Shown: positions 1-64,000 of the stretch, piece after piece
How positions within the stretch are numbered: the stretch's first letter is position 1
Layout of the letters: every line of letters begins with the position of its first letter
From: Desulfobacteraceae bacterium
GTDB taxonomy: Bacteria > Desulfobacterota > Desulfobacteria > Desulfobacterales > Desulfobacteraceae
Length of the DNA: 64,000 nucleotides
Direction of reading: 5' to 3'
NCBI GenBank assembly: GCA_033851995.1
Contig: JAWSVI010000003.1
Location: 52,794 to 116,793, forward strand
Program-made: the position numbers and the translations under genes
The notes under the pieces: generated by a model
Database searches by the model: none
Told to the model about the DNA's origin: nothing
What the model saw: only the letters and a program-made list of their open reading frames with translations

Positions 1-1
1 T

Positions 2-211
2 TTAAAAGGCCTGCACCTCAATGATTCAAAAAAAGCCTATGACTCAAAGGTGGACCGGCATGAAAGCTTAGGAAAAGGAACCCTTGGGATAAAACCCTTT
101 CAACGGATTATGACTTTATCCAGGCTGGATAACATCCCCTTAATCCTTGAAACTCCCAACCCGGAAATATGGGCAGAAGAAATTGCACTTTTAAAAGAAT
201 TCAGCATCTAA
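2..211 (+). CDS. nfo: Endonuclease IV (3' fragment, truncated by window start)
   Basis: Manual translation of frame 2: [11 protein letters not shown]...[10 protein letters not shown]...IPLILETP, the HLNDS / DRH / LETP Zn-binding motifs of EndoIV; TAA at 209-211. Confidence 0.9.
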
Positions 212-352
212 GTTTTACAAGTTGAAAAATTTAGACTTTTTCTCAAATATTCTAAAAAATTCTGGTATTTTTTAGATATCATATTCCCCGGCCGGATGTC
301 TTTCGGCATCCAACCCTCTGTAATAACATCACTATCCGAATATCCGCTCCAA

Positions 353-368
353 TGGCATGATTCATGCT
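353..368 (+). promoter_or_regulatory. Sigma54 (-24/-12) promoter of the tmc operon
   Basis: TGGCATGATTCATGCT: GG and GC separated by exactly 10 nt, ~40 nt upstream of the first ATG. Confidence 0.7.
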
Positions 369-409
369 CTTAAGGTTTACAGGATAAAACTTCATTTGGT
401 GCATAAAAG

Positions 410-802
410 ATGGGACAGGAAAAAATAGAAGCCAGACAGATCATGATCATCGACAGTGACAAATATGTCAGAGAGTCTTTGAGCACTTTTTTCGGAAATG
501 AACGTCTGAAATTTCTGATTTTCAAATCCGGTAGTGAGGGCTTGAATGCCTTGAAGTACCAGGATATTGATGTAGTCATTGCCGATTATTTCCTGCCGGA
601 CATGGATGGTGTGGCACTGTTAAAACTTGTGGCACTGGAAAAGCCGGGAACGGCAAGAATCCTGATGGCAACCATTACAAATGATGAACTGAGAGATGAT
701 ATATTGAGAAACAAAATAGATGCGTTCATAGAAAAACCCCTGAGTATCGCATCTATTGACAATATTCTTGGGGATATATTCAAAACCGGAGAGACCTCAT
801 GA
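410..802 (+). CDS. Single-domain response regulator (receiver)
   Basis: IMIIDSD...VVIADYFLPDMDG...FIEKP CheY-like motifs. Confidence 0.9.
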   Translation: MGQEKIEARQIMIIDSDKYVRESLSTFFGNERLKFLIFKSGSEGLNALKYQDIDVVIADYFLPDMDGVALLKLVALEKPGTARILMATITNDELRDDILRNKIDAFIEKPLSIASIDNILGDIFKTGETS

Positions 803-2055
803 CAGACAAAACCACATGGGATTGGCAGACAGAAAAAAAACAGATCCCAATAAAGGAATGGCAGGACAACTTCAACTGGGTTCAAGAGCCCTGTGTAAGT
901 CCTGACGGCGAAACCATTGCCGCCATTGTAAACACAGATGAAATGGAGTTTTCAGTTTGCGTAAATGGCGAAAACTGGCCGGACACATTTGAAAAAGTAT
1001 GGTCGCTGCAATACGGGCCGGATGGAAAGCTTGTAGCTCTGATATCCAATGATGAGGAATGGACCGCCTGTATTGATGGTGAATCCTGGGAGACATGGTT
1101 TGATTTCATCTGGGATTTAAAATTCACACCAGATGGTTCCCACATCGGTGCCTCCATACAAAAAGACATGGAATACGGCATGGTGGTCAATGATGTAATG
1201 TGGGAAAATCTTTACCAAAGCATAAATGGCACCGTACTAAGCCCACAGGGGGCATCCGCAGCTGTTGTCCAGGTAATCCCCATGGGCCAGGCAGATACTG
1301 TAACTTATGACGCAGGTATTTTCAGTGCCGCCGTTAACGGAGAAGTCCCTCCGGAAAAATTTATGAACCTCAAAGACATCTGCTTTGACAGCCAGGGGAA
1401 AAAAATTGCCTATGCCATCCGCAAAGACCGCCTGAATTATTCCATGGCTGACAATCACCAGCCATGGGGTTCTGATTTTCAGTTTTCCTGGGGACCCAAA
1501 TTTGTAGATAACGGAAACAGCTTGATTGCCCCGGTTCGCGCAAACGGAAAATGGTTTTTATATAAAGATGATGCAGACTTCTGGAAAAGACCTTTTGAAC
1601 AGATCTGGCATCTGGCTGTTCATGAAGCCACCGGAAAAATTGCAGCCATAGTCTCTGAAAGTTATGGCGTGTGGAAAATCTGCGAAAATAACACCACCCT
1701 GAACTTCCAGTGCGATACCATGATATCCGAACTCTTTTACTCCAAGGACGGTGCGCTGCTTATTGCGCTTTACAAGGACCAGGAAGCCTGGGACATTGCT
1801 GTAAACGGCAAAACCTGGAACCTGGGGGCGGACAAATTGTGGGCACCGGTGATCAGTCCCAACAGCGAGATACTGGCATCAAGAATGGAAAAAGGCGGTC
1901 GTTGGTACCTGGTTGTCAATGGAAAAGTTTACCAGGAAAATTTTGACATGGTCTTTGAGCCGGTAATCAGCCCGGACAACAATAAGATCCTGTTAAAAAC
2001 CTTGAAAAACGGTATTTACTCAAGACAAATACTGCCTTTAGACAGCATTTTATAA
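799..2055 (+). CDS. tmcD: Tmc complex subunit TmcD (Trp-rich beta-propeller-like)
   Basis: Repeated SPDG/W..F repeats, Trp-rich; position directly before tmcC, tmcB, tmcA; ATGA overlap with upstream gene. Confidence 0.8.
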   Translation: MTDKTTWDWQTEKKQIPIKEWQDNFNWVQEPCVSPDGETIAAIVNTDEMEFSVCVNGENWPDTFEKVWSLQYGPDGKLVALISNDEEWTACIDGESWETWFDFIWDLKFTPDGSHIGASIQKDMEYGMVVNDVMWENLYQSINGTVLSPQGASAAVVQVIPMGQADTVTYDAGIFSAAVNGEVPPEKFMNLKDICFDSQGKKIAYAIRKDRLNYSMADNHQPWGSDFQFSWGPKFVDNGNSLIAPVRANGKWFLYKDDADFWKRPFEQIWHLAVHEATGKIAAIVSESYGVWKICENNTTLNFQCDTMISELFYSKDGALLIALYKDQEAWDIAVNGKTWNLGADKLWAPVISPNSEILASRMEKGGRWYLVVNGKVYQENFDMVFEPVISPDNNKILLKTLKNGIYSRQILPLDSIL

Positions 2056-2067
2056 GGGAGAAAAAAT

Positions 2068-2727
2068 ATGCACGCCTTTATTGAATTTATTATGGGCCCA
2101 ATGGTCTGGATTTCATTTGGAATCTTTTCTTTGGGAATTCTTTTCAGACTTTTCCGGATCTATTCCCAGACCCGGGAAAAAGAAAATTTTATGTTCACTT
2201 ACCTGTCATTCAAATACGGGTTCAGATCCATTTTAGCCTGGCTGGTTCCGTTCCTGCCGGTCAGCACCAGAAAAAGCCCGGTCTTCTGGGGTGTTTCCTA
2301 TCTTTTTCATGTCCTCCTTTTTCTGGCTCCCATTTTCTTACTTGCCCATGTGGCCCTGCTGGAAGAATCTCTGGGCTTGTCCTGGATAACGCTGAATGAC
2401 ACAGTTGCTGACATCTTTACTGTGGTTGTTATCCTGGCTCTGATCTTTTTTGTTGTCCGGCGCTTCACAGTCCCGGAAGTCAAATTTTTAACAACAGCAT
2501 CTGATTTTCTTTTCATCGGACTGGTAGCACTTCCTTTTATCAGCGGCTTTCTGGCTTATCACCAGTTTTTTGCCTACCAGTGGATGGTCATCATCCACGT
2601 GATATCCGGAGAACTGATGCTTATTTTAGTCCCGTTTACAAGATTCTTTCACATGGTCATGGCACCACTGACCCGGGCCTATACCGGCTCTGAATTCGGC
2701 TATATCCGAAAAGCCAAAGACTGGTAA
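2068..2727 (+). CDS. tmcC: Tmc complex membrane cytochrome b subunit (NarI-like)
   Basis: 5 hydrophobic helices with conserved His (LFHV, LAHV, IIHV, FFHM), PFTRFFHM motif of NarI/DsrM family. Confidence 0.85.
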   Translation: MHAFIEFIMGPMVWISFGIFSLGILFRLFRIYSQTREKENFMFTYLSFKYGFRSILAWLVPFLPVSTRKSPVFWGVSYLFHVLLFLAPIFLLAHVALLEESLGLSWITLNDTVADIFTVVVILALIFFVVRRFTVPEVKFLTTASDFLFIGLVALPFISGFLAYHQFFAYQWMVIIHVISGELMLILVPFTRFFHMVMAPLTRAYTGSEFGYIRKAKDW

Positions 2728-2755
2728 ATAATTCCGATTAATCAAGGAGAGATTC

Positions 2756-4114
2756 ATGCAGGATACAGAAATAAAAGATAATAACTTAACATCAGACCAG
2801 ATGGAAGTGGTTGACGATGGTGTGGAAGCCGGCCTGGCCAAACTGACTCCGGAAAAAATTGCCCAGGTCATCAACCAGGTATTGGACAAAGAAACCGGTC
2901 CCCGGTTTAAAGCCTATATTGATACATGCATGCGGTGCGGCCTCTGCGCCGACGCCTGCAGCATTTTTCTTTCCAATGACAGGCACCCCAGGTTTTCTCC
3001 CGCGGCAAAAGTCAAACTGACTCTTTTGGAAATGATTAACAAAAAAGGACAGGTCTCCAAAGATTTCTTAAGGGATACCGTAAGGATCTGTCACACGGAA
3101 TGCAATGTTTGCAAACGCTGTTCCATGTACTGCCCGTTTGGCATTGATATCGCTTATATGATGCTCACGGTCCGCAGGATCTGCCATAAGCTGGAAATCA
3201 CCCCACTCTACATCCAGGATACAGTTAATTCCCATGCTGCCACTGCAAACCAGATGTGGGTTAAAGAAGACGAATGGATTGACACCCTTCAATGGCAGGA
3301 AGAAGATGCCAGGGAAGAGTTTGAGGACCTTCAGATTCCATTGGACAAAGACGGAGCAGATATCATGTATTCAGTCATAGCGCCGGAACCCAAATTCCAG
3401 GCGGGTTTGATCTATCAGACCGCCGCAATGATGCATGCTGCCGGGATGAACTGGACCATGCCCTCTTTTCCGGGCTGGGACAACAGCAACATGGCCATGT
3501 ACACCGGTGATTTTGAAACCTCCGGCCAGATTGCCCAGATGCACTATGAAGCAGCAGCAAAACTGCATGTCAAAAGAATTGTCATGGGCGAATGCGGCCA
3601 CGCCTTCCGCTCAGTCTATGATGTCGGAAACCGATGGGTGGGATGGACAAAACCGCCGTTTGAGCTGGTGCATGCCATTGATTTCTTTCACGAACTGCTG
3701 ACAAGCGGCAGGATTATAGTCAAAGAAAAATATAAAAAGACCGTGACCCTCCATGATCCATGCAACGTTATGCGAGGCCGGGGGCTTTGTGAAAAAGCAC
3801 GGGTCCTGACCAACATGCTGTGTGAATCTTTTGTGGAAATGACGCCCAACCGGGAACACAACTACTGCTGTGGAGCCGGGGGCGGAGTCATCAACTGCGG
3901 ACCACCATGGAAAGGCACCCGGATGGTGAACAACAAAGAAAAAGCAAAGCAGCTTAAAGCCACTGGCGCAGAAGTGCTCATTGCACCCTGTCACAACTGC
4001 CATTCAGGCCTTGAAGATATCAATGAACATTATGAATTAGGCATGGAAATAAAATTCTTTGGAGATATCATTTTTGAAATCATGGAAAAAACCATTTACC
4101 AGGGAGGCAAATAA
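2756..4114 (+). CDS. tmcB: Tmc complex Fe-S subunit (HdrD/DsrK-like, CCG domain)
   Basis: CMRCGLCADAC and CNVCKRCSMYCP ferredoxin motifs plus ECGH, HDPC, CCGAGGG, PCHNC. Confidence 0.88.
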   Translation: MQDTEIKDNNLTSDQMEVVDDGVEAGLAKLTPEKIAQVINQVLDKETGPRFKAYIDTCMRCGLCADACSIFLSNDRHPRFSPAAKVKLTLLEMINKKGQVSKDFLRDTVRICHTECNVCKRCSMYCPFGIDIAYMMLTVRRICHKLEITPLYIQDTVNSHAATANQMWVKEDEWIDTLQWQEEDAREEFEDLQIPLDKDGADIMYSVIAPEPKFQAGLIYQTAAMMHAAGMNWTMPSFPGWDNSNMAMYTGDFETSGQIAQMHYEAAAKLHVKRIVMGECGHAFRSVYDVGNRWVGWTKPPFELVHAIDFFHELLTSGRIIVKEKYKKTVTLHDPCNVMRGRGLCEKARVLTNMLCESFVEMTPNREHNYCCGAGGGVINCGPPWKGTRMVNNKEKAKQLKATGAEVLIAPCHNCHSGLEDINEHYELGMEIKFFGDIIFEIMEKTIYQGGK

Positions 4115-4115
4115 A

Positions 4116-4520
4116 ATGAAGTTTCAACGTTTGCTGACAATTGCGGTTTTCATCCTCCTTGCTGCCCTTTTGTGCACCACTGTTTACTCCCAGGACGATG
4201 AAGAAATTATCAGAATGGATAACAGTGCTTTTGAAACTCCCCAGCGGCCGGGAGCTGTTTTTGATCATGACACCCACAATGAAATTGCTGAACTGGAAGA
4301 TGACTGTTCAGTCTGCCATCATGTATACGAAGATGGAAAAATTGTTGAAGATGAAAGCTCGGAAGACACCCCATGCGGAGACTGCCATGGATTAAAAAAG
4401 AGCCCTGACAACAGCACCCCTCTGCGAAAAGCATTCCATAAGCGTTGCAGAGATTGTCATTTTGAGTCAAAAAAGGGTCCGGTTTTATGCGGAGAATGCC
4501 ATATTAAAGAAGGGAGGTAG
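4116..4520 (+). CDS. tmcA: Acidic tetraheme cytochrome c3 (TmcA)
   Basis: Signal peptide from ATG 4116, four CxxCH motifs (CSVCH, CGDCH, CRDCH, CGECH), acidic composition. Confidence 0.9.
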   Translation: MKFQRLLTIAVFILLAALLCTTVYSQDDEEIIRMDNSAFETPQRPGAVFDHDTHNEIAELEDDCSVCHHVYEDGKIVEDESSEDTPCGDCHGLKKSPDNSTPLRKAFHKRCRDCHFESKKGPVLCGECHIKEGR

Positions 4521-4522
4521 CT

Positions 4523-4876
4523 ATGACAAAAAAAATAATGATCGTGGATGACGACCCGGCCATTACCAAATACCTGGATGCTTTATTCACAGATAACGGA
4601 TACGAGACCTGTGTTGCAACGGATGGAAAAGTTGCCTTTGATATATACAAAGATGAAAATCCTGACCTGATCACCCTTGATCTGGAAATGCCGGAAGAAT
4701 GGGGACCGCGTTTTTATCGTAAAATAAGCAAAGCCAAAGATTTCAAAACCCCGGTGATTGTCATCAGCGGGCTGTCAGGGATTAAATACTCCATCCCTAA
4801 ATCAGCCGCAACGTTCAGCAAGCCGTTTGAAGCTGATAAAGTGCTTGCCAAGGTAAAAGAAATTCTTGGCGGATAA
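4523..4876 (+). CDS. Single-domain response regulator (DivK-like)
   Basis: IMIVDDD...LITLDLEMP...KPF receiver motifs. Confidence 0.9.
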   Translation: MTKKIMIVDDDPAITKYLDALFTDNGYETCVATDGKVAFDIYKDENPDLITLDLEMPEEWGPRFYRKISKAKDFKTPVIVISGLSGIKYSIPKSAATFSKPFEADKVLAKVKEILGG

Positions 4877-4893
4877 ACAAAAAGGCAGCATAT

Positions 4894-7194
4894 ATGAATA
4901 GGCCTTTAATCAAAATAAAGAAACTGGCTATCAAGCTGATGCTTATTTTAGGCGTCACGCTTTTTGCCAGTCTCTTTATTTGGTCCTTTTTCACCATTAA
5001 AGTCCAGAAAAAGGCTTTATTTGAAAAAAAGGTTTCAGATGTGGATAAATTCTGCAACACCGTTCTGAATTTCACCATGTTTGCGATGTTCCACAGTCCC
5101 AATGAAGATATGCTGGACGTTCTCAAGAACCTGTCTGAATATAACAAAATTGAACGACTCAGAATGTTTAACACCCAGGGGCAGGTCAAATTTTCAAACA
5201 ATCTGGAGGAGATAAACACATACACACACATTTCAGATGTGGCTTGTAAAACCTGCCATTTAGGACCAACACCGGTAATGAAAAAAAATATCCGTGACCG
5301 GATCAGGATATTCAAATCTGAGCAGGATGAACTCCAACTTGGTATTATCAGCCCAATATTGAATGAAGAAGGATGCTCTTCTGCAGCCTGTCATTACCAC
5401 CCTGCAGATGTTAAAGTCCTGGGCACTCTGGATGTGGTTGTTTCGCTGGAAGGAATTAATGCCGAAATCGGACTGCTGAAGAAGCTGTCAGTCGGGACCT
5501 CTGTCTACCTGTTTGTTATTCTCGGCCTCACAGTCTTTCTTTCCATTTTCAAACTGGTTTCAAGCCCTATCCGCCAGCTGATCAGTCATACCAACCAGAT
5601 TGGAAAAGGCAAATATAAATATCACTTCAACCGGCTTCCCCAGAACGACGAAATAGGCAGATTATCACACGCCATCCATGACATGGGGAAAAAAATCCAA
5701 GCCAAACAGGATGAACTCAACCGGCAGAAAGATATGTACCAGAATCTTTTTGACCAGGTCCCCTGCAGTATTACGGTCCAGGACAGGGATTATAAACTTC
5801 TTGAATTCAACAAAGAATTTTCAAGAAAATTTAATCCTGAATACGGCCAGCACTGTTTTACTGCTTATAAAAAATTAGATAAAAAATGTGTGGACTGCCC
5901 AGTGGAAAGAACCTTTGTCGACGGCAGTTACCATTTCAGTGAAGAATCCGGCATCAATAAAGACGGCAGTGTTGGCCACTGGTTTGTAAAAACCGCACCG
6001 TTAAAAGATGAAAACGGTAATATTGTGGCGGCCATGGAAATGAGCATTGATATATCCAGACGGAAAAAACTTGAAAAAACGGCTAAAGAATCAGAAGAAA
6101 GATACCAGGCCATTTTCAAGAGCATACCCAATCCGGTTTTTATCCTCAATATCAACACCCTCGAGATTATCGACTGTAACAACAGTGCTTCAAATGTATA
6201 TGGTTACAAAAAATTTGAACTCATCGGCCGTTTGTTTGAAGATCTGTTCACTTCGACGGAAAAATTCGATGATTTTAGAAATAAAATTTCAACCTCGTTT
6301 CATGAAAAACTGATTCACTGCAAAAAGGATCAAACCCGGCTCTATGTGAATGCATGGGTTACCCCTGCTGACTTTACGAACCAAAAAATTCTCCTGGTCA
6401 CGGTAATGGATATTACCATATCAGTGGAAACCCAGCAGCAGTTGATTCAGGCAGGGAAAATGGCCACCCTGGGAGAAATGGCAACCGGCGTTGCCCATGA
6501 ACTGAACCAGCCCTTATCTGTAATAAAAACGGCTTCCAGTTTTATCTCCCGGAAAATTGACAGGGAAGAAAACATTGAGACGGATATTCTTGCCACCCTT
6601 TCCAATGAGATTGAAACCCATGTGGACAGGGCATCTAAAATCACCAGCCACATGCGCCTGTTCGGCAGAAAATCTGTTTTGTCCAAAGAAGCCCTGAATA
6701 TAAATAACATCATTAAAAGTGCATTTGATATTTTCAGCCAACAGCTCAAACTCAGGGAAATTGAGGTCCTGTGGAACCTTGATGAAAATCTGCCCAGGAT
6801 CATGGCAGACCCTGTCCGCCTGGAGCAGGTTTTCATAAATCTGCTGATCAATGCCAGGGATTCCATTGTGACCCGATGCAAGGATGAAGAAAGCCGGAAT
6901 TCTATAGAGCCGGACGAAAAAAACAGACGAATCACCATCTCAACCCTATACAAAATGGAACAGGTAACTGCGACCATATCGGATACAGGTACTGGAATAT
7001 CAAAAGAACATATTGATAAAATTTTCGAACCTTTCTTTACAACCAAAAAAGTGGGTATGGGAACCGGATTAGGACTCTCCATCAGTTATGGAATTATAAA
7101 AGAGTCTGGCGGGGATATCAGCGTAAAGAACAATGAAGGCCGTGGTGTGACCTTTGTCATCGCGTTCAGGACAGCAAAGGATACTCCCAAATGA
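4894..7194 (+). CDS. Membrane sensor histidine kinase (periplasmic CxxCH domain, HAMP, 2 PAS, HisKA, HATPase)
   Basis: Two TM helices, HAMP (DEIGRL), H-box GVAHELNQP, N/G boxes (DTGTGI, GTGLGL). Confidence 0.92.
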   Translation: MNRPLIKIKKLAIKLMLILGVTLFASLFIWSFFTIKVQKKALFEKKVSDVDKFCNTVLNFTMFAMFHSPNEDMLDVLKNLSEYNKIERLRMFNTQGQVKFSNNLEEINTYTHISDVACKTCHLGPTPVMKKNIRDRIRIFKSEQDELQLGIISPILNEEGCSSAACHYHPADVKVLGTLDVVVSLEGINAEIGLLKKLSVGTSVYLFVILGLTVFLSIFKLVSSPIRQLISHTNQIGKGKYKYHFNRLPQNDEIGRLSHAIHDMGKKIQAKQDELNRQKDMYQNLFDQVPCSITVQDRDYKLLEFNKEFSRKFNPEYGQHCFTAYKKLDKKCVDCPVERTFVDGSYHFSEESGINKDGSVGHWFVKTAPLKDENGNIVAAMEMSIDISRRKKLEKTAKESEERYQAIFKSIPNPVFILNINTLEIIDCNNSASNVYGYKKFELIGRLFEDLFTSTEKFDDFRNKISTSFHEKLIHCKKDQTRLYVNAWVTPADFTNQKILLVTVMDITISVETQQQLIQAGKMATLGEMATGVAHELNQPLSVIKTASSFISRKIDREENIETDILATLSNEIETHVDRASKITSHMRLFGRKSVLSKEALNINNIIKSAFDIFSQQLKLREIEVLWNLDENLPRIMADPVRLEQVFINLLINARDSIVTRCKDEESRNSIEPDEKNRRITISTLYKMEQVTATISDTGTGISKEHIDKIFEPFFTTKKVGMGTGLGLSISYGIIKESGGDISVKNNEGRGVTFVIAFRTAKDTPK

Positions 7195-8360
7195 AAAAAA
7201 AGAGCATACATAAGCCGAAAATACTGATCATTGATGATGAAAAAGGCATCAGGACAGTTTTAAAAATCACCCTTGAATCATCCGGCTATGATGTTGACCT
7301 TGCAGCAGATGGAGATTCCGGGCTGAAAAGTTTCAAAAACGAAAATCCGGATATCGTTATCACCGATATAAAAATGCCCGGTATTGACGGGATTGAACTG
7401 CTGAAAAGAATTAAGAACATTCGCCCGGAAACCGAGGTCATTGTGATTACCGGCCATGGGGATATGGATCTGGCAGTCCAGAGCCTCCAGTATGAGGCAG
7501 CTGACTTTATCACCAAACCCATTGATATAGACGTACTTGAATCTGCTATAAAAAAAGTTGAAGACCGGATTTCCATTTCCAGGAACATCAAGCAGTACAT
7601 GGACGATCTTGAACTCCTTGTGGAGGAAAAAGATAAAAAAATCAATGAATCAGAAAAACTGATCACCATCGGCCAGAGCATTGCAGGCATGTCCCATGCC
7701 ATCAAGAACATTGCCGGCGGCCTTAAAGGAGGGGCTTTTGTCCTGGAACAGGGCATTGACCAGGAAAACAGGGAATACCTGAAAAAGGGATGGGAGATGA
7801 TGAAAGGCAACATCGATAAAATCACCAAGCTCTCCCTGGACCTGCTCAATTATGCAAAAACCACCACTCTTGATTTTAAAGACGAAAACCCCAACACCCC
7901 GGCCCGGGAAATCATGCAGCTGATGACGCACCAGGCTAAAGCGCTGGGCATTGAATTCAAACTAAGCCCGTGCAAGGAAAAGCAGCTTGTTTTAATGGAT
8001 GCCGAAGCAATTCATAACTGCCTTTTAACTCTTGTAACCAATGCATTTGATGCCGTTGACTCCCTTGAAAATGTTGCCCCCGAAAATAAAGACAGACAAA
8101 AAAAAGTCCGCCTCCAGGTCAACAACACCGGCAGCATGATAGAATACACGGTTCAGGACACCGGCTGCGGCATCAAACAGGCAATAAAAGATATTGTTTT
8201 CAATGACTTTATCACCACTAAAGGTATGAATGGAACCGGTTTTGGCCTGATGACCACCAAAAAAATAATTGAAGAACATAAAGGCCGGGTCAGCTTTAAC
8301 ACTCAAGAAAATGGCGGAACTGAATTCATTATTCAGATTCCATTAAGACGCAGCATATAA
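7191..8360 (+). CDS. Hybrid receiver-histidine kinase
   Basis: N-terminal receiver (ITDIKMPG), H-box GMSHAIKN, DTGCG and GTGFGL boxes. Confidence 0.9.
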   Translation: MKKKSIHKPKILIIDDEKGIRTVLKITLESSGYDVDLAADGDSGLKSFKNENPDIVITDIKMPGIDGIELLKRIKNIRPETEVIVITGHGDMDLAVQSLQYEAADFITKPIDIDVLESAIKKVEDRISISRNIKQYMDDLELLVEEKDKKINESEKLITIGQSIAGMSHAIKNIAGGLKGGAFVLEQGIDQENREYLKKGWEMMKGNIDKITKLSLDLLNYAKTTTLDFKDENPNTPAREIMQLMTHQAKALGIEFKLSPCKEKQLVLMDAEAIHNCLLTLVTNAFDAVDSLENVAPENKDRQKKVRLQVNNTGSMIEYTVQDTGCGIKQAIKDIVFNDFITTKGMNGTGFGLMTTKKIIEEHKGRVSFNTQENGGTEFIIQIPLRRSI

Positions 8361-8379
8361 AAAGAGGCAAAATCAAACC

Positions 8380-8916
8380 ATGGAAAAAGTCTGCATACAT
8401 AACGACGGGATGATAACCAAAAAGGGGAAACCTGTCCGTGGAACTGCCTTGAAGCTGCTGGGGGACACCATTAAATTTGGTCCTGGTTTTACCCTGGGAT
8501 CTTTTTTCCTGGCCATGGAAAACTATCCGGAAATCAAGGAGACATCCGATCTTCTGGAACCGATTCTGGAAATCGTGCGGAATGCGCCTTCACCTGAATA
8601 TAAAACAGATGAAATCGACAAGCTTATATTTTACAAAATCATTGAAATAAAAGGCTTTCCCGGGCCACCGGCCCTGAATATCTATAACACCTTAAAAGGC
8701 CAGGTTAAAGGCCAGGTTAAAGATTTGAAGTTTTTCCATATAGAAACCCTGCTGGGTCATCAACTCAGCCTGGGGCAATTAAAGCATATCGTTTTTGGAG
8801 ATAGGGAGGACATGCTTCAATATGATACCCATTACACCCTTTTTGAACTGGTGGATAGTATTGTTTGGGAGTTGTCCTTTAATTTTAACCCTTTGGAATG
8901 TTCCATTAGGAGGTAA
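8380..8916 (+). CDS. Hypothetical protein
   Basis: 178 aa ORF filling the gap in a tightly packed operon; no recognised motif. Confidence 0.75.
   Translation: MEKVCIHNDGMITKKGKPVRGTALKLLGDTIKFGPGFTLGSFFLAMENYPEIKETSDLLEPILEIVRNAPSPEYKTDEIDKLIFYKIIEIKGFPGPPALNIYNTLKGQVKGQVKDLKFFHIETLLGHQLSLGQLKHIVFGDREDMLQYDTHYTLFELVDSIVWELSFNFNPLECSIRR
8695..8722 (+). repeat. 12-bp in-frame tandem duplication (AAAGGCCAGGTT x2 plus partial)
   Basis: Seen directly; encodes KGQVKGQVK. Confidence 0.8.
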
Positions 8917-8918
8917 CC

Positions 8919-9833
8919 ATGTTTAAAAAAATACTTTTTGCCACAACGGCATCCCCAGCCTGTGATGCTGCCGCGAAAATCGCATTTGAACTTGCAGAAA
9001 AATATGAATCTGAATTAGTTTTGTTCCATACCTATGGTGTACCCAGCCACGGGAGCAGTTTTTCTGTTACAGACTACGTAACAGGTGAAGAAGCAAGCGC
9101 AGGCGCTGACTATATTGACTGGGTCAAAGAAGAAATGAAAAACACCTATGACACCCTCATTCAAAAACACGGGGAACCGACATTTGAAGTTCTCGCAGGA
9201 ATTCCCTCCACCGAAATCCTGCGCTATGCAAGAAATGAAGGTGTTGACTGTATTATAATGGGTGCCCACACCAGGGAAGATGAAACAGAATCAGCACGGT
9301 TCCGTGGAATTGTAGGTACCACCATGCAGAAAGTAGCCCAGAGAGCCAGATGCCCAGTCCTGATTATCAGCAGACCCTGTGAAACCTGTTTCTGGTATTT
9401 TAACAAAATTATATTTGGAACGGATTTCTCAAAAGCATCCCTGTCAGCCTTCCAGTTTGCTTTTAAAATGGCTGAAAATATTGGCTGCAAGCTTTATCTT
9501 TTTCATGCCGTGGATATTGATGCCACACAGGCAGGTATTTCTCCAGGCCAGAAATCCATTGAAGCTAAAATAAAAATTGCCAGAGAGAAAATCGAAAAAG
9601 AATATGTCTCCAAAATGGGAGATTTTGACAATTATGAAATTGCCATATGGGAGGGAATTCCCTATGTAGAACTGCTCAAGTTCACCCGCGAGACCAGTGG
9701 GGATCTGGTGGTTATGGCCCATCATACCAGGGAAGTTGATCCGGATGAGGCCCTTTTGGGTACCACTGTAGAGCAGGTAGTATTGCGATCGGCATGTCCT
9801 GTGGCCAGTGTAAACCGGCCGGACAAATTGTAA
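8919..9833 (+). CDS. Tandem-domain universal stress protein
   Basis: Two USP domains (ILFATTAS...IIMGAH...RCPVL; IIFGTDFS...VVMAHH...CPV). Confidence 0.9.
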   Translation: MFKKILFATTASPACDAAAKIAFELAEKYESELVLFHTYGVPSHGSSFSVTDYVTGEEASAGADYIDWVKEEMKNTYDTLIQKHGEPTFEVLAGIPSTEILRYARNEGVDCIIMGAHTREDETESARFRGIVGTTMQKVAQRARCPVLIISRPCETCFWYFNKIIFGTDFSKASLSAFQFAFKMAENIGCKLYLFHAVDIDATQAGISPGQKSIEAKIKIAREKIEKEYVSKMGDFDNYEIAIWEGIPYVELLKFTRETSGDLVVMAHHTREVDPDEALLGTTVEQVVLRSACPVASVNRPDKL

Positions 9834-9846
9834 ACATGCAAAAAAA

Positions 9847-10257
9847 ATGAACCAGGAGGAAAGTAAAACCAGGGTTCTGATTGTTGATGATGAAGCGCAG
9901 ATGCGATTTTACCTGATGACACTTGTCAAATCTCTGGGTTTTGAACCAATCCTTACAAAGGACGGTGTCCAAGGCCTTGCAGAACTGAAAAGGGTAAAAC
10001 CTTCTGCCATTATTCTGGATATCATGATGCCCAACAAAGGCGGTGCCCGGTTCTACCAGGAATTTTTACAAGAACCGGACTGGCAGGATGTCCCTGTTGT
10101 TTTCTTCTCAGGGGTTGATCGCAACGCATTTTTTCATTATATAAAGATGCTTAATATCAAAGAAAAACATAACATTCCTGAGCCGGAATATTATGTTGCA
10201 AAAGATGCTGACCCGGAATATCTGAAAACGGTTGTAAAAGAATGCATTAAGAAATAA
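9847..10257 (+). CDS. Single-domain response regulator
   Basis: VLIVDDE...IILDIMMP receiver motifs. Confidence 0.9.
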   Translation: MNQEESKTRVLIVDDEAQMRFYLMTLVKSLGFEPILTKDGVQGLAELKRVKPSAIILDIMMPNKGGARFYQEFLQEPDWQDVPVVFFSGVDRNAFFHYIKMLNIKEKHNIPEPEYYVAKDADPEYLKTVVKECIKK

Positions 10258-10297
10258 AACATCCTGAATCGGGATAACCAGCAGGAGAGACATCATC

Positions 10298-11761
10298 ATG
10301 GCGGCCAATGTTTTAGTTGTAGATGACGAAAAAGGAATTTTAAATGTCCTTAAAATCTACCTGGAAGATGCGGGATACCGTGTATCCACTGCCCAGGATG
10401 GAAAAATCGCAGCCCGGCTGATTGATAAAAACAACTTTGAGATTATCCTTACAGATATACGGATGCCGGGGATGGATGGGATCTCCCTTCTTAAGCATGT
10501 TAAAAAAAAATCACCAGACACACAGGTCATCATGATCACCGGACACGGGGATTATAAACTGGCCATTGAAAGCTTAAAACTTGACGCTGTTGATTTCATT
10601 GCCAAACCCATTGACAACGATGTGCTGGATATTGCCCTGAAAAGGGCAAATGACAGGATAGCGGCAAGAAAAGAAATCCTGAAATATACCCGGAATCTTG
10701 AGGAAATGGTGGCTGAAAAAACCAGGGAACTGGACCAGTCCCGAATAAAGTACAGCCGCCTGTTTAATGAATCCCCGAGTTATATTACCATCCAGGACAA
10801 AGACCTGAAGATTGTTGAAACAAATAAAATTTTTGCCCGGCATTTCAATTTCGAGGAAGGCCAAACCTGCCATGAGGTATACAAAAACAGGACATCTCCA
10901 TGCCAGGATTGCCCAGTTATAAAAACATTTAAGGATGGCCAATCCCATACAGCAGAAATGGAAGTCGTGATTAAAGATGGCAGCAAGCGGCATATTTTTA
11001 TTCAGACCTCTGCTATCCATGATGAAAATGGGAAAATCAACCATGTAATGGAAATGTCCACAGATGTTACCATTATCCGTGAACTCCAGGATCATCTTGC
11101 AGCCTTAGGCCTTCATATCGGATCTGTTTCCCATGGCCTCAAGCAGCTTTTAACAGGACTGGACGGTGGATCTTATCTTATTGAAGCCGGCCTTAAAAAA
11201 CAGGATACCCCCCAGATTACAGAAGGCTGGGAGATGGTTAAGGAAAAAATCTCCGCCACCCGGGAAATGGTTCTCAATATCCTGTACCATGCAAAAAACA
11301 GGACACCTGACAAATCTGTAGTTCCTTTAAAAACCCTTATGGAAGAAATCGTATCAACCATTTCTCCAAAAGCCCACCAGGAAAAAGTTGATTTCAAGGT
11401 CGAATATCCTAAAGAGGACATTAACTTGCACATTGATAAAAAAGCCATTTTCTTTGCCTTTATCAGTGTTATAGAAAATGCCGTGGATGCCTGCCTGCAT
11501 AAAAAGGGAAAGGGAAAGGTTCAGCTCAACGTCCAGACCGCTCTTTCAAAAATAATTTTCTCGATCAAAGACAACGGGAAAGGCATGGATGAAAAACATA
11601 AAGATAAGATTTTCAGTCTTTTCTATTCTGATAAAGGAAACGAAGGGACCGGCCTTGGGCTTTTCATTGCCCAGAGGACCATCAAACAGCACAATGGCCA
11701 CATTGATGTAAATTCAAAAAAAGGTGAATATACGGAATTCATCATTACCATTCCGTTATAA
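10298..11761 (+). CDS. Hybrid receiver-PAS-histidine kinase
   Basis: Receiver (LTDIRMPG), PAS, H-box GSVSHGLK, DNGKG and GTGLGL boxes. Confidence 0.9.
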   Translation: MAANVLVVDDEKGILNVLKIYLEDAGYRVSTAQDGKIAARLIDKNNFEIILTDIRMPGMDGISLLKHVKKKSPDTQVIMITGHGDYKLAIESLKLDAVDFIAKPIDNDVLDIALKRANDRIAARKEILKYTRNLEEMVAEKTRELDQSRIKYSRLFNESPSYITIQDKDLKIVETNKIFARHFNFEEGQTCHEVYKNRTSPCQDCPVIKTFKDGQSHTAEMEVVIKDGSKRHIFIQTSAIHDENGKINHVMEMSTDVTIIRELQDHLAALGLHIGSVSHGLKQLLTGLDGGSYLIEAGLKKQDTPQITEGWEMVKEKISATREMVLNILYHAKNRTPDKSVVPLKTLMEEIVSTISPKAHQEKVDFKVEYPKEDINLHIDKKAIFFAFISVIENAVDACLHKKGKGKVQLNVQTALSKIIFSIKDNGKGMDEKHKDKIFSLFYSDKGNEGTGLGLFIAQRTIKQHNGHIDVNSKKGEYTEFIITIPL

Positions 11762-11850
11762 TTACTCCTCTTCCCTTGAAAACCACTAAACAAATGAATA
11801 GGTTAAAGCAGTAAATTCAACAACAATATGACTATGATAAGGATAGAATC

Positions 11851-12549
11851 GTGTTTACTGAAAATATAACCTATTCCGCAGCCCTGCTTGCAGGCCTGCT
11901 TTCTTTTTTCTCGCCCTGTATCCTTCCACTTCTTCCGGCATATTTTTCATTTATCACCGGCCTGTCGCTTGATGAACTGACCGAGAACAAAAAAGAGACC
12001 CGCCGAAAAGTATTTTTATCCACTATTTTTTATGTGGCAGGTTTTTCCTTTATCTTCATTCTTTTTGGAGCCTCAGCATCCTTTTTAGGCGGACTTGCTG
12101 CCCAATATTCCTGGGTGGTGAGATATATTGGAGGGGCTATTGTTCTTACCTTCGGCCTTCACCTTCTCGGTGTCATCAATATCAAGGGATTAAATTTTGA
12201 GAAAAGATTTCATGTCAATGAAAAGCCTCTTCACCTGATGGGGACCTTTGTCATTGGCATGGCATTTGGTGCAGGATGGAGCCCGTGTATCGGTCCCATG
12301 CTGGGCACCATTCTTATTGTTGCCGGCAACCAGGACACTGTCCTGAAAGGCGTGGCGCTCCTGGGTGTTTATTCAGCAGGCCTTGCAGTGCCATTTCTTG
12401 TGATCTCAATTTTTATCAACTCTATTCTTGAGATCATGAAAAAAGCAAAAAAGCTGATGATGGTAATCAATAAAGTTTCCGGTGTCCTGCTCATCGCCAT
12501 TGGCCTGCTGCTGATCTTTGATAAATTCAGACTGCTTGCCAATTTGTAA
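11851..12549 (+). CDS. ccdA: Cytochrome c biogenesis protein CcdA (DsbD TM domain)
   Basis: SFFSPCILPLLPAY and GWSPCIGP motifs, 6 TM helices; GTG start. Confidence 0.92.
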   Translation: MFTENITYSAALLAGLLSFFSPCILPLLPAYFSFITGLSLDELTENKKETRRKVFLSTIFYVAGFSFIFILFGASASFLGGLAAQYSWVVRYIGGAIVLTFGLHLLGVINIKGLNFEKRFHVNEKPLHLMGTFVIGMAFGAGWSPCIGPMLGTILIVAGNQDTVLKGVALLGVYSAGLAVPFLVISIFINSILEIMKKAKKLMMVINKVSGVLLIAIGLLLIFDKFRLLANL

Positions 12550-12577
12550 TCATTTCAACAGCCAAAGGTGTTGGCGG

Positions 12578-13837
12578 CTATTTTTTAGATATCGGAAATC
12601 CCATTCTTTTGTAAAATTCAGGCAGTTGATCAGTATTATACGAAGGGCATTCGTCCAGGATTTCAAGTGTTAACTCCTTTTTCATAGGCCACTGGGCCTG
12701 CTGTTTTGAAAAAACAACATCATTGCTGAGATTGGCATAGCATGAGGGTCCCGGGGTATTGAAATGACGGCTGGTTTCCTCCCAGATGCTTTGGATGGAT
12801 CGTTCAAGGATATTGCCAAATGACATCATGGTAAAATCACAAGGGCAGACATTTCCCTGGGAATCGATAAACATATAGTTAAAGCCTGCCCCACACCCAT
12901 AGTATTTTTCACTTTCAAAAAAATCATAGGCAAACACGCCCGGATACCCTTTGGTGCGGGTACATTTTTTCTGTATTTCAAAGATGGTTTTCACATTTTC
13001 AGGTGACAGTTTTTCTTCAGGTTTGCTGGTGAGTTTCCCGCTCAGGATTGGAGACGTGAGCCGCATATCATTAATCCCGATATCCTTGAAAAAGTCTATT
13101 ACCTTGAAAAGTTCAGGCCTGTTACTGACAAGCGGCTTATCCGGGACAAACGAAACCGCCACATAAAATCCTTCATCCTGGAATAGCTTTATGGCATTCA
13201 GTGCATAATTGAAAATACCTTTCTTTCTTCTGCCCTGGTCATGAATTTCCTCTTTATAATGATCAAGACTGATCACCGGGATTTCCAGCCCTGCTTTTTT
13301 GAGTTTTTTCACCCGCTTTTGAGTCAGCTTGTACCCGGTTGTAAATATAACCGGCATTGAGCGATGATCAATTGTGGCGATAATATCTTCAAGATCATCT
13401 CTCAGCAGAGGCTCTCCCCCGGTCAGGCCGATCACGCTCGATCCCATATCCTGAACATCGGAAATCGCCTTTTTCAGTTGTTCAAACGAAAGCAGATCCT
13501 TTTTGGATCGGTCAGAAAATGAACAATGCCAGCAGTTGCAAGGGCATTGAGGGGTGATAGCAAAATTAGTAACCACCGGCATAGGTTTCCCGGCTGATAC
13601 GGACACCACACCTTTTAAAAAACGGTCATATGCCTGTGATGGGAAATAAGGGGTAAATGTATTGGTGTATACTTTATTGCCGATCCTGGTAAGCTTACTT
13701 TCCTTTGACACATAATTCATGGCCAGCTTCTGACGAATAGACAGCGGTTTAAGTTCTTTGTTCAAACCCATTTTCAGGGTAGTCAAAATTTTTTGAAGGC
13801 CGTATAGCTGTTTCCCGTTATGTTTTCGCATTCTCAC
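12578..13837 (-). CDS. Radical SAM / SPASM-domain protein
   Basis: CPCNCWHC (CxxxCxxC), LTGGEPL, C-terminal CGAG...GNVCPC...C SPASM-like motif. Confidence 0.88.
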   Translation of the reverse strand: MRMRKHNGKQLYGLQKILTTLKMGLNKELKPLSIRQKLAMNYVSKESKLTRIGNKVYTNTFTPYFPSQAYDRFLKGVVSVSAGKPMPVVTNFAITPQCPCNCWHCSFSDRSKKDLLSFEQLKKAISDVQDMGSSVIGLTGGEPLLRDDLEDIIATIDHRSMPVIFTTGYKLTQKRVKKLKKAGLEIPVISLDHYKEEIHDQGRRKKGIFNYALNAIKLFQDEGFYVAVSFVPDKPLVSNRPELFKVIDFFKDIGINDMRLTSPILSGKLTSKPEEKLSPENVKTIFEIQKKCTRTKGYPGVFAYDFFESEKYYGCGAGFNYMFIDSQGNVCPCDFTMMSFGNILERSIQSIWEETSRHFNTPGPSCYANLSNDVVFSKQQAQWPMKKELTLEILDECPSYNTDQLPEFYKRMGFPISKK

Positions 13838-13970
13838 CCCAGTTTTTTACTTTAATTGATTTTATGCTGCTGTATAAAAACAAAAAAATCTTAACCTGAA
13901 GCTCGACAAAGATCTATTAAAAAATTATATAGTTGATATCTTTTTTTTCATTCAACCGGAGGCCGACAGT

Positions 13971-14408
13971 ATGGGCAAGCAACATATTCAAATCACAGAA
14001 TCATTCAATGCACCTGTTGAAACAATTTTTAAAATTTTAACAAACCATGAGGAGTTCGGCCGGGTTATAAACGCCAAAATCAAACGAGTTGTTGACAGCC
14101 AGAGAGAAAATAAAAACGGCACAGGTTCTGTCAGGAGGATTAATGCATTCCCTGGCATCTCATTTGAGGAATCTGTAACCGCATTCGAACAAAATAGATT
14201 TATGGAATATACAGTCAGTAAGGGGAGCCCTATTAAAAACCATAAAGGACGAATGGAATTCTCCGAACATGAAGGTATAACAAGACTTAACTACACCATT
14301 GACTTTGAACCAAAACTGAGCGTTCCCTTCTGGGGATCTATCCTGAAAGCTGTTATAGGAAAACCAATACAAAAAAGTTTAAAACAATTTGCCGAGCGTT
14401 TTAAATAG
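13971..14408 (+). CDS. SRPBCC (START/Bet v1-like) family protein
   Basis: FNAPVETIFKILTNHE, GTGSVR, HKGRMEF pattern of polyketide cyclase/SRPBCC fold. Confidence 0.8.
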   Translation: MGKQHIQITESFNAPVETIFKILTNHEEFGRVINAKIKRVVDSQRENKNGTGSVRRINAFPGISFEESVTAFEQNRFMEYTVSKGSPIKNHKGRMEFSEHEGITRLNYTIDFEPKLSVPFWGSILKAVIGKPIQKSLKQFAERFK

Positions 14409-14522
14409 AGCACTCCCCATTAAGCAGACATTACTCCCCAAAAGTATAAATACAACATAATTTCATATTACTAAAATTTTCCTTGACATATGGTTTAATA
14501 TTCTGGAATAAGGAGTGAGTAA

Positions 14523-14681
14523 TTTTCAGGTGCCGCACATAACGGCTGAATAGGGAACCCTGTGAGAGTCAGGGACGGACCCGCCGCTGTAATCGGAGAC
14601 AATTGCTGAATTCATGCCACTGGATAAAACCGGGAAGGCGCAGCCAATTGGATGACCCGAAAGTCAGAAGACCTGCCTGGA
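14523..14681 (+). ncRNA. Cobalamin riboswitch 1
   Basis: CAGGTGC...AATAGGGAA...CCGCCGCTGTAA...GCCACTG...GGGAAGG...AGTCAGAAGACCTGCC conserved B12-element blocks. Confidence 0.95.
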
Positions 14682-14734
14682 TCTATAACAGTTATCTCCC
14701 GGAAAGAGGTAACTGCTCATGTGGATTAAAAACG

Positions 14735-14778
14735 AAATCCCTGATCAATTAAAACGGCATTTGATCAGGGATTTTTTT
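14735..14778 (+). terminator. Intrinsic terminator (expression platform of riboswitch 1)
   Basis: AAATCCCTGATCAA ... TTGATCAGGGATTT stem followed by T-run, upstream of cbiK start. Confidence 0.8.
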
Positions 14779-14796
14779 ATTGCAAAAGGAAAAATG

Positions 14797-15675
14797 ATGA
14801 AAAAATATCAATGGATTACACTAACGTTCTGCATTATTTTCTGCCTGGGCATATCAACTGCCTATGCATCCGGACATGGCCATAGTGCTGAGAAAAAAAC
14901 AGGCATTTTACTAGTTGCTTTTGGTTCCAGTGAAGCATCCGCACAAATTTCTTTTGAAAAGATCGACAAAAAAGTCAAAGCAACCTACCCTGGCATACCT
15001 GTACGCTGGGCGTACACCTCGCATATTATCCGGAACAAACTGGCCAAACAGGGAAAACATCTGGACTCTCCTGAAGTGGCACTTGCTAAAATGATGGATG
15101 AAAAATTTACCCATGTGGCTGTCCAGTCGCTTCACACCATTATTGGCGCTGAGTATGATGATTTAAAAAGAACAGTTAGTGGGTTCAAATTGACTGGTGG
15201 GTTTGAAAAAATTATCCTTGGGTATCCCCTAATGGCCACCCAACATGATATGGAAAAAGTAGTTGATGCCATCATCAGCATAATCCCCAGGGAACGAAAA
15301 AAAAACGAGGCTGTTGTCTTAATGGGTCACGGCACCCACCATCCGGCCAATGCCTTTTACGCAGCTTTAATGTTCCAGCTTCAACTCAAAGATCCCAATA
15401 TTTTTGTGGGTACCGTTGAAGGATACCCGGAAGTGGATGATATCCTCACTCTTTTAAAGAAAAATAATATCAAAAAAGCCTATCTTCTGCCGTTCATGTC
15501 AGTTGCCGGTGACCATGCTAAAAATGATATGGCAGGTGATGAAGATGACTCATGGAAAACGATCTTTACAAAAGCCGGGATTCAATGCATCCCGGTATTG
15601 AAAGGAACTGCAGAATTTGATGAATTTATCGATATCTGGGTAGAGCACATTAAAGCGCCGCTCGCCCATTTCTAA
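14797..15675 (+). CDS. cbiK: Sirohydrochlorin cobaltochelatase, exported (CbiK-periplasmic type)
   Basis: ILLVAFGSS, MGHGTHH, VAGDHAKNDMAG motifs; signal peptide MKKYQWITL...AYA; AAGGA RBS before ATG 14794/14797. Confidence 0.9.
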   Translation: MKKYQWITLTFCIIFCLGISTAYASGHGHSAEKKTGILLVAFGSSEASAQISFEKIDKKVKATYPGIPVRWAYTSHIIRNKLAKQGKHLDSPEVALAKMMDEKFTHVAVQSLHTIIGAEYDDLKRTVSGFKLTGGFEKIILGYPLMATQHDMEKVVDAIISIIPRERKKNEAVVLMGHGTHHPANAFYAALMFQLQLKDPNIFVGTVEGYPEVDDILTLLKKNNIKKAYLLPFMSVAGDHAKNDMAGDEDDSWKTIFTKAGIQCIPVLKGTAEFDEFIDIWVEHIKAPLAHF

Positions 15676-15688
15676 CCAAAAAAAATAG

Positions 15689-15848
15689 CTTTCAGGTGCT
15701 GTAAAAAGCTTAATAGGGAACTCCTGTGTAACTCAGGGACGGGCCCGCCGCTGTAACCGGGGACGAATACTGCAATATACCACTGACCAGATGGTTGGGA
15801 AGGTGCAGATATAAGGATAATCCGGAAAGTCAGAAGACCTGCCTGAAA
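15689..15848 (+). ncRNA. Cobalamin riboswitch 2
   Basis: CAGGTGC...AATAGGGAA...GCCCGCCGCTGTAA...CCACTG...GGGAAGG...AGTCAGAAGACCTGCCTG. Confidence 0.95.
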
Positions 15849-15919
15849 TAATCGTACAAGATCAGTGTTACTCTTCGTGGACAAGGGAGTGGCATATCCA
15901 GTCTGAGGAAAAATCAGGG

Positions 15920-15955
15920 AACCCCAGACCATGTAAAATGGTCCGGGGTTTTTTA
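15920..15955 (+). terminator. Intrinsic terminator (expression platform of riboswitch 2)
   Basis: AACCCCAGACCAT-GTAAA-ATGGTCCGGGGTT followed by T-run. Confidence 0.8.
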
Positions 15956-15994
15956 TTTCTAAGCCCCGGCAATTAAAAACTATTGGAGTAAAAC

Positions 15995-17956
15995 ATGAAT
16001 ATAAGCTTAAAGTGGCTAAAACTATATGTAGTATTGGCCTGTCTAATTTTTTCATTGGCTGTTGAGGCAAACGAAATCAGTCAGAAGACAAATGGAGCAA
16101 AGCTGGATGAAGTCGTTGTAACAGCAACACGGACAGATTCTATTTTAGGAAAAATTGGCGGAACTTCGGCAACGGTGATTACTGCACAGGATATTGAAGC
16201 AAAACAACAAACAACGGTTGAGGAAGTTCTTAAAGGGGTGCCGGGCCTCGATATTGTTGCAAATGGAGGACCCGGTACAATGTCGTCCGTCTTTACCAGA
16301 GGCGCCGATTCAAAAAACACACTGATTTTGATTGACGGCATCATGTTCAATGATCCTTCAGGGAGCAACAGAGGGGCCGACCTTGCCAATCTGACCGTTG
16401 ACAATATTGAACGGATTGAAGTTGTCCGGGGACCATTGAGTGTCTTATATGGAAGTAATGCCACAGCGGGTGTCATTAATATCATCACAAAAAAAGGAAA
16501 AGGAAAACCAACTGCTTATGCGGGTGCTGAAGGCGGTTCCTACGGCACTTGGAAAACCTACGGAGGTGTCTCGGGTTCAATTGGAAAATCAAACTACTCT
16601 TTATCAGCCTCAAAAGCTGAAACCGATGGATTTTCCATTGCAAATGATGACAATGATCGCATTCCTCATTCAGGCAATACATCTGAGGATGATGGATGGG
16701 AAAACCTGACCCTGTCTGGTAAAGTCGGATATGAATTCACAAATGATTTTGATATTCAGGCTGTTATCAGATACCTGGATTCAGAAGTGGAAACAGACGA
16801 TTGGGGCCCAGGATACACTGGAGACCGTTTTGACGGATACCCATATACAGCCAATCCCACCGGGACAAAAGAGCAGCGGACGGAAAGTGAACAGTTCTTT
16901 GGAAAGGTAAATCTGCACAACTATTTTTTTGAGCGCTTCTTTGAATCCACCCTGGCCTACCAGATTTCTGATCATGAAAGACAAAGTTATGAAAATGACG
17001 GCAGCCAATCCTATGACTATGAAGGTAAGACAAGAGAAGCTTCATGGCAGGGCACTTTGAACTTCAGTGATATGAACTATTTAACCGCCGGTGCTGCCTA
17101 TTTTGAAGAGGAAATGGAAAGTCAATCCTCCAGCATCATCAATAAAGAAGCCGATACCAAAAGCATCTGGATACAGGACCAGTTCATTTGGGGACAGGGG
17201 TTTGATATAATTGTTGGAATTCGACGTGATGATCATTCAAAATTCGGCAGCAAATCAACCTATCGATTTGCTCCGGCATATACCATCGAAAAAACGAACA
17301 CAACTTTGAAAGCAAGCTACGGAACGGGCTTTCGGGCACCCTCCCTATTTGAACTATACTCTTCCTATGGCAGTGAAACACTTAAACCGGAAGAAAGCAA
17401 AGGCTGGGATATTGGTTTTGAACAAAGTTTTGCCAATGAAAGGGTTAGGTTCGGTGTAAACTATTTTGATATGGTGTTTGACAATCGAATTGGGTTCAAC
17501 ATGACCACATGGTTATATGATCAACTGGAAGGTGACACAAAAGTTAAAGGCGTTGAATCCTTTGTAAGCTGGATGCCTACAGATGACTTGAATTTCACAT
17601 TGAATTATACATATAACGACACGGAAGATCCGAACGGTAATAAGCTGGTACGGCGACCGGAAAATAAGGTTCACCTTAATACCAATTACCGTTTTCTGCA
17701 AAAAGCCATGGTCAATCTTGATTTTTTCTGGGTTGGAGACAGGGAGGCGAATTCAAGTTCAGCAGATATGAACGGAAATTCTGTAGAAACACTGGGCGCC
17801 TATACTGTCGTCAACCTTTCTGCAAGCTATGATGTAACCAACCATATTAAAATATATGGAAATGTCGATAATGTGTTTGACGAAGAGTATGAGGAAGCCT
17901 GGAGTTATGCGACACCTGGCCGTTCTGCATATGTTGGTATGAAATTTACTTACTAA
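15995..17956 (+). CDS. btuB: TonB-dependent outer-membrane receptor, BtuB-like
   Basis: TonB box LDEVVVTATRT, plug IERIEVVRGPLSVLYGS, C-terminal PGRSAYVGMKFTY; under a B12 riboswitch. Confidence 0.85.
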   Translation: MNISLKWLKLYVVLACLIFSLAVEANEISQKTNGAKLDEVVVTATRTDSILGKIGGTSATVITAQDIEAKQQTTVEEVLKGVPGLDIVANGGPGTMSSVFTRGADSKNTLILIDGIMFNDPSGSNRGADLANLTVDNIERIEVVRGPLSVLYGSNATAGVINIITKKGKGKPTAYAGAEGGSYGTWKTYGGVSGSIGKSNYSLSASKAETDGFSIANDDNDRIPHSGNTSEDDGWENLTLSGKVGYEFTNDFDIQAVIRYLDSEVETDDWGPGYTGDRFDGYPYTANPTGTKEQRTESEQFFGKVNLHNYFFERFFESTLAYQISDHERQSYENDGSQSYDYEGKTREASWQGTLNFSDMNYLTAGAAYFEEEMESQSSSIINKEADTKSIWIQDQFIWGQGFDIIVGIRRDDHSKFGSKSTYRFAPAYTIEKTNTTLKASYGTGFRAPSLFELYSSYGSETLKPEESKGWDIGFEQSFANERVRFGVNYFDMVFDNRIGFNMTTWLYDQLEGDTKVKGVESFVSWMPTDDLNFTLNYTYNDTEDPNGNKLVRRPENKVHLNTNYRFLQKAMVNLDFFWVGDREANSSSADMNGNSVETLGAYTVVNLSASYDVTNHIKIYGNVDNVFDEEYEEAWSYATPGRSAYVGMKFTY

Positions 17957-17985
17957 CAATTCTGCAAAAAAAATTATAGATTTTT

Positions 17986-19239
17986 ATGGAATTTAAAACA
18001 CTTATAATCGGCCTTTTTTTGTCCACCGCCGCCTTTGCTGTAAAAGCCGGCGGTGGGCTGGCCTATCTTTTTTTACAGACACCGGACAAACGACAAAAGG
18101 CAGTTGCCTCTTTTGGATTCATGGTTGTATATGGACTTGTTTTTCTGCTTGCAGCTCTTATTCTGGCAAAGATCAACCTGACCCGTCATCTTGATCTGCT
18201 GCAGGGATTTTTCAAGAGCGGAATGACGCTCCATTTTCTATTAGCCCTTCTTTTGGCAGTATGGGGCATCAGACTCCTTTTGAAAAACAGACAGGACAAG
18301 CAGGCCACGCAGGCCTGGATTCCACTGCTAATCCCCTGCCCGGTATGTTTCAGTGTAATTCTTTTATCCTGCTCTTTTGTGTCAGCCCTGTATCCTGGTA
18401 GTTTTCTTGTATTTGTGTATCTTTATGCCGGTTTTATCCTGATCAGTCTTACAGTTGCTGCTTTTTTTACCTTTATGATCAGAAAACAAAAAAAAGCCTT
18501 GGCTTTTTTAGGCACATTGATGCTCTATATCGCTGGATACTTTATGTTATCCGTTATTCTGATTCCCCAGTTTGCGGATCTCGAAAGAATTTATAGAATT
18601 TCTCTTATTGAAAAAGGAATAGCCATGCAGATTTTTGCATTATTAAAAACATTTATTTACCTTATTGCATCGTCCCTTTTCGCACCGGTGCTGCTGATTC
18701 TATCCTGCCTGGTTTTATGGATGCTGGCGTATTCCGGCACTTTTTTTATATCCTGGATTCAAAGGCGCAGAATGCAGGTTAAAGCAGGAGAGCTACCGGA
18801 ACTTATCCTTTCCGGGCATACCGATTCCATATTGCCTGGCCCGGTTGCAGTCTTAACAAAAAAGCTTAAAAAAATACAGGCCCAGAAAAACCCTGCCCTT
18901 GTTATTAATCTGCTTCGAGATTCCGAACACAACCTCTGGAAATCATTGGACAGTTTAAAAATGATGATCCGTATTGGGCCGGGACTGGGATTGATCGGCA
19001 CCCTGATTCCTATGGGAACCGGCCTGGCTTCCCTTGGCCAGGGGGATCTTGGTCAACTCAGCCAGGATCTGGTGGTTGCCTTTACCACAACAGTTGTGGG
19101 TATGGCCCTGGGACTTTTGGCCTATTTTTTCTTTACAATTCAACACCGCTGGATAGAACAGGACATAAAAAACATGGAACTGGCTGCAGAACTGCTCTGC
19201 GGAGAACAGGCCCAAACCCGGACAATAAGGGCGGCCTGA
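17986..19239 (+). CDS. DUF2162-type membrane protein fused in frame to a MotA/TolQ/ExbB proton-channel domain
   Basis: N half: AFAVKAG, IPCPVC, multiple TMs (DUF2162-like); C half from M214: GPGLGLIGTLIPM, AFTTTVVG (ExbB/MotA). Confidence 0.8.
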   Translation: MEFKTLIIGLFLSTAAFAVKAGGGLAYLFLQTPDKRQKAVASFGFMVVYGLVFLLAALILAKINLTRHLDLLQGFFKSGMTLHFLLALLLAVWGIRLLLKNRQDKQATQAWIPLLIPCPVCFSVILLSCSFVSALYPGSFLVFVYLYAGFILISLTVAAFFTFMIRKQKKALAFLGTLMLYIAGYFMLSVILIPQFADLERIYRISLIEKGIAMQIFALLKTFIYLIASSLFAPVLLILSCLVLWMLAYSGTFFISWIQRRRMQVKAGELPELILSGHTDSILPGPVAVLTKKLKKIQAQKNPALVINLLRDSEHNLWKSLDSLKMMIRIGPGLGLIGTLIPMGTGLASLGQGDLGQLSQDLVVAFTTTVVGMALGLLAYFFFTIQHRWIEQDIKNMELAAELLCGEQAQTRTIRAA

Positions 19240-19241
19240 TA

Positions 19242-19577
19242 ATGATGTATTTAAAAACAAAGCAGAACCGTGGGAGCGGATTTTCAGACAACGATCCCAT
19301 GTCTGGTGTGGCCAACCTCTTTGACCTTGGTCTGGTTTTTATTGTCGGGCTTTTAATTGCGCTTTTCGGCGCCTATCATCTTGAAGACCTCCTGTCCCAG
19401 GATTCTGAATTAACCATTGTTAAAAAATCTGCTGACGGACAGATTGAGATCATTGAAAAAAAAGGCAGAAAAATCGAGGCCATGAAAGTCTCAAAAGACA
19501 GAGCCAAGGGACGCGGTGAAAGGCTTGGTACAGCCTACAAACTTGAAAACGGTTCCATGATCTATATTCCGGACTAG
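19242..19577 (+). CDS. DUF2149 domain protein (ExbD-like partner)
   Basis: DPMSGVANLFDLGLVF single TM then G.G.RLGTAYKLENGSMIYIPD. Confidence 0.85.
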   Translation: MMYLKTKQNRGSGFSDNDPMSGVANLFDLGLVFIVGLLIALFGAYHLEDLLSQDSELTIVKKSADGQIEIIEKKGRKIEAMKVSKDRAKGRGERLGTAYKLENGSMIYIPD

Positions 19578-19588
19578 GCCAACATAAA

Positions 19589-22500
19589 ATGAAACAGAAC
19601 AAAACGCCTACTATGAAACGATTCACACAAATTCTCACCATCACTGTTTTTGTATTTCTACCAGCTAAACTTCCTGCAGCAGACCTTGTGCTCATGGTTC
19701 TGGACCACAACTCTTATATTGCCCACCTGGCAGTAAACAATCTTGCGCTTTCAAAAAAGATATCATCTGGTATCCGCATTATTACGGCTGATGACGTCAC
19801 ACGGAAGCCAGAACAGATGAAGCAGATGATCGATGATACCCCACTGATTGTGGTTGATGTCATGGGCCGGGAGCTGGAATTTTTTTTAACCGGCAAAATC
19901 GATCTTAAATCCAAAATCATCTATGCTCTGCGCGGCTCCCTGGATGATGAATCCTTAAAGAAAAAAGGATTTCTTTTTGACCCAGCCATATCCGATTATT
20001 ATCGCCATGTAAGTATAAAAAACATACAAAATATGCTGCGTCTTGTCATACATCGCCATATTGACAAAAGCATCCGTTATGACATGATCCAATTACGGCC
20101 TCAGCTCGGCATCTACCATCCTGATGCAGCTATAAGCACGCCAAAGAGTGAGACAGGCATATTCACGGATATCAGCGATTATCTTGAGTGGCAGGCAAAG
20201 CGCCCCGGTTTTGACCCGAACCGTCCGTCAATCGGTTTCTTCTTTTTTTCATCCTTTCTCACAAAAGGCCAGCAGGAACCCGTGGACACCATTATCCGTC
20301 GTCTTGAAACTGAAAATTTTAATGTGATTCCCTGTTTTGGGCGGGAAAAAGATATTATCAAAAACTATCTTATCGATAATAATGGTAAAACCCGGGTCGA
20401 TATGGTCCTGGCATTTTCCTTTAAATTTTATAACGCACTCACACCCGAACTTGGAGAATTGCTAAAACAGCTTGATGTGCCTGTGTTCAGTGCAATCAGT
20501 ATTTACAAAGATACCATTGAGCAGTGGCGTAAAAGCCCTGTCGGCATTGACAACCTCGAAGTGGCCTGGTCTCTGGCAGTCCCGGAGATTTCAGGTCTTA
20601 CCGAGCCCACGGTCCTTGCTGCAAAAGAAAAAATCGTTGACAGGCAAACTGGAAAAGCCTTTTTTGTCAGCCGCCAGGTGACTGAAAACATGGACCGCCT
20701 GATACCACGGCTTAAAAAATGGATTATCCTGCAAAACAAACCCAATAAAAATAAAAAAATTGCCCTTTTATTTTACAACCATCACCAGGGCAAACAGAAT
20801 ATCGGGGCCTCTTACCTCAATGTCTTCAGAAGTATTGAAAAAATTGTTCATTCACTGTCGAAAAACGGATATGCTACCGGAGCACCACTAACCGAGATGG
20901 ATATCAAGGAACTGATACTGGCTTCTGCCAGGAATATTGGCTCCTGGGCACCTGGTGAACTTGACAGAATACTGGTAAAAGGACAGGTAATCCGTCTGCC
21001 CCTGGCCACATACAGACAATGGTTTGAGGAGCTTCCAAACAATTTTAAAAACCAAGTTATTCAACAGTGGGGGGAACCTGAAACCGCCGGAATTATGGTA
21101 ACGGATAACGACCTGATCATTCCGGCGGTTCAGGCTAACAATCTGATCATGCTTCCTGAACCAGCCCGCGGCTGGGGTGATGATCCTATGAAGCTGATGC
21201 ATGACACCACACTGTATCCCCATCACCAGTATCTTGCCGTATACTTATGGCTTTCAAAGACATTTAAGGCTGATGCCATGATTCATCTGGGTACCCATTC
21301 GACCTATGAATGGACACCTGGAAAACAGGCCGGGCTCTCGCCGTCCTGCGCACCGGAAATTCTGATCACGGACATCCCCAATATTTATCCCTATATCGTA
21401 GATAATCTGGGTGAAGGCATCCAGGCAAAACGCAGGGGGCGAGGCGCCATGGTCAGCCACCTCACACCGGTTCTGAGAAAAGCGGATATAACACAGGAAT
21501 ACAGCCGTATGGCTGAACTGGTCAATGAAATTGAGAGGGGGAAATCGCGGGGCAGCATCACTGTGAAGGAAAAAGTAAAAGAGTTGTTAGCCATTGCCGA
21601 ATCCACCGGCATTCTCACTGACTTAAAAGACAGTGCCCAAAACGACCATGATATCTACCATGCCACTGAAGAAAATTCATCCCATGTCCATTCAGATACC
21701 GAAGCCCGGAGCCCTGCTGCCCCAAAAAGCAAATCTGCTGCACAAAAAACGGTTCCGGTAATTGATCGGGCTACGGCAGAGACCATCCATCTTCTGGGCC
21801 ACTACCTTGAAGATATCAAATCAAGCATGATCCCATATGGCATGCACACTTTCGGGAAATCTCCAAAGCCTGAAGCATTAAAGGAAATGTCTGATGCAAT
21901 TCTAAAATGGAACCCTGAAATAAAATCAGATCAAAAGCCTGAAAAAGTATCACAAGATATTGCCCAATGCGGAGATAACGAAATCAACAGTCTGCTCAAA
22001 GGTCTTGATGGGCGGTATATTCACCCGGGCCAGGGCAATGACCCAATCCGAAACCCCAAAGCCCTTCCCACAGGCAGAAATTTTTACGGGTTCAATCCCG
22101 GCAAACTGCCGACACCTGCGGCATGGGAATTGGGCAAAAAGGCAGCCCAGCAGATTATTGACAATCACATCATCAAGCACGGCGCCTTTCCACAAAAAAT
22201 TGCTGTAGTCCTATGGGCAACAGAAACGCTTCGAAACGAAGGAGTGAACGAATCCACCATTATGTACCTGATCGGCACAAGGCCCAAATGGTCTAAAACA
22301 GGCCGGGTCCTGGGTATAGAACTGATAAAAGGGGAAAAACTGAACCGACCGCGTATCGATGTCATGATCAATGCGTCCGGTCTTTACCGGGATCTGTTTC
22401 CGGAAAAGATGCTCTATCTTGACCGCGCTATCCGTATGGCTGTTAAACAGACTGATGTGGAAAACCTCATCGCACGCCATAATGCCCAAATTAAAACCCG

Positions 22501-23686
22501 CCTGATCCAACAGGGGATGTCACCTGAAAAAGCAGACGAAATGTCACGGTTCCGTATCTTTTCCGAACCGCCCGGGGCCTATGGAAACGGTGTGGGTGAC
22601 ATGGCTTCAGGCTCTTCCAAATGGGACAACCCGGACCAGGTAGTAGATGTGTATGAAAACCGGATGGGATTTGTATTTGGCCAGGGTAAAAATGGCAAAC
22701 AATGGGGCCTTGCTGCTAAAAAGGTCATGAAAGCACAGCTCTCCCAGGTGGATGTGGCAGTCCACTCCAGGTCCTCCAACGTATACGGGCTTTTAGATAA
22801 TGATGACATGTTCCAGTACCTGGGCGGACTTTCAATGGCAGTTCGAAAAGAATCAGGAAACGCCCCGGAAACCCTGATTACTCAGCAGCAGCACAAGGGC
22901 CGTGTCAAAGTAGAAGATATGGGCAAAACACTGGGTCGGGAAATGCGTGCCCGGTATCTTAACCCTAAATGGATAGAAGGCATGAAAACGGAAGATTATG
23001 CCGGGGCCAATGCCATGTCCAATTTTGTGGAGTACCTCTGGGGCTGGAACCTGACAACCCCTGAAAAAGTGGGTGCAGATAAATGGCAGCAGACCTATGA
23101 GGTTTATGTTAAAGACAAATACGGGCTTGAAATGAAAGAATTCTTTTCCAAAGCATCCCCATGGGCTTTTCAGTCCATAACCGGCCGGATGCTGGAAACC
23201 CACCGCAAAGGGTATTGGGAAGCAGATCAAAAGCAGTTGAAAACCCTGGCAGCTGAATATGCCAAAAGCGTTATTGCCAAAGGCATTGCCTGCTGTGATC
23301 ATACCTGCAACAATCCCATGCTTAACCAGATGGTGGCCTCTATTGTTTCCATCCCTGGTGTCCTGAGTCCTGAACTGGTGGAAAAATTCAGAATAGCGGT
23401 AGAACAGATGGCACAAAAGCCGCTTGATCAACAGGTAGAAGAGCGCAAACAGCTTATTGAGAAGCTTGCTGCTCCTGCACCTGAGCAGCCCAAACCCGTA
23501 AAATCAGAAACAACAGAAGCCAAAGATCCTGAAATGGTAGAGGGCTATAAAATGGAAAAAATAGAAAAAAAGGACGACACCACCCAAATGACTTCATCCG
23601 GTATTGAATGGATGGCTGTTCTGGCCGTACTCGGCATAATAGGAATAGTCAGTTATGGTGCGCGAAAAAAACATGGCCGTCTTTAA
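19589..23686 (+). CDS. cobN: CobN/magnesium-chelatase H family protein with export signal and C-terminal membrane anchor (HmuS/BtuS-like)
   Basis: HLGTHSTYEWTPGK, YPYIVDNLGEGIQAKRRG, LPTGRNFY, RPRIDV, SGLYRDLFP, NPKWIEGM motifs; hydrophobic N-terminus and C-terminal TM followed by RKKHGR; start may be 19613. Confidence 0.88.
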   Translation: MKQNKTPTMKRFTQILTITVFVFLPAKLPAADLVLMVLDHNSYIAHLAVNNLALSKKISSGIRIITADDVTRKPEQMKQMIDDTPLIVVDVMGRELEFFLTGKIDLKSKIIYALRGSLDDESLKKKGFLFDPAISDYYRHVSIKNIQNMLRLVIHRHIDKSIRYDMIQLRPQLGIYHPDAAISTPKSETGIFTDISDYLEWQAKRPGFDPNRPSIGFFFFSSFLTKGQQEPVDTIIRRLETENFNVIPCFGREKDIIKNYLIDNNGKTRVDMVLAFSFKFYNALTPELGELLKQLDVPVFSAISIYKDTIEQWRKSPVGIDNLEVAWSLAVPEISGLTEPTVLAAKEKIVDRQTGKAFFVSRQVTENMDRLIPRLKKWIILQNKPNKNKKIALLFYNHHQGKQNIGASYLNVFRSIEKIVHSLSKNGYATGAPLTEMDIKELILASARNIGSWAPGELDRILVKGQVIRLPLATYRQWFEELPNNFKNQVIQQWGEPETAGIMVTDNDLIIPAVQANNLIMLPEPARGWGDDPMKLMHDTTLYPHHQYLAVYLWLSKTFKADAMIHLGTHSTYEWTPGKQAGLSPSCAPEILITDIPNIYPYIVDNLGEGIQAKRRGRGAMVSHLTPVLRKADITQEYSRMAELVNEIERGKSRGSITVKEKVKELLAIAESTGILTDLKDSAQNDHDIYHATEENSSHVHSDTEARSPAAPKSKSAAQKTVPVIDRATAETIHLLGHYLEDIKSSMIPYGMHTFGKSPKPEALKEMSDAILKWNPEIKSDQKPEKVSQDIAQCGDNEINSLLKGLDGRYIHPGQGNDPIRNPKALPTGRNFYGFNPGKLPTPAAWELGKKAAQQIIDNHIIKHGAFPQKIAVVLWATETLRNEGVNESTIMYLIGTRPKWSKTGRVLGIELIKGEKLNRPRIDVMINASGLYRDLFPEKMLYLDRAIRMAVKQTDVENLIARHNAQIKTRLIQQGMSPEKADEMSRFRIFSEPPGAYGNGVGDMASGSSKWDNPDQVVDVYENRMGFVFGQGKNGKQWGLAAKKVMKAQLSQVDVAVHSRSSNVYGLLDNDDMFQYLGGLSMAVRKESGNAPETLITQQQHKGRVKVEDMGKTLGREMRARYLNPKWIEGMKTEDYAGANAMSNFVEYLWGWNLTTPEKVGADKWQQTYEVYVKDKYGLEMKEFFSKASPWAFQSITGRMLETHRKGYWEADQKQLKTLAAEYAKSVIAKGIACCDHTCNNPMLNQMVASIVSIPGVLSPELVEKFRIAVEQMAQKPLDQQVEERKQLIEKLAAPAPEQPKPVKSETTEAKDPEMVEGYKMEKIEKKDDTTQMTSSGIEWMAVLAVLGIIGIVSYGARKKHGRL

Positions 23687-23723
23687 TTTTTGGGCCAGCC
23701 GGAATTTGAATAGGAAAACCAAT

Positions 23724-24167
23724 ATGAAAATTACAAAAACCCTTTTAATGATTACCGGAATTATCCTGCTTACCTCACTACAAAGTATGGCCCACGGAAC
23801 AGGCAGTGATCATACCCATACTCAAAACGAGAACGGCATTGAATCCGCCAAAATCTGGCTCAATCTGATTGATACCCGAAAATACAATGTCTCCTGGCAG
23901 ACAGCAGCACCTGTTTTCAAAACTTCAATAACAGCACTTCAATGGGAAAAGGCCATCACAAATATGAGAAATCCACTGGGGAATCTTATCGAGCGAAACC
24001 TCTTTCACGATCAATACACAACAACTCTGCCGGGGATGCCGGATGGAGAATATATCATCCTGCGATTTGTTACCAAATACAAAAACAAACAAAGTGCCGT
24101 GGAAACCGTGACCCTGATGAAAGATCAAACTGCCAACTGGCGGGTTGCAGGGTACTTTATAAAATAA
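23724..24167 (+). CDS. DUF4019 domain exported protein with His-rich N-terminus
   Basis: Signal peptide, AKIWLNLID, LPGMPDGEY, AVETVT, WRVAGYFI; RBS AGGA before ATG 23724. Confidence 0.8.
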   Translation: MKITKTLLMITGIILLTSLQSMAHGTGSDHTHTQNENGIESAKIWLNLIDTRKYNVSWQTAAPVFKTSITALQWEKAITNMRNPLGNLIERNLFHDQYTTTLPGMPDGEYIILRFVTKYKNKQSAVETVTLMKDQTANWRVAGYFIK

Positions 24168-24173
24168 TTTTGC

Positions 24174-25046
24174 ATGCCTTCTGTTCTCTTGAAATTCCTC
24201 CTCCTGATCTGTTTACCGGTGATCGGCAGTCTTAACCCTAATCTGGTGGGGGTTTGGGCTGCTGATCATGCCATGTTCAGCGATGAAATGCTGCGTATTG
24301 AATTTCTGACAATGGAAAAGCACCATGACGGACAGGTTTCTCAGACCTTTGCCGTCTATCCGCCAGAGCGGGCAGCAACAACTGTTTCCATCCTCTTCCA
24401 AGAAAACAAAAAATCCATGGTTTACAAAGCCGTCATCAAGAACAACACCTTTACTATTTTTGTAAATAAACCTTCCCGTATCCGGCTTTTTGCAATTGTA
24501 AAAGCCAGGGAAACCACCCATGTACTCCATACCAACATAGTGCTGTTCGGCAATTCCCGGATACCGGTTCAAAGGATACCGGCAGCATCAGAAGGTAGGA
24601 TTTTAAAAACCATTCCCCATATTTCCCTGATATCTGCAGACACATATTACTGGCACCAGACAGGTATCCCCTTAACATTTACCCTGGGCACAAATTTTCA
24701 ACCAGCACTTTTTAATTCAGCACTACCAGCACTCAACGTTATTGAAAATAGTCATATCAAACCTGTGACAGCAGATAAAGAACACCCTTTTCATTTTATT
24801 TATACACCACCACTTGATGAAAAACTGAGACAATCCGGATACACTGCCTTCCGCCAGGACACATTGTTCACAGAAATCTCTCATTGGAAAAACAGATACC
24901 ACCTGACCTATGCCCTGAAGCTCCACCGCTCACGCCATGCCTATGACAATCATGGGGCTGGAGCGGCTGTCCTGGGTTCCGGTATATTCATTTTCACAGG
25001 CATGATCCTGTATAAAAGGAGAACCAGACAATGGTGGAACGAATAA
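24174..25046 (+). CDS. Hypothetical exported protein with C-terminal membrane anchor
   Basis: N-terminal hydrophobic leader, C-terminal TM (AAVLGSGIFIFTGMILY) then KRRTR; operon-embedded. Confidence 0.75.
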   Translation: MPSVLLKFLLLICLPVIGSLNPNLVGVWAADHAMFSDEMLRIEFLTMEKHHDGQVSQTFAVYPPERAATTVSILFQENKKSMVYKAVIKNNTFTIFVNKPSRIRLFAIVKARETTHVLHTNIVLFGNSRIPVQRIPAASEGRILKTIPHISLISADTYYWHQTGIPLTFTLGTNFQPALFNSALPALNVIENSHIKPVTADKEHPFHFIYTPPLDEKLRQSGYTAFRQDTLFTEISHWKNRYHLTYALKLHRSRHAYDNHGAGAAVLGSGIFIFTGMILYKRRTRQWWNE

Positions 25047-25978
25047 GGCTGATCTGTCAGCACTTTTCTTTTATCCTGTTCATGTATGGCGGACGCATCG
25101 GAATTCATCTGGGCAGTTCGCTGCCCTGTTTTTCATGCCCATTTGTCCAGGGATGCGCCGGTCACTGTTACCTGATGGTCCTGCAGCGCAGCCATGTCGG
25201 ATTTCAGACCGCTTTTGACATCATGTTTTCATCCGGCATCCTCCATATATTCTGGCCCTTTGCCGTATTCCTGCTTTTTTTCATCCCCCTGTCCAAGCTG
25301 TGGTGCGCATGGCTATGCCCCTTTTGTCTTTTTCAAGACTGGATCTCAATGATCCGTAAAAAATTGGGAATAAGACCAAGTATCTGGATCAGGGAAACAA
25401 GAGACCGCGTGAAACCTGTAAAATATATTTTACTGGCATTGCTGATCATCATCCCCATTGGCATTGCCAATTTCGGCCTGCACTCGGACTGGGGCCTGCC
25501 TTTCTGTCAAATCTGTCCTGCAAGGCCCATCCTTCCGCTGTTCATAGGAAAACTTGATTATTTTCACATCGACATGACCAACAGCGTGACCATCGGTTTT
25601 ACATTAACCGCAATGATCCTGACAGCAGGATTTTTAGTTGGTATGTTTTTCAAAGAACGGTTTTTCTGCATTTTCTGCCCCATGCTGGCCCTGATGCACC
25701 TTTTCAGACGACTGAGCCCTGTAAGGTTTGAAAAAAATATTCATACCTGTACCGGCTGTGGCAACTGTGAGCGCATGTGCCCGGTGGATATCTATGATGT
25801 TCATCTTGAAAAAGAACAAAAAAATGTACTCACGGAAGACTGCATGGGCTGCATGACCTGCGCAGAGTCCTGCCCGGTTGATGATGCCCTGAGCTTCAGT
25901 ATAGGATTTAAAAAATTCCGGTTACCGCTGTTTTCGTCCTCAAACAGCTATCTGGCCAAAAAATGGAGTAACAAATGA
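25031..25978 (+). CDS. Membrane 4Fe-4S binding protein (NapH/MauN-like)
   Basis: WCAWLCPF, FCQICPA, FCIFCPM CxxxCP motifs plus CTGCGNCERMCP and CMGCMTCAESCP. Confidence 0.88.
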   Translation: MVERIRLICQHFSFILFMYGGRIGIHLGSSLPCFSCPFVQGCAGHCYLMVLQRSHVGFQTAFDIMFSSGILHIFWPFAVFLLFFIPLSKLWCAWLCPFCLFQDWISMIRKKLGIRPSIWIRETRDRVKPVKYILLALLIIIPIGIANFGLHSDWGLPFCQICPARPILPLFIGKLDYFHIDMTNSVTIGFTLTAMILTAGFLVGMFFKERFFCIFCPMLALMHLFRRLSPVRFEKNIHTCTGCGNCERMCPVDIYDVHLEKEQKNVLTEDCMGCMTCAESCPVDDALSFSIGFKKFRLPLFSSSNSYLAKKWSNK

Positions 25979-27192
25979 AACCTGCAAATCCCAGGCTCAC
26001 CCGGCTGAAAAATAAAACCCTCTCCCTGATGAAAAAAGAGATAGAAGATCTGGTTCAGGTAATCAAGAAACGGCCCGATTACATACCCGCGCTGGAAACG
26101 TTTATCAAAACTCTTATCCAGGCTCAATCGCCGCAAGAGTTTATTCAGAGTACTGACAAAAAAGTAATCTTGTCACTATGTATCCAGGCCCCTCTGGAAC
26201 TGTTCCATGCTGCCGGGGTACAGCCATTCAAACTGGCATGCGGTTCCCATATATCCGGAAACATGGCACCGCTTCATTTGCCAGCCCTGACCTGCCCCAT
26301 GATCAAATCCATATCCGGGCTCTTAAAACTCGGCAGCGTAGCCGGTGATTTTGTGATCCCCACAACCTGTGACTGGGTGGTCAAATTCAGTGAACTGACA
26401 AAGCTCCACGAAAGCACCAATATCCATTTTATGGAACTGCCCCATTTAAGGGAAAACGAGAGATCATCAAAAAGATGGCTTAATGAAATCAAGGTGTTTA
26501 AAAACTGGCTGGAAAAAACATCTGCCTGCAGGATAACACCCCGGACCCTTGTAAAATCGATCAATATATACGCCCAGGCATATGAACTTTACTCCACAAT
26601 GATCAAACTGCGGCGCAAACAAAAAGTTCCAAGCCTCCATTTTGCCCTGATTATCAATGCCATGCCCTACCTGGAGATTGAAACATGGATGGCGAATACA
26701 GCAGCTTATGTCCTTGATCTAAAAGGGCCTGACAAAAAAAAAGAACCTATATTTTTAACCGGAAGCCCCATTGTGTTTCCAAACTATAAAATGCTTACCC
26801 TCATAGAAAACGCCCAAATGGCAGTCACAGCAGATGACCTGTGCACCATGGAACGCACCTTTCCCGGTGCTGTCGCCTGGCGGGACAAATCAGAGTATGC
26901 ACTCTTAAACGCGCTTGCACAGCGAAACCACAAGGCCTGTATCTGCCCGACATTTGCTGACAACCATCGAAGACTGAACAGTATCCTCAGCACTTTGGAA
27001 CAGCACCATATTAGAGGCATCATCTTTCATGTCCTAAAGGGATGCCACCCCTATGATATGGAATCCGGGATACTGGAAACCCAGCTCAAAAAAAGAGGCT
27101 ATCGGTTCCTGAAAATTGAAACCGACTATGTAAAAGAGGATGAGCAAAACATTGTCACACGCCTGGAAGCCTTTAGACGGACCCTGAAATAA
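25975..27192 (+). CDS. 2-hydroxyacyl-CoA dehydratase family Fe-S protein (double-cubane protein-like)
   Basis: LCIQAPLEL, TCPMIKS, PTTCD, TGSP, DDLCT, ACICP, GCHPY, KIETDY, TRLEAF motifs. Confidence 0.85.
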   Translation: MKPANPRLTRLKNKTLSLMKKEIEDLVQVIKKRPDYIPALETFIKTLIQAQSPQEFIQSTDKKVILSLCIQAPLELFHAAGVQPFKLACGSHISGNMAPLHLPALTCPMIKSISGLLKLGSVAGDFVIPTTCDWVVKFSELTKLHESTNIHFMELPHLRENERSSKRWLNEIKVFKNWLEKTSACRITPRTLVKSINIYAQAYELYSTMIKLRRKQKVPSLHFALIINAMPYLEIETWMANTAAYVLDLKGPDKKKEPIFLTGSPIVFPNYKMLTLIENAQMAVTADDLCTMERTFPGAVAWRDKSEYALLNALAQRNHKACICPTFADNHRRLNSILSTLEQHHIRGIIFHVLKGCHPYDMESGILETQLKKRGYRFLKIETDYVKEDEQNIVTRLEAFRRTLK

Positions 27193-27212
27193 AATGTAAA
27201 GGAGTAAACCAA

Positions 27213-27962
27213 ATGAAAATCGGTATCGATGTCGGTAGTACAGGCATCAAAGTAGTTTTTATGAAAGAAACTGCCCTGACATGGAAAAAGGTTATTCCGA
27301 CCAAGCCCGGTCAGTCAACTCTTGTCCGGAATTTGATCAATGAAGGCCTTAAAGCGTGCCGTACCAGCCAGGATGATATTGAAAAAATCTGTGTAACTGG
27401 GTACGGAAGGAACCTGATTGATTCTCCAGACACCATTGTAGATGAAATCTCAGCCAATGCCGCCGGTATCCATTTTCTCTCCAATGGAAAAGCCCGCACC
27501 CTGATTAATATCGGTGGTCAGGATGTTAAAATAATCAAACTGGATGATCAGGGCCATGTCACAGATTTCAGAATGAATGATAAATGTGCAGCCGGGACCG
27601 GCCGGTTTTTCGAAATTGCCGCTAACATTCTGGACACTCCACTGGAAAATTTTCATATTGAAGACATGGTGGAGGCTGTGAATATAAATTCCACCTGTGC
27701 AGTGTTTGCAGAATCTGAAATTGTTTCTCTCCTTGCCAAAGACATCAATAAACGCAGTATAATCAAAGGGATCAACAATGCTGTGGCAAAACGTATTGCC
27801 AATCTGGCCGGCAGCGGCCTGCTTGAAGAAGACATCTATATTGACGGCGGACCCGGTAAAAACCAAGGGCTGGTCGAAAGCCTGGAAGACGCCTTGATGT
27901 GTGATGTTAAGGTAACCAAGGCTCCCCAGTTTACGGTTGCACTTGGTGCGTTACTTGCCTGA
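27213..27962 (+). CDS. ASKHA-type ATP-dependent activase (HgdC/BcrA-like)
   Basis: GIDVGST, TGYGR, IGGQDVK, MNDKCAAGTGRF, STCAVFAESE. Confidence 0.92.
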   Translation: MKIGIDVGSTGIKVVFMKETALTWKKVIPTKPGQSTLVRNLINEGLKACRTSQDDIEKICVTGYGRNLIDSPDTIVDEISANAAGIHFLSNGKARTLINIGGQDVKIIKLDDQGHVTDFRMNDKCAAGTGRFFEIAANILDTPLENFHIEDMVEAVNINSTCAVFAESEIVSLLAKDINKRSIIKGINNAVAKRIANLAGSGLLEEDIYIDGGPGKNQGLVESLEDALMCDVKVTKAPQFTVALGALLA

Positions 27963-28470
27963 CCCAGTCCGGGACTCTGAAACCTTCCAGTTTATCACGA
28001 GGCTTAATCACAGGTTTTATATCGATAACAGGGGTGTTGTTAAAAGCTTCAAGCCCTTTTACATGCAGGAGGCAGCCGTCTCTTTTAACCAGTTCAACTG
28101 TGGTAATCAAGATCGGATTGGGTCTTGCCGGGCTGCGGGTGGCAAATATTCCCTGCCAGGGCAAATCTTTCCAACCTCTTGGGTGTACTTTTTTCTTTTT
28201 CCGCTGCGCTTTATCCAGAAGATGGGGCCAAAAAAGAACAACGATATGAGAAAAAGACGATATCCCGTCGAGCAATGCTTCATATTCAGGACGAATCCTT
28301 ATGATACTAAGCGTTTCACGGATTTGGTGCTGATAGTCTTTGAGCGCTTTTTCACGCCGGGCCGGATCAACTGATTTTATTGAATCAAGATTTCGTTCGG
28401 TAATTTTATTTTTCACATATCCAACTTGCTGTATTGAAAAAATTTCTATATCAGAAGTTTCGTTTTCCAT
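27931..28470 (-). CDS. tsaA: TrmO/TsaA-like SAM-binding protein
   Basis: GISSFSHIVVLFW, VHPRG, GIFATRSPARPNPI, TPVIDIKP. Confidence 0.85.
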   Translation of the reverse strand: MENETSDIEIFSIQQVGYVKNKITERNLDSIKSVDPARREKALKDYQHQIRETLSIIRIRPEYEALLDGISSFSHIVVLFWPHLLDKAQRKKKKVHPRGWKDLPWQGIFATRSPARPNPILITTVELVKRDGCLLHVKGLEAFNNTPVIDIKPVIKPRDKLEGFRVPDWVRQVTHQVQP

Positions 28471-28488
28471 GATTTTTTCCTCTATTAA

Positions 28489-29259
28489 TCAAGCAACTTT
28501 TTCATTGGTAATTGGAACAATGATGGGATATCCATTGTGAAAGACTATCTCAACCGGCATCCCGTATACCGATGCAACCATTTCAGAACTAATTTCCCTT
28601 ATTTTTCCTGCACTGAATATGGTCTGATCTTTTAAAAAAATATAGTGATCCGCATATCTCAATGCTGCATTCAGATCATGCATGGTCATGACTGCCGCAA
28701 GACGATGGCTCTTTACAATTTTTTTCAGTAATTCCAGAATTTGGACCTGATTTTTCAAATCCAGACTGCTGGTCGGCTCATCCAGCAAAAGCAGGTCGGT
28801 TTCCTGAACAAGCGCTCTTGCAATGGATACTTTCTGGAGTTCTCCACCACTTAACTGGTCCAGATATTTCAATCCCATTCTGGACAAATTTAATTGACGC
28901 ATAACCGCATCAGCCTTCTTAAGGTCTCCAGTACGAGTCCTGTAACGCATATGGGGCAGACGCCCCATCAGGACCGCATCAAAGACAGTCATTCTTGCAG
29001 CATCGTTTTTCTGTGCAACATAGCTGATCTGCTTTGCAATTTCCTTGACAGTCATTTTTTTTATGGCTTTGTTTTTAACAAAAACTTCGCCTTTTTGAGG
29101 GCTAAGAATATTATTCAAGCATTTAAGAAGGGTGGTTTTCCCTGCTCCGTTCGGGCCAAGAATAACGGTAATGCCTCCTTTTTCAACTGAAAAGTTAATT
29201 TGCTTCAATGTTTCCAGACTATTATATTGAAATGTAAGGTCTTTGACTTTTAAAATCAT
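28489..29259 (-). CDS. Metal-chelate ABC transporter ATP-binding protein (FecE/BtuD family)
   Basis: GPNGAGKT, LSGGELQ, LLLDEPTSSLD, HDLN. Confidence 0.92.
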   Translation of the reverse strand: MILKVKDLTFQYNSLETLKQINFSVEKGGITVILGPNGAGKTTLLKCLNNILSPQKGEVFVKNKAIKKMTVKEIAKQISYVAQKNDAARMTVFDAVLMGRLPHMRYRTRTGDLKKADAVMRQLNLSRMGLKYLDQLSGGELQKVSIARALVQETDLLLLDEPTSSLDLKNQVQILELLKKIVKSHRLAAVMTMHDLNAALRYADHYIFLKDQTIFSAGKIREISSEMVASVYGMPVEIVFHNGYPIIVPITNEKVA

Positions 29260-30326
29260 TTTTTATTTCCTTTGATAATCAGATAGATAAAAACCGGGGC
29301 CCCAAGAAAAGACGTAAAAATTGAAACAGGTAGCACATGCGGAAGAAGTACCAGCCGTGCAACTATATCTGATCCTAATAGAATCAGGGCACCGGAAAAC
29401 ATGACTGCAGGAATGAGAAAGCGATGATCATCCCCAATAATTCGCCGGACAATATGTGGTGCCACAAGCCCCACAAAACTGATAATTCCTACAAAAGATA
29501 TGATCAATGCAGTTGCCAGGGAGGATGCCATCATTCCTGCCAGTCTTACCGTTTCCACCTTGACTCCCAGTCCCTTTGCAGTCTCATCCCCCAAACCCAT
29601 GGCATTATAGGATTGAGTACTGGCCAGGAAAAATACAAGAATCAATAAAGTTACCGAGACTAAAATCCATAAATCCTTCCAGTCAACCCTTGCAAGATCA
29701 CCAAATGTCCAGAAAACCATTGCAGCCAGTTGTACATCATCTGCAAAAAACTGCAGCAGCATGGTGCCGGCAATATACAGTGATCCTAAAGCAACACCGG
29801 TCAGCACCATTACCTGGGGAGACGCTCCCTGGTTTTTGGAGATATAAATAATAAGAGCTGCGGTGAGCATGGAAAAGAAAAAAGAACACAGAATGGTTAA
29901 AATAGGATTTGAGATTCCAAGTGCCTCAGAAGGAACACTTGTCATTATGCCACTGCCAAGTATCATGACGGATAGGGCCGCCCCAAATGCGGCGGCATGA
30001 GAGATACCGAGAGTAAAAGGAGAAGCCAGTGGATTTTTTAACACTGATTGCATTACCGCCCCTGAACAGGCCAGCCCCATTCCGGCTACAACCGCAGCAA
30101 GTGTCTGGGGAAGCCGGATGTTCCAGATAATTAATTGTGCCTGTGGAGAGCCGGAGCCTGTCAACAGGACTTTAATAACTTCTAATATTTTTATTTTAAC
30201 TGACCCCAGACTAATACTGACAACAATAAGAATCATCAGTAAAATAAAAACACCTAAGATAAACAGTGCTTTTTTTCGGAGATAGCCTGAATATTCTTTG
30301 GGAATACTACCATCGTGAAAATGCAT
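29256..30326 (-). CDS. Metal-chelate ABC transporter permease (FecCD family)
   Basis: IRLPQ, NPLASPFTLGIS, LGDETAKGLGV, GIISFVGLVAPH. Confidence 0.92.
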   Translation of the reverse strand: MHFHDGSIPKEYSGYLRKKALFILGVFILLMILIVVSISLGSVKIKILEVIKVLLTGSGSPQAQLIIWNIRLPQTLAAVVAGMGLACSGAVMQSVLKNPLASPFTLGISHAAAFGAALSVMILGSGIMTSVPSEALGISNPILTILCSFFFSMLTAALIIYISKNQGASPQVMVLTGVALGSLYIAGTMLLQFFADDVQLAAMVFWTFGDLARVDWKDLWILVSVTLLILVFFLASTQSYNAMGLGDETAKGLGVKVETVRLAGMMASSLATALIISFVGIISFVGLVAPHIVRRIIGDDHRFLIPAVMFSGALILLGSDIVARLVLLPHVLPVSIFTSFLGAPVFIYLIIKGNKK

Positions 30327-30335
30327 GTTTTATCC

Positions 30336-31451
30336 TTATTGGCTGAGCGGGACAGGCCTGAAAACCATATTTTTGAAAAGCAAATTCATCTCTTTATACA
30401 CAGGCTTTGATACCAGGAATTGATAAATTTGATCTGCCTTTTCAACAGGGTTAATATCTTCAAACTGGTCAGGATAAAGTACTTTTCCAATATACCAGGC
30501 ATCTGCAAGAATGGATCCAAAGTTTTGTGTATACCAGTTATATGGAAGAACCCCGTAAACCTGCCCTGCCTTAACTGCACTCAGGGCCTGGTAAACAGGA
30601 TCAACTCTCAATTCGTGAAGCCCGCCATGGTCATCCCCCGTTTGGAGCGTTGAAAGATCGAGAAAGAGAATATCCGGGTCTGCCTGCAAAATTTTTTCTT
30701 TTGAAAAATTGCTGTGGCGAAGATTCTTTTGAGAAACCTTACCAACGGCAGCAATATTTTTTGCATGAATAAATTGAAAGGGCGGATAGGACGGCTCGGT
30801 CGACTGAAACCCATGAGGCCCTTTAAAGGCAATACCACCGATAAAACAACTTTTTTTATCACCAACATCTTTTGTCCTTGATTCAAGGCTGTTTATTTCA
30901 CGGGTAAAAAAATCAATCAGCGCTTTCGCCCTGTCCTCTTTGTTTAATACCTGCCCGATAAGTGTTAACGCCTGAAAAAACTTTTGTCTCCCCATCCAGA
31001 GATCGCCATATTCAAGTACGATAACCGGGATGCCTGTCTTTTGCTGTAGTTCAACAGGGTCATACCCCATTGTTGCAGAAGTTTTAAAAATCACCTGGGG
31101 CTGTTTCTCAAGACCCAGAATTTTTTCAGGATCATCGTAGCCTCTGAATCCGCCAAAAACAGGAAGATTTCTATACTGAGGATATGCAAGGGAATACGGT
31201 CTGGCATCAAATTTTCTCTTCCGGACTTCAATATCATCTACAGCCACAACCAGGTCCTGAGCCTGAAAATAAGAGATGAGCCGAAGACAACCGGAGCCGG
31301 AACAGATTATCCTTTTGATTTTTTCAGGCACAGGGACATTCCTGTTGGAAGCATCAATAATTTTGCGTAAAGCCATGGCATCACAAGGCAGGATAAGGCA
31401 GACAGCGACAATAACCAATAGTAAAGCTGTCTGGTGCATATGATTTTTCAT
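30336..31451 (-). CDS. Metal-chelate ABC transporter periplasmic binding protein
   Basis: Signal peptide, DASNRNVPVP..IKRII, helical-backbone SBP pattern; ATG 31451 after GGAGAAAGG. Confidence 0.88.
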   Translation of the reverse strand: MKNHMHQTALLLVIVAVCLILPCDAMALRKIIDASNRNVPVPEKIKRIICSGSGCLRLISYFQAQDLVVAVDDIEVRKRKFDARPYSLAYPQYRNLPVFGGFRGYDDPEKILGLEKQPQVIFKTSATMGYDPVELQQKTGIPVIVLEYGDLWMGRQKFFQALTLIGQVLNKEDRAKALIDFFTREINSLESRTKDVGDKKSCFIGGIAFKGPHGFQSTEPSYPPFQFIHAKNIAAVGKVSQKNLRHSNFSKEKILQADPDILFLDLSTLQTGDDHGGLHELRVDPVYQALSAVKAGQVYGVLPYNWYTQNFGSILADAWYIGKVLYPDQFEDINPVEKADQIYQFLVSKPVYKEMNLLFKNMVFRPVPLSQ

Positions 31452-31465
31452 ACCTTTCTCCAAAA

Positions 31466-31523
31466 ACAAAAAAACCACGGAAGAATAACTCCAAAAAATT
31501 TGGAATTATAAGCCTCCGTGGCT
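31466..31523 (-). terminator. Long hairpin plus U-tract in the leader of the second ABC operon
   Basis: Minus strand: CCACGGA...TTCCAAA-TTT-TTTGGAG...TTCCGTGG then TTTTTTTG. Confidence 0.7.
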
Positions 31524-31648
31524 TAGATTCATAATTTATTTATTTTTAATTCACTTTTAACTTTTGCCTTCTGGCAAAATTATGATTAAGATTTAGTCCA
31601 AAATGCTTTTTCTGTCAAGGGTGTCACACGATAAAAATCCTATTGGGA

Positions 31649-32431
31649 TTAATTCTGCACCGGAATCACATCCAGGGCATCTGCAATATGATCACAGAAG
31701 ATTTTTGTTATGGCATTGATTTCACCAATGCCGTGATCAATTACCGAAACCTGGATATCATTTCGCTCAAAGGTTTTCTGCCAGGAATCATCTTCATTGG
31801 TCAAATCCTCTTTAAAGTGAACCCCAGCCACCAGCATCAAAGGGACAAGGCAAGCCCTTTTATATCCAGCCCTTTGAATTCGCTCGAGGGTGTAGTAGAG
31901 CCCAGGAAAATCTTCCACCACACCTACAAATATGCGGTTTCCATATTGTTTTCTCATGACCGCTTCCAGAGCCGGATATGCTGTCCATGCCGGATGGTCC
32001 GTACCGTGACCCACGAGGACGACAGCTTCATCCGGATAGTTGGGGAAAAGGGAAGTAAGGGCTTGTGCTGTTTGTTCGTAATCCAAATGGGAAGTTAAAA
32101 GGGGCAGGCCAATGGAAGAACGGATATTCACATGATCCCGTTCAGCCACAAGCCGGTCAAATTCATGGCCACAAATCAGGTGCAGCGATTGCATTGCCAC
32201 CCAAGGATAGCCTTGATCCACCAAGATTTGAGCCATTTCCAGCGGATCTTTCAAGTTCAGCTTTTTCTTCTTTTTAACGGCATGCTTGACCATCCTGGAA
32301 GAATAGGTCCAGTGTATTGGATTCACAGGAAAAACTGCCTTGAAAATACGATCCATTTTTTCATAGGTCGAAAATGCTTTGGCGGTTGTACCAAATGCGG
32401 TCAAGATGATGGGTATGTCTTTTTTATCCAT
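31649..32431 (-). CDS. cbiK: Sirohydrochlorin cobaltochelatase, cytoplasmic
   Basis: IILTAFGTT, QSLHLICGHEF, VGHGTDHP, VAGVHFKED; no signal peptide. Confidence 0.9.
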   Translation of the reverse strand: MDKKDIPIILTAFGTTAKAFSTYEKMDRIFKAVFPVNPIHWTYSSRMVKHAVKKKKKLNLKDPLEMAQILVDQGYPWVAMQSLHLICGHEFDRLVAERDHVNIRSSIGLPLLTSHLDYEQTAQALTSLFPNYPDEAVVLVGHGTDHPAWTAYPALEAVMRKQYGNRIFVGVVEDFPGLYYTLERIQRAGYKRACLVPLMLVAGVHFKEDLTNEDDSWQKTFERNDIQVSVIDHGIGEINAITKIFCDHIADALDVIPVQN

Positions 32432-32487
32432 TTTTTATTCCTTGTAGAAATGAAATATTTTCATGGTTTGAATCCGGATCATTGCAG

Positions 32488-33684
32488 CTATGGCCTATTT
32501 TTTTTATTTTTTAAAAGCCTGGCTTTCATTAAAAGCAAATCCGAATCAAATTCCTTTTGACCACAGCGCGTAAGTCCTCTATCAATCCATTTTATTGCAT
32601 TCTCCGGATCATGGGCCATGGCAAGCGCCTGGGCCAATTTTTTAAATTTTCCAGAGCTATGATTTTTGGTATCCTGATCCTGTTCCAGGATATGCTGATA
32701 CAAATCCGCCGCTTTTTGAGGTACATCCAGAGAAAGATAAAGATCCGCAGCTAAAGAGAATTCTTCAAGTGTCATCGGGGATAAAAAACCGTAGATGATA
32801 AGAGCGGACAGACCTTTTTCCTGATTGCCGTTCTTTAAATGGATATGCGACAGCACTTTCCACCATTTGGACTCTAAAGGATCTGTCCGGGTGAGTTCAT
32901 TGGCAAAGGAGAGTGCCTTTTTATCCATGCATAGGTTCAAATACTGGTGGAGCAGAATTTCCTGCCATTTCTTACGTTTTGGATACGGGTTCTTGGAGGC
33001 CAGTTCTTGAATATGGGGCAAGGCTTCCTGGTAGCGTTCCAAAGAAAAGAGGATATTCACGAAGATCTCTTTCCATGAAAGGAGCACTTTGCCTGGATAT
33101 TTCTGCAAAAGAGCATTAAACAGGAAAAGGGCTTTTTCACTGTTCTGGGACTGAAAATGACAGACTGCAGAATAATACAGATGGATCGCTTTTTTCTGAT
33201 CTGAATGCTCATACGCGTTCTCAAATGCAAGTGCAGCCTCTTTAAAATTTTCCATTTCATAATAGCATTTGGCAAGGTTAAGCCAGGCCGCACAGAATAA
33301 CGGGTTCTTTTTTATCACAATCCTGTAGCATTGAACGGCCTTGTAACGGAGGTCAGGCTTTTTAACATCGGATTCATCGTTTTCAGTGCTGATATCCTGA
33401 AACAGCGTTGAAAGGTAATTGCCCAGAAGGAAATGAAGATAATAGTGTACCCCACCCGGATGCTTATCATGCTTTGGACGGTTGATGAATTCACTCAGGG
33501 TATCAATAGCTTCCTGTACCCGTCCGTCTGAAAACAACATTTGGGCTTTTGTCACACAGAACCCTTCAGCCAGGGACAATTTCTTCTGCGTTGTCTGCTT
33601 TGCCTGGGCCATGGGTAAAGAAGACAGGTCTGTGACACAAAAAATAATCAAAACAATCTGGAGAACTCTGCTCATAAACCTCAA
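32488..33684 (-). CDS. Exported tetratricopeptide-repeat protein (TtpD-like, TonB operon)
   Basis: Signal peptide, repeated TPR-like helices (AWLNLAKCYY, ALPHIQELA). Confidence 0.8.
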   Translation of the reverse strand: MRFMSRVLQIVLIIFCVTDLSSLPMAQAKQTTQKKLSLAEGFCVTKAQMLFSDGRVQEAIDTLSEFINRPKHDKHPGGVHYYLHFLLGNYLSTLFQDISTENDESDVKKPDLRYKAVQCYRIVIKKNPLFCAAWLNLAKCYYEMENFKEAALAFENAYEHSDQKKAIHLYYSAVCHFQSQNSEKALFLFNALLQKYPGKVLLSWKEIFVNILFSLERYQEALPHIQELASKNPYPKRKKWQEILLHQYLNLCMDKKALSFANELTRTDPLESKWWKVLSHIHLKNGNQEKGLSALIIYGFLSPMTLEEFSLAADLYLSLDVPQKAADLYQHILEQDQDTKNHSSGKFKKLAQALAMAHDPENAIKWIDRGLTRCGQKEFDSDLLLMKARLLKNKKNRP

Positions 33685-33688
33685 GGAA

Positions 33689-34396
33689 TCATTCCTCCAA
33701 ATTGAAATAGATGGTTGTCCCTGCCCTGGTAGCCACAGGGATGCCCTCTACAGTTGGGGGCTTGAACTTCCAGTGGGAAACACAGTTTATTACCGATTGA
33801 TTAAACATATTTTCAGGTTCTGCTTCTACAACCTCAATATCCTGTACCCTCCCCTGATGAGTAACCAGAAATGATACTGAAACAAAACCTTCAATCCCTC
33901 TTCTCCTGGCCCGGGAAGGATAGAGAGGAGGGATCTTTACAAGAGGCATCAAGGCCGTATCGAGTTCTGCTAAACCATAGACCCCTTTGAGTATAGGTAC
34001 ATCCATGGAAAATTGTTCAAACTGCGGCATAACAAGATCCATAGGGACTGCCGGCAGTTTCGGGTTAAGTTCAAATTTAAGTTGCGGCTTAATGTTAATT
34101 TTTTTTTGAACCACCCGGGCGGGCCTTGCCTGTTGTATCTTTTTTACTGGTTTGGGTTTGACGATCTTTGAGGGCTCTTTTTTATGCAAGGGGGTTTCAT
34201 CCCTCTTTATCCGAATGACATTAACATGCCTCAGCTCCTCAAGTCTGTCCGGAGTGGATGGTATTTTCTGAATCAATCCCGGCATCAGACCGAACAAGGT
34301 AAGGTTCAGCGCAATTGACCCGGCAACAGCGAATACCCATTTACGGATATGGCTGTTTTTTGCAGAATGTATAACGCCTGTAACCATTTTGTCCAT
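33689..34396 (-). CDS. tonB: Energy transducer TonB
   Basis: N-terminal TM, Pro/Lys-rich linker, YPSRARRRGIEGFV and WKFKP C-terminal domain. Confidence 0.92.
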   Translation of the reverse strand: MDKMVTGVIHSAKNSHIRKWVFAVAGSIALNLTLFGLMPGLIQKIPSTPDRLEELRHVNVIRIKRDETPLHKKEPSKIVKPKPVKKIQQARPARVVQKKINIKPQLKFELNPKLPAVPMDLVMPQFEQFSMDVPILKGVYGLAELDTALMPLVKIPPLYPSRARRRGIEGFVSVSFLVTHQGRVQDIEVVEAEPENMFNQSVINCVSHWKFKPPTVEGIPVATRAGTTIYFNLEE

Positions 34397-34816
34397 TTAG
34401 CTGCCATTCTCCCTGTTAGCGGCAATGGAAACATTTTGAGCACCAGCCAGTTTGCAGGCATCCATGACATTTATAACAAGGCCGGTCAGACTTTCTTTAT
34501 CTGCAACAACGACAACGCCGCCGTCGGGATTTTCCGCCAGTGCCCTTTCCACATTTGCACGGACTGCACGGATATCCACTTCCCGGTGATCGATATGAAT
34601 GGTATTGTCTTTTGTAACACCGATCAGGATGGTGGTTTTTGTTTTGCTGACTGCGCTTGATGAGGTGGGCCTTGAAATATCCACACCCGTCTCTTTCAAA
34701 AAACTTGTGGTAACAAGAAAGAAGATCAGGAGAATAAAAACCATATCGATCAGGGGAGCAATATTGAGCTCAAGAGTTTTTGTATTTGCACGCCTGGCAG
34801 CGCTGATATTAAGCAT
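34397..34816 (-). CDS. exbD: Biopolymer transporter ExbD
   Basis: LNIAPLIDMVFILLIFFLVTTSF. Confidence 0.93.
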   Translation of the reverse strand: MLNISAARRANTKTLELNIAPLIDMVFILLIFFLVTTSFLKETGVDISRPTSSSAVSKTKTTILIGVTKDNTIHIDHREVDIRAVRANVERALAENPDGGVVVVADKESLTGLVINVMDACKLAGAQNVSIAANRENGS

Positions 34817-34829
34817 AATTAATTTCTCA

Positions 34830-35429
34830 CTATAAAAATCGTTTCAAATAGATACCCGTAGCAGCGATCCGGTATTTCACGTTATGGGCTCGTTTGGATA
34901 AAAATCCGCTCATATAAAGACCGGGAATAGAGACCATCAGACCTGTCTGGGTGGTGATCAGGGCCACGGAAATCCCGCCCGCCATAGCTTTGGCATTTCC
35001 AGTGCCGAATATCGTAATCACATCAAATGTCCCCATCATTCCGGTAACGGTACCTAAAAGCCCCAGAAGAGGAGCAACACCGGCCAGGATACGAATAATT
35101 GCCAAATGGCTGTCCAGTTTAGAGATTAGACGGACCACGGTTTCATCCAGAATAAAATCATCCAGCTCAGGATCATTGCTCCGGGCAGCCAAAAATTCTC
35201 GTACCAGAAGCGAGTTCGCACCCTGATATTTCTCAGCAGGTGCCTGATTTTTTTTAACCAGTTCACCTGCCATATCCCGTGAGATGTTCTTAATATAAAG
35301 CCTGCGCAAAAAGAACATCCGGTTAATGATCAGAACCCACATAAAAAATGAAACCGTGAGAATCGGGATCATTACGATGCCCCCGGATCTCATATATTTT
35401 TCTATGGAATATAGTACGTCTGTGATCAT
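34830..35429 (-). CDS. exbB: MotA/TolQ/ExbB proton channel protein
   Basis: APLLGLLGTVTGMM, GISVALITTQTGL. Confidence 0.9.
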   Translation of the reverse strand: MITDVLYSIEKYMRSGGIVMIPILTVSFFMWVLIINRMFFLRRLYIKNISRDMAGELVKKNQAPAEKYQGANSLLVREFLAARSNDPELDDFILDETVVRLISKLDSHLAIIRILAGVAPLLGLLGTVTGMMGTFDVITIFGTGNAKAMAGGISVALITTQTGLMVSIPGLYMSGFLSKRAHNVKYRIAATGIYLKRFL

Positions 35430-35439
35430 GGAAGTTTAC

Positions 35440-36873
35440 CTAATGTCTAACCGCCCAGGTTTTAAAAATCATATTCACAAAAGCGACTGACTTTTCTTCC
35501 ATTCTGGAAATCTGGGTTTCCACACGACGACTGAGCAGGGTATGGGCCAGCATGATGGGGATCGCCACAGACAAACCCAGCATGGTAGTGACAAGGGCTT
35601 CGGAAATACCACCGGACATCATCCTGGGGTCACCAGTCCCATAATAGGTAATCACATGAAACGTATTAATCATACCAGTTACAGTGCCCAGGAGACCCAG
35701 AAGCGGGGCTATTGCAGCCAGCATTCCCAAAGTAGATAAAAACCGTTCAATTGCCGGGATCTCTCCAAGGATAGCCTCCTGGAGCGCATTTTCTATTTCA
35801 GGCCGGGTCCGGTCTTTCAATGCTAAGGCTGTCAATAGTATTTTAGGAATCAGTTTTTCCTTTTTATTCTCAAGAAGCGTTTTGCATCCTTCCCAGTCAT
35901 CTGCAACAATTTTCACCCTCAACATGGTCATCAATTTCTCAGCATTAACGCGGCGTTTGGAAAAAAAGATAAACCGCTCGATCAGGATAAGGACGGCAAA
36001 TCCCAGAATAGCCAAAATCGGCCACACAATGGCACCTCCTTTGGGCACCTGTTTTGTCAGGCTGAGCTGGTGGGCCAATTGACGGATGGCACCGCCTTTG
36101 GAAATATCCATATAAACACTGTCCTGTTGCCCTTTTAGATATGCGGATATATTATCCTCGACTCTTGCCGATGGCAGCCGGGATAAAGCAAAGTAGCGCT
36201 GGCTGGTGTCTGAATACAACAAAAATCCAGTTTCATTGTCCAGGGTATAAATGCCGGTAAAATTACCCAGCAGCAGGAGTTGACCCATGCGCTCTTTTCC
36301 TTTCCGGTCCACCATGAGGCCTTTTGTAACGGTTACCTGCCCGGATGATCGGATTTCAGAAAAAAGGTGTTCAGCAAGTTTTCCAACATCATCCATAGTG
36401 GGAAATTTCTGTCCCAGGAGAATGGGCTCTAAAAACTCATGCTCCCCGGGTGTCAGCCCGGACTGAAGGTTTTGTTTGAGAATTGATTTCAAATCCTTGG
36501 CACTGGTTTGCATCACTCCCCGGAATTCCCGGTTTACGGCGGCAGTTTCCTCAAGGTCCTTCCGGAGCTGTTTCTCTTCTGTTTTCAGAGTATTTATCTC
36601 AACTGAAATACGTTTATTATCTGCTTTCAGGACTTTAACGGCAGACTTTAATTTGGCAATGGATTTTTGCAAACGGGTTTTATCTCTAACAACCTCCTGG
36701 TATTGGTCCTCTGCCTGTCTTTTTGCATCCTGGATCTCTGCTTGAGCTTTTTTTATCAGGTCCTGTTTTTTCTGCTCAACACGTTGATGTGCAACACGCA
36801 TGTCCTGGGCAGCGGCAGGACATGACAAAAAAAAGACACTGATGAAAAAAAACAGGTAGATATATGCCTTCAT
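35440..36873 (-). CDS. Long MotA/TolQ/ExbB protein with periplasmic coiled-coil N-terminus (TtpC-like)
   Basis: Signal peptide, coiled coil, C-terminal APLLGLLGTVTGMI and GISEALVTT. Confidence 0.85.
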   Translation of the reverse strand: MKAYIYLFFFISVFFLSCPAAAQDMRVAHQRVEQKKQDLIKKAQAEIQDAKRQAEDQYQEVVRDKTRLQKSIAKLKSAVKVLKADNKRISVEINTLKTEEKQLRKDLEETAAVNREFRGVMQTSAKDLKSILKQNLQSGLTPGEHEFLEPILLGQKFPTMDDVGKLAEHLFSEIRSSGQVTVTKGLMVDRKGKERMGQLLLLGNFTGIYTLDNETGFLLYSDTSQRYFALSRLPSARVEDNISAYLKGQQDSVYMDISKGGAIRQLAHQLSLTKQVPKGGAIVWPILAILGFAVLILIERFIFFSKRRVNAEKLMTMLRVKIVADDWEGCKTLLENKKEKLIPKILLTALALKDRTRPEIENALQEAILGEIPAIERFLSTLGMLAAIAPLLGLLGTVTGMINTFHVITYYGTGDPRMMSGGISEALVTTMLGLSVAIPIMLAHTLLSRRVETQISRMEEKSVAFVNMIFKTWAVRH

Positions 36874-37697
36874 AAAGCACCCCCCTGTGTTACAAGGCGA
36901 CCAAGAGGCAGGGGTAACAGCTCAACAGGTTTTCGCTTGCTTCCGATCTCAAAAGCAGACCGGATGGCCGGCAGATGTTTGTCCGGCAACGACTGCCATT
37001 TGTTTTCTCCCGGATTGAATACTCCGCAAATTGCCTGATCAAGAGATAAAAAGAAAAGAGATACCCGGCCCAGGCGGAAAATATTGCAAAGGGTTTCGTC
37101 CTGCCCGGTTGATTCAAGCTGGATCGTATCCTGATAAACTTCAATGGTCGAACCATACTCAGCCTCTATAAACAAAGCTTCCATAATTTTTCGAAATTTT
37201 TCCGCAATCGTGATTTCAGGGTCTTTCATGACTTTGGAAAGATTGACCAGCCGCATATTCCGTTCTTCTTTTAAAAAAGGAGGGTCGTTGGCTACAAGGG
37301 CTTCAAACTGTGTATAGATACCTGTTAAAAACGGAGACAGTTCCTCTTGAATACGAATTGATTCTTCTTTCTGCTGCCTCAGGTTCTGGATGAGAACCTT
37401 TTGGTTATCCTGCTGAGCGGCAAGCGTTTTGTTCTCTTTTTCAAGGAATTGCTTTTGCTGCAGGAGCATTTCATACTCGTTGACAAGCCTTGTTTTTTCT
37501 TGTTCCCAGCGGGTACGCTCCTCCTGGGACTTTTGTTGAATCCGGATAGCTGTTTCCACATATTGCTGTGCCTGTCTGCTGATATCCTTAGCTTTCGGGG
37601 ATGTCTGGCAGAAACCTGCACCTGGACAGCAAATCAGAAGGAACAAAACGATAATTGCCATAACGCAGATCTTCTTTATCAGGTGATGTGGTATCAT
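36870..37697 (-). CDS. DUF3450 family periplasmic protein
   Basis: PPFLKEER..RL, EKFRKIMEALFIEAEYG, RLGRVSLFF motifs; precedes the TtpC-like gene. Confidence 0.82.
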   Translation of the reverse strand: MIPHHLIKKICVMAIIVLFLLICCPGAGFCQTSPKAKDISRQAQQYVETAIRIQQKSQEERTRWEQEKTRLVNEYEMLLQQKQFLEKENKTLAAQQDNQKVLIQNLRQQKEESIRIQEELSPFLTGIYTQFEALVANDPPFLKEERNMRLVNLSKVMKDPEITIAEKFRKIMEALFIEAEYGSTIEVYQDTIQLESTGQDETLCNIFRLGRVSLFFLSLDQAICGVFNPGENKWQSLPDKHLPAIRSAFEIGSKRKPVELLPLPLGRLVTQGGAL

Positions 37698-38544
37698 GGT
37701 TCTCTTTATTTTGTTTATTGTTATTCTTCTCATTAATTAAAAATATCCAGGGCCTGCCGGTGATCGGGTTTGGATTGACCCGCACCTGTGTCTGGTAGAC
37801 GGTCTGGATATTGCTCTGTGTTAATACATCTTCCGGGGTGCCAATTGAAAAGATTGTTTTTTTCTCTTTACTCAACAAGACCAGCCTGTCTGCATATTCT
37901 GAAGCGAGATTCAAATCATGGAGCACCATTAATACGGTCAAAGACAACTCTTTTTTAAGAATTGTAATCAGATCCAGGATACTTTTCTGGTGGGTAATAT
38001 CCAGATGGGATGTTGGTTCATCCAGCACCAGGAGATCCGGCTGTTGAGCCAATGCCTTTGCAATCGAACAAAGCTGGAGCTCACCGCCGCTGATCTGTGT
38101 AATACGGCTTTCAGCGAGATGTGCAACGCCTGTCAGTTCCATGTACTTTTGAGCAATTTCTATATCCTGTTGGGTCTCAAAAAACTGATAGCGCTTGAAA
38201 AACGGCATCCGCCCCAGCAGCACATAGTCACGTACGCTCATCGCTGCCGGATCTATGGTCTGCATAACTGCAGCCATATGCACAGCAAGTCCCTGATTAG
38301 ACAATTGGGAAATATTTTTACCGAGTACCTGTATGCTGCCGGTGTCCGGTGTTTCACTTTTAAAAATTGTTTTGATCAGGGTGGTTTTCCCACAGCCGTT
38401 GGGGCCAATGATGGCAACAAATTCTTCAGGGTTTATACAAAAAGATATCTTTTCAAGAATCTGATTTCCTTTGTACCCGAAACTCATGTTTTCAACATTA
38501 AGGACTGGTATACCTGAAATTGATTTTTCAATTTTCGAATTCAT
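37588..38544 (-). CDS. btuD: Cobalamin ABC transporter ATP-binding protein with C-terminal read-through extension
   Basis: GPNGCGKT, ISGGELQ, LDEPTSHLD, HDLN; B12-riboswitch operon. Confidence 0.82.
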   Translation of the reverse strand: MNSKIEKSISGIPVLNVENMSFGYKGNQILEKISFCINPEEFVAIIGPNGCGKTTLIKTIFKSETPDTGSIQVLGKNISQLSNQGLAVHMAAVMQTIDPAAMSVRDYVLLGRMPFFKRYQFFETQQDIEIAQKYMELTGVAHLAESRITQISGGELQLCSIAKALAQQPDLLVLDEPTSHLDITHQKSILDLITILKKELSLTVLMVLHDLNLASEYADRLVLLSKEKKTIFSIGTPEDVLTQSNIQTVYQTQVRVNPNPITGRPWIFLINEKNNNKQNKENHDTTSPDKEDLRYGNYRFVPSDLLSRCRFLPDIPES

Positions 38545-39596
38545 AGACTTACCTGCTTTTTGCTCAGGGCCCAGATGAACATAATCCCGCCGATAATACC
38601 GGTAATGACCCCTACGGGCAGTTCGAGCGGAGCAATTATAAAACGGGCAATGACATCCGATGCCGTCAGGAATGCAGCACCTGCCAGAAATGAAGCGGCC
38701 AGAAGGATTCTGTGATCCGGACCGGTCAACATGCGGACAAAATGAGGAACAATCAGTCCGACAAACATTATAATACCGGCAACAGAAACGGATAATCCCG
38801 TTAAAAAAGAAGCCGTAACAAAAAGAATTTTCTTAGTTTTTGAAGTATTAACCCCCAGGCTGGAAGCCTCTTCATCCCCGAGTAGCAAAGCATTTAAGTC
38901 CATGCAGTAAAAATAGGAAACAATTAATCCAAGGACAGATCCAATACAGGCCACACGAATGAGCTTGGCATTAGGTTCATCAAGAGATCCCATGATCCAG
39001 AGTACAATATTCTGCAGGTCATCACTGTGTGAAAGCGCCATTAGCAGCATGACAAGTGAAGAAGCCACATAAGAAATCATCACACCGGTCAACAGCATCC
39101 GATTGGACTTTACATGGGTATTTTTCCGATTCAGGCTGTAAACCAGGAAAATCACCAGACTGGCTCCGGCAAAACCAAACAAAGGATATGCAATGATACC
39201 GATGACTGCATAACACTTAAACAGGATATTGATACAGACTCCAAGGGATGCCCCACCGGAGATTCCCAATGTATATGGTTCCACCAACGGATTTCGGAAC
39301 ATGCCCTGTAACAGGGTACCGGCCAGGCTCAAAGCCCCTCCGATGGCCATCCCTAAAAGAATGCGGGGCAGACGGATGTTCATTAATATGCTGTATTCAA
39401 CTGATGTATTGCCCTGCATCAGTATGGCCGGAATATCTTTAATATCAATCCCGGCTGAACCCGTGCAAAGGGCAAGTATCCCTGTGACCAGCACAAGGCA
39501 CAAAAGCCCTGAAAGAATCAAAACCCATTTTTTAACCCGATTGTAAATACCGGGCCTATGAAGATTGGGGCTGTAAATAAGAGGGCCGCGCTTCAA
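38541..39596 (-). CDS. btuC: Cobalamin ABC transporter permease
   Basis: IRLPRI, RNPLVEPYTLGISGGA, LGDEEASSLGV, FVGLIVPH. Confidence 0.85.
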   Translation of the reverse strand: MKRGPLIYSPNLHRPGIYNRVKKWVLILSGLLCLVLVTGILALCTGSAGIDIKDIPAILMQGNTSVEYSILMNIRLPRILLGMAIGGALSLAGTLLQGMFRNPLVEPYTLGISGGASLGVCINILFKCYAVIGIIAYPLFGFAGASLVIFLVYSLNRKNTHVKSNRMLLTGVMISYVASSLVMLLMALSHSDDLQNIVLWIMGSLDEPNAKLIRVACIGSVLGLIVSYFYCMDLNALLLGDEEASSLGVNTSKTKKILFVTASFLTGLSVSVAGIIMFVGLIVPHFVRMLTGPDHRILLAASFLAGAAFLTASDVIARFIIAPLELPVGVITGIIGGIMFIWALSKKQVSL

Positions 39597-40495
39597 ATGT
39601 CTTCTCCTGGTGATTGGTCGTTGGGGCGGATGAGTTCTGGGTGCACCAATGTCACAATCTGCTTAAGGCCTTTTACAAATGTGACAGGCGTCGGGCTGCA
39701 GAGTATCTCGGGATCAAGCACATGGATACGACCTTTTTCAACCGCTTTGATATTTTTAAACGCCAGCCACTTTTCACGTTCCAGGCGGCCTGCCTTTTTG
39801 CTGGTTCCCATGGTAGCAATTAGAATAACATCCGGATTGACTGATACAACTTTCTCCCTGGAATAAACACCTGAGCCTTCATTCTCGGAAATGTTACGCC
39901 CCCCGCTATAACGGATATATTCATTGATAAACATATCCTTATTTGCAGAATGCAGCGGTTTGATGCCGATCTGTAAAAAAACTTTGGGTTTTTCAAGTGT
40001 GCGGTTTCCTTCTAAAATGGCATTGGCTTTATCTTGAGCTGCTTTAACAATCTTTTGGGCCTGCTCAAAGCATCCAAGCCTTCCACCTAAATCCATTGTC
40101 ATCTCACACATCTGATCAAATGTTTTGGGATTTCGGGCACGGATAACCGGGATAGAAAAGTTTTCCAATGTTTGAATCTGTTTTTCTTTTGACAGGGCGC
40201 TGGCTATGACCAGATCGGGTTTCAGGCGAACGACCTTTTCGATGTTCATCTGTATAACCGAACCGATTTTCGCCTTGGTTTTAGCTTCTTCCGGCACATT
40301 ACAATATGAAGTATTGGCAATGAGGCGATCTTGTGCCCCCACAAGAAATATGGTTTCAGTGATGATGGGAGAGAGCGAAATAACTCGTTCCGGCAATTTT
40401 TTACTTTCAGCATTCACTGGCCACGTGCATAAAAACAAAACTACTGCCGCCACTGCTAATATGTAATATTGGTTGTAAACTCTAATTCTATTCAT
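39593..40495 (-). CDS. btuF: Cobalamin ABC transporter periplasmic binding protein
   Basis: PERVISLSP..TE, NIEKVVRLKPDLV, NPDVI; signal peptide. Confidence 0.82.
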   Translation of the reverse strand: MNRIRVYNQYYILAVAAVVLFLCTWPVNAESKKLPERVISLSPIITETIFLVGAQDRLIANTSYCNVPEEAKTKAKIGSVIQMNIEKVVRLKPDLVIASALSKEKQIQTLENFSIPVIRARNPKTFDQMCEMTMDLGGRLGCFEQAQKIVKAAQDKANAILEGNRTLEKPKVFLQIGIKPLHSANKDMFINEYIRYSGGRNISENEGSGVYSREKVVSVNPDVILIATMGTSKKAGRLEREKWLAFKNIKAVEKGRIHVLDPEILCSPTPVTFVKGLKQIVTLVHPELIRPNDQSPGEDI

Positions 40496-40575
40496 CTTGT
40501 CCTTTCTTGTTTTTTATCTATCTTGTTTTTTTCTGCCATTTTTTTTAAAGTTTGGCTTTTTTATGGGCTGTCTTT

Positions 40576-42615
40576 TTATGGACTGGTTTTATCCAGGTTG
40601 GATACAACTCCTGTAATAATAGTATTCAGTGCTGTTTTTAAAACCAAAGGAATCTGCTGATCTGCAAGGTAATCAGGTATGCTGCTAACTTTTTCACCTG
40701 CAATTTTCGCAGCGGTTTTTTCACACCATAAATTAAACAGGGTTAAGTCTTTAATCAGACCTTTTTCATATTCATCGCTGATGGCAAAGGCTGTTTCAAT
40801 AAATGCGCTGTATTCTTTTTCCAGCAGCAAATGCTCGACGTTTGCAGACAACTGGGTTCTGGGAATATTTTTTAAGTTTATGCAATCGCAGTTTATACCG
40901 GAGGTCAGGCTGAAAAGGGAAATTTTACGTTCCTTTAATCGCTGAAATATATGGCGCTTTTCCGTTACCTTGTTCTGTTTCAGGATGGCCTCGTTTACCC
41001 CTGCATAGACCGCTTTTGCGATCAGTTCACCCATTTTGGTATGCCCTCCGGCATTTTTAATGGGATACCCCTCTCCTTTAACCACCAGAACATTATCTGT
41101 GCCAGTACCAGTTGCTTCGTAAATAAGAGGGGTATAAGTACTCCTGATATCCATATCCTCAAGTGCTGCTGTCTTGGCTTCCGTGGCTGCAATAATCGCC
41201 CGGGTCATGGCCCGGTCAGACAATTCCATGTTGGTCATAATGATGACATTGATGGTACCGGGCTCATAAAACATCCCAATATCACGCGACATCCGAACCG
41301 CATTGGACATAACCCCTGCCGTGACAAGCGCCACCACTTTCATCTGTTTAAACGCTACCTCCTGAACACTTAAATTGTCCATATTGGCACCGGTGATAAG
41401 AAAAGAGGTGGTCTCTTTGTCCTTGTTATTGGCTTTCAGGATATTGGCTCGGATATGATCAATCCCCATCTTGTGACCGGGTCCCCATGTGGGTGGAGGA
41501 GAATAGTGGTTACCCACTGTAAGGATATTATCCCGCAGGCCTTCAAGCGTGGATACTATGGTCATGGGTCTTTGAAAATCAACCATCAGTGTCTTGTTGT
41601 CAAAATCATAAATGGTTGCCGTATTAATTGAAGCTGACTTTACATAATCCAGATCCACTTCTACCGGTTTGGATTCATGGAGTTTCTCCGCAAGAACTTC
41701 ATTTGCAGCGATTGCAAACTCTTCTGTATAAATCATGGAGGAAAGCCACTGAACAAAATACCCGGTATGGATGGATGCCCTGCAGGTCAGCTCACAGGGA
41801 AAATAAAAAACCTGCTGATTTTTAAGCGCATCAACCTGATCCCATCCGGGGCAGGAGAAAAATTTTCGGGCAGCCTCTTTATCCCCGCCGCAGCCATAAA
41901 TCACCTGGGGATTGAAGTTAACCCACTCTTTTTGTGTCACCTCAATAACACTGCCTTTTTTACCAAAATCAGGAGGGATTCCACCCGCCAAACGGATCAG
42001 TTCATTCTGAAAAGAATCGCTGCCCGGTGTCATAACCTTATTTCTGCCCATCAGGCGAATCACACGTTTTCTTTTTCCCTGGACTGATTTAGACAGTTTC
42101 TTTTGAATAAGATCGATTTCTTTTTTATTTTTTTGAATGACCTTTTGGGCTTGTTCCTGTTTGTTAAACAAAGTGCCAAATGTGGTGATGGTTTCAAAAG
42201 AGTGTTCAATACTTTGAGAATCATAGACGAACACGTTGAATCCTTTAGCTTTCATTGCGGCCATGATCTTCTCATGAAAGTCTGCCAGGATAACCAGGTC
42301 CGGCTCCAGGGAGGTTATTTTTTCTATAGATGGCTGGAAAAAACCACCAACAAGCGCCTTTTCTTCTGCACCTTTAAGCGTTGCATCATGATAGGTCAGG
42401 CCCAATACTGCCTTTCCTGCCTCAATCTCGAAAAGGATCTCAGTGGCAGACGGGACAAGGGATACCACCCTTTGTGGTGTTCCCTTGAATATATGTTCTC
42501 CCCCTTTTGAATCTTTCACATAGACAGGCCCAGCTGATGCTGACGCAATGTTCATGCAGGACAAACAAAAAATGACAGCGAATAAAATCTTCAGGGAGCC
42601 GCATCGTGTTTTCAT
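40576..42615 (-). CDS. cbiZ: Fusion of BtuF-like binding domain and adenosylcobinamide amidohydrolase CbiZ
   Basis: N: PQRVVSLVPSATE, LEPDLVI; C: TGANMDN, VTAGV..NA, PGTIN, TEAKTAAL, ATGTGTDNV. Confidence 0.85.
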   Translation of the reverse strand: MKTRCGSLKILFAVIFCLSCMNIASASAGPVYVKDSKGGEHIFKGTPQRVVSLVPSATEILFEIEAGKAVLGLTYHDATLKGAEEKALVGGFFQPSIEKITSLEPDLVILADFHEKIMAAMKAKGFNVFVYDSQSIEHSFETITTFGTLFNKQEQAQKVIQKNKKEIDLIQKKLSKSVQGKRKRVIRLMGRNKVMTPGSDSFQNELIRLAGGIPPDFGKKGSVIEVTQKEWVNFNPQVIYGCGGDKEAARKFFSCPGWDQVDALKNQQVFYFPCELTCRASIHTGYFVQWLSSMIYTEEFAIAANEVLAEKLHESKPVEVDLDYVKSASINTATIYDFDNKTLMVDFQRPMTIVSTLEGLRDNILTVGNHYSPPPTWGPGHKMGIDHIRANILKANNKDKETTSFLITGANMDNLSVQEVAFKQMKVVALVTAGVMSNAVRMSRDIGMFYEPGTINVIIMTNMELSDRAMTRAIIAATEAKTAALEDMDIRSTYTPLIYEATGTGTDNVLVVKGEGYPIKNAGGHTKMGELIAKAVYAGVNEAILKQNKVTEKRHIFQRLKERKISLFSLTSGINCDCINLKNIPRTQLSANVEHLLLEKEYSAFIETAFAISDEYEKGLIKDLTLFNLWCEKTAAKIAGEKVSSIPDYLADQQIPLVLKTALNTIITGVVSNLDKTSP

Positions 42616-42674
42616 CTATTATTACCTTTCAATTATAATTACCTTTTAGTGGCCCTGTCCCTGCTCAGAACCTT

Positions 42675-42718
42675 AAAAAACAAAACTCCGGACCAATTAT
42701 TAAAAATCGATCCGGAGT
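42675..42718 (-). terminator. Intrinsic terminator (expression platform of riboswitch 3)
   Basis: Minus strand ACTCCGGA...TCCGGAGT then TTTGTTTTTT. Confidence 0.75.
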
Positions 42719-42780
42719 ATTCCCTTTTCTTTATCCGAAATTTTAAAATCCCTTTTTTCCACGAAGGGTATTTCATATGG

Positions 42781-42947
42781 TCCAGGTAGGTCTTCTGACT
42801 TTTGGATCAACCTAGTTGCTGCGCCTTCCCATCTTTTTTTAAAAAGAGACAGTGGCTTTGTGCAGCGTTCGTACCCAATCACAGCGGCGGGCCCGTTCCG
42901 GATTTTAACCGGATTCCCTTTTATGCCCCTTTTGGGGCACCTGAATG
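42781..42947 (-). ncRNA. Cobalamin riboswitch 3
   Basis: Reverse complement: CAGGTGCC...AAAAGGGAATCCGGT...GCCCGCCGCTGTGA...GCCACTG...GGGAAGG...AGTCAGAAGACCTACCTGG. Confidence 0.95.
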
Positions 42948-43058
42948 ACCATTGCTTTATTCGTAAAAACAAAAAAAGTCAATATTAAAAAATTTCATTC
43001 TGGACAAATCAAAGTTATGCCGATGATCTCGAACCAGTCAAATCAGGTCTGATAGATA

Positions 43059-43087
43059 TTGACAGGACATCCTGTTTCTATTACGAT
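43059..43087 (+). promoter_or_regulatory. Sigma70 promoter of gcvT-SHMT with internal palindrome
   Basis: TTGACA-17 nt-TACGAT; ACAGGA-CA-TCCTGT inverted repeat at 43062-43075. Confidence 0.65.
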
Positions 43088-43135
43088 TTTTTAACATTGT
43101 TCCAAAAACAAATCACCCAGACGAAAGAGAGCCTC

Positions 43136-45787
43136 ATGAAAGATCTATACAAAACCGTATTGTATGACACCCATGTCAAATCAGGCGCCAACATGGTGGA
43201 ATTCGGTGGGTGGCAGATGCCTGTCAACTACCCTGAAGGTATTATCAATGAACATATGGCGACAAGACGCGCTGCTGGACTTTTTGATGTGTCCCACATG
43301 GGACGGCTCATTTTTAGAGGCAGTGACGCCCTGCCTTTTTTGCAGCATACCCTGACCAACAATGCTGCGGCACTGGATACAGGCGAAAGCCAGTACACAC
43401 TGATTCAAAATGAAGCTGGTGGTGCAATTGACGATGCATACCTGTATCGATTCAAAGATGACGAATACCTGCTGGTGGTCAATGCTTCCAACCGGGAAAA
43501 AGATGTGGCTCATTTCAAGAATCACATTGATGCATTCAATGATATTGAGATGACGGACCAAACCTTTGACATAGCCATGATTTCCCTGCAAGGCCCGAAA
43601 TCCAGAAAAATCATTAAAGAAGTGCTGACTTCCGGCACGCTTCCGGAACCGGCCCGAAATTATCTTAGCATCGTGATGATTGGAGATGTAGAAATTCTTG
43701 TTGCCCGGACCGGATATACAGGAGAACCCCTTGGATTTGAGTTGTTCATGGATAATAAACACGCTGCTGCTGTCTGGGAGTTTCTAACAAAAAAAGGGGC
43801 ATTGCCGGTCGGGCTTGGCGCAAGAGACACATTGAGGCTGGAAGCCAGTCTCCCCCTGTACGGCCATGAACTGGGAATGGATGCAGGCGAGTGTGAGATA
43901 CCGGTTTTTGCATCAAAACTTTCAAAATTTGCTGTTAGTTTTTCACCACTTAAAGGTAATTTTATTGGTAAAATTGCCCTTCTAAAACAGTTTGAAACGC
44001 TTAAAAAAATTACGCATCAGGATTTCACAGACATCAATGCCTTGCCCAAAACTATTATGGCCCTTGCCATAATGGACAAAGGAATTGCCAGGCAAGGATA
44101 TGAAGTCTTTTATAAAGGCAGCCCGGCAGGATTTATCACCTCCGGCACCATGATTCCTTTTCAGGAGCCCAAAGGAGAAGGTCTTGATGCCCAATTTGAA
44201 GATACTCCCAAAAGAAGGGCCATTGCTTTGGGGTTGATTGACAGCAATATCCCGGAAGGGGCCATCCTTGAGGTGGCCATACGAAAAAAACGGTGTAAAG
44301 CCTTGGTGGTTCCGTACCATATGCGTTCTGAAGCACCGCCGTTTGTCCGATCCATCCCGTATAATCAACTAAATATGGAAACCCGTGCCCCCAAGGAGGC
44401 GGATTACCCGAGGATTGCAGGCAACTTGATTGTAAAAGCACTGGACAACCACGCATGGAGACAAAAACAATGCATCAACCTGATCCCTTCGGAAATGAGC
44501 CAGTCTTATATATCCAGACTTTTATCCATCAGCGACCCGGTTAACCGGTATGCAGAACACAAACAAGTAAAGGCCCTGTTTGGAGAAGATGTTTTTTATT
44601 ATCAGGGCACACAATTCATCCAGGAGATTGAAACCCGTTTAAATGAAGAATTTCAAAAATTTTTCAGATGTACGAATGTTGAATCCCGTGTCATTTCAGG
44701 TCAGATGGCGAACACCGCCTTTTTCAGTGCCCTGGTGGATTATCTTAACCGGGCAGACCGGAAAAACGAACCGCAGAGAATTTCAAAAATCATCAACAAC
44801 CACATCATCAAAGGCGGGCATTTGAGTGCCCAGCCCATGGGGGCATTAAGAGATTTTGTGGCCCGGGATCCCAGCAGGGAAAAACCTGCCGTGGTGAATT
44901 TCCCGGTTGAAAAGGGAAACCCATACAAGATTGACATCCAGGCATGCCGCGAATTAATCAAAGACCATCAGCCTGAGCTGATCATACTGGGTAAAAGCAT
45001 GATTATACACAAAGAGCCTGTAGCTGAAATCAGAGACATCGTGGATGAATATGCACCGTCCTGTCTCATTATGTATGACATGGCCCATGTACTTGGACTC
45101 TATGGCCCGCACTTTCAGGAGCCTTTAAAACAAGGCGCCGACATCATTACCGGTTCCACACACAAAACCTTTTTTGGCACTCAGAGGGGAGTCATTGCGG
45201 GCAATTTTGATGAATCAAGCCCTGAATTTGAATTATGGGAAACTATCCAGAGAAGGACATTCCCCGGTAGTGTGAGCAACCATCACCTGGGAACCATGAC
45301 CGGGCTTTTGTTTGCAGCCTATGAGATGAACCATTTTAAAAATGCCTACCAGAAAGCCATCATTTCAAATGCAAAAGCCTTTGCACAAGCACTCAAAGAT
45401 GAAGGCCTTGATGTAGCAGGAGATCCTGAGATCTCTTTTACTGAAACCCACCAGGTTATTTTAAATGTTGGATATGGCAAAGGTGCCCGTATTGCAAGGG
45501 ATCTTGAAGACAATAACATCATTGTCAATTATCAGGCCACACCGGATGAAGAAGGGTTTACAGCATCAGGCGCTCTAAGGATGGGAGTGTCTGAAATGAC
45601 ACGGTTTGGGATGAAAGAAAAAGAGTTCCGGATTCTTGCCGGATTCATGGCAGATGTAATTAAAAACAATTCGGCTGTCAAAAAGGACATTATCCAGTTT
45701 CGCAAAGGATTTAATGACATGCAGTTTTGTTTTTCACCCCAGGCCATGGGAGATGCGGCTCAAAACTTAATAGGAGCGATTGAATAG
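43136..45787 (+). CDS. gcvT: Glycine cleavage T-protein fused to a serine hydroxymethyltransferase-like domain
   Basis: N: FGGWQMPV, GLFDVSHMG, RTGYTGE.GFE, GLGARDTLRLEA; C: INLIPSE, GGHLS, DMAHVLG, STHKT (PLP Lys), LRMGVSEMTR. Confidence 0.9.
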   Translation: MKDLYKTVLYDTHVKSGANMVEFGGWQMPVNYPEGIINEHMATRRAAGLFDVSHMGRLIFRGSDALPFLQHTLTNNAAALDTGESQYTLIQNEAGGAIDDAYLYRFKDDEYLLVVNASNREKDVAHFKNHIDAFNDIEMTDQTFDIAMISLQGPKSRKIIKEVLTSGTLPEPARNYLSIVMIGDVEILVARTGYTGEPLGFELFMDNKHAAAVWEFLTKKGALPVGLGARDTLRLEASLPLYGHELGMDAGECEIPVFASKLSKFAVSFSPLKGNFIGKIALLKQFETLKKITHQDFTDINALPKTIMALAIMDKGIARQGYEVFYKGSPAGFITSGTMIPFQEPKGEGLDAQFEDTPKRRAIALGLIDSNIPEGAILEVAIRKKRCKALVVPYHMRSEAPPFVRSIPYNQLNMETRAPKEADYPRIAGNLIVKALDNHAWRQKQCINLIPSEMSQSYISRLLSISDPVNRYAEHKQVKALFGEDVFYYQGTQFIQEIETRLNEEFQKFFRCTNVESRVISGQMANTAFFSALVDYLNRADRKNEPQRISKIINNHIIKGGHLSAQPMGALRDFVARDPSREKPAVVNFPVEKGNPYKIDIQACRELIKDHQPELIILGKSMIIHKEPVAEIRDIVDEYAPSCLIMYDMAHVLGLYGPHFQEPLKQGADIITGSTHKTFFGTQRGVIAGNFDESSPEFELWETIQRRTFPGSVSNHHLGTMTGLLFAAYEMNHFKNAYQKAIISNAKAFAQALKDEGLDVAGDPEISFTETHQVILNVGYGKGARIARDLEDNNIIVNYQATPDEEGFTASGALRMGVSEMTRFGMKEKEFRILAGFMADVIKNNSAVKKDIIQFRKGFNDMQFCFSPQAMGDAAQNLIGAIE

Positions 45788-45834
45788 CATTTAATGTTGT
45801 CACCCCCTCCCCGTCATTCAATCTTTTTATTGCA

Positions 45835-46455
45835 TCAGGCTGCCGGAATTTTGCCGAGGCGGTAGCAAACCCCTACCGCCAGGGAATAAATAATATCCAG
45901 GGGCAAATGATCCTGGATTGTCCTGTCAAACAGGAGCTTTGCTTCACTGGGAAAATCTTTATCGCCCTGCCAATATAAAACCGCCACCGGTATTGTGGGG
46001 GTAATTTGAAATACGAAAGCCTTATCTGCAAGCTCCAGGGGCAAGCCTTCTGCGGCTTTGCATACCAACTCAAACCCGGAAAGATCATCTTCAAACCGAT
46101 TGGTGATATCGCTGGTAGGAAGCGTGTGAGGGCCTCTGAAAAATGCAGCCCCGCCAGGGATGTCTTTTTCAGACACCCACTCACCTGATGGTTGAGTATT
46201 TTTTGATTTCATTAAATAATACAAGATAAAAAGATCAATAAATCCATGATAGGCCGGGAGATTCTCTCCTCCTTTGGGATGGATTTGAAAAATATTGAGA
46301 TCCACGACATATTCATATTCCCATATATTGACCACATATTGATTGAGTTCACTATCAAAGGCGCATCCGATTCGCTGTGTTACTTCTTTGGGGTCGCAGG
46401 CTTTTAAGTCCTCGTAGTTGGCTGTGTCCACCAGGTCATTCATATTTTCCTCCAC
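45835..46455 (-). CDS. DUF3786 domain protein
   Basis: GEWVSEKDIPGGAAFFRG, VAVLYWQGDKDFPSEAKLLFD pattern. Confidence 0.78.
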   Translation of the reverse strand: MEENMNDLVDTANYEDLKACDPKEVTQRIGCAFDSELNQYVVNIWEYEYVVDLNIFQIHPKGGENLPAYHGFIDLFILYYLMKSKNTQPSGEWVSEKDIPGGAAFFRGPHTLPTSDITNRFEDDLSGFELVCKAAEGLPLELADKAFVFQITPTIPVAVLYWQGDKDFPSEAKLLFDRTIQDHLPLDIIYSLAVGVCYRLGKIPAA

Positions 46456-46463
46456 TCAAAAAT

Positions 46464-48887
46464 TCACTCAAAATATCCATCTATCTTAATCTTTGCTTCT
46501 GCATAGGACTCTTTTTTTTCTTCTTCAAGCGATATACTGTAAATATCTTTATCAATTACTTTCTGTGCTTTTTCCCCCTTTATGATCGTAAATTTTGCCA
46601 CCTGATTTTTTACTTTAATCATGGGGTTTGGGCAATTATCCTGCTCATCTCTTCTAAATCTGAAAAAATCCTTCCTGGCCTCAAGGGCTTTGATCTTTTT
46701 CTGTTTTTCCTCAACCTGGGGTTGCAGCTTTCTGGCCTGTATATCAAAAGCTTCCGCCCGGGCCTTATATCTCTTTTCAGCTCTCTGGGTCTCCCTTACA
46801 GCAGCTTTATGCATACCAGTAACAGAATCATGCAGTTCTTCAACATATTGTCTTTGGTCCTCCGAAGATAAATTTTCAATTTTCCGGCAAACTGTTTCCA
46901 TAAACTTGTAGGCTTTGGTTTTTTCCTGGATGGTGATATCAGAATCCTTCGGATGACTGCCTCGTTGGGATTCATATGTTTCAATTTTCTGTGAAACTGT
47001 TTCAATATCATCTAATTGATCATCGTTGAGAATCCTGGATAGATATCTGATTGCATTCTGCTTCTCAAGGTATTCATTTTGTACCTGAACTTTATCAATT
47101 AATAAATCAGACAGTTTCTCCAACTCTTCTTTATGTAAAATTTCGTTTAATTCCCCGGATATCTCCTGGATATCCTGATCGATTTTTTCAGTTTGCAGAA
47201 CATATTCCCTCCCAACCCATAATATAGAAGGCGCTCTCTGGGTGGAGACAATATTTTTGACCACGATATCGCAAAACGAAGTGGCCCGGGATGATATCAA
47301 ATCTGATTTTGGAGCATTGATCCCTTTTTCTCCCACAATGATTGAATTCCTGATATTCCGGGCAGCATGAACTATTCCCATTGCATGAATTCTAACTGGT
47401 TCATCAGGCAGTTCTGACCCATCTCCTGTTTGCCCGATATGGCCGTACACATCAACGTCATCAGTAACCGTGACATGACCCAGAATATCCCCTTTGATAT
47501 CAAGTTTATGGCATGACACATTAATACCCGGGTCAATATTGCCCTCAACTTTTAATATGGTATACGGCTCATTGATATCAGAAGATATATCCCCGGGAAT
47601 CGTTTTGGTGGTGTATTCAGGATCAGCCGGAAGAATAAACAGAGTCCTTTCCCTGTATAATCGGGGATACCCGTCAATCATCGCAATAAATTTATTCCCA
47701 CTGTGTGCCACCCCCTCTCCGCAGTTCAGGAGAACCGTTGATTCTTCTGGTGAATAAACCGGACGACCGAACACATCAGTTCCCGATTCCCCGTTTTCAG
47801 AATAACTGAGTTCAGCGAGTGTATCTCCCTCTCTAACTGCCGGCAATATCTCAGGCTTCTGCTGCGTATCAAAATAAAATTTTGTGGATATCTCTCTGGG
47901 CTCAGATGGGAAATCACCCTGGGCAACCATCAACTGTTCTCCGAGTTCATTTTTCTCCAGGAAGGCATCCATTTCCTCATCAGGGCAAATTCCAAATATA
48001 ATACCAGAGAGGGCAAGCCATTCTATAAGGGCCTGGGAATCTACCGGGGATTCTTCTTTGGCCACTCTCCTTACCCAGGCCGTCAACTTATCACCGGACA
48101 CATAATATTCAAAAAAATTATCCAGGCACTTATTCAAATCCCTTTGCGAAGAATATTCCTCCAGTTTTTCTTCCAGCTCCATCCGCCTGACTTCAAACTT
48201 CTTCTGCATTTTCAGGATCTTCAAAATTTCATCATCCGCAATATTGAAAAGCTCTTGTAAAATCTGTCCAAGATAGCGCCTTTCTCCGGTTTTCAGGACT
48301 TCTTTATTCTGCTGTTTAAGCGCCTGGTTTAACTGTTCAGTGGAAATCAAGCCTTTTTTCACGGCAATCGCGCCAAAACGTTTGTTGATATCAATCCGCT
48401 CTATTTCAGAGGCCCCAATCATTTCAAGCGCCTCTGCCAGGAACTCATCTTTAATCCGGTCCTGAGTTAACAAAACTGCGGTTTGATCCTCCAGGGACAT
48501 CTCATTGTTGTTTACAAGAATATCACCGATTTTAACGCTTTTTTTTCTTTTTCGAAATATCGCCACCTGAATCTCAAGGGCTTTTTGGACATCCTGGGGA
48601 GACACAAACTCATTGGCCACTCCAATTTTGCCAAACTTTTTATCAGCCATCAGTGTATCAAGATGTTTTCTAATGGCAAACAGCATCTCGATTTTATCTT
48701 TTGAAAGGATCTTTTTTTCAAGGAGAAACCGGGCAACAACATTGCCTTTTTGATTCTTTGAATATTCAAACAACCGGGGAAGAATTTCTTCTTCCTGTTC
48801 CGGTGAAATAAACCGGCAGTTTACGGCAAGTTCGATTAGTGCCTGACGTTCTTCTTCACTTTGATGCTCGTCTGTTTTTGGGCCCAT
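46464..48887 (-). CDS. FapA/DUF342-like protein with N-terminal MshEN-like repeats
   Basis: VSGDKLTAWV, GIIFGI, VREGDTLA, GTDVFGRPV, GEGV DUF342 pattern; RFG...GLISTEQLNQALKQQ-type repeats. Confidence 0.7.
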   Translation of the reverse strand: MGPKTDEHQSEEERQALIELAVNCRFISPEQEEEILPRLFEYSKNQKGNVVARFLLEKKILSKDKIEMLFAIRKHLDTLMADKKFGKIGVANEFVSPQDVQKALEIQVAIFRKRKKSVKIGDILVNNNEMSLEDQTAVLLTQDRIKDEFLAEALEMIGASEIERIDINKRFGAIAVKKGLISTEQLNQALKQQNKEVLKTGERRYLGQILQELFNIADDEILKILKMQKKFEVRRMELEEKLEEYSSQRDLNKCLDNFFEYYVSGDKLTAWVRRVAKEESPVDSQALIEWLALSGIIFGICPDEEMDAFLEKNELGEQLMVAQGDFPSEPREISTKFYFDTQQKPEILPAVREGDTLAELSYSENGESGTDVFGRPVYSPEESTVLLNCGEGVAHSGNKFIAMIDGYPRLYRERTLFILPADPEYTTKTIPGDISSDINEPYTILKVEGNIDPGINVSCHKLDIKGDILGHVTVTDDVDVYGHIGQTGDGSELPDEPVRIHAMGIVHAARNIRNSIIVGEKGINAPKSDLISSRATSFCDIVVKNIVSTQRAPSILWVGREYVLQTEKIDQDIQEISGELNEILHKEELEKLSDLLIDKVQVQNEYLEKQNAIRYLSRILNDDQLDDIETVSQKIETYESQRGSHPKDSDITIQEKTKAYKFMETVCRKIENLSSEDQRQYVEELHDSVTGMHKAAVRETQRAEKRYKARAEAFDIQARKLQPQVEEKQKKIKALEARKDFFRFRRDEQDNCPNPMIKVKNQVAKFTIIKGEKAQKVIDKDIYSISLEEEKKESYAEAKIKIDGYFE

Positions 48888-49012
48888 AAGACTTACGAAC
48901 TCCGCAATAGGTTTAGCGAAACTATTTTGGCGATACTTTTTTTAGGAATTAATATGAATCTTACTATAAAAAAAACCATAGTAAGATTCAAGAAAATAAT
49001 CGGAAAGCCCGG

Positions 49013-52000
49013 TTAAGGGGCGGTACGTTCGAGCAGGCGGTTAATGCAGTCCACATACGCCCTGTTCTGGCAGGGTTTAGACAAATGATCCAGATACCTG
49101 TCCTTCTGGGTCAAAGAAATAACGGACTCAAGAAAATCAATGTTTCCGGAAATAAACAAAATGGGAACATGTGTGTTGGTTTTCCGTATCTCATTATACA
49201 GATCCATCCCATTGAGTCCTCCGGGCAGGAGGTAGTCAAGGCTGATCAAATCGTAAGATTCTTTTTTCAGAAAATCCAATGCCACGTGTCCATTTTGTGC
49301 GACATCCACTTGATGAAAAAACGGTTCTCCAATAAGAATCATGGACTGGACATCAGAAATAGATTGTTCATCTTCTACAATCAGTATTTTTTTCTTTATA
49401 ACCAATGTAGATTTTTCAACTTCAATTTTTTCTTTTTTTGTCAAATCCCTTTTAATTACAGGCAGGGATAGAAAAAATCGCGTCCCCTCATTAACCTGTG
49501 TTTCAAACCAGATTCTTCCTTTATGTTTTTCAACAATCTTTTTTACATTAAACAAACCATATCCGGTTCCCTTAACCGATTTGTCATAAACCCCCAGGAC
49601 ATCTTTTGAATTCTTCAATGTAAATGCCGGGGTATAGATACTGTTCTGATGTTCAGGCGGGATACCGCAACCGTTATCAATAACCTCTATCAGAATATTT
49701 TCTTCATCATGGCTGGTATGAATGATAAGCTGCGGATTCCCGGTCTTGCTCATGGCATGTATTGAATTATGGATAATATTGACCAGGGCATTTTCAATCA
49801 TACCCGGATCTGCCAAAAGCTCAGGCATATACTCGCCGAAATATTTTGAAACCCGTATGTCTTCCAGGTCCTTTTTTAAAAGATTAAGCACAAGATTAAT
49901 TTTCTCATTTAGATCAAAATAATCCTGCCTGGGCTCCTGATCCTTTGCAAAGGCAACCAGGTTCCGGGTAAGATTTCTTCCCCGTTTAGTCTGCTCCAGT
50001 ATCAACTCAAATGTCTGCCGGGTCTCCTGATCCTCACACTCAAGCAAGCTCAGCTCGGTATTCCCCATGATCGCACCCAGTATATTGTTGAAATCATGGG
50101 CCATTTTCCCTGCAACCTGGCCTATCAGGGCATACTTTTCCTGTTCGGCAGCATGCTGCTGAGCCGTCTGTTTTTCCTTCTGGGCTTTTTTATAGTCTGT
50201 AGCATCCTCAATGGCGACAACAATACATTTTTTACCTGTAATGCTCACTTCCTGTGAAGACAGATATCCATCCCGGGTCTCCCCTTGACTGTTGAAAAAG
50301 CGTATATCCATATGGGAAATTGTTTCGCTTTTCTGAAGAATATCAATGGAAGGAAGGCTTTCCGGGGCAAACAAAAGATCTGCCTGCAATATGTTTTTCC
50401 CTAATATATCTTTTTCCAGAAAACCTGTAATTTTTATACAGCTTTGATTGACATCCAGAATGCTTAAATCGTCGCGGGTAGCAATCACCAAACCCACCGG
50501 GCTGGAATGAAATATCTTCTCAAATCGGTCTTCACTCTCCCTGAGCGTCTGGTTTGCCGCTGTGAGTTCATCAATAAGCAGGATGGAGTTTAATCCGTCT
50601 GACACCCGTCTGCCGATAGCGTTGAACAGCACCTGATCTTCACTGGTCCAGGGTGCGGGGCTCTCACAGCGGTGAATTCCCAACAGCCATGCTTGATCAA
50701 TTTTAGGATAAATGGCCATCCGAATCTCAGATTTGATACCATATTTATCCGCCATTCTCCCATACATCCGGCACATAGCCTCCTGCTCATACAAAACGGG
50801 CCGGTCCGATGCCAGGGCTTTCTCCATAGACCGGGCAAGCTCAGGATTAATCTTTATTTTTTTATCTGAAGCTCCCAATCCTTTATGTCCAGCCCTGGAA
50901 CTTTCCACACTGATGGTGAAATATTTTGCTTTTGGATTACAGGGATTCAACAACCAGACCCTGTCGCACTCAAAGATATCCAGCATGGCGTCCAGAAGAT
51001 TCTGCAAAATGTCTTTGGTATGGCGCGTATGGATTATAATATGATTGATTGTATCCAGATGTTTTCTGTTTATTTCAGCTTTTTTCCTGACAGTCTCATC
51101 GTTACAGACCACAGCAATCTCTCCTGAAGGCAGCTTATAAACATAGTTTTCCCGCCAGGCAGTAATCCGTTTGTTCTCATAATTACGCGTGGGGAGGTGT
51201 TCTGGCAGCCCTGAGGTATGAACCCGCTCCATTACATCAACCAGCCCCGATTTCCTCATTTCAGGAAACACCTCACTGACCGATTTGCCCAACACTTCAT
51301 CCAAACTTACATTTTCAATACGCTGGGCTGCTTTATTAAAACTTTTTATTATAAAATCCTGACCGTGATCTAACACAGAATATATTGCAACGCCTGAATA
51401 GATGTTTTCAAACATTGCCTTAAGCCTTGCTTCACTCAAAACAAGCGCTTTCTGGGATTTCTCCCTGGCTTTTATTTCCCTGTTCAAACGGTTATTGAAA
51501 ATATACAGTGCAATGGTGATCATCAAGAACAGAAAAATCCCACCGCTGAGGCAGGCAATCGCTACCTGTGTCCAAAAAGGATCTCTTCCTGTAGAAGGCT
51601 CGTATACGAACCCTTCCAAAGAGTAGTCTTTTTCGATAATGCCATGGCGGACAAAGGTTTCAGCAATATGCTTCCATCGCCCCGGGTTGTTCTGGCCTAT
51701 TGCAACCAGATCCGGCAGTATCAGCTTATCCATTGAAGCAGCTTCGTATCTCAAGTGTGCCAAGGTTTTATCCGGATTATACTTTTGATGAATCAGGTGG
51801 ATGATTTCCTCTTTATTGGCCATGGCATATTCCCAGCCTTTGATGCTGGCTTGTCTGAATGCCTGCACCCGATGTGGAAATTTTTCTATATAACTCCGAG
51901 TCGTAAATAAAGTGTCACCATAAAAATCCACCCCATATGCCAGGGGGTAAATAATCGTGTAATCTATCCCCTTTTCCTTATAATAATAGGGTTCATTTGT

Positions 52001-52588
52001 CACATACACAGACAGAACATCAATGCTGTCATCAAACAAATCCTCAGGGGTTACAAGACCTTCTGCCTGTTTAAACTGATTAAATCGAACCCGTTCATTT
52101 AACAGGGTTGCATGCAGTTCAAGGTCCCTGATTTGCTGCGATATTTTAAGCCGTTTGCCGATGAAATCCTTTGGATGCCTGATTAATGTTTCTTTGCGTG
52201 TCATAAAAGCCAAAGGAGAGTGTTGAAATATAGGAGCCAGCACAACCACGGGTTTGTTATCTTTAAGTCGATAAAGTAAAATTTCAGAATTGGTTACGCC
52301 GAACTGGGCAGTGCCTGAAATCACTTCCCCCACAGTATTGACACCAAACCCGCCTGGTTTAATTTCTACAGTGAGGCCTTCGCGCTGATAATATTTTTTC
52401 TCTTTTGCAGCATAAAAACCGGCAAATTGAAATTGATGATGCCATCGAAGCTGCAGAGTAATTTTATTACGAGGTGTTTTCAAGCCTTCCTGTGCTGCGG
52501 ACAAAGCCGGGAAGGCAGATAGCCCGACCAGACAAATCCCGGCCAGACCGATCAGGATGACACGGAATTTAAAATCCGATATTTTCAT
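49013..52588 (-). CDS. Hybrid sensor kinase (NMT1/THI5-like periplasmic binding domain, PAS, GAF, PAS, HK, receiver)
   Basis: LQLRWHHQFQFAGFYAA, TM, H-box AHDFNNILG, DNGCGI, GTGYGL, ISLDYLLPG. Confidence 0.9.
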   Translation of the reverse strand: MKISDFKFRVILIGLAGICLVGLSAFPALSAAQEGLKTPRNKITLQLRWHHQFQFAGFYAAKEKKYYQREGLTVEIKPGGFGVNTVGEVISGTAQFGVTNSEILLYRLKDNKPVVVLAPIFQHSPLAFMTRKETLIRHPKDFIGKRLKISQQIRDLELHATLLNERVRFNQFKQAEGLVTPEDLFDDSIDVLSVYVTNEPYYYKEKGIDYTIIYPLAYGVDFYGDTLFTTRSYIEKFPHRVQAFRQASIKGWEYAMANKEEIIHLIHQKYNPDKTLAHLRYEAASMDKLILPDLVAIGQNNPGRWKHIAETFVRHGIIEKDYSLEGFVYEPSTGRDPFWTQVAIACLSGGIFLFLMITIALYIFNNRLNREIKAREKSQKALVLSEARLKAMFENIYSGVAIYSVLDHGQDFIIKSFNKAAQRIENVSLDEVLGKSVSEVFPEMRKSGLVDVMERVHTSGLPEHLPTRNYENKRITAWRENYVYKLPSGEIAVVCNDETVRKKAEINRKHLDTINHIIIHTRHTKDILQNLLDAMLDIFECDRVWLLNPCNPKAKYFTISVESSRAGHKGLGASDKKIKINPELARSMEKALASDRPVLYEQEAMCRMYGRMADKYGIKSEIRMAIYPKIDQAWLLGIHRCESPAPWTSEDQVLFNAIGRRVSDGLNSILLIDELTAANQTLRESEDRFEKIFHSSPVGLVIATRDDLSILDVNQSCIKITGFLEKDILGKNILQADLLFAPESLPSIDILQKSETISHMDIRFFNSQGETRDGYLSSQEVSITGKKCIVVAIEDATDYKKAQKEKQTAQQHAAEQEKYALIGQVAGKMAHDFNNILGAIMGNTELSLLECEDQETRQTFELILEQTKRGRNLTRNLVAFAKDQEPRQDYFDLNEKINLVLNLLKKDLEDIRVSKYFGEYMPELLADPGMIENALVNIIHNSIHAMSKTGNPQLIIHTSHDEENILIEVIDNGCGIPPEHQNSIYTPAFTLKNSKDVLGVYDKSVKGTGYGLFNVKKIVEKHKGRIWFETQVNEGTRFFLSLPVIKRDLTKKEKIEVEKSTLVIKKKILIVEDEQSISDVQSMILIGEPFFHQVDVAQNGHVALDFLKKESYDLISLDYLLPGGLNGMDLYNEIRKTNTHVPILFISGNIDFLESVISLTQKDRYLDHLSKPCQNRAYVDCINRLLERTAP

Positions 52589-52812
52589 TCAAGGCTATTC
52601 ATTTTTAATATTAATATAAATAATCAGTAATTCTTGTAATAAAGCTGATATTAAAAATCAAGGGATAATCGGGTTTGCAGGTGTTCACATATACAGGGAT
52701 ATTACTTTTTGAAAATTTATAGTTCAAATTGAAAAGAAAGCCTGAAAGTACAAATCGTTGTTTAAAAACATAAGACACTGAAATAACAACTCATTAAACA
52801 GCAAATATTTTG

Positions 52813-52829
52813 CTGGCATGCACATTGCT
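52813..52829 (+). promoter_or_regulatory. Sigma54 (-24/-12) promoter
   Basis: CTGGCATGCACATTGCT, GG-N10-GC, ~60 nt upstream of ATG 52889. Confidence 0.72.
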
Positions 52830-52888
52830 ATATCATAGTCAGAAGTTGCAGTTTATTTTTTATTATTTTTTTTAAAAAGGACAACAAA

Positions 52889-53419
52889 ATGAAACACAGA
52901 ATATCAAAAACCAGTTTAATCGTCAGTATCTTTGCCATCACTCTTTTTGGGCTAAACACAACAGTGCTTGCCGACGGGATGGGTAATTACTTTAACGCTC
53001 CTAAGAACGTTCAAGAACTAAATGCCAGATTTGGAGCGCCTGTCAAAATTATCGAGATGGACAATGGGATTAAAAAAATGTTCTATGGCCAGAAGACATC
53101 ATACACTGATTACCTGTATTACCTTACCCGCGATGGTCAGGTAACAGGCTATGGCACCTGCGGAACCCTGAATGTAAAGAAGGCAGCGGCCAAAACCAAT
53201 ACCCTGCCTGAGCCATACAGCAACATGACCAGATACTATCAAAACCATCCAATGACAACAAAAACACTTAAAGAAAAATGGGGGGAGCCGATCTCCACCC
53301 ATGAGTATGATAATAATATCACCAAACTGACATTCGGGCCAAAACTCTCTTATGTCGGGTACACTTATTTCCTTACCCGGGATGGGATGGTCATCGACCA
53401 GAACGTCACAGGCGATTAA
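52889..53419 (+). CDS. Exported hypothetical protein with two internal repeats
   Basis: Signal peptide; two ~55 aa units (ARFGAPV...Y.YYLTRDGQV / EKWGEPI...YTYFLTRDGMV); AAGGA RBS. Confidence 0.8.
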   Translation: MKHRISKTSLIVSIFAITLFGLNTTVLADGMGNYFNAPKNVQELNARFGAPVKIIEMDNGIKKMFYGQKTSYTDYLYYLTRDGQVTGYGTCGTLNVKKAAAKTNTLPEPYSNMTRYYQNHPMTTKTLKEKWGEPISTHEYDNNITKLTFGPKLSYVGYTYFLTRDGMVIDQNVTGD

Positions 53420-53429
53420 AAAGATCATT

Positions 53430-53477
53430 TGCAAAAAGGCCCATCGTTAAATTCAACTAACTATTGGCCTTTTTGCA
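53430..53477. terminator. Inverted repeat between convergent genes (probable bidirectional terminator)
   Basis: TGCAAAAAGGCC ... GGCCTTTTTGCA 12-bp stem. Confidence 0.6.
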
Positions 53478-54378
53478 TGGCCTCCTTAAACACTTCAAAT
53501 TCCTTCTTAGACAGACCCTGAACACCAAAAGGGCGCTGGCTTTTATCATGGCAGTCTGATCCCCCGGTGATCAGCAGATTGTATTTCTTTGCCCACTCTT
53601 TCAAAATCTCCTGATGTGCCGGAATGTGGCCGGGGTAGTAAACTTCCAGACCCTGTATGCCCGCATCAATGAACTCCGGCAGAATCTTTTCAACAACTTC
53701 CAGAGAAGGCAGGACTTCTTTATAATGCCCCTCTCCGGGAAAAGAACCCGCAGCAGGATGGGCCAGCACGGCAATAACTTCTTTTTTTTGTACAATCTGC
53801 CTTGCCTGCTCAAGATCTATCCCCGAAGGCAGGTAGGCAGGGCTGTCGTTTCCAATTATCCGATTGACTACTTCCGGGTCTGTGATGCCGTGAACCTGGT
53901 TAAGGGCAAGGGCAAAATGACGCCGGGTGGCATTATCACTGAGCTGCGAAATATGTTCAAACGTCAGCTCTTTTTTCAAAATTGCGTTTTTTTGATCAGG
54001 GCCAAAAACCCGGTTGATTTCATCCACCCTTGCTCTGACCAGTTTTTCCCCTCTCCCATTTGCCATTACAGAATTGACAAAATCGACAAAATCCTTGACT
54101 TTCAATAGTTTCGAAGGAAAATAGCACAAAAGATGCAAGGTCCCTGTAAAATAGGAACGCTTAAACCGGACTGACAGCTCCACGCCGCAAACCACTTCTA
54201 TTTTGGCTTCATTCCCAGCGGAAACTGCGGATTTCAACCCTTTCAAAGTGTCGTGATCTGTTATTCCTATCGCCTTGATGTCAAAGGCTTTTGCCTGATC
54301 CACAATTTCAGATGGTGAAAAATCTCCATCTGAAGCTGTGGTATGATTGTGCAAATCCGCAAATATGGTTTTTCCCAT
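53461..54378 (-). CDS. PHP-domain metal-dependent phosphoesterase (TrpH-like)
   Basis: DLHNHTTASDG, ITDHDT, GVELS, LAHP, GGSDCH. Confidence 0.9.
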   Translation of the reverse strand: MGKTIFADLHNHTTASDGDFSPSEIVDQAKAFDIKAIGITDHDTLKGLKSAVSAGNEAKIEVVCGVELSVRFKRSYFTGTLHLLCYFPSKLLKVKDFVDFVNSVMANGRGEKLVRARVDEINRVFGPDQKNAILKKELTFEHISQLSDNATRRHFALALNQVHGITDPEVVNRIIGNDSPAYLPSGIDLEQARQIVQKKEVIAVLAHPAAGSFPGEGHYKEVLPSLEVVEKILPEFIDAGIQGLEVYYPGHIPAHQEILKEWAKKYNLLITGGSDCHDKSQRPFGVQGLSKKEFEVFKEAMQKGQ

Positions 54379-54576
54379 GGGTTTCTCCCTGTGCCTACAA
54401 ATTTGTTATTTCTGTGTCATGTTCCTGTTTTCTCAATCATTTTCCAACCGATCTTCCCATTCCTATGCTTTAAAACTTTTTTTAAAAAAAAGAAGATAAT
54501 ATTTGTTTTTTCTAAATTTAATGGTAGAAGGGAACGAACGATTTTAACAAAATAATTTTGGAGAGTACATTAAAAG

Positions 54577-56505
54577 ATGGATATTATCAATGAATTAGGA
54601 AAAGTGGATTCTGAAGAAAGCGCCAAAGTCATTTTCAAACAGTATATGGACACCACCCATTTAGACCGAATTTTAAAAATTACCAACCCGGACGTACTGA
54701 AGAGAATTGCTGATGCAATCGTCCTTTGCAACCCAAAAGAAGTTTTTGTCAATACCGGTTCGGATGAGGATCAAGCATTTATAAAAAATCTTTCATTGGA
54801 GAAAAAAGAGGAAAAACCTCTGGCCATGGAGAACCATACCATTCATTTTGACCTGGCTCAGGAACAGGGACGTATCGTTGACCGGACCTATTACATAGCC
54901 AACCCGGAAGATCAGATATCCTCCCTTGCCAACCGGATGGACCGGCAGACTGCTCTTGAGGAAGTCAGGTCCAACATGACCGATATCATGAAAGACAAAA
55001 CCATGATTATTGGTTTTTACATGCGCGGCCCGGTGGGCTCTCCAGTTTCCAATCCCGCCCTGGAAATAACCAGTTCCACATATGTCTCCCACAGTGCAGA
55101 ACTTTTATACAGAAATGCATATGCTGATTTTAACAAAGAAGTGGAAAACCTTGGTCATTTTTTCACCAATGTTCATTCAGAAGGCCTGAACCGCCCTGAA
55201 GATCTTCCCAATGCAAGAGTGTTCATGGATCGCCAGTACCGGACCACTTTCAGCTGGAAATGCACTTATGCCGGCAACACCCTGCTGCTTAAAAAAGGAA
55301 ACCACCGCTTTGCAGTTGATAAAGCTGTTTATGATAACCCGGGCAATGAACTGTCCGAACATATGTTCATTACAGGGATCAATGGCCCGGGACGAACTAC
55401 ATGGTTTGCCGGAGCCGCACCAAGCGGATGTGGTAAGACCACCACAGCCATGGCTGGAAATGTATTTATCGGTGATGATCTGGCTCAGATGTGGATAGCC
55501 AACGACGGCAGTATCCGCTCCGTCAACCCTGAATGCGGTATTTTCGGGATTGTAGAAGATGTAAACCTTGACGGTGACCCCATGCTGATGAAAGTGCTGA
55601 GACAACCTGGCCATGAAGTGATCTGGTCTAATGTTCTTGTTGATGATAAAAATGTCCCTCACTGGATAGGCAACAATGAAGAACATCCTGCTGAAGGGAT
55701 TAACTTCCAGGGTGAGTGGCATGAAGGCAAAACAGACAGCGACGGCAAACCGGTTCCACTGTCCCACCCCAACTCAAGATGTACCTTGAGTTCCACATCC
55801 CTGGAAAACTACTCTAAAGAAGCAGAAAATCCCGAAGGTGCTTTAACAAGAGTGTTCACCTATTCAGGAAGAGATGCAGACACCATGCCGCCGGTATGGG
55901 TAGCCAAAACATCTGATGCCGGTGTTGTAATCGGTGCCTGTATTGTATCGGCCGCCACTGCTACAGAAGTCGGGGCAAGCGGTGTAAAAAGAGCACCCTG
56001 GGCCAATGCACCTTTTATACCCGGCGCATTGGGTGACTACATGGATGCCCAGTTTAAATTCTTTGGCAACGACAAGATCAAAAATGAATACAAACCTGTT
56101 ATGGCCGGCCTGAACTACTTTTTGACAGACCAGGCAAGAGGTGGTGACTCCTCAAAACTGATCGGTGAAAAACGGGATGTTAAAGTCTGGCTCTCCTGGC
56201 TTGAAAGATATGCCCACAATGAGATCGACTATTTGTCAACACCGATTGGAAATATCCCTAAATATGAAGATCTTCAGGCGTTATTTAAAGAAATCATTGA
56301 TAAAGAGTACACAAAAGATTTATATATTAAACAGTTTTCTTTATATCTGGATAATATTATCAAACGGGTGGAACTCCAGCAGGAAGCATATTCAAAAGAA
56401 GATGGTATTCCGCAGACCCTGTTTGACATTTTAGCCCAGCAGAAAGAAGAACTTCTGGCACTTAAAGAAGAAAAAGGCAGCATCGTATCTCCAGATACTT
56501 TTTAA
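54577..56505 (+). CDS. pckG: Phosphoenolpyruvate carboxykinase (GTP)
   Basis: YAGNTL..KK, EHMFI, GAAPSGCGKTT, GDDLA, NPECGIFG, HPNSRC. Confidence 0.9.
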   Translation: MDIINELGKVDSEESAKVIFKQYMDTTHLDRILKITNPDVLKRIADAIVLCNPKEVFVNTGSDEDQAFIKNLSLEKKEEKPLAMENHTIHFDLAQEQGRIVDRTYYIANPEDQISSLANRMDRQTALEEVRSNMTDIMKDKTMIIGFYMRGPVGSPVSNPALEITSSTYVSHSAELLYRNAYADFNKEVENLGHFFTNVHSEGLNRPEDLPNARVFMDRQYRTTFSWKCTYAGNTLLLKKGNHRFAVDKAVYDNPGNELSEHMFITGINGPGRTTWFAGAAPSGCGKTTTAMAGNVFIGDDLAQMWIANDGSIRSVNPECGIFGIVEDVNLDGDPMLMKVLRQPGHEVIWSNVLVDDKNVPHWIGNNEEHPAEGINFQGEWHEGKTDSDGKPVPLSHPNSRCTLSSTSLENYSKEAENPEGALTRVFTYSGRDADTMPPVWVAKTSDAGVVIGACIVSAATATEVGASGVKRAPWANAPFIPGALGDYMDAQFKFFGNDKIKNEYKPVMAGLNYFLTDQARGGDSSKLIGEKRDVKVWLSWLERYAHNEIDYLSTPIGNIPKYEDLQALFKEIIDKEYTKDLYIKQFSLYLDNIIKRVELQQEAYSKEDGIPQTLFDILAQQKEELLALKEEKGSIVSPDTF

Positions 56506-56529
56506 TATTTAACACATGGAGGGTCGTCC

Positions 56530-57834
56530 ATGAGCAGGATATCATGCTTTGAATTATATCATGTCAGAATCCCCCTGGATAAGCCCTTTTACCCGAGCTG
56601 GATCCCTGGCTACCCTGCCAATGAGAACCGGTTTGACCTTGTTAAAATCACCACAGAGGCCGGGGTTCACGGATATAGTGCAGCCCCGGCCATTGCCACA
56701 GAACGATCCGGACTGGGCTATTTAATTGCGCCATATCTTTTAGGCCACGATGCCACCGACATAGACCTGATGCTTCAACGCCTCAGGGAAGTCGGTTATC
56801 TGGGCGTCCGTGCAAACTGGATTGAACCCGCTTTCTGGGATATCAAAGGAAAACTCGAAGACAAACCCGTTTACGAACTGTTGGGCGGAACAAAGCAGTC
56901 AGTAGAGCTGTATGCCTCCACCGGGGAAATCAAAGATGAAGATTCCCGGGTATTTGAGGCCAGAAAACGCCTGGAAGAAGGGTTTAAGACCATCAAGATC
57001 CGGGTACATGATTTTGATGGTCAAAAAGACATTAATCATGTAAAGGCTGTTGTGGATGCGGTTGGAGACAAAATGTCCATCGGAGTGGATGCCAACCAGG
57101 CCTGGCGGGTAACCATTATCAATGATGCACCTCTCTGGGATCTGAAACGGGCAAAATATTTTGCTGATGCGTGCGCAGACATGAATATTGCCTGGCTTGA
57201 AGAGCCACTTCCCATGGATGATTATCAGGCACTGACCGAACTCACCCGATACAGCAGAATCCCGATTACCGGCGGTGAAATCCATACAAACGGAAAAGCT
57301 GAACTCAAACACATGGTTGAAAGAAAGTGCTATGATATTTTTCAACCTGATGCGATCATGACCGGCGGAATCCAACACACCCTTGATGTGGCAGAGCACT
57401 GCAAAAAATATAATCTGGGATTTACGCCGCACACCTGGACCAATGGCATAGGGCTTGCCGTTAACCTTCAGGTATACCTGGCCAGCGGATTTGTGGGCAA
57501 GAAGCCAATGGAATATCCCATCAACCCGCCGTCATGGACCATTGAAAAACGAGATGCGATTTTGAAAAAACCCCTGATGCATGAGGAAGGAAGACTTTGG
57601 CCGGCTTCTGCACCTGGACTTGGCTTTGAAATTGACCCGGACAAGCTTGCAAAATATGGAAAAAAGATTTTTTCCATGAACAAGAGAAAGCTTTTCTTTT
57701 ACTCACTTAAGGATAAAGGCCTGATCACATCCATACGACTGGCATCCAATAAGAAAAAATATGGCGTAGATGCAGTCAACAAAACAGATGCGAACAACAA
57801 AAAGGACACATCACCCAGAATTAAAGCCGAGTAA
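56530..57834 (+). CDS. Mandelate racemase / muconate lactonizing enzyme family protein
   Basis: FWDIKGK, KIRVH, DANQAW, WLEEP, GGE, QPD, PHTW. Confidence 0.88.
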   Translation: MSRISCFELYHVRIPLDKPFYPSWIPGYPANENRFDLVKITTEAGVHGYSAAPAIATERSGLGYLIAPYLLGHDATDIDLMLQRLREVGYLGVRANWIEPAFWDIKGKLEDKPVYELLGGTKQSVELYASTGEIKDEDSRVFEARKRLEEGFKTIKIRVHDFDGQKDINHVKAVVDAVGDKMSIGVDANQAWRVTIINDAPLWDLKRAKYFADACADMNIAWLEEPLPMDDYQALTELTRYSRIPITGGEIHTNGKAELKHMVERKCYDIFQPDAIMTGGIQHTLDVAEHCKKYNLGFTPHTWTNGIGLAVNLQVYLASGFVGKKPMEYPINPPSWTIEKRDAILKKPLMHEEGRLWPASAPGLGFEIDPDKLAKYGKKIFSMNKRKLFFYSLKDKGLITSIRLASNKKKYGVDAVNKTDANNKKDTSPRIKAE

Positions 57835-58387
57835 CCACCCCCCTGATGTCTTGATGAACTGTCGGGTATTTTTCAATTTCTCCTTTTTCATCAACACCGC
57901 GATATAAAAGCTCAGCTTCATATGTGATATCAGCGGCATCCATAAAATACCGGGCGGTTAATATAAGCCCGTCAAACAGGTCTTTTCCCTTAGTGGCTGC
58001 CACTCCCAGCAAAACACCCTTTCTTGTCCGGCCTTTATAATCATCCATTTTCAACCTGTATTTTCTGGACCACACCACCTGTACCCGGTCAATCAGAGCC
58101 TTCAAAGCGGAAGGGAAACCATAAAAATAAACCGGAGAGCTTAAAACCAGAATATCCGCTTTTTCAAGAGCGGGTAAAAACAGCTGAGTAAAATCATCAT
58201 CCTTAAAAATGCATACCCCCTCTTTTTCACAATTCCCACACCCGATACAATGGTTGATTTTAAGTTTTGCCGCGTGCAGCACTTGGGTATCATTTCCTCT
58301 GGCCTTCATCTCCTCCATGAAAAAACTCATCAGGTAATCAGAATTGCCGTTGGGTCTGGGGCTGCCATGAACACCTAAAATATACAT
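57821..58387 (-). CDS. Flavodoxin / iron-sulfur flavoprotein family protein
   Basis: GSPRPNGNS, CIGCGNCEKEGVC, SPVYFYG. Confidence 0.88.
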   Translation of the reverse strand: MYILGVHGSPRPNGNSDYLMSFFMEEMKARGNDTQVLHAAKLKINHCIGCGNCEKEGVCIFKDDDFTQLFLPALEKADILVLSSPVYFYGFPSALKALIDRVQVVWSRKYRLKMDDYKGRTRKGVLLGVAATKGKDLFDGLILTARYFMDAADITYEAELLYRGVDEKGEIEKYPTVHQDIRGVVTRL

Positions 58388-58391
58388 ATTT

Positions 58392-59099
58392 TCACTCCAC
58401 AATTCCCATTAATTCCACCACAAAAATCAAGGTGGATCCCGGTTTGATCTTCGGGCCGGCGCCTCTGTCTCCATACGCCAGATCTGACGGGATATACAAC
58501 ATCCACCTGGAACCTTCTTTCATTTTCTGTAAAGCTTCAACCCATCCGGGAATAACACCGCCCACCTGGAATGTGGCTGCTTTGCCTCTCTTATAGGATG
58601 AATCAAACTCTGTCCCGTCTATAAGCGTTCCCTTATAGTGGCACTCCACGGTATCACTTAACTTGGGCAGCGCTCCAGTGCCTTCTTTGAGCACTTTGTA
58701 CTGAAGCCCTGATGAAAGGGTTATTACCCCTTCTTTTTTCTTGTTTTCATCTAAAAATTTCGCACCAAGGGTACGATTCTTTTCTGATTCTTCTTTAATT
58801 TTTTCAATCTGTTTCTGACGGGCCATCCGCTGATAGGACATCAGGATATCCTGCAGTTGTTTTTCACTTACCTGCGGAGTATTCCCCTGGCTGTCCTTTG
58901 CCCCCATAAAAAAATACTGGGGGTCCAGTTCAATTGTTTCCCTTAATTTTTCAAAAATATCATACCCAAGCGCATAGCTGATCTGCTTTTCAATTGATGC
59001 ATCTTTTACAAGGGGAGAATCTTTTTCCTCAGCCAGGCCTGTTGTAGAGAAAAAAAGTACGCCTGCTGCAATTAATATGTATCCGTAGAGCTTCAACAT
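58392..59099 (-). CDS. FKBP-type peptidyl-prolyl isomerase (Mip/FkpA-like)
   Basis: ISYALG, SGLQYKVL, VECHYKGTLIDGTEFDSS, VIPGWVEAL, PSDLAYG. Confidence 0.93.
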   Translation of the reverse strand: MLKLYGYILIAAGVLFFSTTGLAEEKDSPLVKDASIEKQISYALGYDIFEKLRETIELDPQYFFMGAKDSQGNTPQVSEKQLQDILMSYQRMARQKQIEKIKEESEKNRTLGAKFLDENKKKEGVITLSSGLQYKVLKEGTGALPKLSDTVECHYKGTLIDGTEFDSSYKRGKAATFQVGGVIPGWVEALQKMKEGSRWMLYIPSDLAYGDRGAGPKIKPGSTLIFVVELMGIVE

Positions 59100-59318
59100 C
59101 TGGTGCCTCCATTTTTTTTGGTGATTTCGCTTGAAATGTCTGGCTGTAAAAATAACAAAAAGACCATTATTTTGCAATGGCCTTTATGGAGTCAAAGGCA
59201 TAGCAATCTTCGTCTCAAAGCTATTAAAAGATTTTACATTTTTTACAGGCTGTACTATGAGATACTAAGTCACACTTAGACAACATTTCTTTTAATTTTG
59301 AAACATTGGGAGAGATTT

Positions 59319-60788
59319 ATGAGCAAATGGGCATTTCGATCTGCAACAGACCTTGTCAATGCGATAAAAACCCAAAAAGTCAGTTCCCTGGAACTGCTGG
59401 AGGAGTATATTGAACGGGTCGAACGACTGAACCCGTCAATCAATGCAATCGTTGCAACCGATTATGACCATGCCAGGAAAAAGGCTGATGATGCCGACAA
59501 GGCCTTGGCCAAAGGGGCGGACTGGGGAGTACTTCACGGGCTCCCCATGACCATAAAAGACAACCTGGAGGTAAAGGGAATGCCCTGCACTGCAGGTGCC
59601 CCAAAGCTAAAAGATCACCGCCCAGATAGGAATGCTGATGTTGTTCAACGGTTGATAGATCAAGGTGCTGTTATCTTTGGAAAAACCAATATGCCCCGCT
59701 ATGGGGAGGATATTCAAAGCTACAACGAAGTCTACGGACAGTCCAACAACCCCTGGGATAGTTCCCGGACGCCGGGCGGATCTTCCGGCGGAGCAGCCGC
59801 AGCCATTGCCACAGGGCTGTGCGGTCTTGAAATAGGTAATGACATTGGCGGTTCTATTCGTAATCCTGCAAACTTCTGCGGCATTTACGGTCATAAATCC
59901 TCATATGGAATTGTACCGGACCGCGGCATGATTCCACCGCCTCCGGGCATATTCCCCGGCGATCAAACCATGCAGACAGATATTCTTGTGAACGGCCCGC
60001 TTGCCAGAAGTGCAGAGGATCTGGATCTGGCCATGAGTATTATTGTCTCACCGGAACTCCCTGAATGCAAAGCATGGCAGATCAACCTGCCAGAACCCAG
60101 GAAAAAATCTTTGTCTGAATACCGGATCGGTCTCTGGCTGGATGACCCGGCATGCCCGGTGGATTCAGAAGTTGGAACCTGCCTCCAGAACGCTGCTGAT
60201 GAACTTGCAAAGGCTGGTGCTGACATTTGTGAGCAGCGACCGGAAATCGATTTCTCCCAGACATTTGAAATGTTTTCAGACCTGCTGAATGGCGTCATGG
60301 GACTTGGAGTTCCAAATGACATGTTTGCTGAATGGGTAGAGGAAGAAGCCAGCCTGTCGGGAAAGCCCCTGGATACAAAAAATAGATTCATCCGTGGTGC
60401 CATACAAAGGCATAAAACCTGGTTGATGAGGGACATTGAACGCCAGATGGCACGCCAGAAATGGACAGATTTTTTTGCAGATTTTGACGCGCTGCTCTGC
60501 CCGTCAGCGCCCGTGCCTGCATTCCCCCATGATCACAGGCCATTTCATGAGCGTACCATTGAAGTAAATGGCACCAAAAGGCCGTATGCTGATCTCATGG
60601 GGTGGGCAGGATTAACAAATGTGGTGTTTTTACCGGCCACCATCGCACCAGTGGGAATGACATCAGGTGGTCTGCCTGTAGGTGTGCAGATTGTCGGCCC
60701 TTATCTGGAGGACCGGACACCCATACATATTGCAGGACTTATGGCCGATGTGGTGGGCGGTTTTAATCCACCTGAAGGGTTTGCATAA
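59319..60788 (+). CDS. Amidase signature family enzyme
   Basis: GLPMTIKD, GKTN, PGGSSGGAAAA, GNDIGGSIRNPA. Confidence 0.92.
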   Translation: MSKWAFRSATDLVNAIKTQKVSSLELLEEYIERVERLNPSINAIVATDYDHARKKADDADKALAKGADWGVLHGLPMTIKDNLEVKGMPCTAGAPKLKDHRPDRNADVVQRLIDQGAVIFGKTNMPRYGEDIQSYNEVYGQSNNPWDSSRTPGGSSGGAAAAIATGLCGLEIGNDIGGSIRNPANFCGIYGHKSSYGIVPDRGMIPPPPGIFPGDQTMQTDILVNGPLARSAEDLDLAMSIIVSPELPECKAWQINLPEPRKKSLSEYRIGLWLDDPACPVDSEVGTCLQNAADELAKAGADICEQRPEIDFSQTFEMFSDLLNGVMGLGVPNDMFAEWVEEEASLSGKPLDTKNRFIRGAIQRHKTWLMRDIERQMARQKWTDFFADFDALLCPSAPVPAFPHDHRPFHERTIEVNGTKRPYADLMGWAGLTNVVFLPATIAPVGMTSGGLPVGVQIVGPYLEDRTPIHIAGLMADVVGGFNPPEGFA

Positions 60789-60831
60789 AAAGCCAATAAC
60801 GCGTTTTTTAAAAAAACTTTAAAAAATCTTC

Positions 60832-61641
60832 TTAATCGGGGAATGTGGGCTTTCTCTTTTCAATGAATGCGGCAACACCATGCATGCATTCTCCAGATGC
60901 AATAAGTTCTGCAGCCATTTGCGCCTCCAGCTCAAGTGCTTTTTCCAAAGGCAGCCCCTGGCTTTGCCGAATGACTGCCAACGCATGACAGACAGCCCTT
61001 GGCCCGTTTTGTGCGATTTGCCCTGCCAGGTCCAATGCATCCTTAACAGAACGCCCTTCATTGCTCACACGGTTCACCAAACCAATATTCAGCGCTTCTT
61101 CGGCATTTATCGTACGGGCCGTCAGTATGAGGTCCGAAGCAACAGCACTTCCGACAAGCCTGGTTAAAGAAGGACCGCCTCCCCAATCCGGCATCAGGCC
61201 CAGGCGAACTTCAGAAAAACAAAGTTGAGCCGATCGGTCCATTACTCTCAGATCGCATCTGGTTGCCAACTCCATCCCACCCCCATACGCCAACCCATTT
61301 ATTGCGGCAATAATTGGAACGGGCAGGGATATAAATCCATCAACGGCTTTTCGAATACGGTTAACCACTCTCCTGGCCGGCCCTATATCATTATTGTCTA
61401 AAACCTCAAGGAAAGTATTCACCAGAGGATTTTCAGGATTAACATCAAACCCAGCACAAAACGCTTCGCTTCCACCTCCGGTGATAACAACCGCCCTTGG
61501 AAGATCCTGTTTCATCTGCCTTGTAACCTTTTCCAAAGCCTCGAACATGGACTCATCAAACGCGTTTTTCTTTTCAGGACGATTCATTGTCACCAACGCG
61601 ATCTTATTTTTTATCTCCGCTTGAACGGTATGACCAGTCAT
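60832..61641 (-). CDS. Enoyl-CoA hydratase/isomerase
   Basis: NRPEKKNA, FCAGFD, AAINGLAYGGGMELA, EVRLGLMPDWGG. Confidence 0.92.
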   Translation of the reverse strand: MTGHTVQAEIKNKIALVTMNRPEKKNAFDESMFEALEKVTRQMKQDLPRAVVITGGGSEAFCAGFDVNPENPLVNTFLEVLDNNDIGPARRVVNRIRKAVDGFISLPVPIIAAINGLAYGGGMELATRCDLRVMDRSAQLCFSEVRLGLMPDWGGGPSLTRLVGSAVASDLILTARTINAEEALNIGLVNRVSNEGRSVKDALDLAGQIAQNGPRAVCHALAVIRQSQGLPLEKALELEAQMAAELIASGECMHGVAAFIEKRKPTFPD

Positions 61642-61719
61642 ATAACGTCTCGTTTTCGTGTCAAAATATGCTTAATATTAATAAAAAAATCTCCTTTGAG
61701 TTGAACGTGTCTGATGAAA

Positions 61720-63525
61720 TTAGAACAAAGCATTTTCCATATTTGCCGCCGGGTGGTTCTCATAAACAATGCCGTTGATTTTACCCATGGTCACCGGCAA
61801 AATGGTCTGAATAAAAAATTGAGCCGCTTTGATTTTGCCTGCATAAAAATCAGCATCTTTTTTCACCTGTTTTTCCAGCTGTTCCTGTGCAATGCCGGCA
61901 GACCAGAGGAGCAGCCAGGCCATGATAATATCGCCGCAGGCATCCATCAAAGGATGTGCGCTGGCAAGTGCGGATGACACATGTTTAGAAAACATGGCAC
62001 CTGTTGTGCTTTTCGCCTTTTCTTCAAATGCGCTCAGCACAGTTTCCAATTTTTCGGACAGCGGGGTAAGCAATTCCCACTTTTTTGACCGGCTGACCGT
62101 TGTCCTGATTTCCGTAACAAGAGCATCCAGCATGGCTCCATTTTTCCCCGCCACTTTGCGCCCCAGAAAGTCCATGGCCTGAATGCCATTGGTGCCTTCA
62201 TATATGGACGCAATTTTACAATCTCTTAAAATCTGTTCAATCGGGTATTCTTTAGTATATCCGTAACCGCCAAACACCTGCATGGCCTCAGTACAGACAT
62301 CAAAACCCTTTTCGCTGGAATATGATTTCACGACTGGAGTTAAAATCTCTACAAGGTTGGAATAGCGAGCTCTGTCTTCCTGATTTTCCGTTATCTGGAT
62401 CTGGTCAAAACAAAAGGCAATATAATAAACCAGTGTCCGCATGCCCTCCACATAGGCTTTCATTCTCAACAGCATTCGCCTCACATCAGGGTGTTCAATA
62501 ATGGCCACCTGCTCATTTCCCTCTGTGGCCGCCTTTCCGATTCCCCGACCCTGGCGCCTTTCTTTGGCATAGTCCAGGGCAAACTGGTATGCAAGGTTCG
62601 CGCTGGCAAAAGATTGCATGCCCACTTCCAGGCGCACTTCATTCATCATGTGAAACATGATTTCCATTCCCTGCTTTTCCTTACCCAGAAGCAGCCCCCT
62701 GCATTTACCCTTGCTGCCGAGCGATACACTGCATGTTGGACTGCCATGAAGTCCCATTTTATTTTCGATTCCAGTCACCACAACATCATTGGGCTCTCCA
62801 AGACTACCATCTTCATTTACCCAGATTTTTGGAACAATAAATAGTGATATCCCTTTGGTGCCGTCCGGATCACCCTCAACCCTTGCCAAAACAGGGTGAA
62901 TGATGTTTTCAGTAATATTCTGATCACCGTTGGTTATAAAGATCTTACTGCCGCTGATATCGTAAGTTCCATCCTCTCTTTTTCTTGCAGTTGTAGTAAG
63001 TGCACCCACATCAGATCCTGCCTGGGGCTCAGTGAGCATCATGGATCCACCCCATACACAGGAATAAAGCTTTTCAAGAAACAGATCCTTTTGCTTTTGA
63101 GTGCCGTAAAGATCGATCATTTTTCCGGCTCCATGTGCCAGCATGGGATAGATGATCAAAACATAATTGGCCATTATCAGATATTCAATGGCTGCCTGGG
63201 ATATGGTCGAAGGAAGCCCCTGCCCACCATAATCCGGAGATTCCGTCAAAGCGCCCCATTCCCCTTCCACTAAAAGTTCATGAGGGCGCCTCAGGCATTC
63301 CGGGACCTTTACCTGGCCATCTTCAAATTTAGCACCATCCTCATCGCATTCAGTATATGTGGGAAATATTTCTTTAACAGCCAGATTTTTGGCTTCTTTG
63401 ACAACCATATCAAACATTTTTTTGTTTAATGAAGCGTATTTTTTTGATTTTAATACGCTTTCCACATGAAGAAGCTCATAAAGGATAAAATCAATATCTC
63501 TTTGACGGGTTAATTGAGGAGCCAT
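61720..63525 (-). CDS. Acyl-CoA dehydrogenase (long, FadE5-like)
   Basis: MMLTEPQAGSDV, GSKIFIT, KMGLHGSPT, QVFGGYGY, IYEGTNGIQAMD. Confidence 0.93.
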   Translation of the reverse strand: MAPQLTRQRDIDFILYELLHVESVLKSKKYASLNKKMFDMVVKEAKNLAVKEIFPTYTECDEDGAKFEDGQVKVPECLRRPHELLVEGEWGALTESPDYGGQGLPSTISQAAIEYLIMANYVLIIYPMLAHGAGKMIDLYGTQKQKDLFLEKLYSCVWGGSMMLTEPQAGSDVGALTTTARKREDGTYDISGSKIFITNGDQNITENIIHPVLARVEGDPDGTKGISLFIVPKIWVNEDGSLGEPNDVVVTGIENKMGLHGSPTCSVSLGSKGKCRGLLLGKEKQGMEIMFHMMNEVRLEVGMQSFASANLAYQFALDYAKERRQGRGIGKAATEGNEQVAIIEHPDVRRMLLRMKAYVEGMRTLVYYIAFCFDQIQITENQEDRARYSNLVEILTPVVKSYSSEKGFDVCTEAMQVFGGYGYTKEYPIEQILRDCKIASIYEGTNGIQAMDFLGRKVAGKNGAMLDALVTEIRTTVSRSKKWELLTPLSEKLETVLSAFEEKAKSTTGAMFSKHVSSALASAHPLMDACGDIIMAWLLLWSAGIAQEQLEKQVKKDADFYAGKIKAAQFFIQTILPVTMGKINGIVYENHPAANMENALF

Positions 63526-63567
63526 AATTCACCTGCTTTTCTTAAATAATTAATCATATCTTAAAAA

Positions 63568-63605
63568 GGTAAGTAAAATTTACTTATCAGAAATTACCCT
63601 GTCAA
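63568..63605 (-). promoter_or_regulatory. Promoter (TTGACA-17-TAAATT) with overlapping palindromic operator upstream of the acyl-CoA dehydrogenase
   Basis: TGTCAA at 63600-63605 on plus; GGTAAGTAAA-A-TTTACTTATC dyad at 63568-63588. Confidence 0.55.
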
Positions 63606-63709
63606 GAAAAAAATAATCCAGATTAACAAAGTGAACGATGTTCAAAAGGGAGGTTTAATAATATAAAAGAATGGTCTGTATCAGTATGTTTAAAGAAAAC
63701 TTTATTTTA

Positions 63710-64000
63710 TCATATCTCTTTTATCTCGCCATTTCTGACAGTAAGAATCCCTGCAATGGTGATTTCATCCAGACGGTCGAACATTGCGCGGCTGGCTTCA
63801 ACCCACACCCAGCGGGACATACACTCCCCGGCCCGGTTACAGATGCCGCACACCTGTTTTTCCTGTTCAGCACAATCGATTATTTCTGTTGATTCTTCAA
63901 GCACACGGACAATGCTTCCAATGGAAATATCCTCAGGCTGCTTAGCCAGCAGATGCCCCCCAAAAGGACCTCGGACACTGTTTATAATTCCAGCTTTTTT
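63710..64000 (-). CDS. Rrf2 family transcriptional regulator (5' end outside window)
   Basis: Manual translation from window end: KKAGIINSVRGPFGGHLLAKQPEDISIGSIVRVLEE...CAEQEKQVCGICNRAGEC; the wing motif and Cys cluster of Rrf2. Confidence 0.88.
   Translation of the reverse strand, partial: KKAGIINSVRGPFGGHLLAKQPEDISIGSIVRVLEESTEIIDCAEQEKQVCGICNRAGECMSRWVWVEASRAMFDRLDEITIAGILTVRNGEIKEI

Follow-up and report, generated by a model that had tools for sequence, protein, structure and literature searches.

In this study, we report that two adjacent genes of a Desulfobacteraceae bacterium, encoding a MotA/ExbB-type protein and a DUF2149 protein, would specify the A and B subunits of an ion-driven stator similar to ExbBD and TolQR, whose functional client would be the exported CobN-like (de)chelatase encoded beside them and not an outer-membrane receptor. 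Taken as a whole, this explanation is narrowly favoured by the evidence presented below. From archaea to gut bacteria, the motor goes with an exported, membrane-anchored CobN-type enzyme rather than with a receptor, and it may therefore power this enzyme on the outer side of the membrane, where there is no ATP. The DNA analyzed, hereafter the window, is a stretch of 64,000 nucleotides of contig JAWSVI010000003.1 (assembly GCA_033851995.1). Its relevant features are the following, T, U, V and S being the DUF2162 part, the MotA-type subunit, the DUF2149 protein and the CobN-like enzyme, respectively.

14511..14694, plus strand: cobalamin riboswitch 1, 5' of the gene of the probably exported CbiK (Rfam RF00174, 110 bits)
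14719..15675, plus strand: CbiK-type chelatase (PF06180, E 4.4e-77, domain at residues 62-313)
15677..15860, plus strand: cobalamin riboswitch 2, heading the receptor-T/U-V-S run (Rfam RF00174, 108 bits)
15995..17956, plus strand: BtuB-like TonB-dependent receptor (Plug and beta-barrel Pfam matches)
17986-19239, plus strand: DUF2162 + MotA_ExbB ORF, 417 aa
17986..18624, plus strand: DUF2162 part, T (PF09930, E 9.3e-37, residues 6-231, 127 bits, above the cut-off)
18601..18627, plus strand: T-U fusion junction; whether there is one fused ORF or two genes depends on an A5 run
18625..19239, plus strand: TolQ/ExbB-type stator A subunit, U (PF01618, MotA_ExbB, E 2.7e-12, residues 291-398)
19242-19577, plus strand: DUF2149 ORF, V, 111 aa (PF09919, E 2e-31, 108.6 bits, above the cut-off)
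19589..23686, plus strand: CobN-like ORF, S, 1365 aa (PF02514, 1045 bits)
23537..23659, plus strand: tail of the CobN-like protein, with a VEGYKM box (23537-23554), a linker, a TM anchor (23609-23659) and a basic end
32488..37733, minus strand: separate TonB system with DUF3450, DUF3450-MotA, ExbB, ExbD, TonB and TPR genes (Pfam)
33689-34396, minus strand: TonB (Pfam)
34397-34816, minus strand: ExbD (Pfam)
34830-35429, minus strand: ExbB (Pfam)
35440-36873, minus strand: DUF3450-MotA (Pfam)
36870-37733, minus strand: DUF3450 (Pfam)
42768..42959, minus strand: cobalamin riboswitch 3 (Rfam, 114 bits)

The earlier note on this DNA had placed the MotA-type and DUF2149 genes directly before the anchored CobN-like gene, and this is borne out by the ORFs, their Pfam matches and the start of the CobN-like ORF 12 nt after the DUF2149 ORF. 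The CbiK-type chelatase upstream is probably exported, given its N-terminal extension of ~60 aa, and the receptor matched TIGR01779 with an E value of 1.7e-100, yet under the cut-off of that model. Riboswitch 3 heads a minus-strand run comprising BtuF-CbiZ, BtuFCD, the TonB system, CbiK and a second BtuFCD (Pfam). The downstream genes for NapH-like, double-cubane reductase and activase proteins were considered as members of the module and rejected; they are missing from 20 related Desulfobacterota loci, with one weak NapH match as the sole exception, and were therefore treated as a separate cassette.

The module of the window is the T-U-V-S set of the Bacteroidota hmu operon (PG1553-1556 of P. 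gingivalis; BT0491-0495 of B. thetaiotaomicron), as a cobalamin-riboswitch-controlled variant of Desulfobacterales. Both combine an exported and anchored CobN-like protein, a polytopic protein, a MotA/ExbB-type subunit, a DUF2149 protein and a TonB-dependent receptor. They would differ in their control, presumably by iron/heme in hmu and by cobalamin riboswitches, two of which lead the locus, in the window; an equivalent of riboswitch 2 was present in 7/7 related Desulfobacterota loci, and 0/7 Bacteroidota loci had a cobalamin riboswitch. The gene order (R being the receptor) is R-T/U-V-S in the window and R-S-T-U-V in hmu, and T is a DUF2162 protein with a PCPVC motif in the former whereas Bacteroidota HmuT is not DUF2162. 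A scan of the ten ORFs between 14719 and 27962 gave no match to HmuY, which is part of the hmu operon, and the receptor gene is preceded by that of CbiK. In addition, and unlike hmu, the module is flanked by the corrinoid genes BtuF-CbiZ, CbiK and BtuFCD.

With respect to the A subunit, U scored 47 bits against PF01618, for which the curated cut-off is 22.9, and it has three TM helices and a cytoplasmic helical domain. The MotA part was folded alone, as a single chain without the DUF2162 part, and the AlphaFold2 model (pLDDT 82, pTM 0.70) was compared with the PDB using Foldseek. The top 45 matches were all TolQ/ExbB chains (probability 1.0, TM-score 0.40-0.59), ZorA ranking only below all of them; a phmmer search of PDB sequences with the MotA part gave nothing informative (E 0.62). 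The motifs GTLIP (18997-19011) and AFTTTVVG (19078-19101) were invariant in 20 relatives, archaeal and actinobacterial ones included. The GT of TM2 and the T of TM3 align with TolQ/ExbB proteins from the window, its genome and one relative, and we take these Thr residues to be those of the ion path in E. coli ExbB and TolQ.

The DUF2149 protein consists of a basic N-tail, an NLFD motif, one TM helix (nt 19326-19376) and, on the periplasmic side, a small beta domain with RLGTAYKLENGSMIYIPD at its end. Attention had been drawn earlier to several acidic residues in or near this helix. The one that stood was Asp28 of NLFD (N25-L26-F27-D28, nt 19314-19325), at the cytoplasmic start of the helix, which was at least 90% conserved in 69 family representatives and was the only conserved one among those listed. 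Membership of DUF2149 in the ExbD family was not supported: PF02472 (ExbD/TolR) matched none of the 69 representatives, hhalign gave a probability of 4.7% against 12 ExbD/TolR sequences, for the TM region only, and of 0.7% against a single ExbD sequence, and the AlphaFold2 model (pLDDT 79, six beta strands) matched nothing in the PDB at E ≤ 1e-3, the 50 matches listed including no ExbD/TolR chain. Moreover, a search of PDB sequences with the DUF2149 profile returned nothing significant, with a weak ComEA match (E 1.3), and the DUF2149 HMM produced sub-threshold matches of about 25 bits on TolR of one genus. As sequence homology to ExbD/TolR was not demonstrable, DUF2149 was not placed in that family. 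Asp28 stands in register with the Asp of ExbD/TolR in a side-by-side view and in the hhalign alignment, with the 4.7% probability of the latter. The view that the pair looks like a proton-driven stator of the ExbB/ExbD style was upheld by the Pfam match, by the resemblance of the AlphaFold2 model to TolQ/ExbB chains and by the conserved Thr/Thr/Asp set.

As in ExbB-ExbD-TonB and TolQ-TolR-TolA, the A subunit has the TolQ/ExbB fold with Thr in TM2 and TM3, the B subunit has an N-in TM helix with Asp at its cytoplasmic end, and a third, membrane-anchored periplasmic client is proposed for the window. In contrast, the B subunit is DUF2149, whose beta domain did not match the ExbD/TolR fold, an enzyme of ~1300 aa is proposed as the client, with a C-terminal anchor instead of the N-terminal one of TonB and TolA, and MotA-DUF2149 is found in archaea and monoderm bacteria. 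GldLM, AglRQS and ZorAB follow the same principle, in which a pentamer of the MotA/ExbB type and a small partner with an Asp power a non-flagellar client, but they are unrelated to DUF2149 by sequence family and their client is of another type.

The TolQ/ExbB fold and the conserved Asp, together with a receptor gene that adjoins the module in the window and in most bacterial loci, could also fit a spare ExbB/ExbD, in which U and V would act with a TonB to energize the adjacent TonB-dependent receptor. HmuU and HmuV are drawn in this way in the model stated for B. thetaiotaomicron (PMC10100974, PMC12583661). Several data make this very improbable. The receptor (15995..17956) is the single PF07715 (Plug) match in the genome, the genome's only TonB is the copy in the window, already paired with its own ExbB and ExbD under a separate riboswitch, and the receptor-T/U-V-S operon has no TonB gene. 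That a complete TonB-ExbB-ExbD set is encoded apart, at 33.7-37.7 kb, had been stated before and agrees with the Pfam matches on the minus strand, the gene layout being like that of Vibrio TonB2/Ttp. Furthermore, contigs of the Archaeoglobi type carry DUF2162-MotA-DUF2149-CobN, which is the gene order of the window, with no TonB-dependent receptor (TBDT); MotA-DUF2149 is found beside CobN, again with no TBDT, in the genome of the Planctomycete Zavarzinella and in two further contigs; and the module without receptor also occurs in Actinobacteria and ANME-1. The periplasmic domain of DUF2149, which lacks an ExbD-like fold, counts in the same sense. These data argue against a receptor role for the HmuU/V-type pair, and the statement that a second motor is not needed for the receptor finds support in the one TBDT and one TonB with its own ExbB/ExbD and in the receptor-free archaeal and Planctomycete loci.

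Among Bacteroidota loci with 6 kb or more of sequence upstream, 61/61 had the CobN-like gene adjacent to the module, as did 19/20 loci of Desulfobacterota. In the 301 genomes of the phylum that were analyzed, CobN was present in 31 of the 33 DUF2149-positive ones, compared with 79/301 overall. The search for related loci with a narrower alignment gave Bacteroidota only, and archaeal and other contexts were fetched one by one. No ChlI/ChlD-like genes were found in 112 exported-CobN loci, nor in the genome of the window, where the best match was a ComM-like protein (44 bits). The 12 cytoplasmic CobN loci from the same phylum, all of them lacking a signal peptide and a C-terminal TM helix in the enzyme, had ChlI/ChlD adjacent in five cases and MotA or DUF2149 in none. 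In the sampled loci, the two partners exclude each other, the ATPase going with cytoplasmic and the motor with exported CobN-type proteins. The earlier idea of a motor in place of the chelatase ATPases is thus sustained as regards linkage, by this exclusivity and by a genome without ChlI/ChlD. The large subunit of CobN-CobS-CobT and ChlH-ChlI-ChlD is homologous to S over its whole length (PF02514), and these class I chelatases are large cavity enzymes that need a separate mechanical partner, as is proposed for the window. Their partner is a cytoplasmic AAA+ ATPase pair, whereas the enzyme of the window is extracytoplasmic and ChlI/ChlD are absent. The stator would substitute for the AAA+ motor of ChlI/ChlD (CobS/CobT), which is unable to function beyond the cytoplasm.

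The CobN-like protein combines an export-type N-terminus (MKRFTQILTITVFVFLPAKLPAAD) with a TM helix at the C-terminal end, behind which basic residues follow. Its best PDB match was HmuS (9d26, E 5.6e-148), a characterized relative that works in the de-chelating direction. The catalytic-type HLGTH motif (21284-21313) retains the equivalent of HmuS His-538. In the alignment, however, the heme ligand His-254 of HmuS is replaced by Tyr, DNDD (22790-22813) occupies the site of SLDH (Asp-1208/His-1209 of HmuS), so that His-1209 becomes Asp, the N-terminal region around Met-79 of HmuS does not align, and the insertion, Met-rich in HmuS, is rich in His and Ser instead. Judged from these alignments, the enzyme does not show the de-chelatase signature of HmuS as a full set.

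All complete motor-linked CobN-like proteins have a C-terminal TM helix. A V-x-G-Y-x-M box lies 15-29 aa before this anchor helix in 19/19 Desulfobacterota CobN-like proteins and in the Archaeoglobi one; the strict pattern, [VI]xG[YFH]x[MLVF], has a background expectation of 0.018 per 70-aa tail. The box is also present in non-CobN surface proteins encoded beside MotA-DUF2149 in an actinobacterium and in ANME-1. The tail was rejected as a sortase- or exosortase-type sorting signal because the box stands away from the helix (15-45 residues) and does not abut it. The enzyme's C-terminal helix and the box, which would stand just outside the membrane, might dock to the motor, much as the anchors of TonB and TolA do to ExbBD and TolQR. 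It must be noted that this point also bears against our explanation, since the box is short, is found only in a looser version in Bacteroidota CobN-like proteins, and in its strict form is missed by four proteins (the non-CobN partners L099 and L151 and the Planctomycete-type CobN-like proteins L149 and L150). In addition, a C-terminal anchor of the client gives a helix direction opposite to that of TonB/TolA.

The DUF2162 part has six predicted TM helices, and alignments with unfused relatives indicate that the 7th helix of the latter is absent. It contains an intramembrane PCPVC motif (nt 18334-18348), near-invariant in DUF2162, that resembles a soft-metal site. The single DUF2162-MotA ORF hinges on one A in the run GAAAAAGG (18608-18615); with one A less, a TAG stop falls 2 nt upstream of the ATG at 18625, and in close relatives DUF2162 and the MotA-type subunit are separate proteins. 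Since a single base in the A5 run decides between the fused and the split form, the fusion in the window may be a one-base artefact. Independently, P0371/P0372 also have DUF2162 fused, or almost so, to the MotA-type subunit, and these fusions together with the PCPVC motif point towards a transport role. U, V and the polytopic T could then form a proton-driven inner-membrane importer of metal or tetrapyrrole, merely fed by the CobN-like enzyme, which corresponds to the second option of the earlier note, a movement of the ring or metal across the inner membrane, and HmuTUV was indeed proposed as an inner-membrane transporter by the P. gingivalis authors (PMC12094164, PMC13227078). We regard such an importer as rather unlikely. 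T itself is not a conserved part: HmuT of Bacteroidota does not match DUF2162 and CPxC is missing in 67/68 of these proteins, S and U of the Zavarzinella locus have no T gene between them, and the non-CobN contexts are all without T. The invariant core is therefore U-V-S. Two BtuFCD-type ABC importers (Pfam) are already present in the window. Besides, the 5:2 stators known so far act mechanically on partner proteins, and we know of none that drives a permease.

According to the stator explanation, U and V would assemble with 5:2 stoichiometry, and protons passing along the Asp/Thr pathway would provide the energy for mechanical work on the docked enzyme, possibly for substrate loading, ring distortion or product release. 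Whether the motor energizes the chelatase directly is, in our estimation, evenly balanced. Truncated HmuS without its anchors or HmuTUV converts heme to PPIX for 1-2 turnovers with no ATP required, while membranes are efficient where the purified anchor-less enzyme stops (PMC12583661). These 1-2 turnovers leave room for a missing energizing partner. On the other hand, the first turnover of HmuS in vitro takes place without ATP or HmuTUV (PMC12583661), which speaks against our explanation, and de-chelation may be thermodynamically downhill, so that a motor would perhaps be unneeded for the chemistry itself. The activity of truncated HmuS without the pair would also suit a non-energetic role, in which U and V anchor, assemble, position or gate the enzyme, for instance by keeping it close to an electron donor or metal transporter, with no proton-motive force entering catalysis. 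The fusion of DUF2149 to BtuF-CbiZ in one genome (G015) has a similar tether-like appearance. A role of this kind is nonetheless improbable, because the stator-typical Asp and Thr are strictly conserved from archaea to bacteria, which would be needless in a passive scaffold.

HmuS-type de-chelatases are the route by which abundant gut and oral anaerobes obtain iron from heme. HmuT, HmuU and HmuV are co-transcribed with the enzyme, and their published roles, in receptor energization or inner-membrane transport, were assigned by analogy. The hmu S-T-U-V module itself was already known, and what is new here is the comparative evidence on the receptor-free core, the ATPase exclusivity and the tail box. 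If the motor drives the enzyme, this would explain how a CobN/ChlH-type machine works without ATP outside the cytoplasm and why HmuS, once purified, comes to a halt after one or two turnovers, and it would extend ExbBD-like motors to archaea and Gram-positive bacteria and to new kinds of clients. More tentatively, MotA-DUF2149 could be a distinct and ancient class of 5:2-type ion-driven motors, present in archaea, monoderms and diderms, that powers extracytoplasmic, C-terminally anchored, box-bearing proteins, chiefly exported CobN-type (de)chelatases. In that case, metal-tetrapyrrole enzymes would for the first time be known to run on a rotary motor of the membrane in place of an AAA+ ATPase, and a client would for the first time be assigned to ExbBD-like motors of archaea. 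Finally, the variant under B12 riboswitch control suggests that, in sulfate-reducing bacteria, corrinoids or cobalt are handled by this machinery as well.

Family matches and gene layout placed the MotA-type and DUF2149 pair directly ahead of the gene of an anchored CobN-like protein, in the presence of a separate TonB-ExbB-ExbD set, as the earlier note had described. Homologues point to Desulfobacterales as the source of the DNA. The main features are as follows:

Annotated features of the window
14511-14694, +, cobalamin riboswitch
14719-15675, +, CbiK with an N-terminal extension of ~60 aa, behind its own riboswitch
15677-15860, +, second cobalamin riboswitch
15995-17956, +, BtuB-like TonB-dependent receptor
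17986-19239, +, ORF of 417 aa; DUF2162 (residues 6-231) and MotA_ExbB (residues 291-398)
19242-19577, +, DUF2149 ORF, 111 aa
19589-23686, +, CobN-like ORF, 1365 aa
31649-32431, -, second CbiK paralogue, lacking the N-terminal extension, inside the uptake operon
32488-37733, -, TonB system DUF3450 / DUF3450-MotA / ExbB / ExbD / TonB / TPR
40576-42615, -, exported BtuF-CbiZ fusion
42768-42959, -, third cobalamin riboswitch, heading the minus-strand run

The N-terminus of the CobN-like protein is of the export type; its C-terminal end consists of a transmembrane (TM) helix and then basic residues. Downstream of its gene, the plus strand encodes DUF4019, one further ORF, a NapH-like Fe-S protein, a double-cubane-type reductase and an activase. 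Behind the third riboswitch, the minus-strand order is BtuF-CbiZ, BtuF, BtuC, BtuD, DUF3450, DUF3450-MotA, ExbB, ExbD, TonB, TPR, CbiK and a second BtuFCD-like set. In its layout, this TonB system resembles the Vibrio TonB2 arrangement (TtpB-TtpC-ExbB-ExbD-TonB-TtpD).

The MotA-DUF2149-CobN run belongs to an established module; both its setting here and this variant are new. In the Bacteroidota hmu operon, S-T-U-V stands for a CobN-like protein (S), a membrane protein (T), a MotA/ExbB-type protein (U) and DUF2149 (V) (PMC11681262, PMC10434189). HmuS was experimentally shown to be a heme de-chelatase which requires NADH and membranes, not ATP (PMC12583661). HmuU/V were drawn by one group as an ExbB/ExbD serving the receptor HmuR (PMC10100974, PMC12583661); another group proposed heme transport across the inner membrane and "cannot exclude" that HmuS activity is affected (PMC12094164, PMC13227078). 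Neither DUF2149 nor CobN is mentioned in a recent survey of MotAB/ExbBD-type motors.

The AF2 model of the MotA part (pLDDT 82) gave TolQ or ExbB chains as all of its first 45 PDB fold matches, with ZorA after them. Across 20 relatives, archaeal and actinobacterial ones among them, the motifs GTLIP (TM2) and AF(T)TTV.G (TM3) were invariant; their GT and T aligned with those of TolQ/ExbB sequences taken from the window, from its genome and from one relative. According to conservation and the AF2 model, DUF2149 has a basic N-tail and a near-invariant P19...N25-L26-F27-D28, followed by a TM helix and then a beta domain of six strands. D28 lands exactly on the ExbD/TolR Asp in hhalign, at a probability of only 4.7%; the Pfam DUF2149 model has sub-threshold matches on a TolR, and a fold search with the beta domain matched no solved fold. 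Taken together, these data show DUF2149 to have the architecture of a stator B subunit, but its membership in the ExbD family is not demonstrable.

With respect to its neighbourhood, DUF2149 was adjoined by a CobN-like gene in all 61 Bacteroidota loci whose flanks were long enough and in 19 of 20 Desulfobacterota loci from different families. Among 301 genomes of the phylum, DUF2149 was found in 33 and CobN in 79; 31 of the 33 had both, and the other two contained nothing but DUF2149 pseudogene remnants. The 12 cytoplasmic CobN genes of the same phylum all lack a signal peptide and a C-terminal helix; ChlI/ChlD-type AAA+ genes adjoin five of them, and neither MotA nor DUF2149 was found beside any. 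Conversely, no ChlI/ChlD was found in 112 exported-type CobN loci or in the whole genome of the window. Motor and ATPase are thus mutually exclusive as CobN partners in the loci sampled. Cytoplasmic CobN genes of other Desulfobacterota (L160-L165) likewise lie near TonB-dependent receptor genes, and in three of these loci (L162-L164) they also adjoin ChlI/ChlD, a second, ATP-type arrangement.

The genome of the window (97% complete) encodes nine MotA_ExbB-family genes, a single Plug-domain TonB-dependent receptor (15995-17956) and a single TonB (33689-34396, -), the last two both in the window and each behind a cobalamin riboswitch. Given that the sole TonB already has its own ExbB/ExbD and that the module occurs without receptors, the view that the receptor does not need the second motor is supported. 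Archaeoglobi-type contigs carry DUF2162-MotA-DUF2149-CobN in the order of the window, with a CobN of 1614 aa ending in a TM helix and no receptor beside the module, and MotA-DUF2149 also adjoins CobN, again in the absence of a receptor, in a Planctomycete genome (Zavarzinella) and two further contigs. In one Archaeoglobi-type contig (L012, 15375-18130), a DtxR/MntR-type metal repressor and a ZnuA/ABC-3 (ZnuABC-like) metal importer follow the module, neighbours which hint at metal acquisition as its archaeal role.

A TM helix ends every complete motor-linked CobN-like protein. The box [VI]xG[YFH]x[MLVF] lies 15-29 residues before this helix in 19/19 Desulfobacterota proteins (VEGYKM in the window) and in the Archaeoglobi one, against a background expectation of 0.018 per tail; the Bacteroidota tail has a looser version, G-M/T-V-M/L-K-K. 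Elsewhere, MotA-DUF2149 has no CobN beside it and adjoins exported proteins of unrelated kinds: in a Solirubrobacteraceae genome a PKD protein (L098), in ANME-1 giant CARDB/DUF2341 proteins (L096, L097), and at other loci (L099, L151, L169) NHL/fn3/CW_binding_2 proteins (two contigs) or DUF3344/SLH proteins. Ahead of the C-terminal helix, the box recurs as VEGFVL in the PKD protein and as VMGYPF and VIGHPF in those of ANME-1; the remaining non-CobN partners have near-misses or none. Transport genes of the ECF (CbiM/CbiQ) or molybdate type occur close to several of these loci. The most fitting reading of MotA-DUF2149 is that of a general ExbBD-like power unit for a client protein outside the cytoplasm that is anchored by its C-terminus and in most cases is a CobN-type (de)chelatase.

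Cobalamin riboswitches were present in 7/7 Desulfobacterota loci tested and in 0/7 Bacteroidota hmu loci. Outside the window (L140:6655-8724; L142:9899-11977; L167:3180-5504), the BtuF-CbiZ gene sits between V and S in relatives, and in genome G015 one ORF of 774 aa unites DUF2149 with BtuF and CbiZ. The best PDB match of the CobN-like enzyme was HmuS (E 5.6e-148, compared with 2.7e-123 for ChlH). Unlike HmuS, however, it has Tyr at the His-254 position, lacks the Met-rich insertion and carries DNDD (22790-22813) in place of SLDH (Asp-1208/His-1209); therefore, its substrate is probably not heme, and a corrinoid or other cobalt-related tetrapyrrole is the probable one. In the alignment, DNDD is common to all Desulfobacterota exported CobN-like proteins and the Archaeoglobi one, the Zavarzinella protein has TNHH and cytoplasmic CobNs have SCTD or GCCC, so the subfamilies differ at the putative metal site.

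The main rival explanation is that U-V acts in transport together with T. The fusion junction (18601-18627) reads GAAAAAGGAATAGCCATG, and the fused ORF hinges on one A in a run of five: were there four, a TAG stop would lie 2 nt upstream of ATG 18625, itself preceded by an AAGGA ribosome-binding site. Close relatives have a DUF2162 of ~240 aa with a seventh helix, missing in the window, and encode the MotA-type protein separately. The distant proteins P0371 and P0372 share the fusion point of the window, which makes a T-U contact plausible whether the ORF is fused or split. As for T itself, in Desulfobacterota and Archaeoglobi it is a DUF2162 with a near-invariant intramembrane PCPVC (window 18334-18348; L012 8685-9407); the Bacteroidota HmuT, also a membrane protein, gave no DUF2162 match and lacks PCPVC in 67/68 cases, and no T gene lies between S and U in Zavarzinella. 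Since T is variable or missing, the invariant core of the module is U-V-S.

It had been proposed that the motor replaces the chelatase ATPases, a reading that is supported in part. This fits a C-anchored, mostly CobN-type client, for which the motor would take the place of the AAA+ partner; that it energises the exported enzyme is something we infer. Truncated HmuS alone performs 1-2 turnovers (PMC12583661), so the chemistry needs no motor and room is left for a motor role in turnover. These results provide new comparative support for a motor-enzyme mechanism that is as yet unproven.

Follow-up and report, generated by a model that had tools for sequence, protein, structure and literature searches.

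A NapH-like membrane iron-sulfur protein encoded between an anchored periplasmic protein and a double-cubane-cluster-like reductase at corrinoid uptake loci

Introduction

Which partners does a NapH-like membrane Fe-S protein serve when its gene lies, within one operon led by a cobalamin riboswitch, between the gene of a predicted periplasmic protein and those of an ATP-driven reductase, with a CobN-like (de)chelatase gene a little further upstream? The question is raised by an open reading frame (ORF) of the window, a 64,000-nucleotide stretch of Desulfobacteraceae DNA, for which a preliminary description had proposed a link between the cytoplasmic reductase and CobN-like chemistry in the periplasm. 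NapH-like modules have been proposed to move electrons across the membrane via Fe-S centers (bioRxiv 10.1101/2021.01.07.425746), and the Cys-Pro motifs of the membrane module of NapH, NosR and PceC have no assigned function (PMC5928378). The physiological role of the double-cubane cluster protein (DCCP), a relative of the reductase encoded here, has been stated as unknown (PMC7317905). No paper on the four-gene combination of U290, NapH-like, DCCP-like and activase genes was found in the literature, and a paper on corrinoid starvation in Dehalobacter makes no mention of it; the B12-regulated four-gene DCCP module is defined by the present analysis and not by the literature.

Results

The gene and its operon

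The ORF studied encodes 315 amino acids and is preceded by an AAGGAG Shine-Dalgarno sequence about 10 nt 5' of its start. As had been described, it overlaps both neighbors, by 16 nt with the upstream ORF and by 4 nt (ATGA) with the downstream one, and it is a real gene. The features of the locus are the following:

14511-14694, +: cobalamin riboswitch 1, 5' leader of the gene for the exported CbiK (Rfam RF00174, 110.2 bits, E 1e-26)
14719-15675, +: CbiK-type class II chelatase with a signal-peptide-like N-terminal extension, predicted periplasmic (Pfam CbiK E 4e-77, residues 62-313)
15677-15860, +: cobalamin riboswitch 2, heading the operon whose first gene encodes the receptor and whose last encodes the activase (Rfam RF00174, 108.1 bits, E 3.9e-26)
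15995-17956, +: TonB-dependent outer-membrane receptor, BtuB-like (Pfam Plug and TonB_dep_Rec_b-barrel)
17986-19239, +: DUF2162 and MotA/ExbB-like membrane protein (Pfam)
19242-19577, +: DUF2149 single-pass membrane protein, partner of the ExbB-like protein (Pfam DUF2149 E 2e-31)
19589-23686, +: CobN/HmuS-like class I (de)chelatase, predicted periplasmic (Pfam CobN-Mg_chel, 1045 bits)
23655-24167, +: DUF4019 protein, apparently exported (Pfam DUF4019 E 7.5e-36)
24174-25046, +: U290, with a signal peptide, two beta-sandwich domains and a C-terminal transmembrane (TM) anchor; first gene of the four-gene module (AF2 pLDDT 89.7)
25031-25978, +: NapH-like four-TM Fe-S protein, the ORF studied (315 aa)
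25975-27192, +: DCCP-like HGD-D reductase, single subunit (Pfam HGD-D E 2e-63)
27213-27962, +: ASKHA 'archerase' activase, ATP-driven electron donor (TIGR00241 CoA_E_activ, 234 bits, above the cut-off of 125)

The ORFs of the four-gene module span 24174-27962, the two overlaps being followed by a gap of 20 nt before the activase gene. The CbiK-type chelatase carries a hydrophobic N-terminal segment ahead of its CbiK domain, the CobN-like protein has an N-terminal signal-like segment and a C-terminal TM segment, and the DUF4019 protein, whose family was found in 3 loci of the clustering described below and gave weak tblastn matches in a few more, has an internal signal-like segment. The receptor matches TIGR01779 (TonB-B12) with an E-value of 1.7e-100, under the cut-off of that model. 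Among the sequencing runs with this sequence, a plastisphere metagenome, its probable source, was the only one listed, and no RNA run was listed.

Family, topology and ferredoxin domain

In agreement with its description as a NapH-type membrane Fe-S protein, the product matched Pfam Fer4_5 (PF12801; superfamily COG0348) in two stretches with 39.9 bits against a cut-off of 22, both stretches being recovered also by a whole-genome search, and aligned over its full length with E. coli NapH (24% identity, E 5e-9). It is a member of a tightly conserved branch of about 315 aa within the NapH/Fer4_5 family. The AF2 model contains four helices (residues 2-23, 70-95, 121-147 and 185-207), so that, of the four to five TM segments counted previously, the lower number stands and the fifth does not. 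Across 104 sequences, the mean net charge was +1.6 for the N-terminus, +4.8 for loop 2 and +5.7 for the C-terminal part, and -0.2 for loop 1 and -0.8 for loop 3 on the other side; because of this positive-inside pattern, the protein is predicted to be N-in/C-in, with loops 1 and 3 outside.

Both ferredoxin motifs formerly noted are present and complete (CxxCxxCxxxCP, residues 240-251 and 271-282), and Pfam 4Fe-4S dicluster domains matched the region, Fer4_10 with 37.6 bits against a gathering score of 25.5. Profile searches of PDB sequences matched the ferredoxin domain alone, to polyferredoxins and PsaC, and revealed no solved structure for the membrane domain. VIA-align placed residues 228-311 on 2x[4Fe-4S] ferredoxins (Z about 4-5), its wide search returning ferredoxin-domain matches alone (Z up to 5.2), and Foldseek of the whole model gave nothing against the PDB at E ≤ 0.001.

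Cysteine motifs on both predicted faces of the membrane

The cysteine motifs and the ferredoxin domain are located as follows:

25127-25168, +: Cys cluster of predicted outer loop 1, C33-F-S-C36-P-x5-C42-x3-C46 (motif and alignments)
25304-25321, +: C92-x3-C96-P97 where TM2 ends on the cytoplasmic side, the first canonical CX3CP motif of NapH (paired with CSWVCP of E. coli NapH)
25505-25519, +: C159-x2-C162-P163 in predicted outer loop 3, not in E. coli NapH (motif and alignment)
25667-25681, +: C213-x2-C216-P217 where TM4 ends on the cytoplasmic side, counterpart of the second CX3CP motif of NapH (paired with CGHICP of E. coli NapH)
25742-25882, +: cytoplasmic 2x[4Fe-4S] ferredoxin domain, residues 238-284 (Pfam Fer4_10, Fer4_7, Fer4_9)

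The N-terminal Cys cluster reported earlier was thus found at C33, C36, C42 and C46. The several CxxxCP motifs that had also been listed were an inexact count: the membrane part holds one Cx3CP (C92-C96-P97) and three CxxCP (C33-C36-P, C159-C162-P and C213-C216-P), and each of the remaining two Cx3CP strings forms the end of a ferredoxin motif. Of the 20 Cys residues, 17 are invariant across the 104 homologues with identities of 50% or more, C42 is nearly so, and only C9 and C99 vary; given this invariance, the features are not due to chance. Eight invariant Cys besides the ferredoxin set form four Cys-x2/3-Cys-Pro motifs, one per TM helix end, to which C46 (invariant) and C42 are added. The two predicted outer loops, which are free of Cys in E. 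coli NapH, contain six here (33, 36, 42, 46, 159 and 162).

The analysis was extended to 73 full-length representatives of the wider family, with 28-47% identity. The inner four Cys are kept in 70 of them, and both outer Cys pairs are found in 55, neither in 6 (including E. coli NapH) and a mixed state in 11. C36 and C46 are common to most of the wider Fer4_5 relatives, and C33 and C42 are specific to the NapH-like subfamily. A second set of four Cys, in the predicted outer loops, occurs in most wider relatives but not in E. coli NapH; this distribution suggests a redox path across the membrane, and the protein may account for the conservation of the Cys-Pro motifs in the membrane module of NapH, NosR and PceC.

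Conserved gene order and regulation

The neighborhoods of 80 genome loci from many phyla were analyzed by related-locus retrieval, our own ORF calling, clustering and Pfam searches. The conserved order was U290, NapH-like, DCCP-type HGD-D and activase, with overlapping ORFs. The contig runs on past the NapH-like gene in 79 loci, and in 75 of these a DCCP-like HGD-D gene comes directly next; an activase gene was found in 71 of 80. In the genome of the window, which has 7 HGD-D paralogues and 3 Fer4_5 genes, only this one of each adjoin one another. A search for longer fused forms revealed one natural NapH-like::HGD-D fusion (P0121); it ends prematurely, which may reflect an indel error. Because this overlapping gene order is conserved across the 80 loci, the proposed link of the NapH-like protein to the ATP-driven reductase is strongly supported.

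The downstream protein is most similar, among PDB entries, to the DCCP of Carboxydothermus hydrogenoformans (7YYL and 6ENO, E 2e-36), and its Cys 69, 107, 132, 290, 324 and 357 align to Cys of that protein; its NF040772 (double_cubane) score of 207.7 bits is under the equivalog cut-off of 350. The activase also matches Pfam BcrAD_BadFG (E 8e-48).

A same-strand cobalamin riboswitch was detected upstream in 48 of the 80 loci with model R1, directly before U290 in 23. When seven R1-negative loci were rechecked with Rfam, one (L040) had an AdoCbl riboswitch, raising the count to at least 49 of 80, and six were without a riboswitch within the fetched range. Recurrent neighbors include genes for a BtuFCD-like ABC transporter, ExbB/ExbD/TonB, CbiZ, CbiB, CobD, CobQ, CobT and BtuR, and the TonB-dependent receptor family was found in 44 loci of the clustering. 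The four-gene module is located inside corrinoid uptake and salvage loci.

The CobN-like gene behaves differently. An orthologue (at least 45% identity) occurs within 10 kb in only 12 of the 80 loci, and a link of the NapH-like protein to CobN-like chemistry is therefore lineage-specific at best. Among 121 genomes of the same order, the NapH-like gene is present in 8, the CobN-like gene in 16 and both in 4; the two are adjacent only in the genome of the window and lie on different contigs in the other three. CobN-like genes occur in 4 of the 8 NapH-like-positive and in 12 of the 113 NapH-like-negative genomes, a comparison that is descriptive only, the genomes being related. The DUF2162/ExbB-like family, found in 13 loci of the clustering and mostly together with the CobN-like gene, travels with that gene and not with the NapH-like one. 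Independence from both modules, by which the preliminary description had wished to be judged, was found for one half: the NapH-like gene does occur without the CobN-like gene, and effectively never without the reductase.

U290, the anchored periplasmic partner

The U290 family was found in 50 clustering loci (49 of the 80 fetched and the window), and in 48 of the 49 its stop codon lies at -22 to +6 nt from the NapH-like start. U290 is a more constant outer partner of the NapH-like gene than the CobN-like gene is. It was an Atlas lead at 0.85, and it is predicted from its model to be a distant DUF4198-like periplasmic protein: the top TM-scores in its Foldseek list belong to Zcp, a DUF4198 protein (9mhm_B, TMq 0.36 / TMt 0.43), and PF10670 is matched by 2 of 43 members (best E 4.8e-5). 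A bona fide DUF4198 gene lies beside a distant branch of the NapH-like family. Positions G53, Q162, D215, L218 and R252 of U290 are nearly invariant and G263 is invariant; no conserved set of Cys, His or Met ligands was found. In two fused relatives of about 590-600 aa, a U290-like N-terminus was considered and rejected (hhalign probability below 1% against the U290 profile), and their N-terminal parts matched no Pfam domain.

Discussion

Because the DCCP-like and U290 neighbors are near-constant and a B12 riboswitch is usual, the NapH-like protein probably wires the reductase to the membrane during cobalt or corrinoid acquisition, and the chances appear about even that, within a conserved four-gene module mostly controlled by a cobalamin riboswitch, it acts as the integral membrane subunit for electron transfer. 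Its near-constant partnership, kept at corrinoid uptake loci with B12 riboswitches in many anaerobic phyla, makes the natural job of double-cubane cluster proteins testable.

Electron export to the periplasm by this subunit is plausible in the light of its predicted topology and Cys conservation. The activase would be reduced by a cytoplasmic donor, and ATP hydrolysis would place a low-potential electron on the DCCP-like protein. The ferredoxin domain would dock on this pair as NapH docks on NapF, a contact for which the first Cys motif of NapH is required (PMC5928378). Electrons would then pass from an inner-face Cys center (C92, C96, C213 and C216) to an outer-face center formed by C36, C46, C159 and C162, together with C33 and C42 in this subfamily, and facing U290. 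There, cobalt or a corrinoid arriving via the TonB-dependent receptor would be reduced, from Co(III) to Co(II)/Co(I) or in some comparable step, allowing it to be released, remodeled or imported; ligand removal, remodeling by an exported CbiZ and de-chelation by CobN-like or exported CbiK proteins are examples of possible uses. Where an exported CobN-like (de)chelatase is also encoded, as in the window and in a minority of lineages, that enzyme could draw on this electron outlet as well.

The most specific form of this scheme, in which very-low-potential electrons energized by ATP would be exported from the activase and double-cubane protein through up to four Cys-ligated centers to a U290-side cluster for periplasmic cobalt or corrinoid reduction, is put forward tentatively, with a limited chance of being right. 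It would be unusual for an Fe-S center to be assembled on the outward side of a protein inserted by Sec, which counts against an outer-face center in either form of the scheme, and the lack of a conserved Cys, His or Met ligand set in U290 weighs against it too. For NosR only 8 Fe per protein were reported, corresponding to the two ferredoxin clusters alone, and a thiol/disulfide role of the Cys-Pro motifs was therefore favored (PMC5928378). In the characterized DCCP, moreover, the double-cubane cluster is the substrate-reducing site and not a relay (PMC7317905), so that electrons could flow towards the DCCP-like protein rather than away from it. If true, the scheme would give double-cubane cluster proteins their first physiological role and would be the first case of ATP-driven reducing power delivered outside the cytoplasm.

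The opposite direction of flow is somewhat doubtful. The NapH-like protein would take electrons from menaquinol or a periplasmic donor and, by way of its ferredoxin domain, deliver them to the pair of activase and DCCP-like protein, which would reduce cytoplasmic cob(II) to cob(I) for adenosylation by BtuR/CobA in salvage, U290 being only a structural or substrate-delivery partner. NapH itself is viewed as a quinol dehydrogenase (PMC5928378), DCCP works in vitro as a terminal reductase, and RACE activators offer a precedent for ATP-driven Co(II)-to-Co(I) reduction (PMC7317905). A BtuR adenosyltransferase gene was found in 7 loci, in one of them (L039) directly upstream of U290, and CbiZ, of Pfam family PF01955 (adenosylcobinamide amidohydrolase), is often encoded nearby. 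Transfer from menaquinol, with a potential of about -75 mV, to the archerase [4Fe-4S] cluster would, however, be strongly uphill, and the six conserved outer-loop Cys and the near-obligate, translationally coupled periplasmic U290 are left unexplained. Archerases are also normally served by soluble ferredoxin or flavodoxin (PMC7317905). A survey of the UbiA family in five module-bearing genomes, as a gauge of quinone capacity, was non-discriminating, since the control matched 14 of 14 reference genomes. It is unlikely that the Cys-x2/3-Cys-Pro motifs on both faces themselves bind and reduce a metal ion such as cobalt, in the manner of CcoG, a cupric reductase of the Fer4_5 type, with U290 as the periplasmic metal-capture partner. 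The DUF4198-like character of U290 would fit, the characterized member Zcp being a periplasmic metal-capture protein (PMC12663993), as would the DUF4198 gene beside the distant family branch, and control by a B12 riboswitch is consistent with cobalt supply. Fer4_18 and FixG_C, the FixG/CcoG/RdxA-type families, are nevertheless not among the 11 Pfam families matched at E-values up to 0.01, the recurrent neighbors encode corrinoid ABC import and salvage functions and not cobalt transporters of the CbiMNQ type, and U290 is without a conserved metal-ligand set.

That the NapH-like protein serves specifically to carry electrons from the ATP-driven reductase to the CobN-like (de)chelatase in the periplasm, for example to reduce the metal of a bound metallo-tetrapyrrole before its removal, is improbable. 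All the genes do belong here to a single riboswitch-led operon, the CobN-like protein carries both a signal peptide and an anchor at its C-terminus, and co-occurrence in the 121-genome sample, descriptive as it is, lies above background. HmuS needs a reductant (NADH in vitro) for the removal of haem iron and is drawn in the periplasm, where NADH would be unavailable (PMC12583661). The rarity of the orthologue near the module, the separate contigs in three of four genomes with both genes and the lack of the NapH-like gene in 12 of the 16 CobN-like-positive genomes speak against it, as does the Bacteroidota hmu operon, which consists of HmuY, R, S, T, U and V without such a module (PMC12583661). 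In view of the sparse co-occurrence, the CobN-like protein can be no more than an additional client in some lineages. That the NapH-like protein is simply a NapH, serving a periplasmic nitrate reductase as quinol dehydrogenase, or else a generic polyferredoxin without functional ties to its neighbors, is very improbable. Some homologues are annotated as 'ferredoxin-type protein NapH' or 'polyferredoxin' and NCBIfam NapH models match weakly, but the scores of 74.8 bits against 234 for the equivalog NF007013 and of 69.8 against 213.05 for TIGR02163 (NapH/MauN) indicate that the protein is not an orthologue of NapH. Pfam and NCBIfam searches found no NapA, NapG or other Nap protein in the operon or in the adjacent minus-strand operon, and the order with the DCCP-like gene and activase is kept across phyla.

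The electron-transfer subunit proposed here nonetheless shares with NapH, the membrane subunit of NapGH in E. coli and Wolinella succinogenes, four TM segments with Cys-Pro motifs after TM2 and TM4, a C-terminal cytoplasmic 2x[4Fe-4S] domain, and partners on both sides: a cytoplasmic Fe-S partner (NapF there, the DCCP-like protein and activase here) and a periplasmic one (NapG there, U290 here). It differs in scoring far under the NapH models with no nap genes nearby, in its six extra conserved outer-loop Cys and a loop 3 about 20 aa longer, in a second inner motif that is CxxCP and not Cx3CP, in a periplasmic partner without Fe-S motifs, and in the B12 riboswitches often found upstream. The flavinylated NapH-like proteins NosR, NirI and PceC (RdhC) have the same four-TM, two-Cys-motif membrane module and are proposed to supply a periplasmic enzyme with electrons taken from the membrane or cytoplasm (PMC5928378; bioRxiv 10.1101/2021.01.07.425746), PceC also serving a corrinoid enzyme. 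Unlike these, the protein begins with TM1 and has no N-terminal periplasmic FMN-binding domain, neither it nor nine other operon proteins giving a Pfam match to FMN_bind or ApbE; its partner is an ATP-driven reductase, and it carries the ferredoxin domain that PceC is without.

DCCP and DCCP-R of C. hydrogenoformans, the closest relatives of the downstream pair, were studied as a soluble system (PMC7317905), whereas the genes of the present pair accompany those of a dedicated membrane Fe-S protein and of a periplasmic one. RACE-type activators of corrinoid enzymes likewise spend ATP, through an ASKHA ATPase, for the corrinoid Co(II)/Co(I) couple (PMC7317905), but they have a different Fe-S domain ([2Fe-2S]), act on a protein-bound cytoplasmic corrinoid and have no membrane subunit. 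A similar pairing of an inner-membrane electron-transfer protein with a DUF4198-type protein of the periplasm, often near genes for TonB-dependent uptake, is seen in the PepSY-like transmembrane reductases accompanied by secreted DUF4198 proteins (bioRxiv 10.1101/2021.01.07.425746) and in Zcp systems (PMC12663993). The PepSY-like membrane component is unrelated to the Fe-S NapH-like protein, and the present locus has no flavinylated DUF2271 protein, is under B12 riboswitch control and has an ATP-driven low-potential donor. Finally, the CobN-like, ExbB-like and DUF2149 genes of the window resemble HmuS/T/U/V of the Bacteroidota hmu operon, in which HmuS is a CobN-like haem de-chelatase encoded with HmuTUV. 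As described, that operon has no NapH-like or DCCP genes (PMC12583661), while here a cobalamin riboswitch leads the operon and the NapH-like module occurs mostly without a CobN-like gene; the module may fill a gap as an electron source for periplasmic (de)chelation by HmuS-like enzymes.

Sequence features and predicted topology

The NapH-like open reading frame (25031-25978, +) encodes a protein of 315 amino acids and is preceded, about 10 nt upstream, by an AAGGAG Shine-Dalgarno sequence. As the preliminary description had noted, it overlaps both neighbours, by 16 nt the upstream ORF (ending at 25046) and by 4 nt the downstream ORF (starting at 25975). The protein contains 20 cysteines, including those of the following motifs:

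C33-x2-C36-P, then C42 and C46: N-terminal set
C92-x3-C96-P: second motif, with a nearby unconserved C99
C159-x2-C162-P: third motif
C213-x2-C216-P: fourth motif
240-251 and 271-282: two complete ferredoxin motifs (CxxCxxCxxxCP)

The N-terminal cysteine cluster and the ferredoxin pair described previously were thus recovered, while of the several CxxxCP motifs only one Cx3CP was found in the membrane part, the other three being CxxCP. The family is tight (homologues 50-82% identical) and occurs in Desulfobacterota, Negativicutes (Sporomusa), Spirochaetota, Omnitrophota, Synergistaceae, Dehalococcoidales and others; 17 of the 20 cysteines are invariant and C42 is nearly so, C9 and C99 being variable.

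An AF2 model built on a 104-sequence alignment (pLDDT 80.6, pTM 0.74) showed four long helices, at residues 2-23, 70-95, 121-147 and 185-207. Across the 104 homologues, the mean net charge was +1.6 at the N-terminus, +4.8 in loop 2 and +5.7 in the C-terminal part, and -0.2 and -0.8 in loops 1 and 3, respectively. Together, the helices and the charge distribution predict four transmembrane helices with both termini inside; the fifth segment allowed for in the earlier count of four to five was not predicted. The topology of E. coli NapH was reportedly determined experimentally by Brondijk et al. in 2004, and the present prediction matches it.

Relationship to NapH and other Fer4_5 proteins

Pfam analysis revealed a Fer4_5 domain (39.9 bits, cut-off 22) and dicluster ferredoxin domains. 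Alignment with E. coli NapH extended over the full length (24% identity, E 5e-9), with its first and second CX3CP motifs matching C92x3C96P and C213x2C216P, respectively, and its ferredoxin motifs matching those of the NapH-like protein. However, E. coli NapH lacks cysteines at the positions of C33, C36, C42, C46, C159 and C162 and has a loop 3 that is shorter by some 20 residues. The NapH/MauN-like assignment stands for family and alignment, although the NCBIfam NapH models scored far below their cut-offs (74.8 vs. 234 and 69.8 vs. 213). The protein would work like the NapH, NosR and PceC membrane modules, but the FMN domain of NosR and PceC is absent from it. In NosR, a reported content of 8 Fe per protein argued for thiols, not clusters, at the Cys-Pro motifs (PMC5928378).

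When 1.84 billion cluster representatives were searched exhaustively, only 40 clusters were retrieved at E <= 1e-30. The outer cysteines were surveyed in 73 aligned full-length representatives (28-47% identity): the inner four cysteines were kept in 70, and 55 carried these together with both outer pairs (C36/C46 and C159/C162), while the outer pairs were mixed in 11 and both missing in six, including E. coli NapH. Only five also carried C33 and C42. This survey indicates that the N-terminal cluster is partly a trait of a wide Fer4_5 clade and partly specific to the subfamily. No solved structure covering the membrane part was found by PDB profile search, Foldseek against the PDB or VIA-align.

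Genomic context

The NapH-like gene belongs to a run of ten plus-strand genes led by two cobalamin riboswitches:

14511-14694 and 15677-15860: cobalamin riboswitches 1 and 2
Genes 1-4 (+): exported CbiK; BtuB-like TonB-dependent receptor; DUF2162 + ExbB-like protein; DUF2149
Gene 5 (19589-23686, +): CobN-like (de)chelatase, 1365 aa, with signal peptide and C-terminal anchor
Genes 6-10 (+): DUF4019; U290, an anchored periplasmic protein (24174-25046); NapH-like; HGD-D, a double-cubane-cluster-protein (DCCP)-like reductase (25975-27192); activase (27213-27962)

As listed, the DUF4019 ORF (23655-24167, +) shares its first 32 nt with the end of the CobN-like gene; since a segment resembling a signal peptide starts at an internal Met some 23 codons into the ORF, the true start may lie downstream. 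A TrmO-like ORF (27931-28470, -) runs convergently towards the activase gene and covers the last 32 nt of it.

The HGD-D protein matched the C. hydrogenoformans double-cubane cluster protein best (E 2e-36 for 7YYL and 6ENO, compared with 4e-16 for HadC), and its Cys 69, 107, 132, 290, 324 and 357 align with cysteines there. It did not reach the NF040772 cut-off; the activase exceeded that of TIGR00241. The genome encodes seven HGD-D paralogues and three Fer4_5 genes, of which only the pair of this module is adjacent.

Eighty loci fetched from one-genome-per-species contigs, among them those of Sporomusa ovata (L037) and of the cultured Desulfobacteraceae member Desulfospira joergensenii (L006), were compared by tblastn and ORF clustering. 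Of the 79 loci with a continuing contig, 75 had the DCCP-like gene directly after the NapH-like gene; two others had it 4-5 kb downstream, and in the last two it was not resolved where expected. The activase was present in 71/80 loci, the misses falling mostly at contig ends. In the clustering, 50 loci (the window and 49 of those fetched) had a U290 family member upstream, with the U290 stop -22 to +6 nt from the NapH-like start in 48 of 49, and a TonB-dependent receptor of the window's family was found in 44 loci. A CobN-like orthologue (at least 45% identity) occurred near the module in only 12/80. In a sample of 121 genomes from the same order, the NapH-like gene was found in eight, the CobN-like gene in 16 and both in four, adjacent only in the window's genome. 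The gene thus goes with the reductase pair and mostly not with the CobN-like gene: the proposed link to the ATP-driven reductase holds, whereas a dedicated link to the CobN-like protein does not. The preliminary description was accordingly confirmed in part as an observation and supported in part as an interpretation.

With a covariance model derived from the three riboswitches of the window, a same-strand cobalamin riboswitch was detected upstream of the NapH-like gene in 48/80 loci; in 23 of these it sits immediately before U290, 0.9-1.5 kb from the NapH-like gene, and in most others it precedes a receptor gene. One more, an AdoCbl riboswitch, was identified by Rfam in L040. Recurrent neighbours were CbiZ, CbiB, CobD, CobQ, CbiA, CobT, MeaB, NrdD and its activase, BtuFCD-like ABC transporter genes and ExbBD-TonB.

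A gene for the corrinoid adenosyltransferase BtuR/CobA was located near the module in seven loci, immediately before U290 in L039 and immediately before the NapH-like gene in L045, a locus in which ORF calling gave no U290. In L049, L032, L060 and L063 the module is closely preceded by genes encoding the anaerobic ribonucleotide reductase NrdD and the radical-SAM activase of NrdD; L049 also has a MeaB gene upstream.

A single natural NapH-like::HGD-D fusion was found, a metagenomic protein of 634 aa (P0121), whose part order fits a cytoplasmic C-terminus; about 100 residues are missing from its DCCP end, which may reflect an assembly or frameshift error, and it was counted as weak evidence.

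The periplasmic partner U290

A signal peptide, a C-terminal transmembrane helix and a basic tail are present in U290, and its AF2 model (pLDDT 89.7) comprised a pair of beta-sandwich domains and, after them, the anchor helix. The top TM-scores in its Foldseek list belonged to Zcp (9mhm_B), a DUF4198 member with a metal-capture role in the periplasm (PMC12663993). An atlas lead agreed with DUF4198 (0.85), and PF10670 was matched by 2/43 family members. No conserved set of Cys, His or Met was found in U290. Secreted DUF4198 proteins accompany PepSY-like transmembrane reductases (bioRxiv 10.1101/2021.01.07.425746). In the most distant NapH-like branch (40-44% identity; L068, L070, L077, L078 and L080), the place of U290 is taken by a protein of some 400 aa that gave no Pfam match, and four of these loci (L068, L070, L077 and L078) carry a bona fide DUF4198 gene (PF10670):

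L068:2817-3617: DUF4198 gene, PF10670 E 1e-28

Proposed role and alternatives

The gene of this NapH-family, four-TM Fe-S protein is translationally coupled to that of an anchored periplasmic protein upstream and to a DCCP-type pair downstream, and the four-gene block lies inside corrinoid uptake and salvage loci, mostly with a cobalamin riboswitch. The protein differs from its relatives in three traits, namely the enlarged outer cysteine set, the DCCP-type ATP-driven reductase partner and the mostly cobalamin-riboswitch loci. Literature searches found no description of its association with a DCCP-type reductase, and the physiological function of DCCPs is stated to be unknown (PMC7317905).

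We propose, with about even confidence in the scheme as a whole, that the NapH-like protein is the membrane electron-transfer subunit of the four-gene module. Its ferredoxin domain would dock on the cytoplasmic activase/DCCP-like pair; comparably, NapH docks NapF via its first Cys motif (PMC5928378). The inner and outer cysteine sets would form a path to the periplasmic face, where cobalt or corrinoid species delivered by the receptor would be reduced. This fits the proposal that NapH-like modules carry electrons across the membrane (bioRxiv 10.1101/2021.01.07.425746), and an outward path would explain the obligate periplasmic partner.

The main rival, which we consider unlikely, reverses the flow, such that the membrane protein feeds the activase/DCCP-like pair for cytoplasmic reduction of cob(II) to cob(I) for BtuR. 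It suits the known role of DCCP as a terminal reductase, and the seven BtuR/CobA loci bear on cob(I) supply for adenosylation; however, flow from quinol would be thermodynamically awkward, and the outer cysteines and U290 would be left unexplained. A CcoG-like direct metal reductase is improbable, and CcoG-type domains are absent from the protein. That the protein serves in general to pass electrons to the CobN-like enzyme is quite improbable. Such a role may apply in this lineage, since de-chelation of the HmuS type requires a reductant and is depicted in the periplasm (PMC12583661), but, judged by the distribution of the two genes, it cannot be the reason why the NapH-like protein is conserved. 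That the protein is an ordinary NapH is extremely improbable; it falls outside NapH by score and by operon.

The second corrinoid uptake operon

Another operon in the window is led by a third riboswitch:

42768-42959 (-): third cobalamin riboswitch

It encodes a BtuF-CbiZ fusion, two BtuFCD-like ABC transporter sets, DUF3450, ExbB/ExbD/TonB and a cytoplasmic CbiK. The fusion (40576-42615, -; 679 aa), the first gene after the riboswitch, joins a BtuF-like periplasmic-binding-protein domain to a CbiZ domain; if exported, it would place corrinoid remodelling outside the cytoplasm and could be a client for periplasmic reducing power. The genes at 35440-37733 (-), encoding a DUF3450 protein and a DUF3450-ExbB fusion, then ExbB/ExbD/TonB and a TPR protein, resemble an extended Ton system devoted to taking up corrinoids. 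At 43097-45787 (+), a GcvT aminomethyltransferase domain and an SHMT domain are combined in a single ORF of 896 aa.
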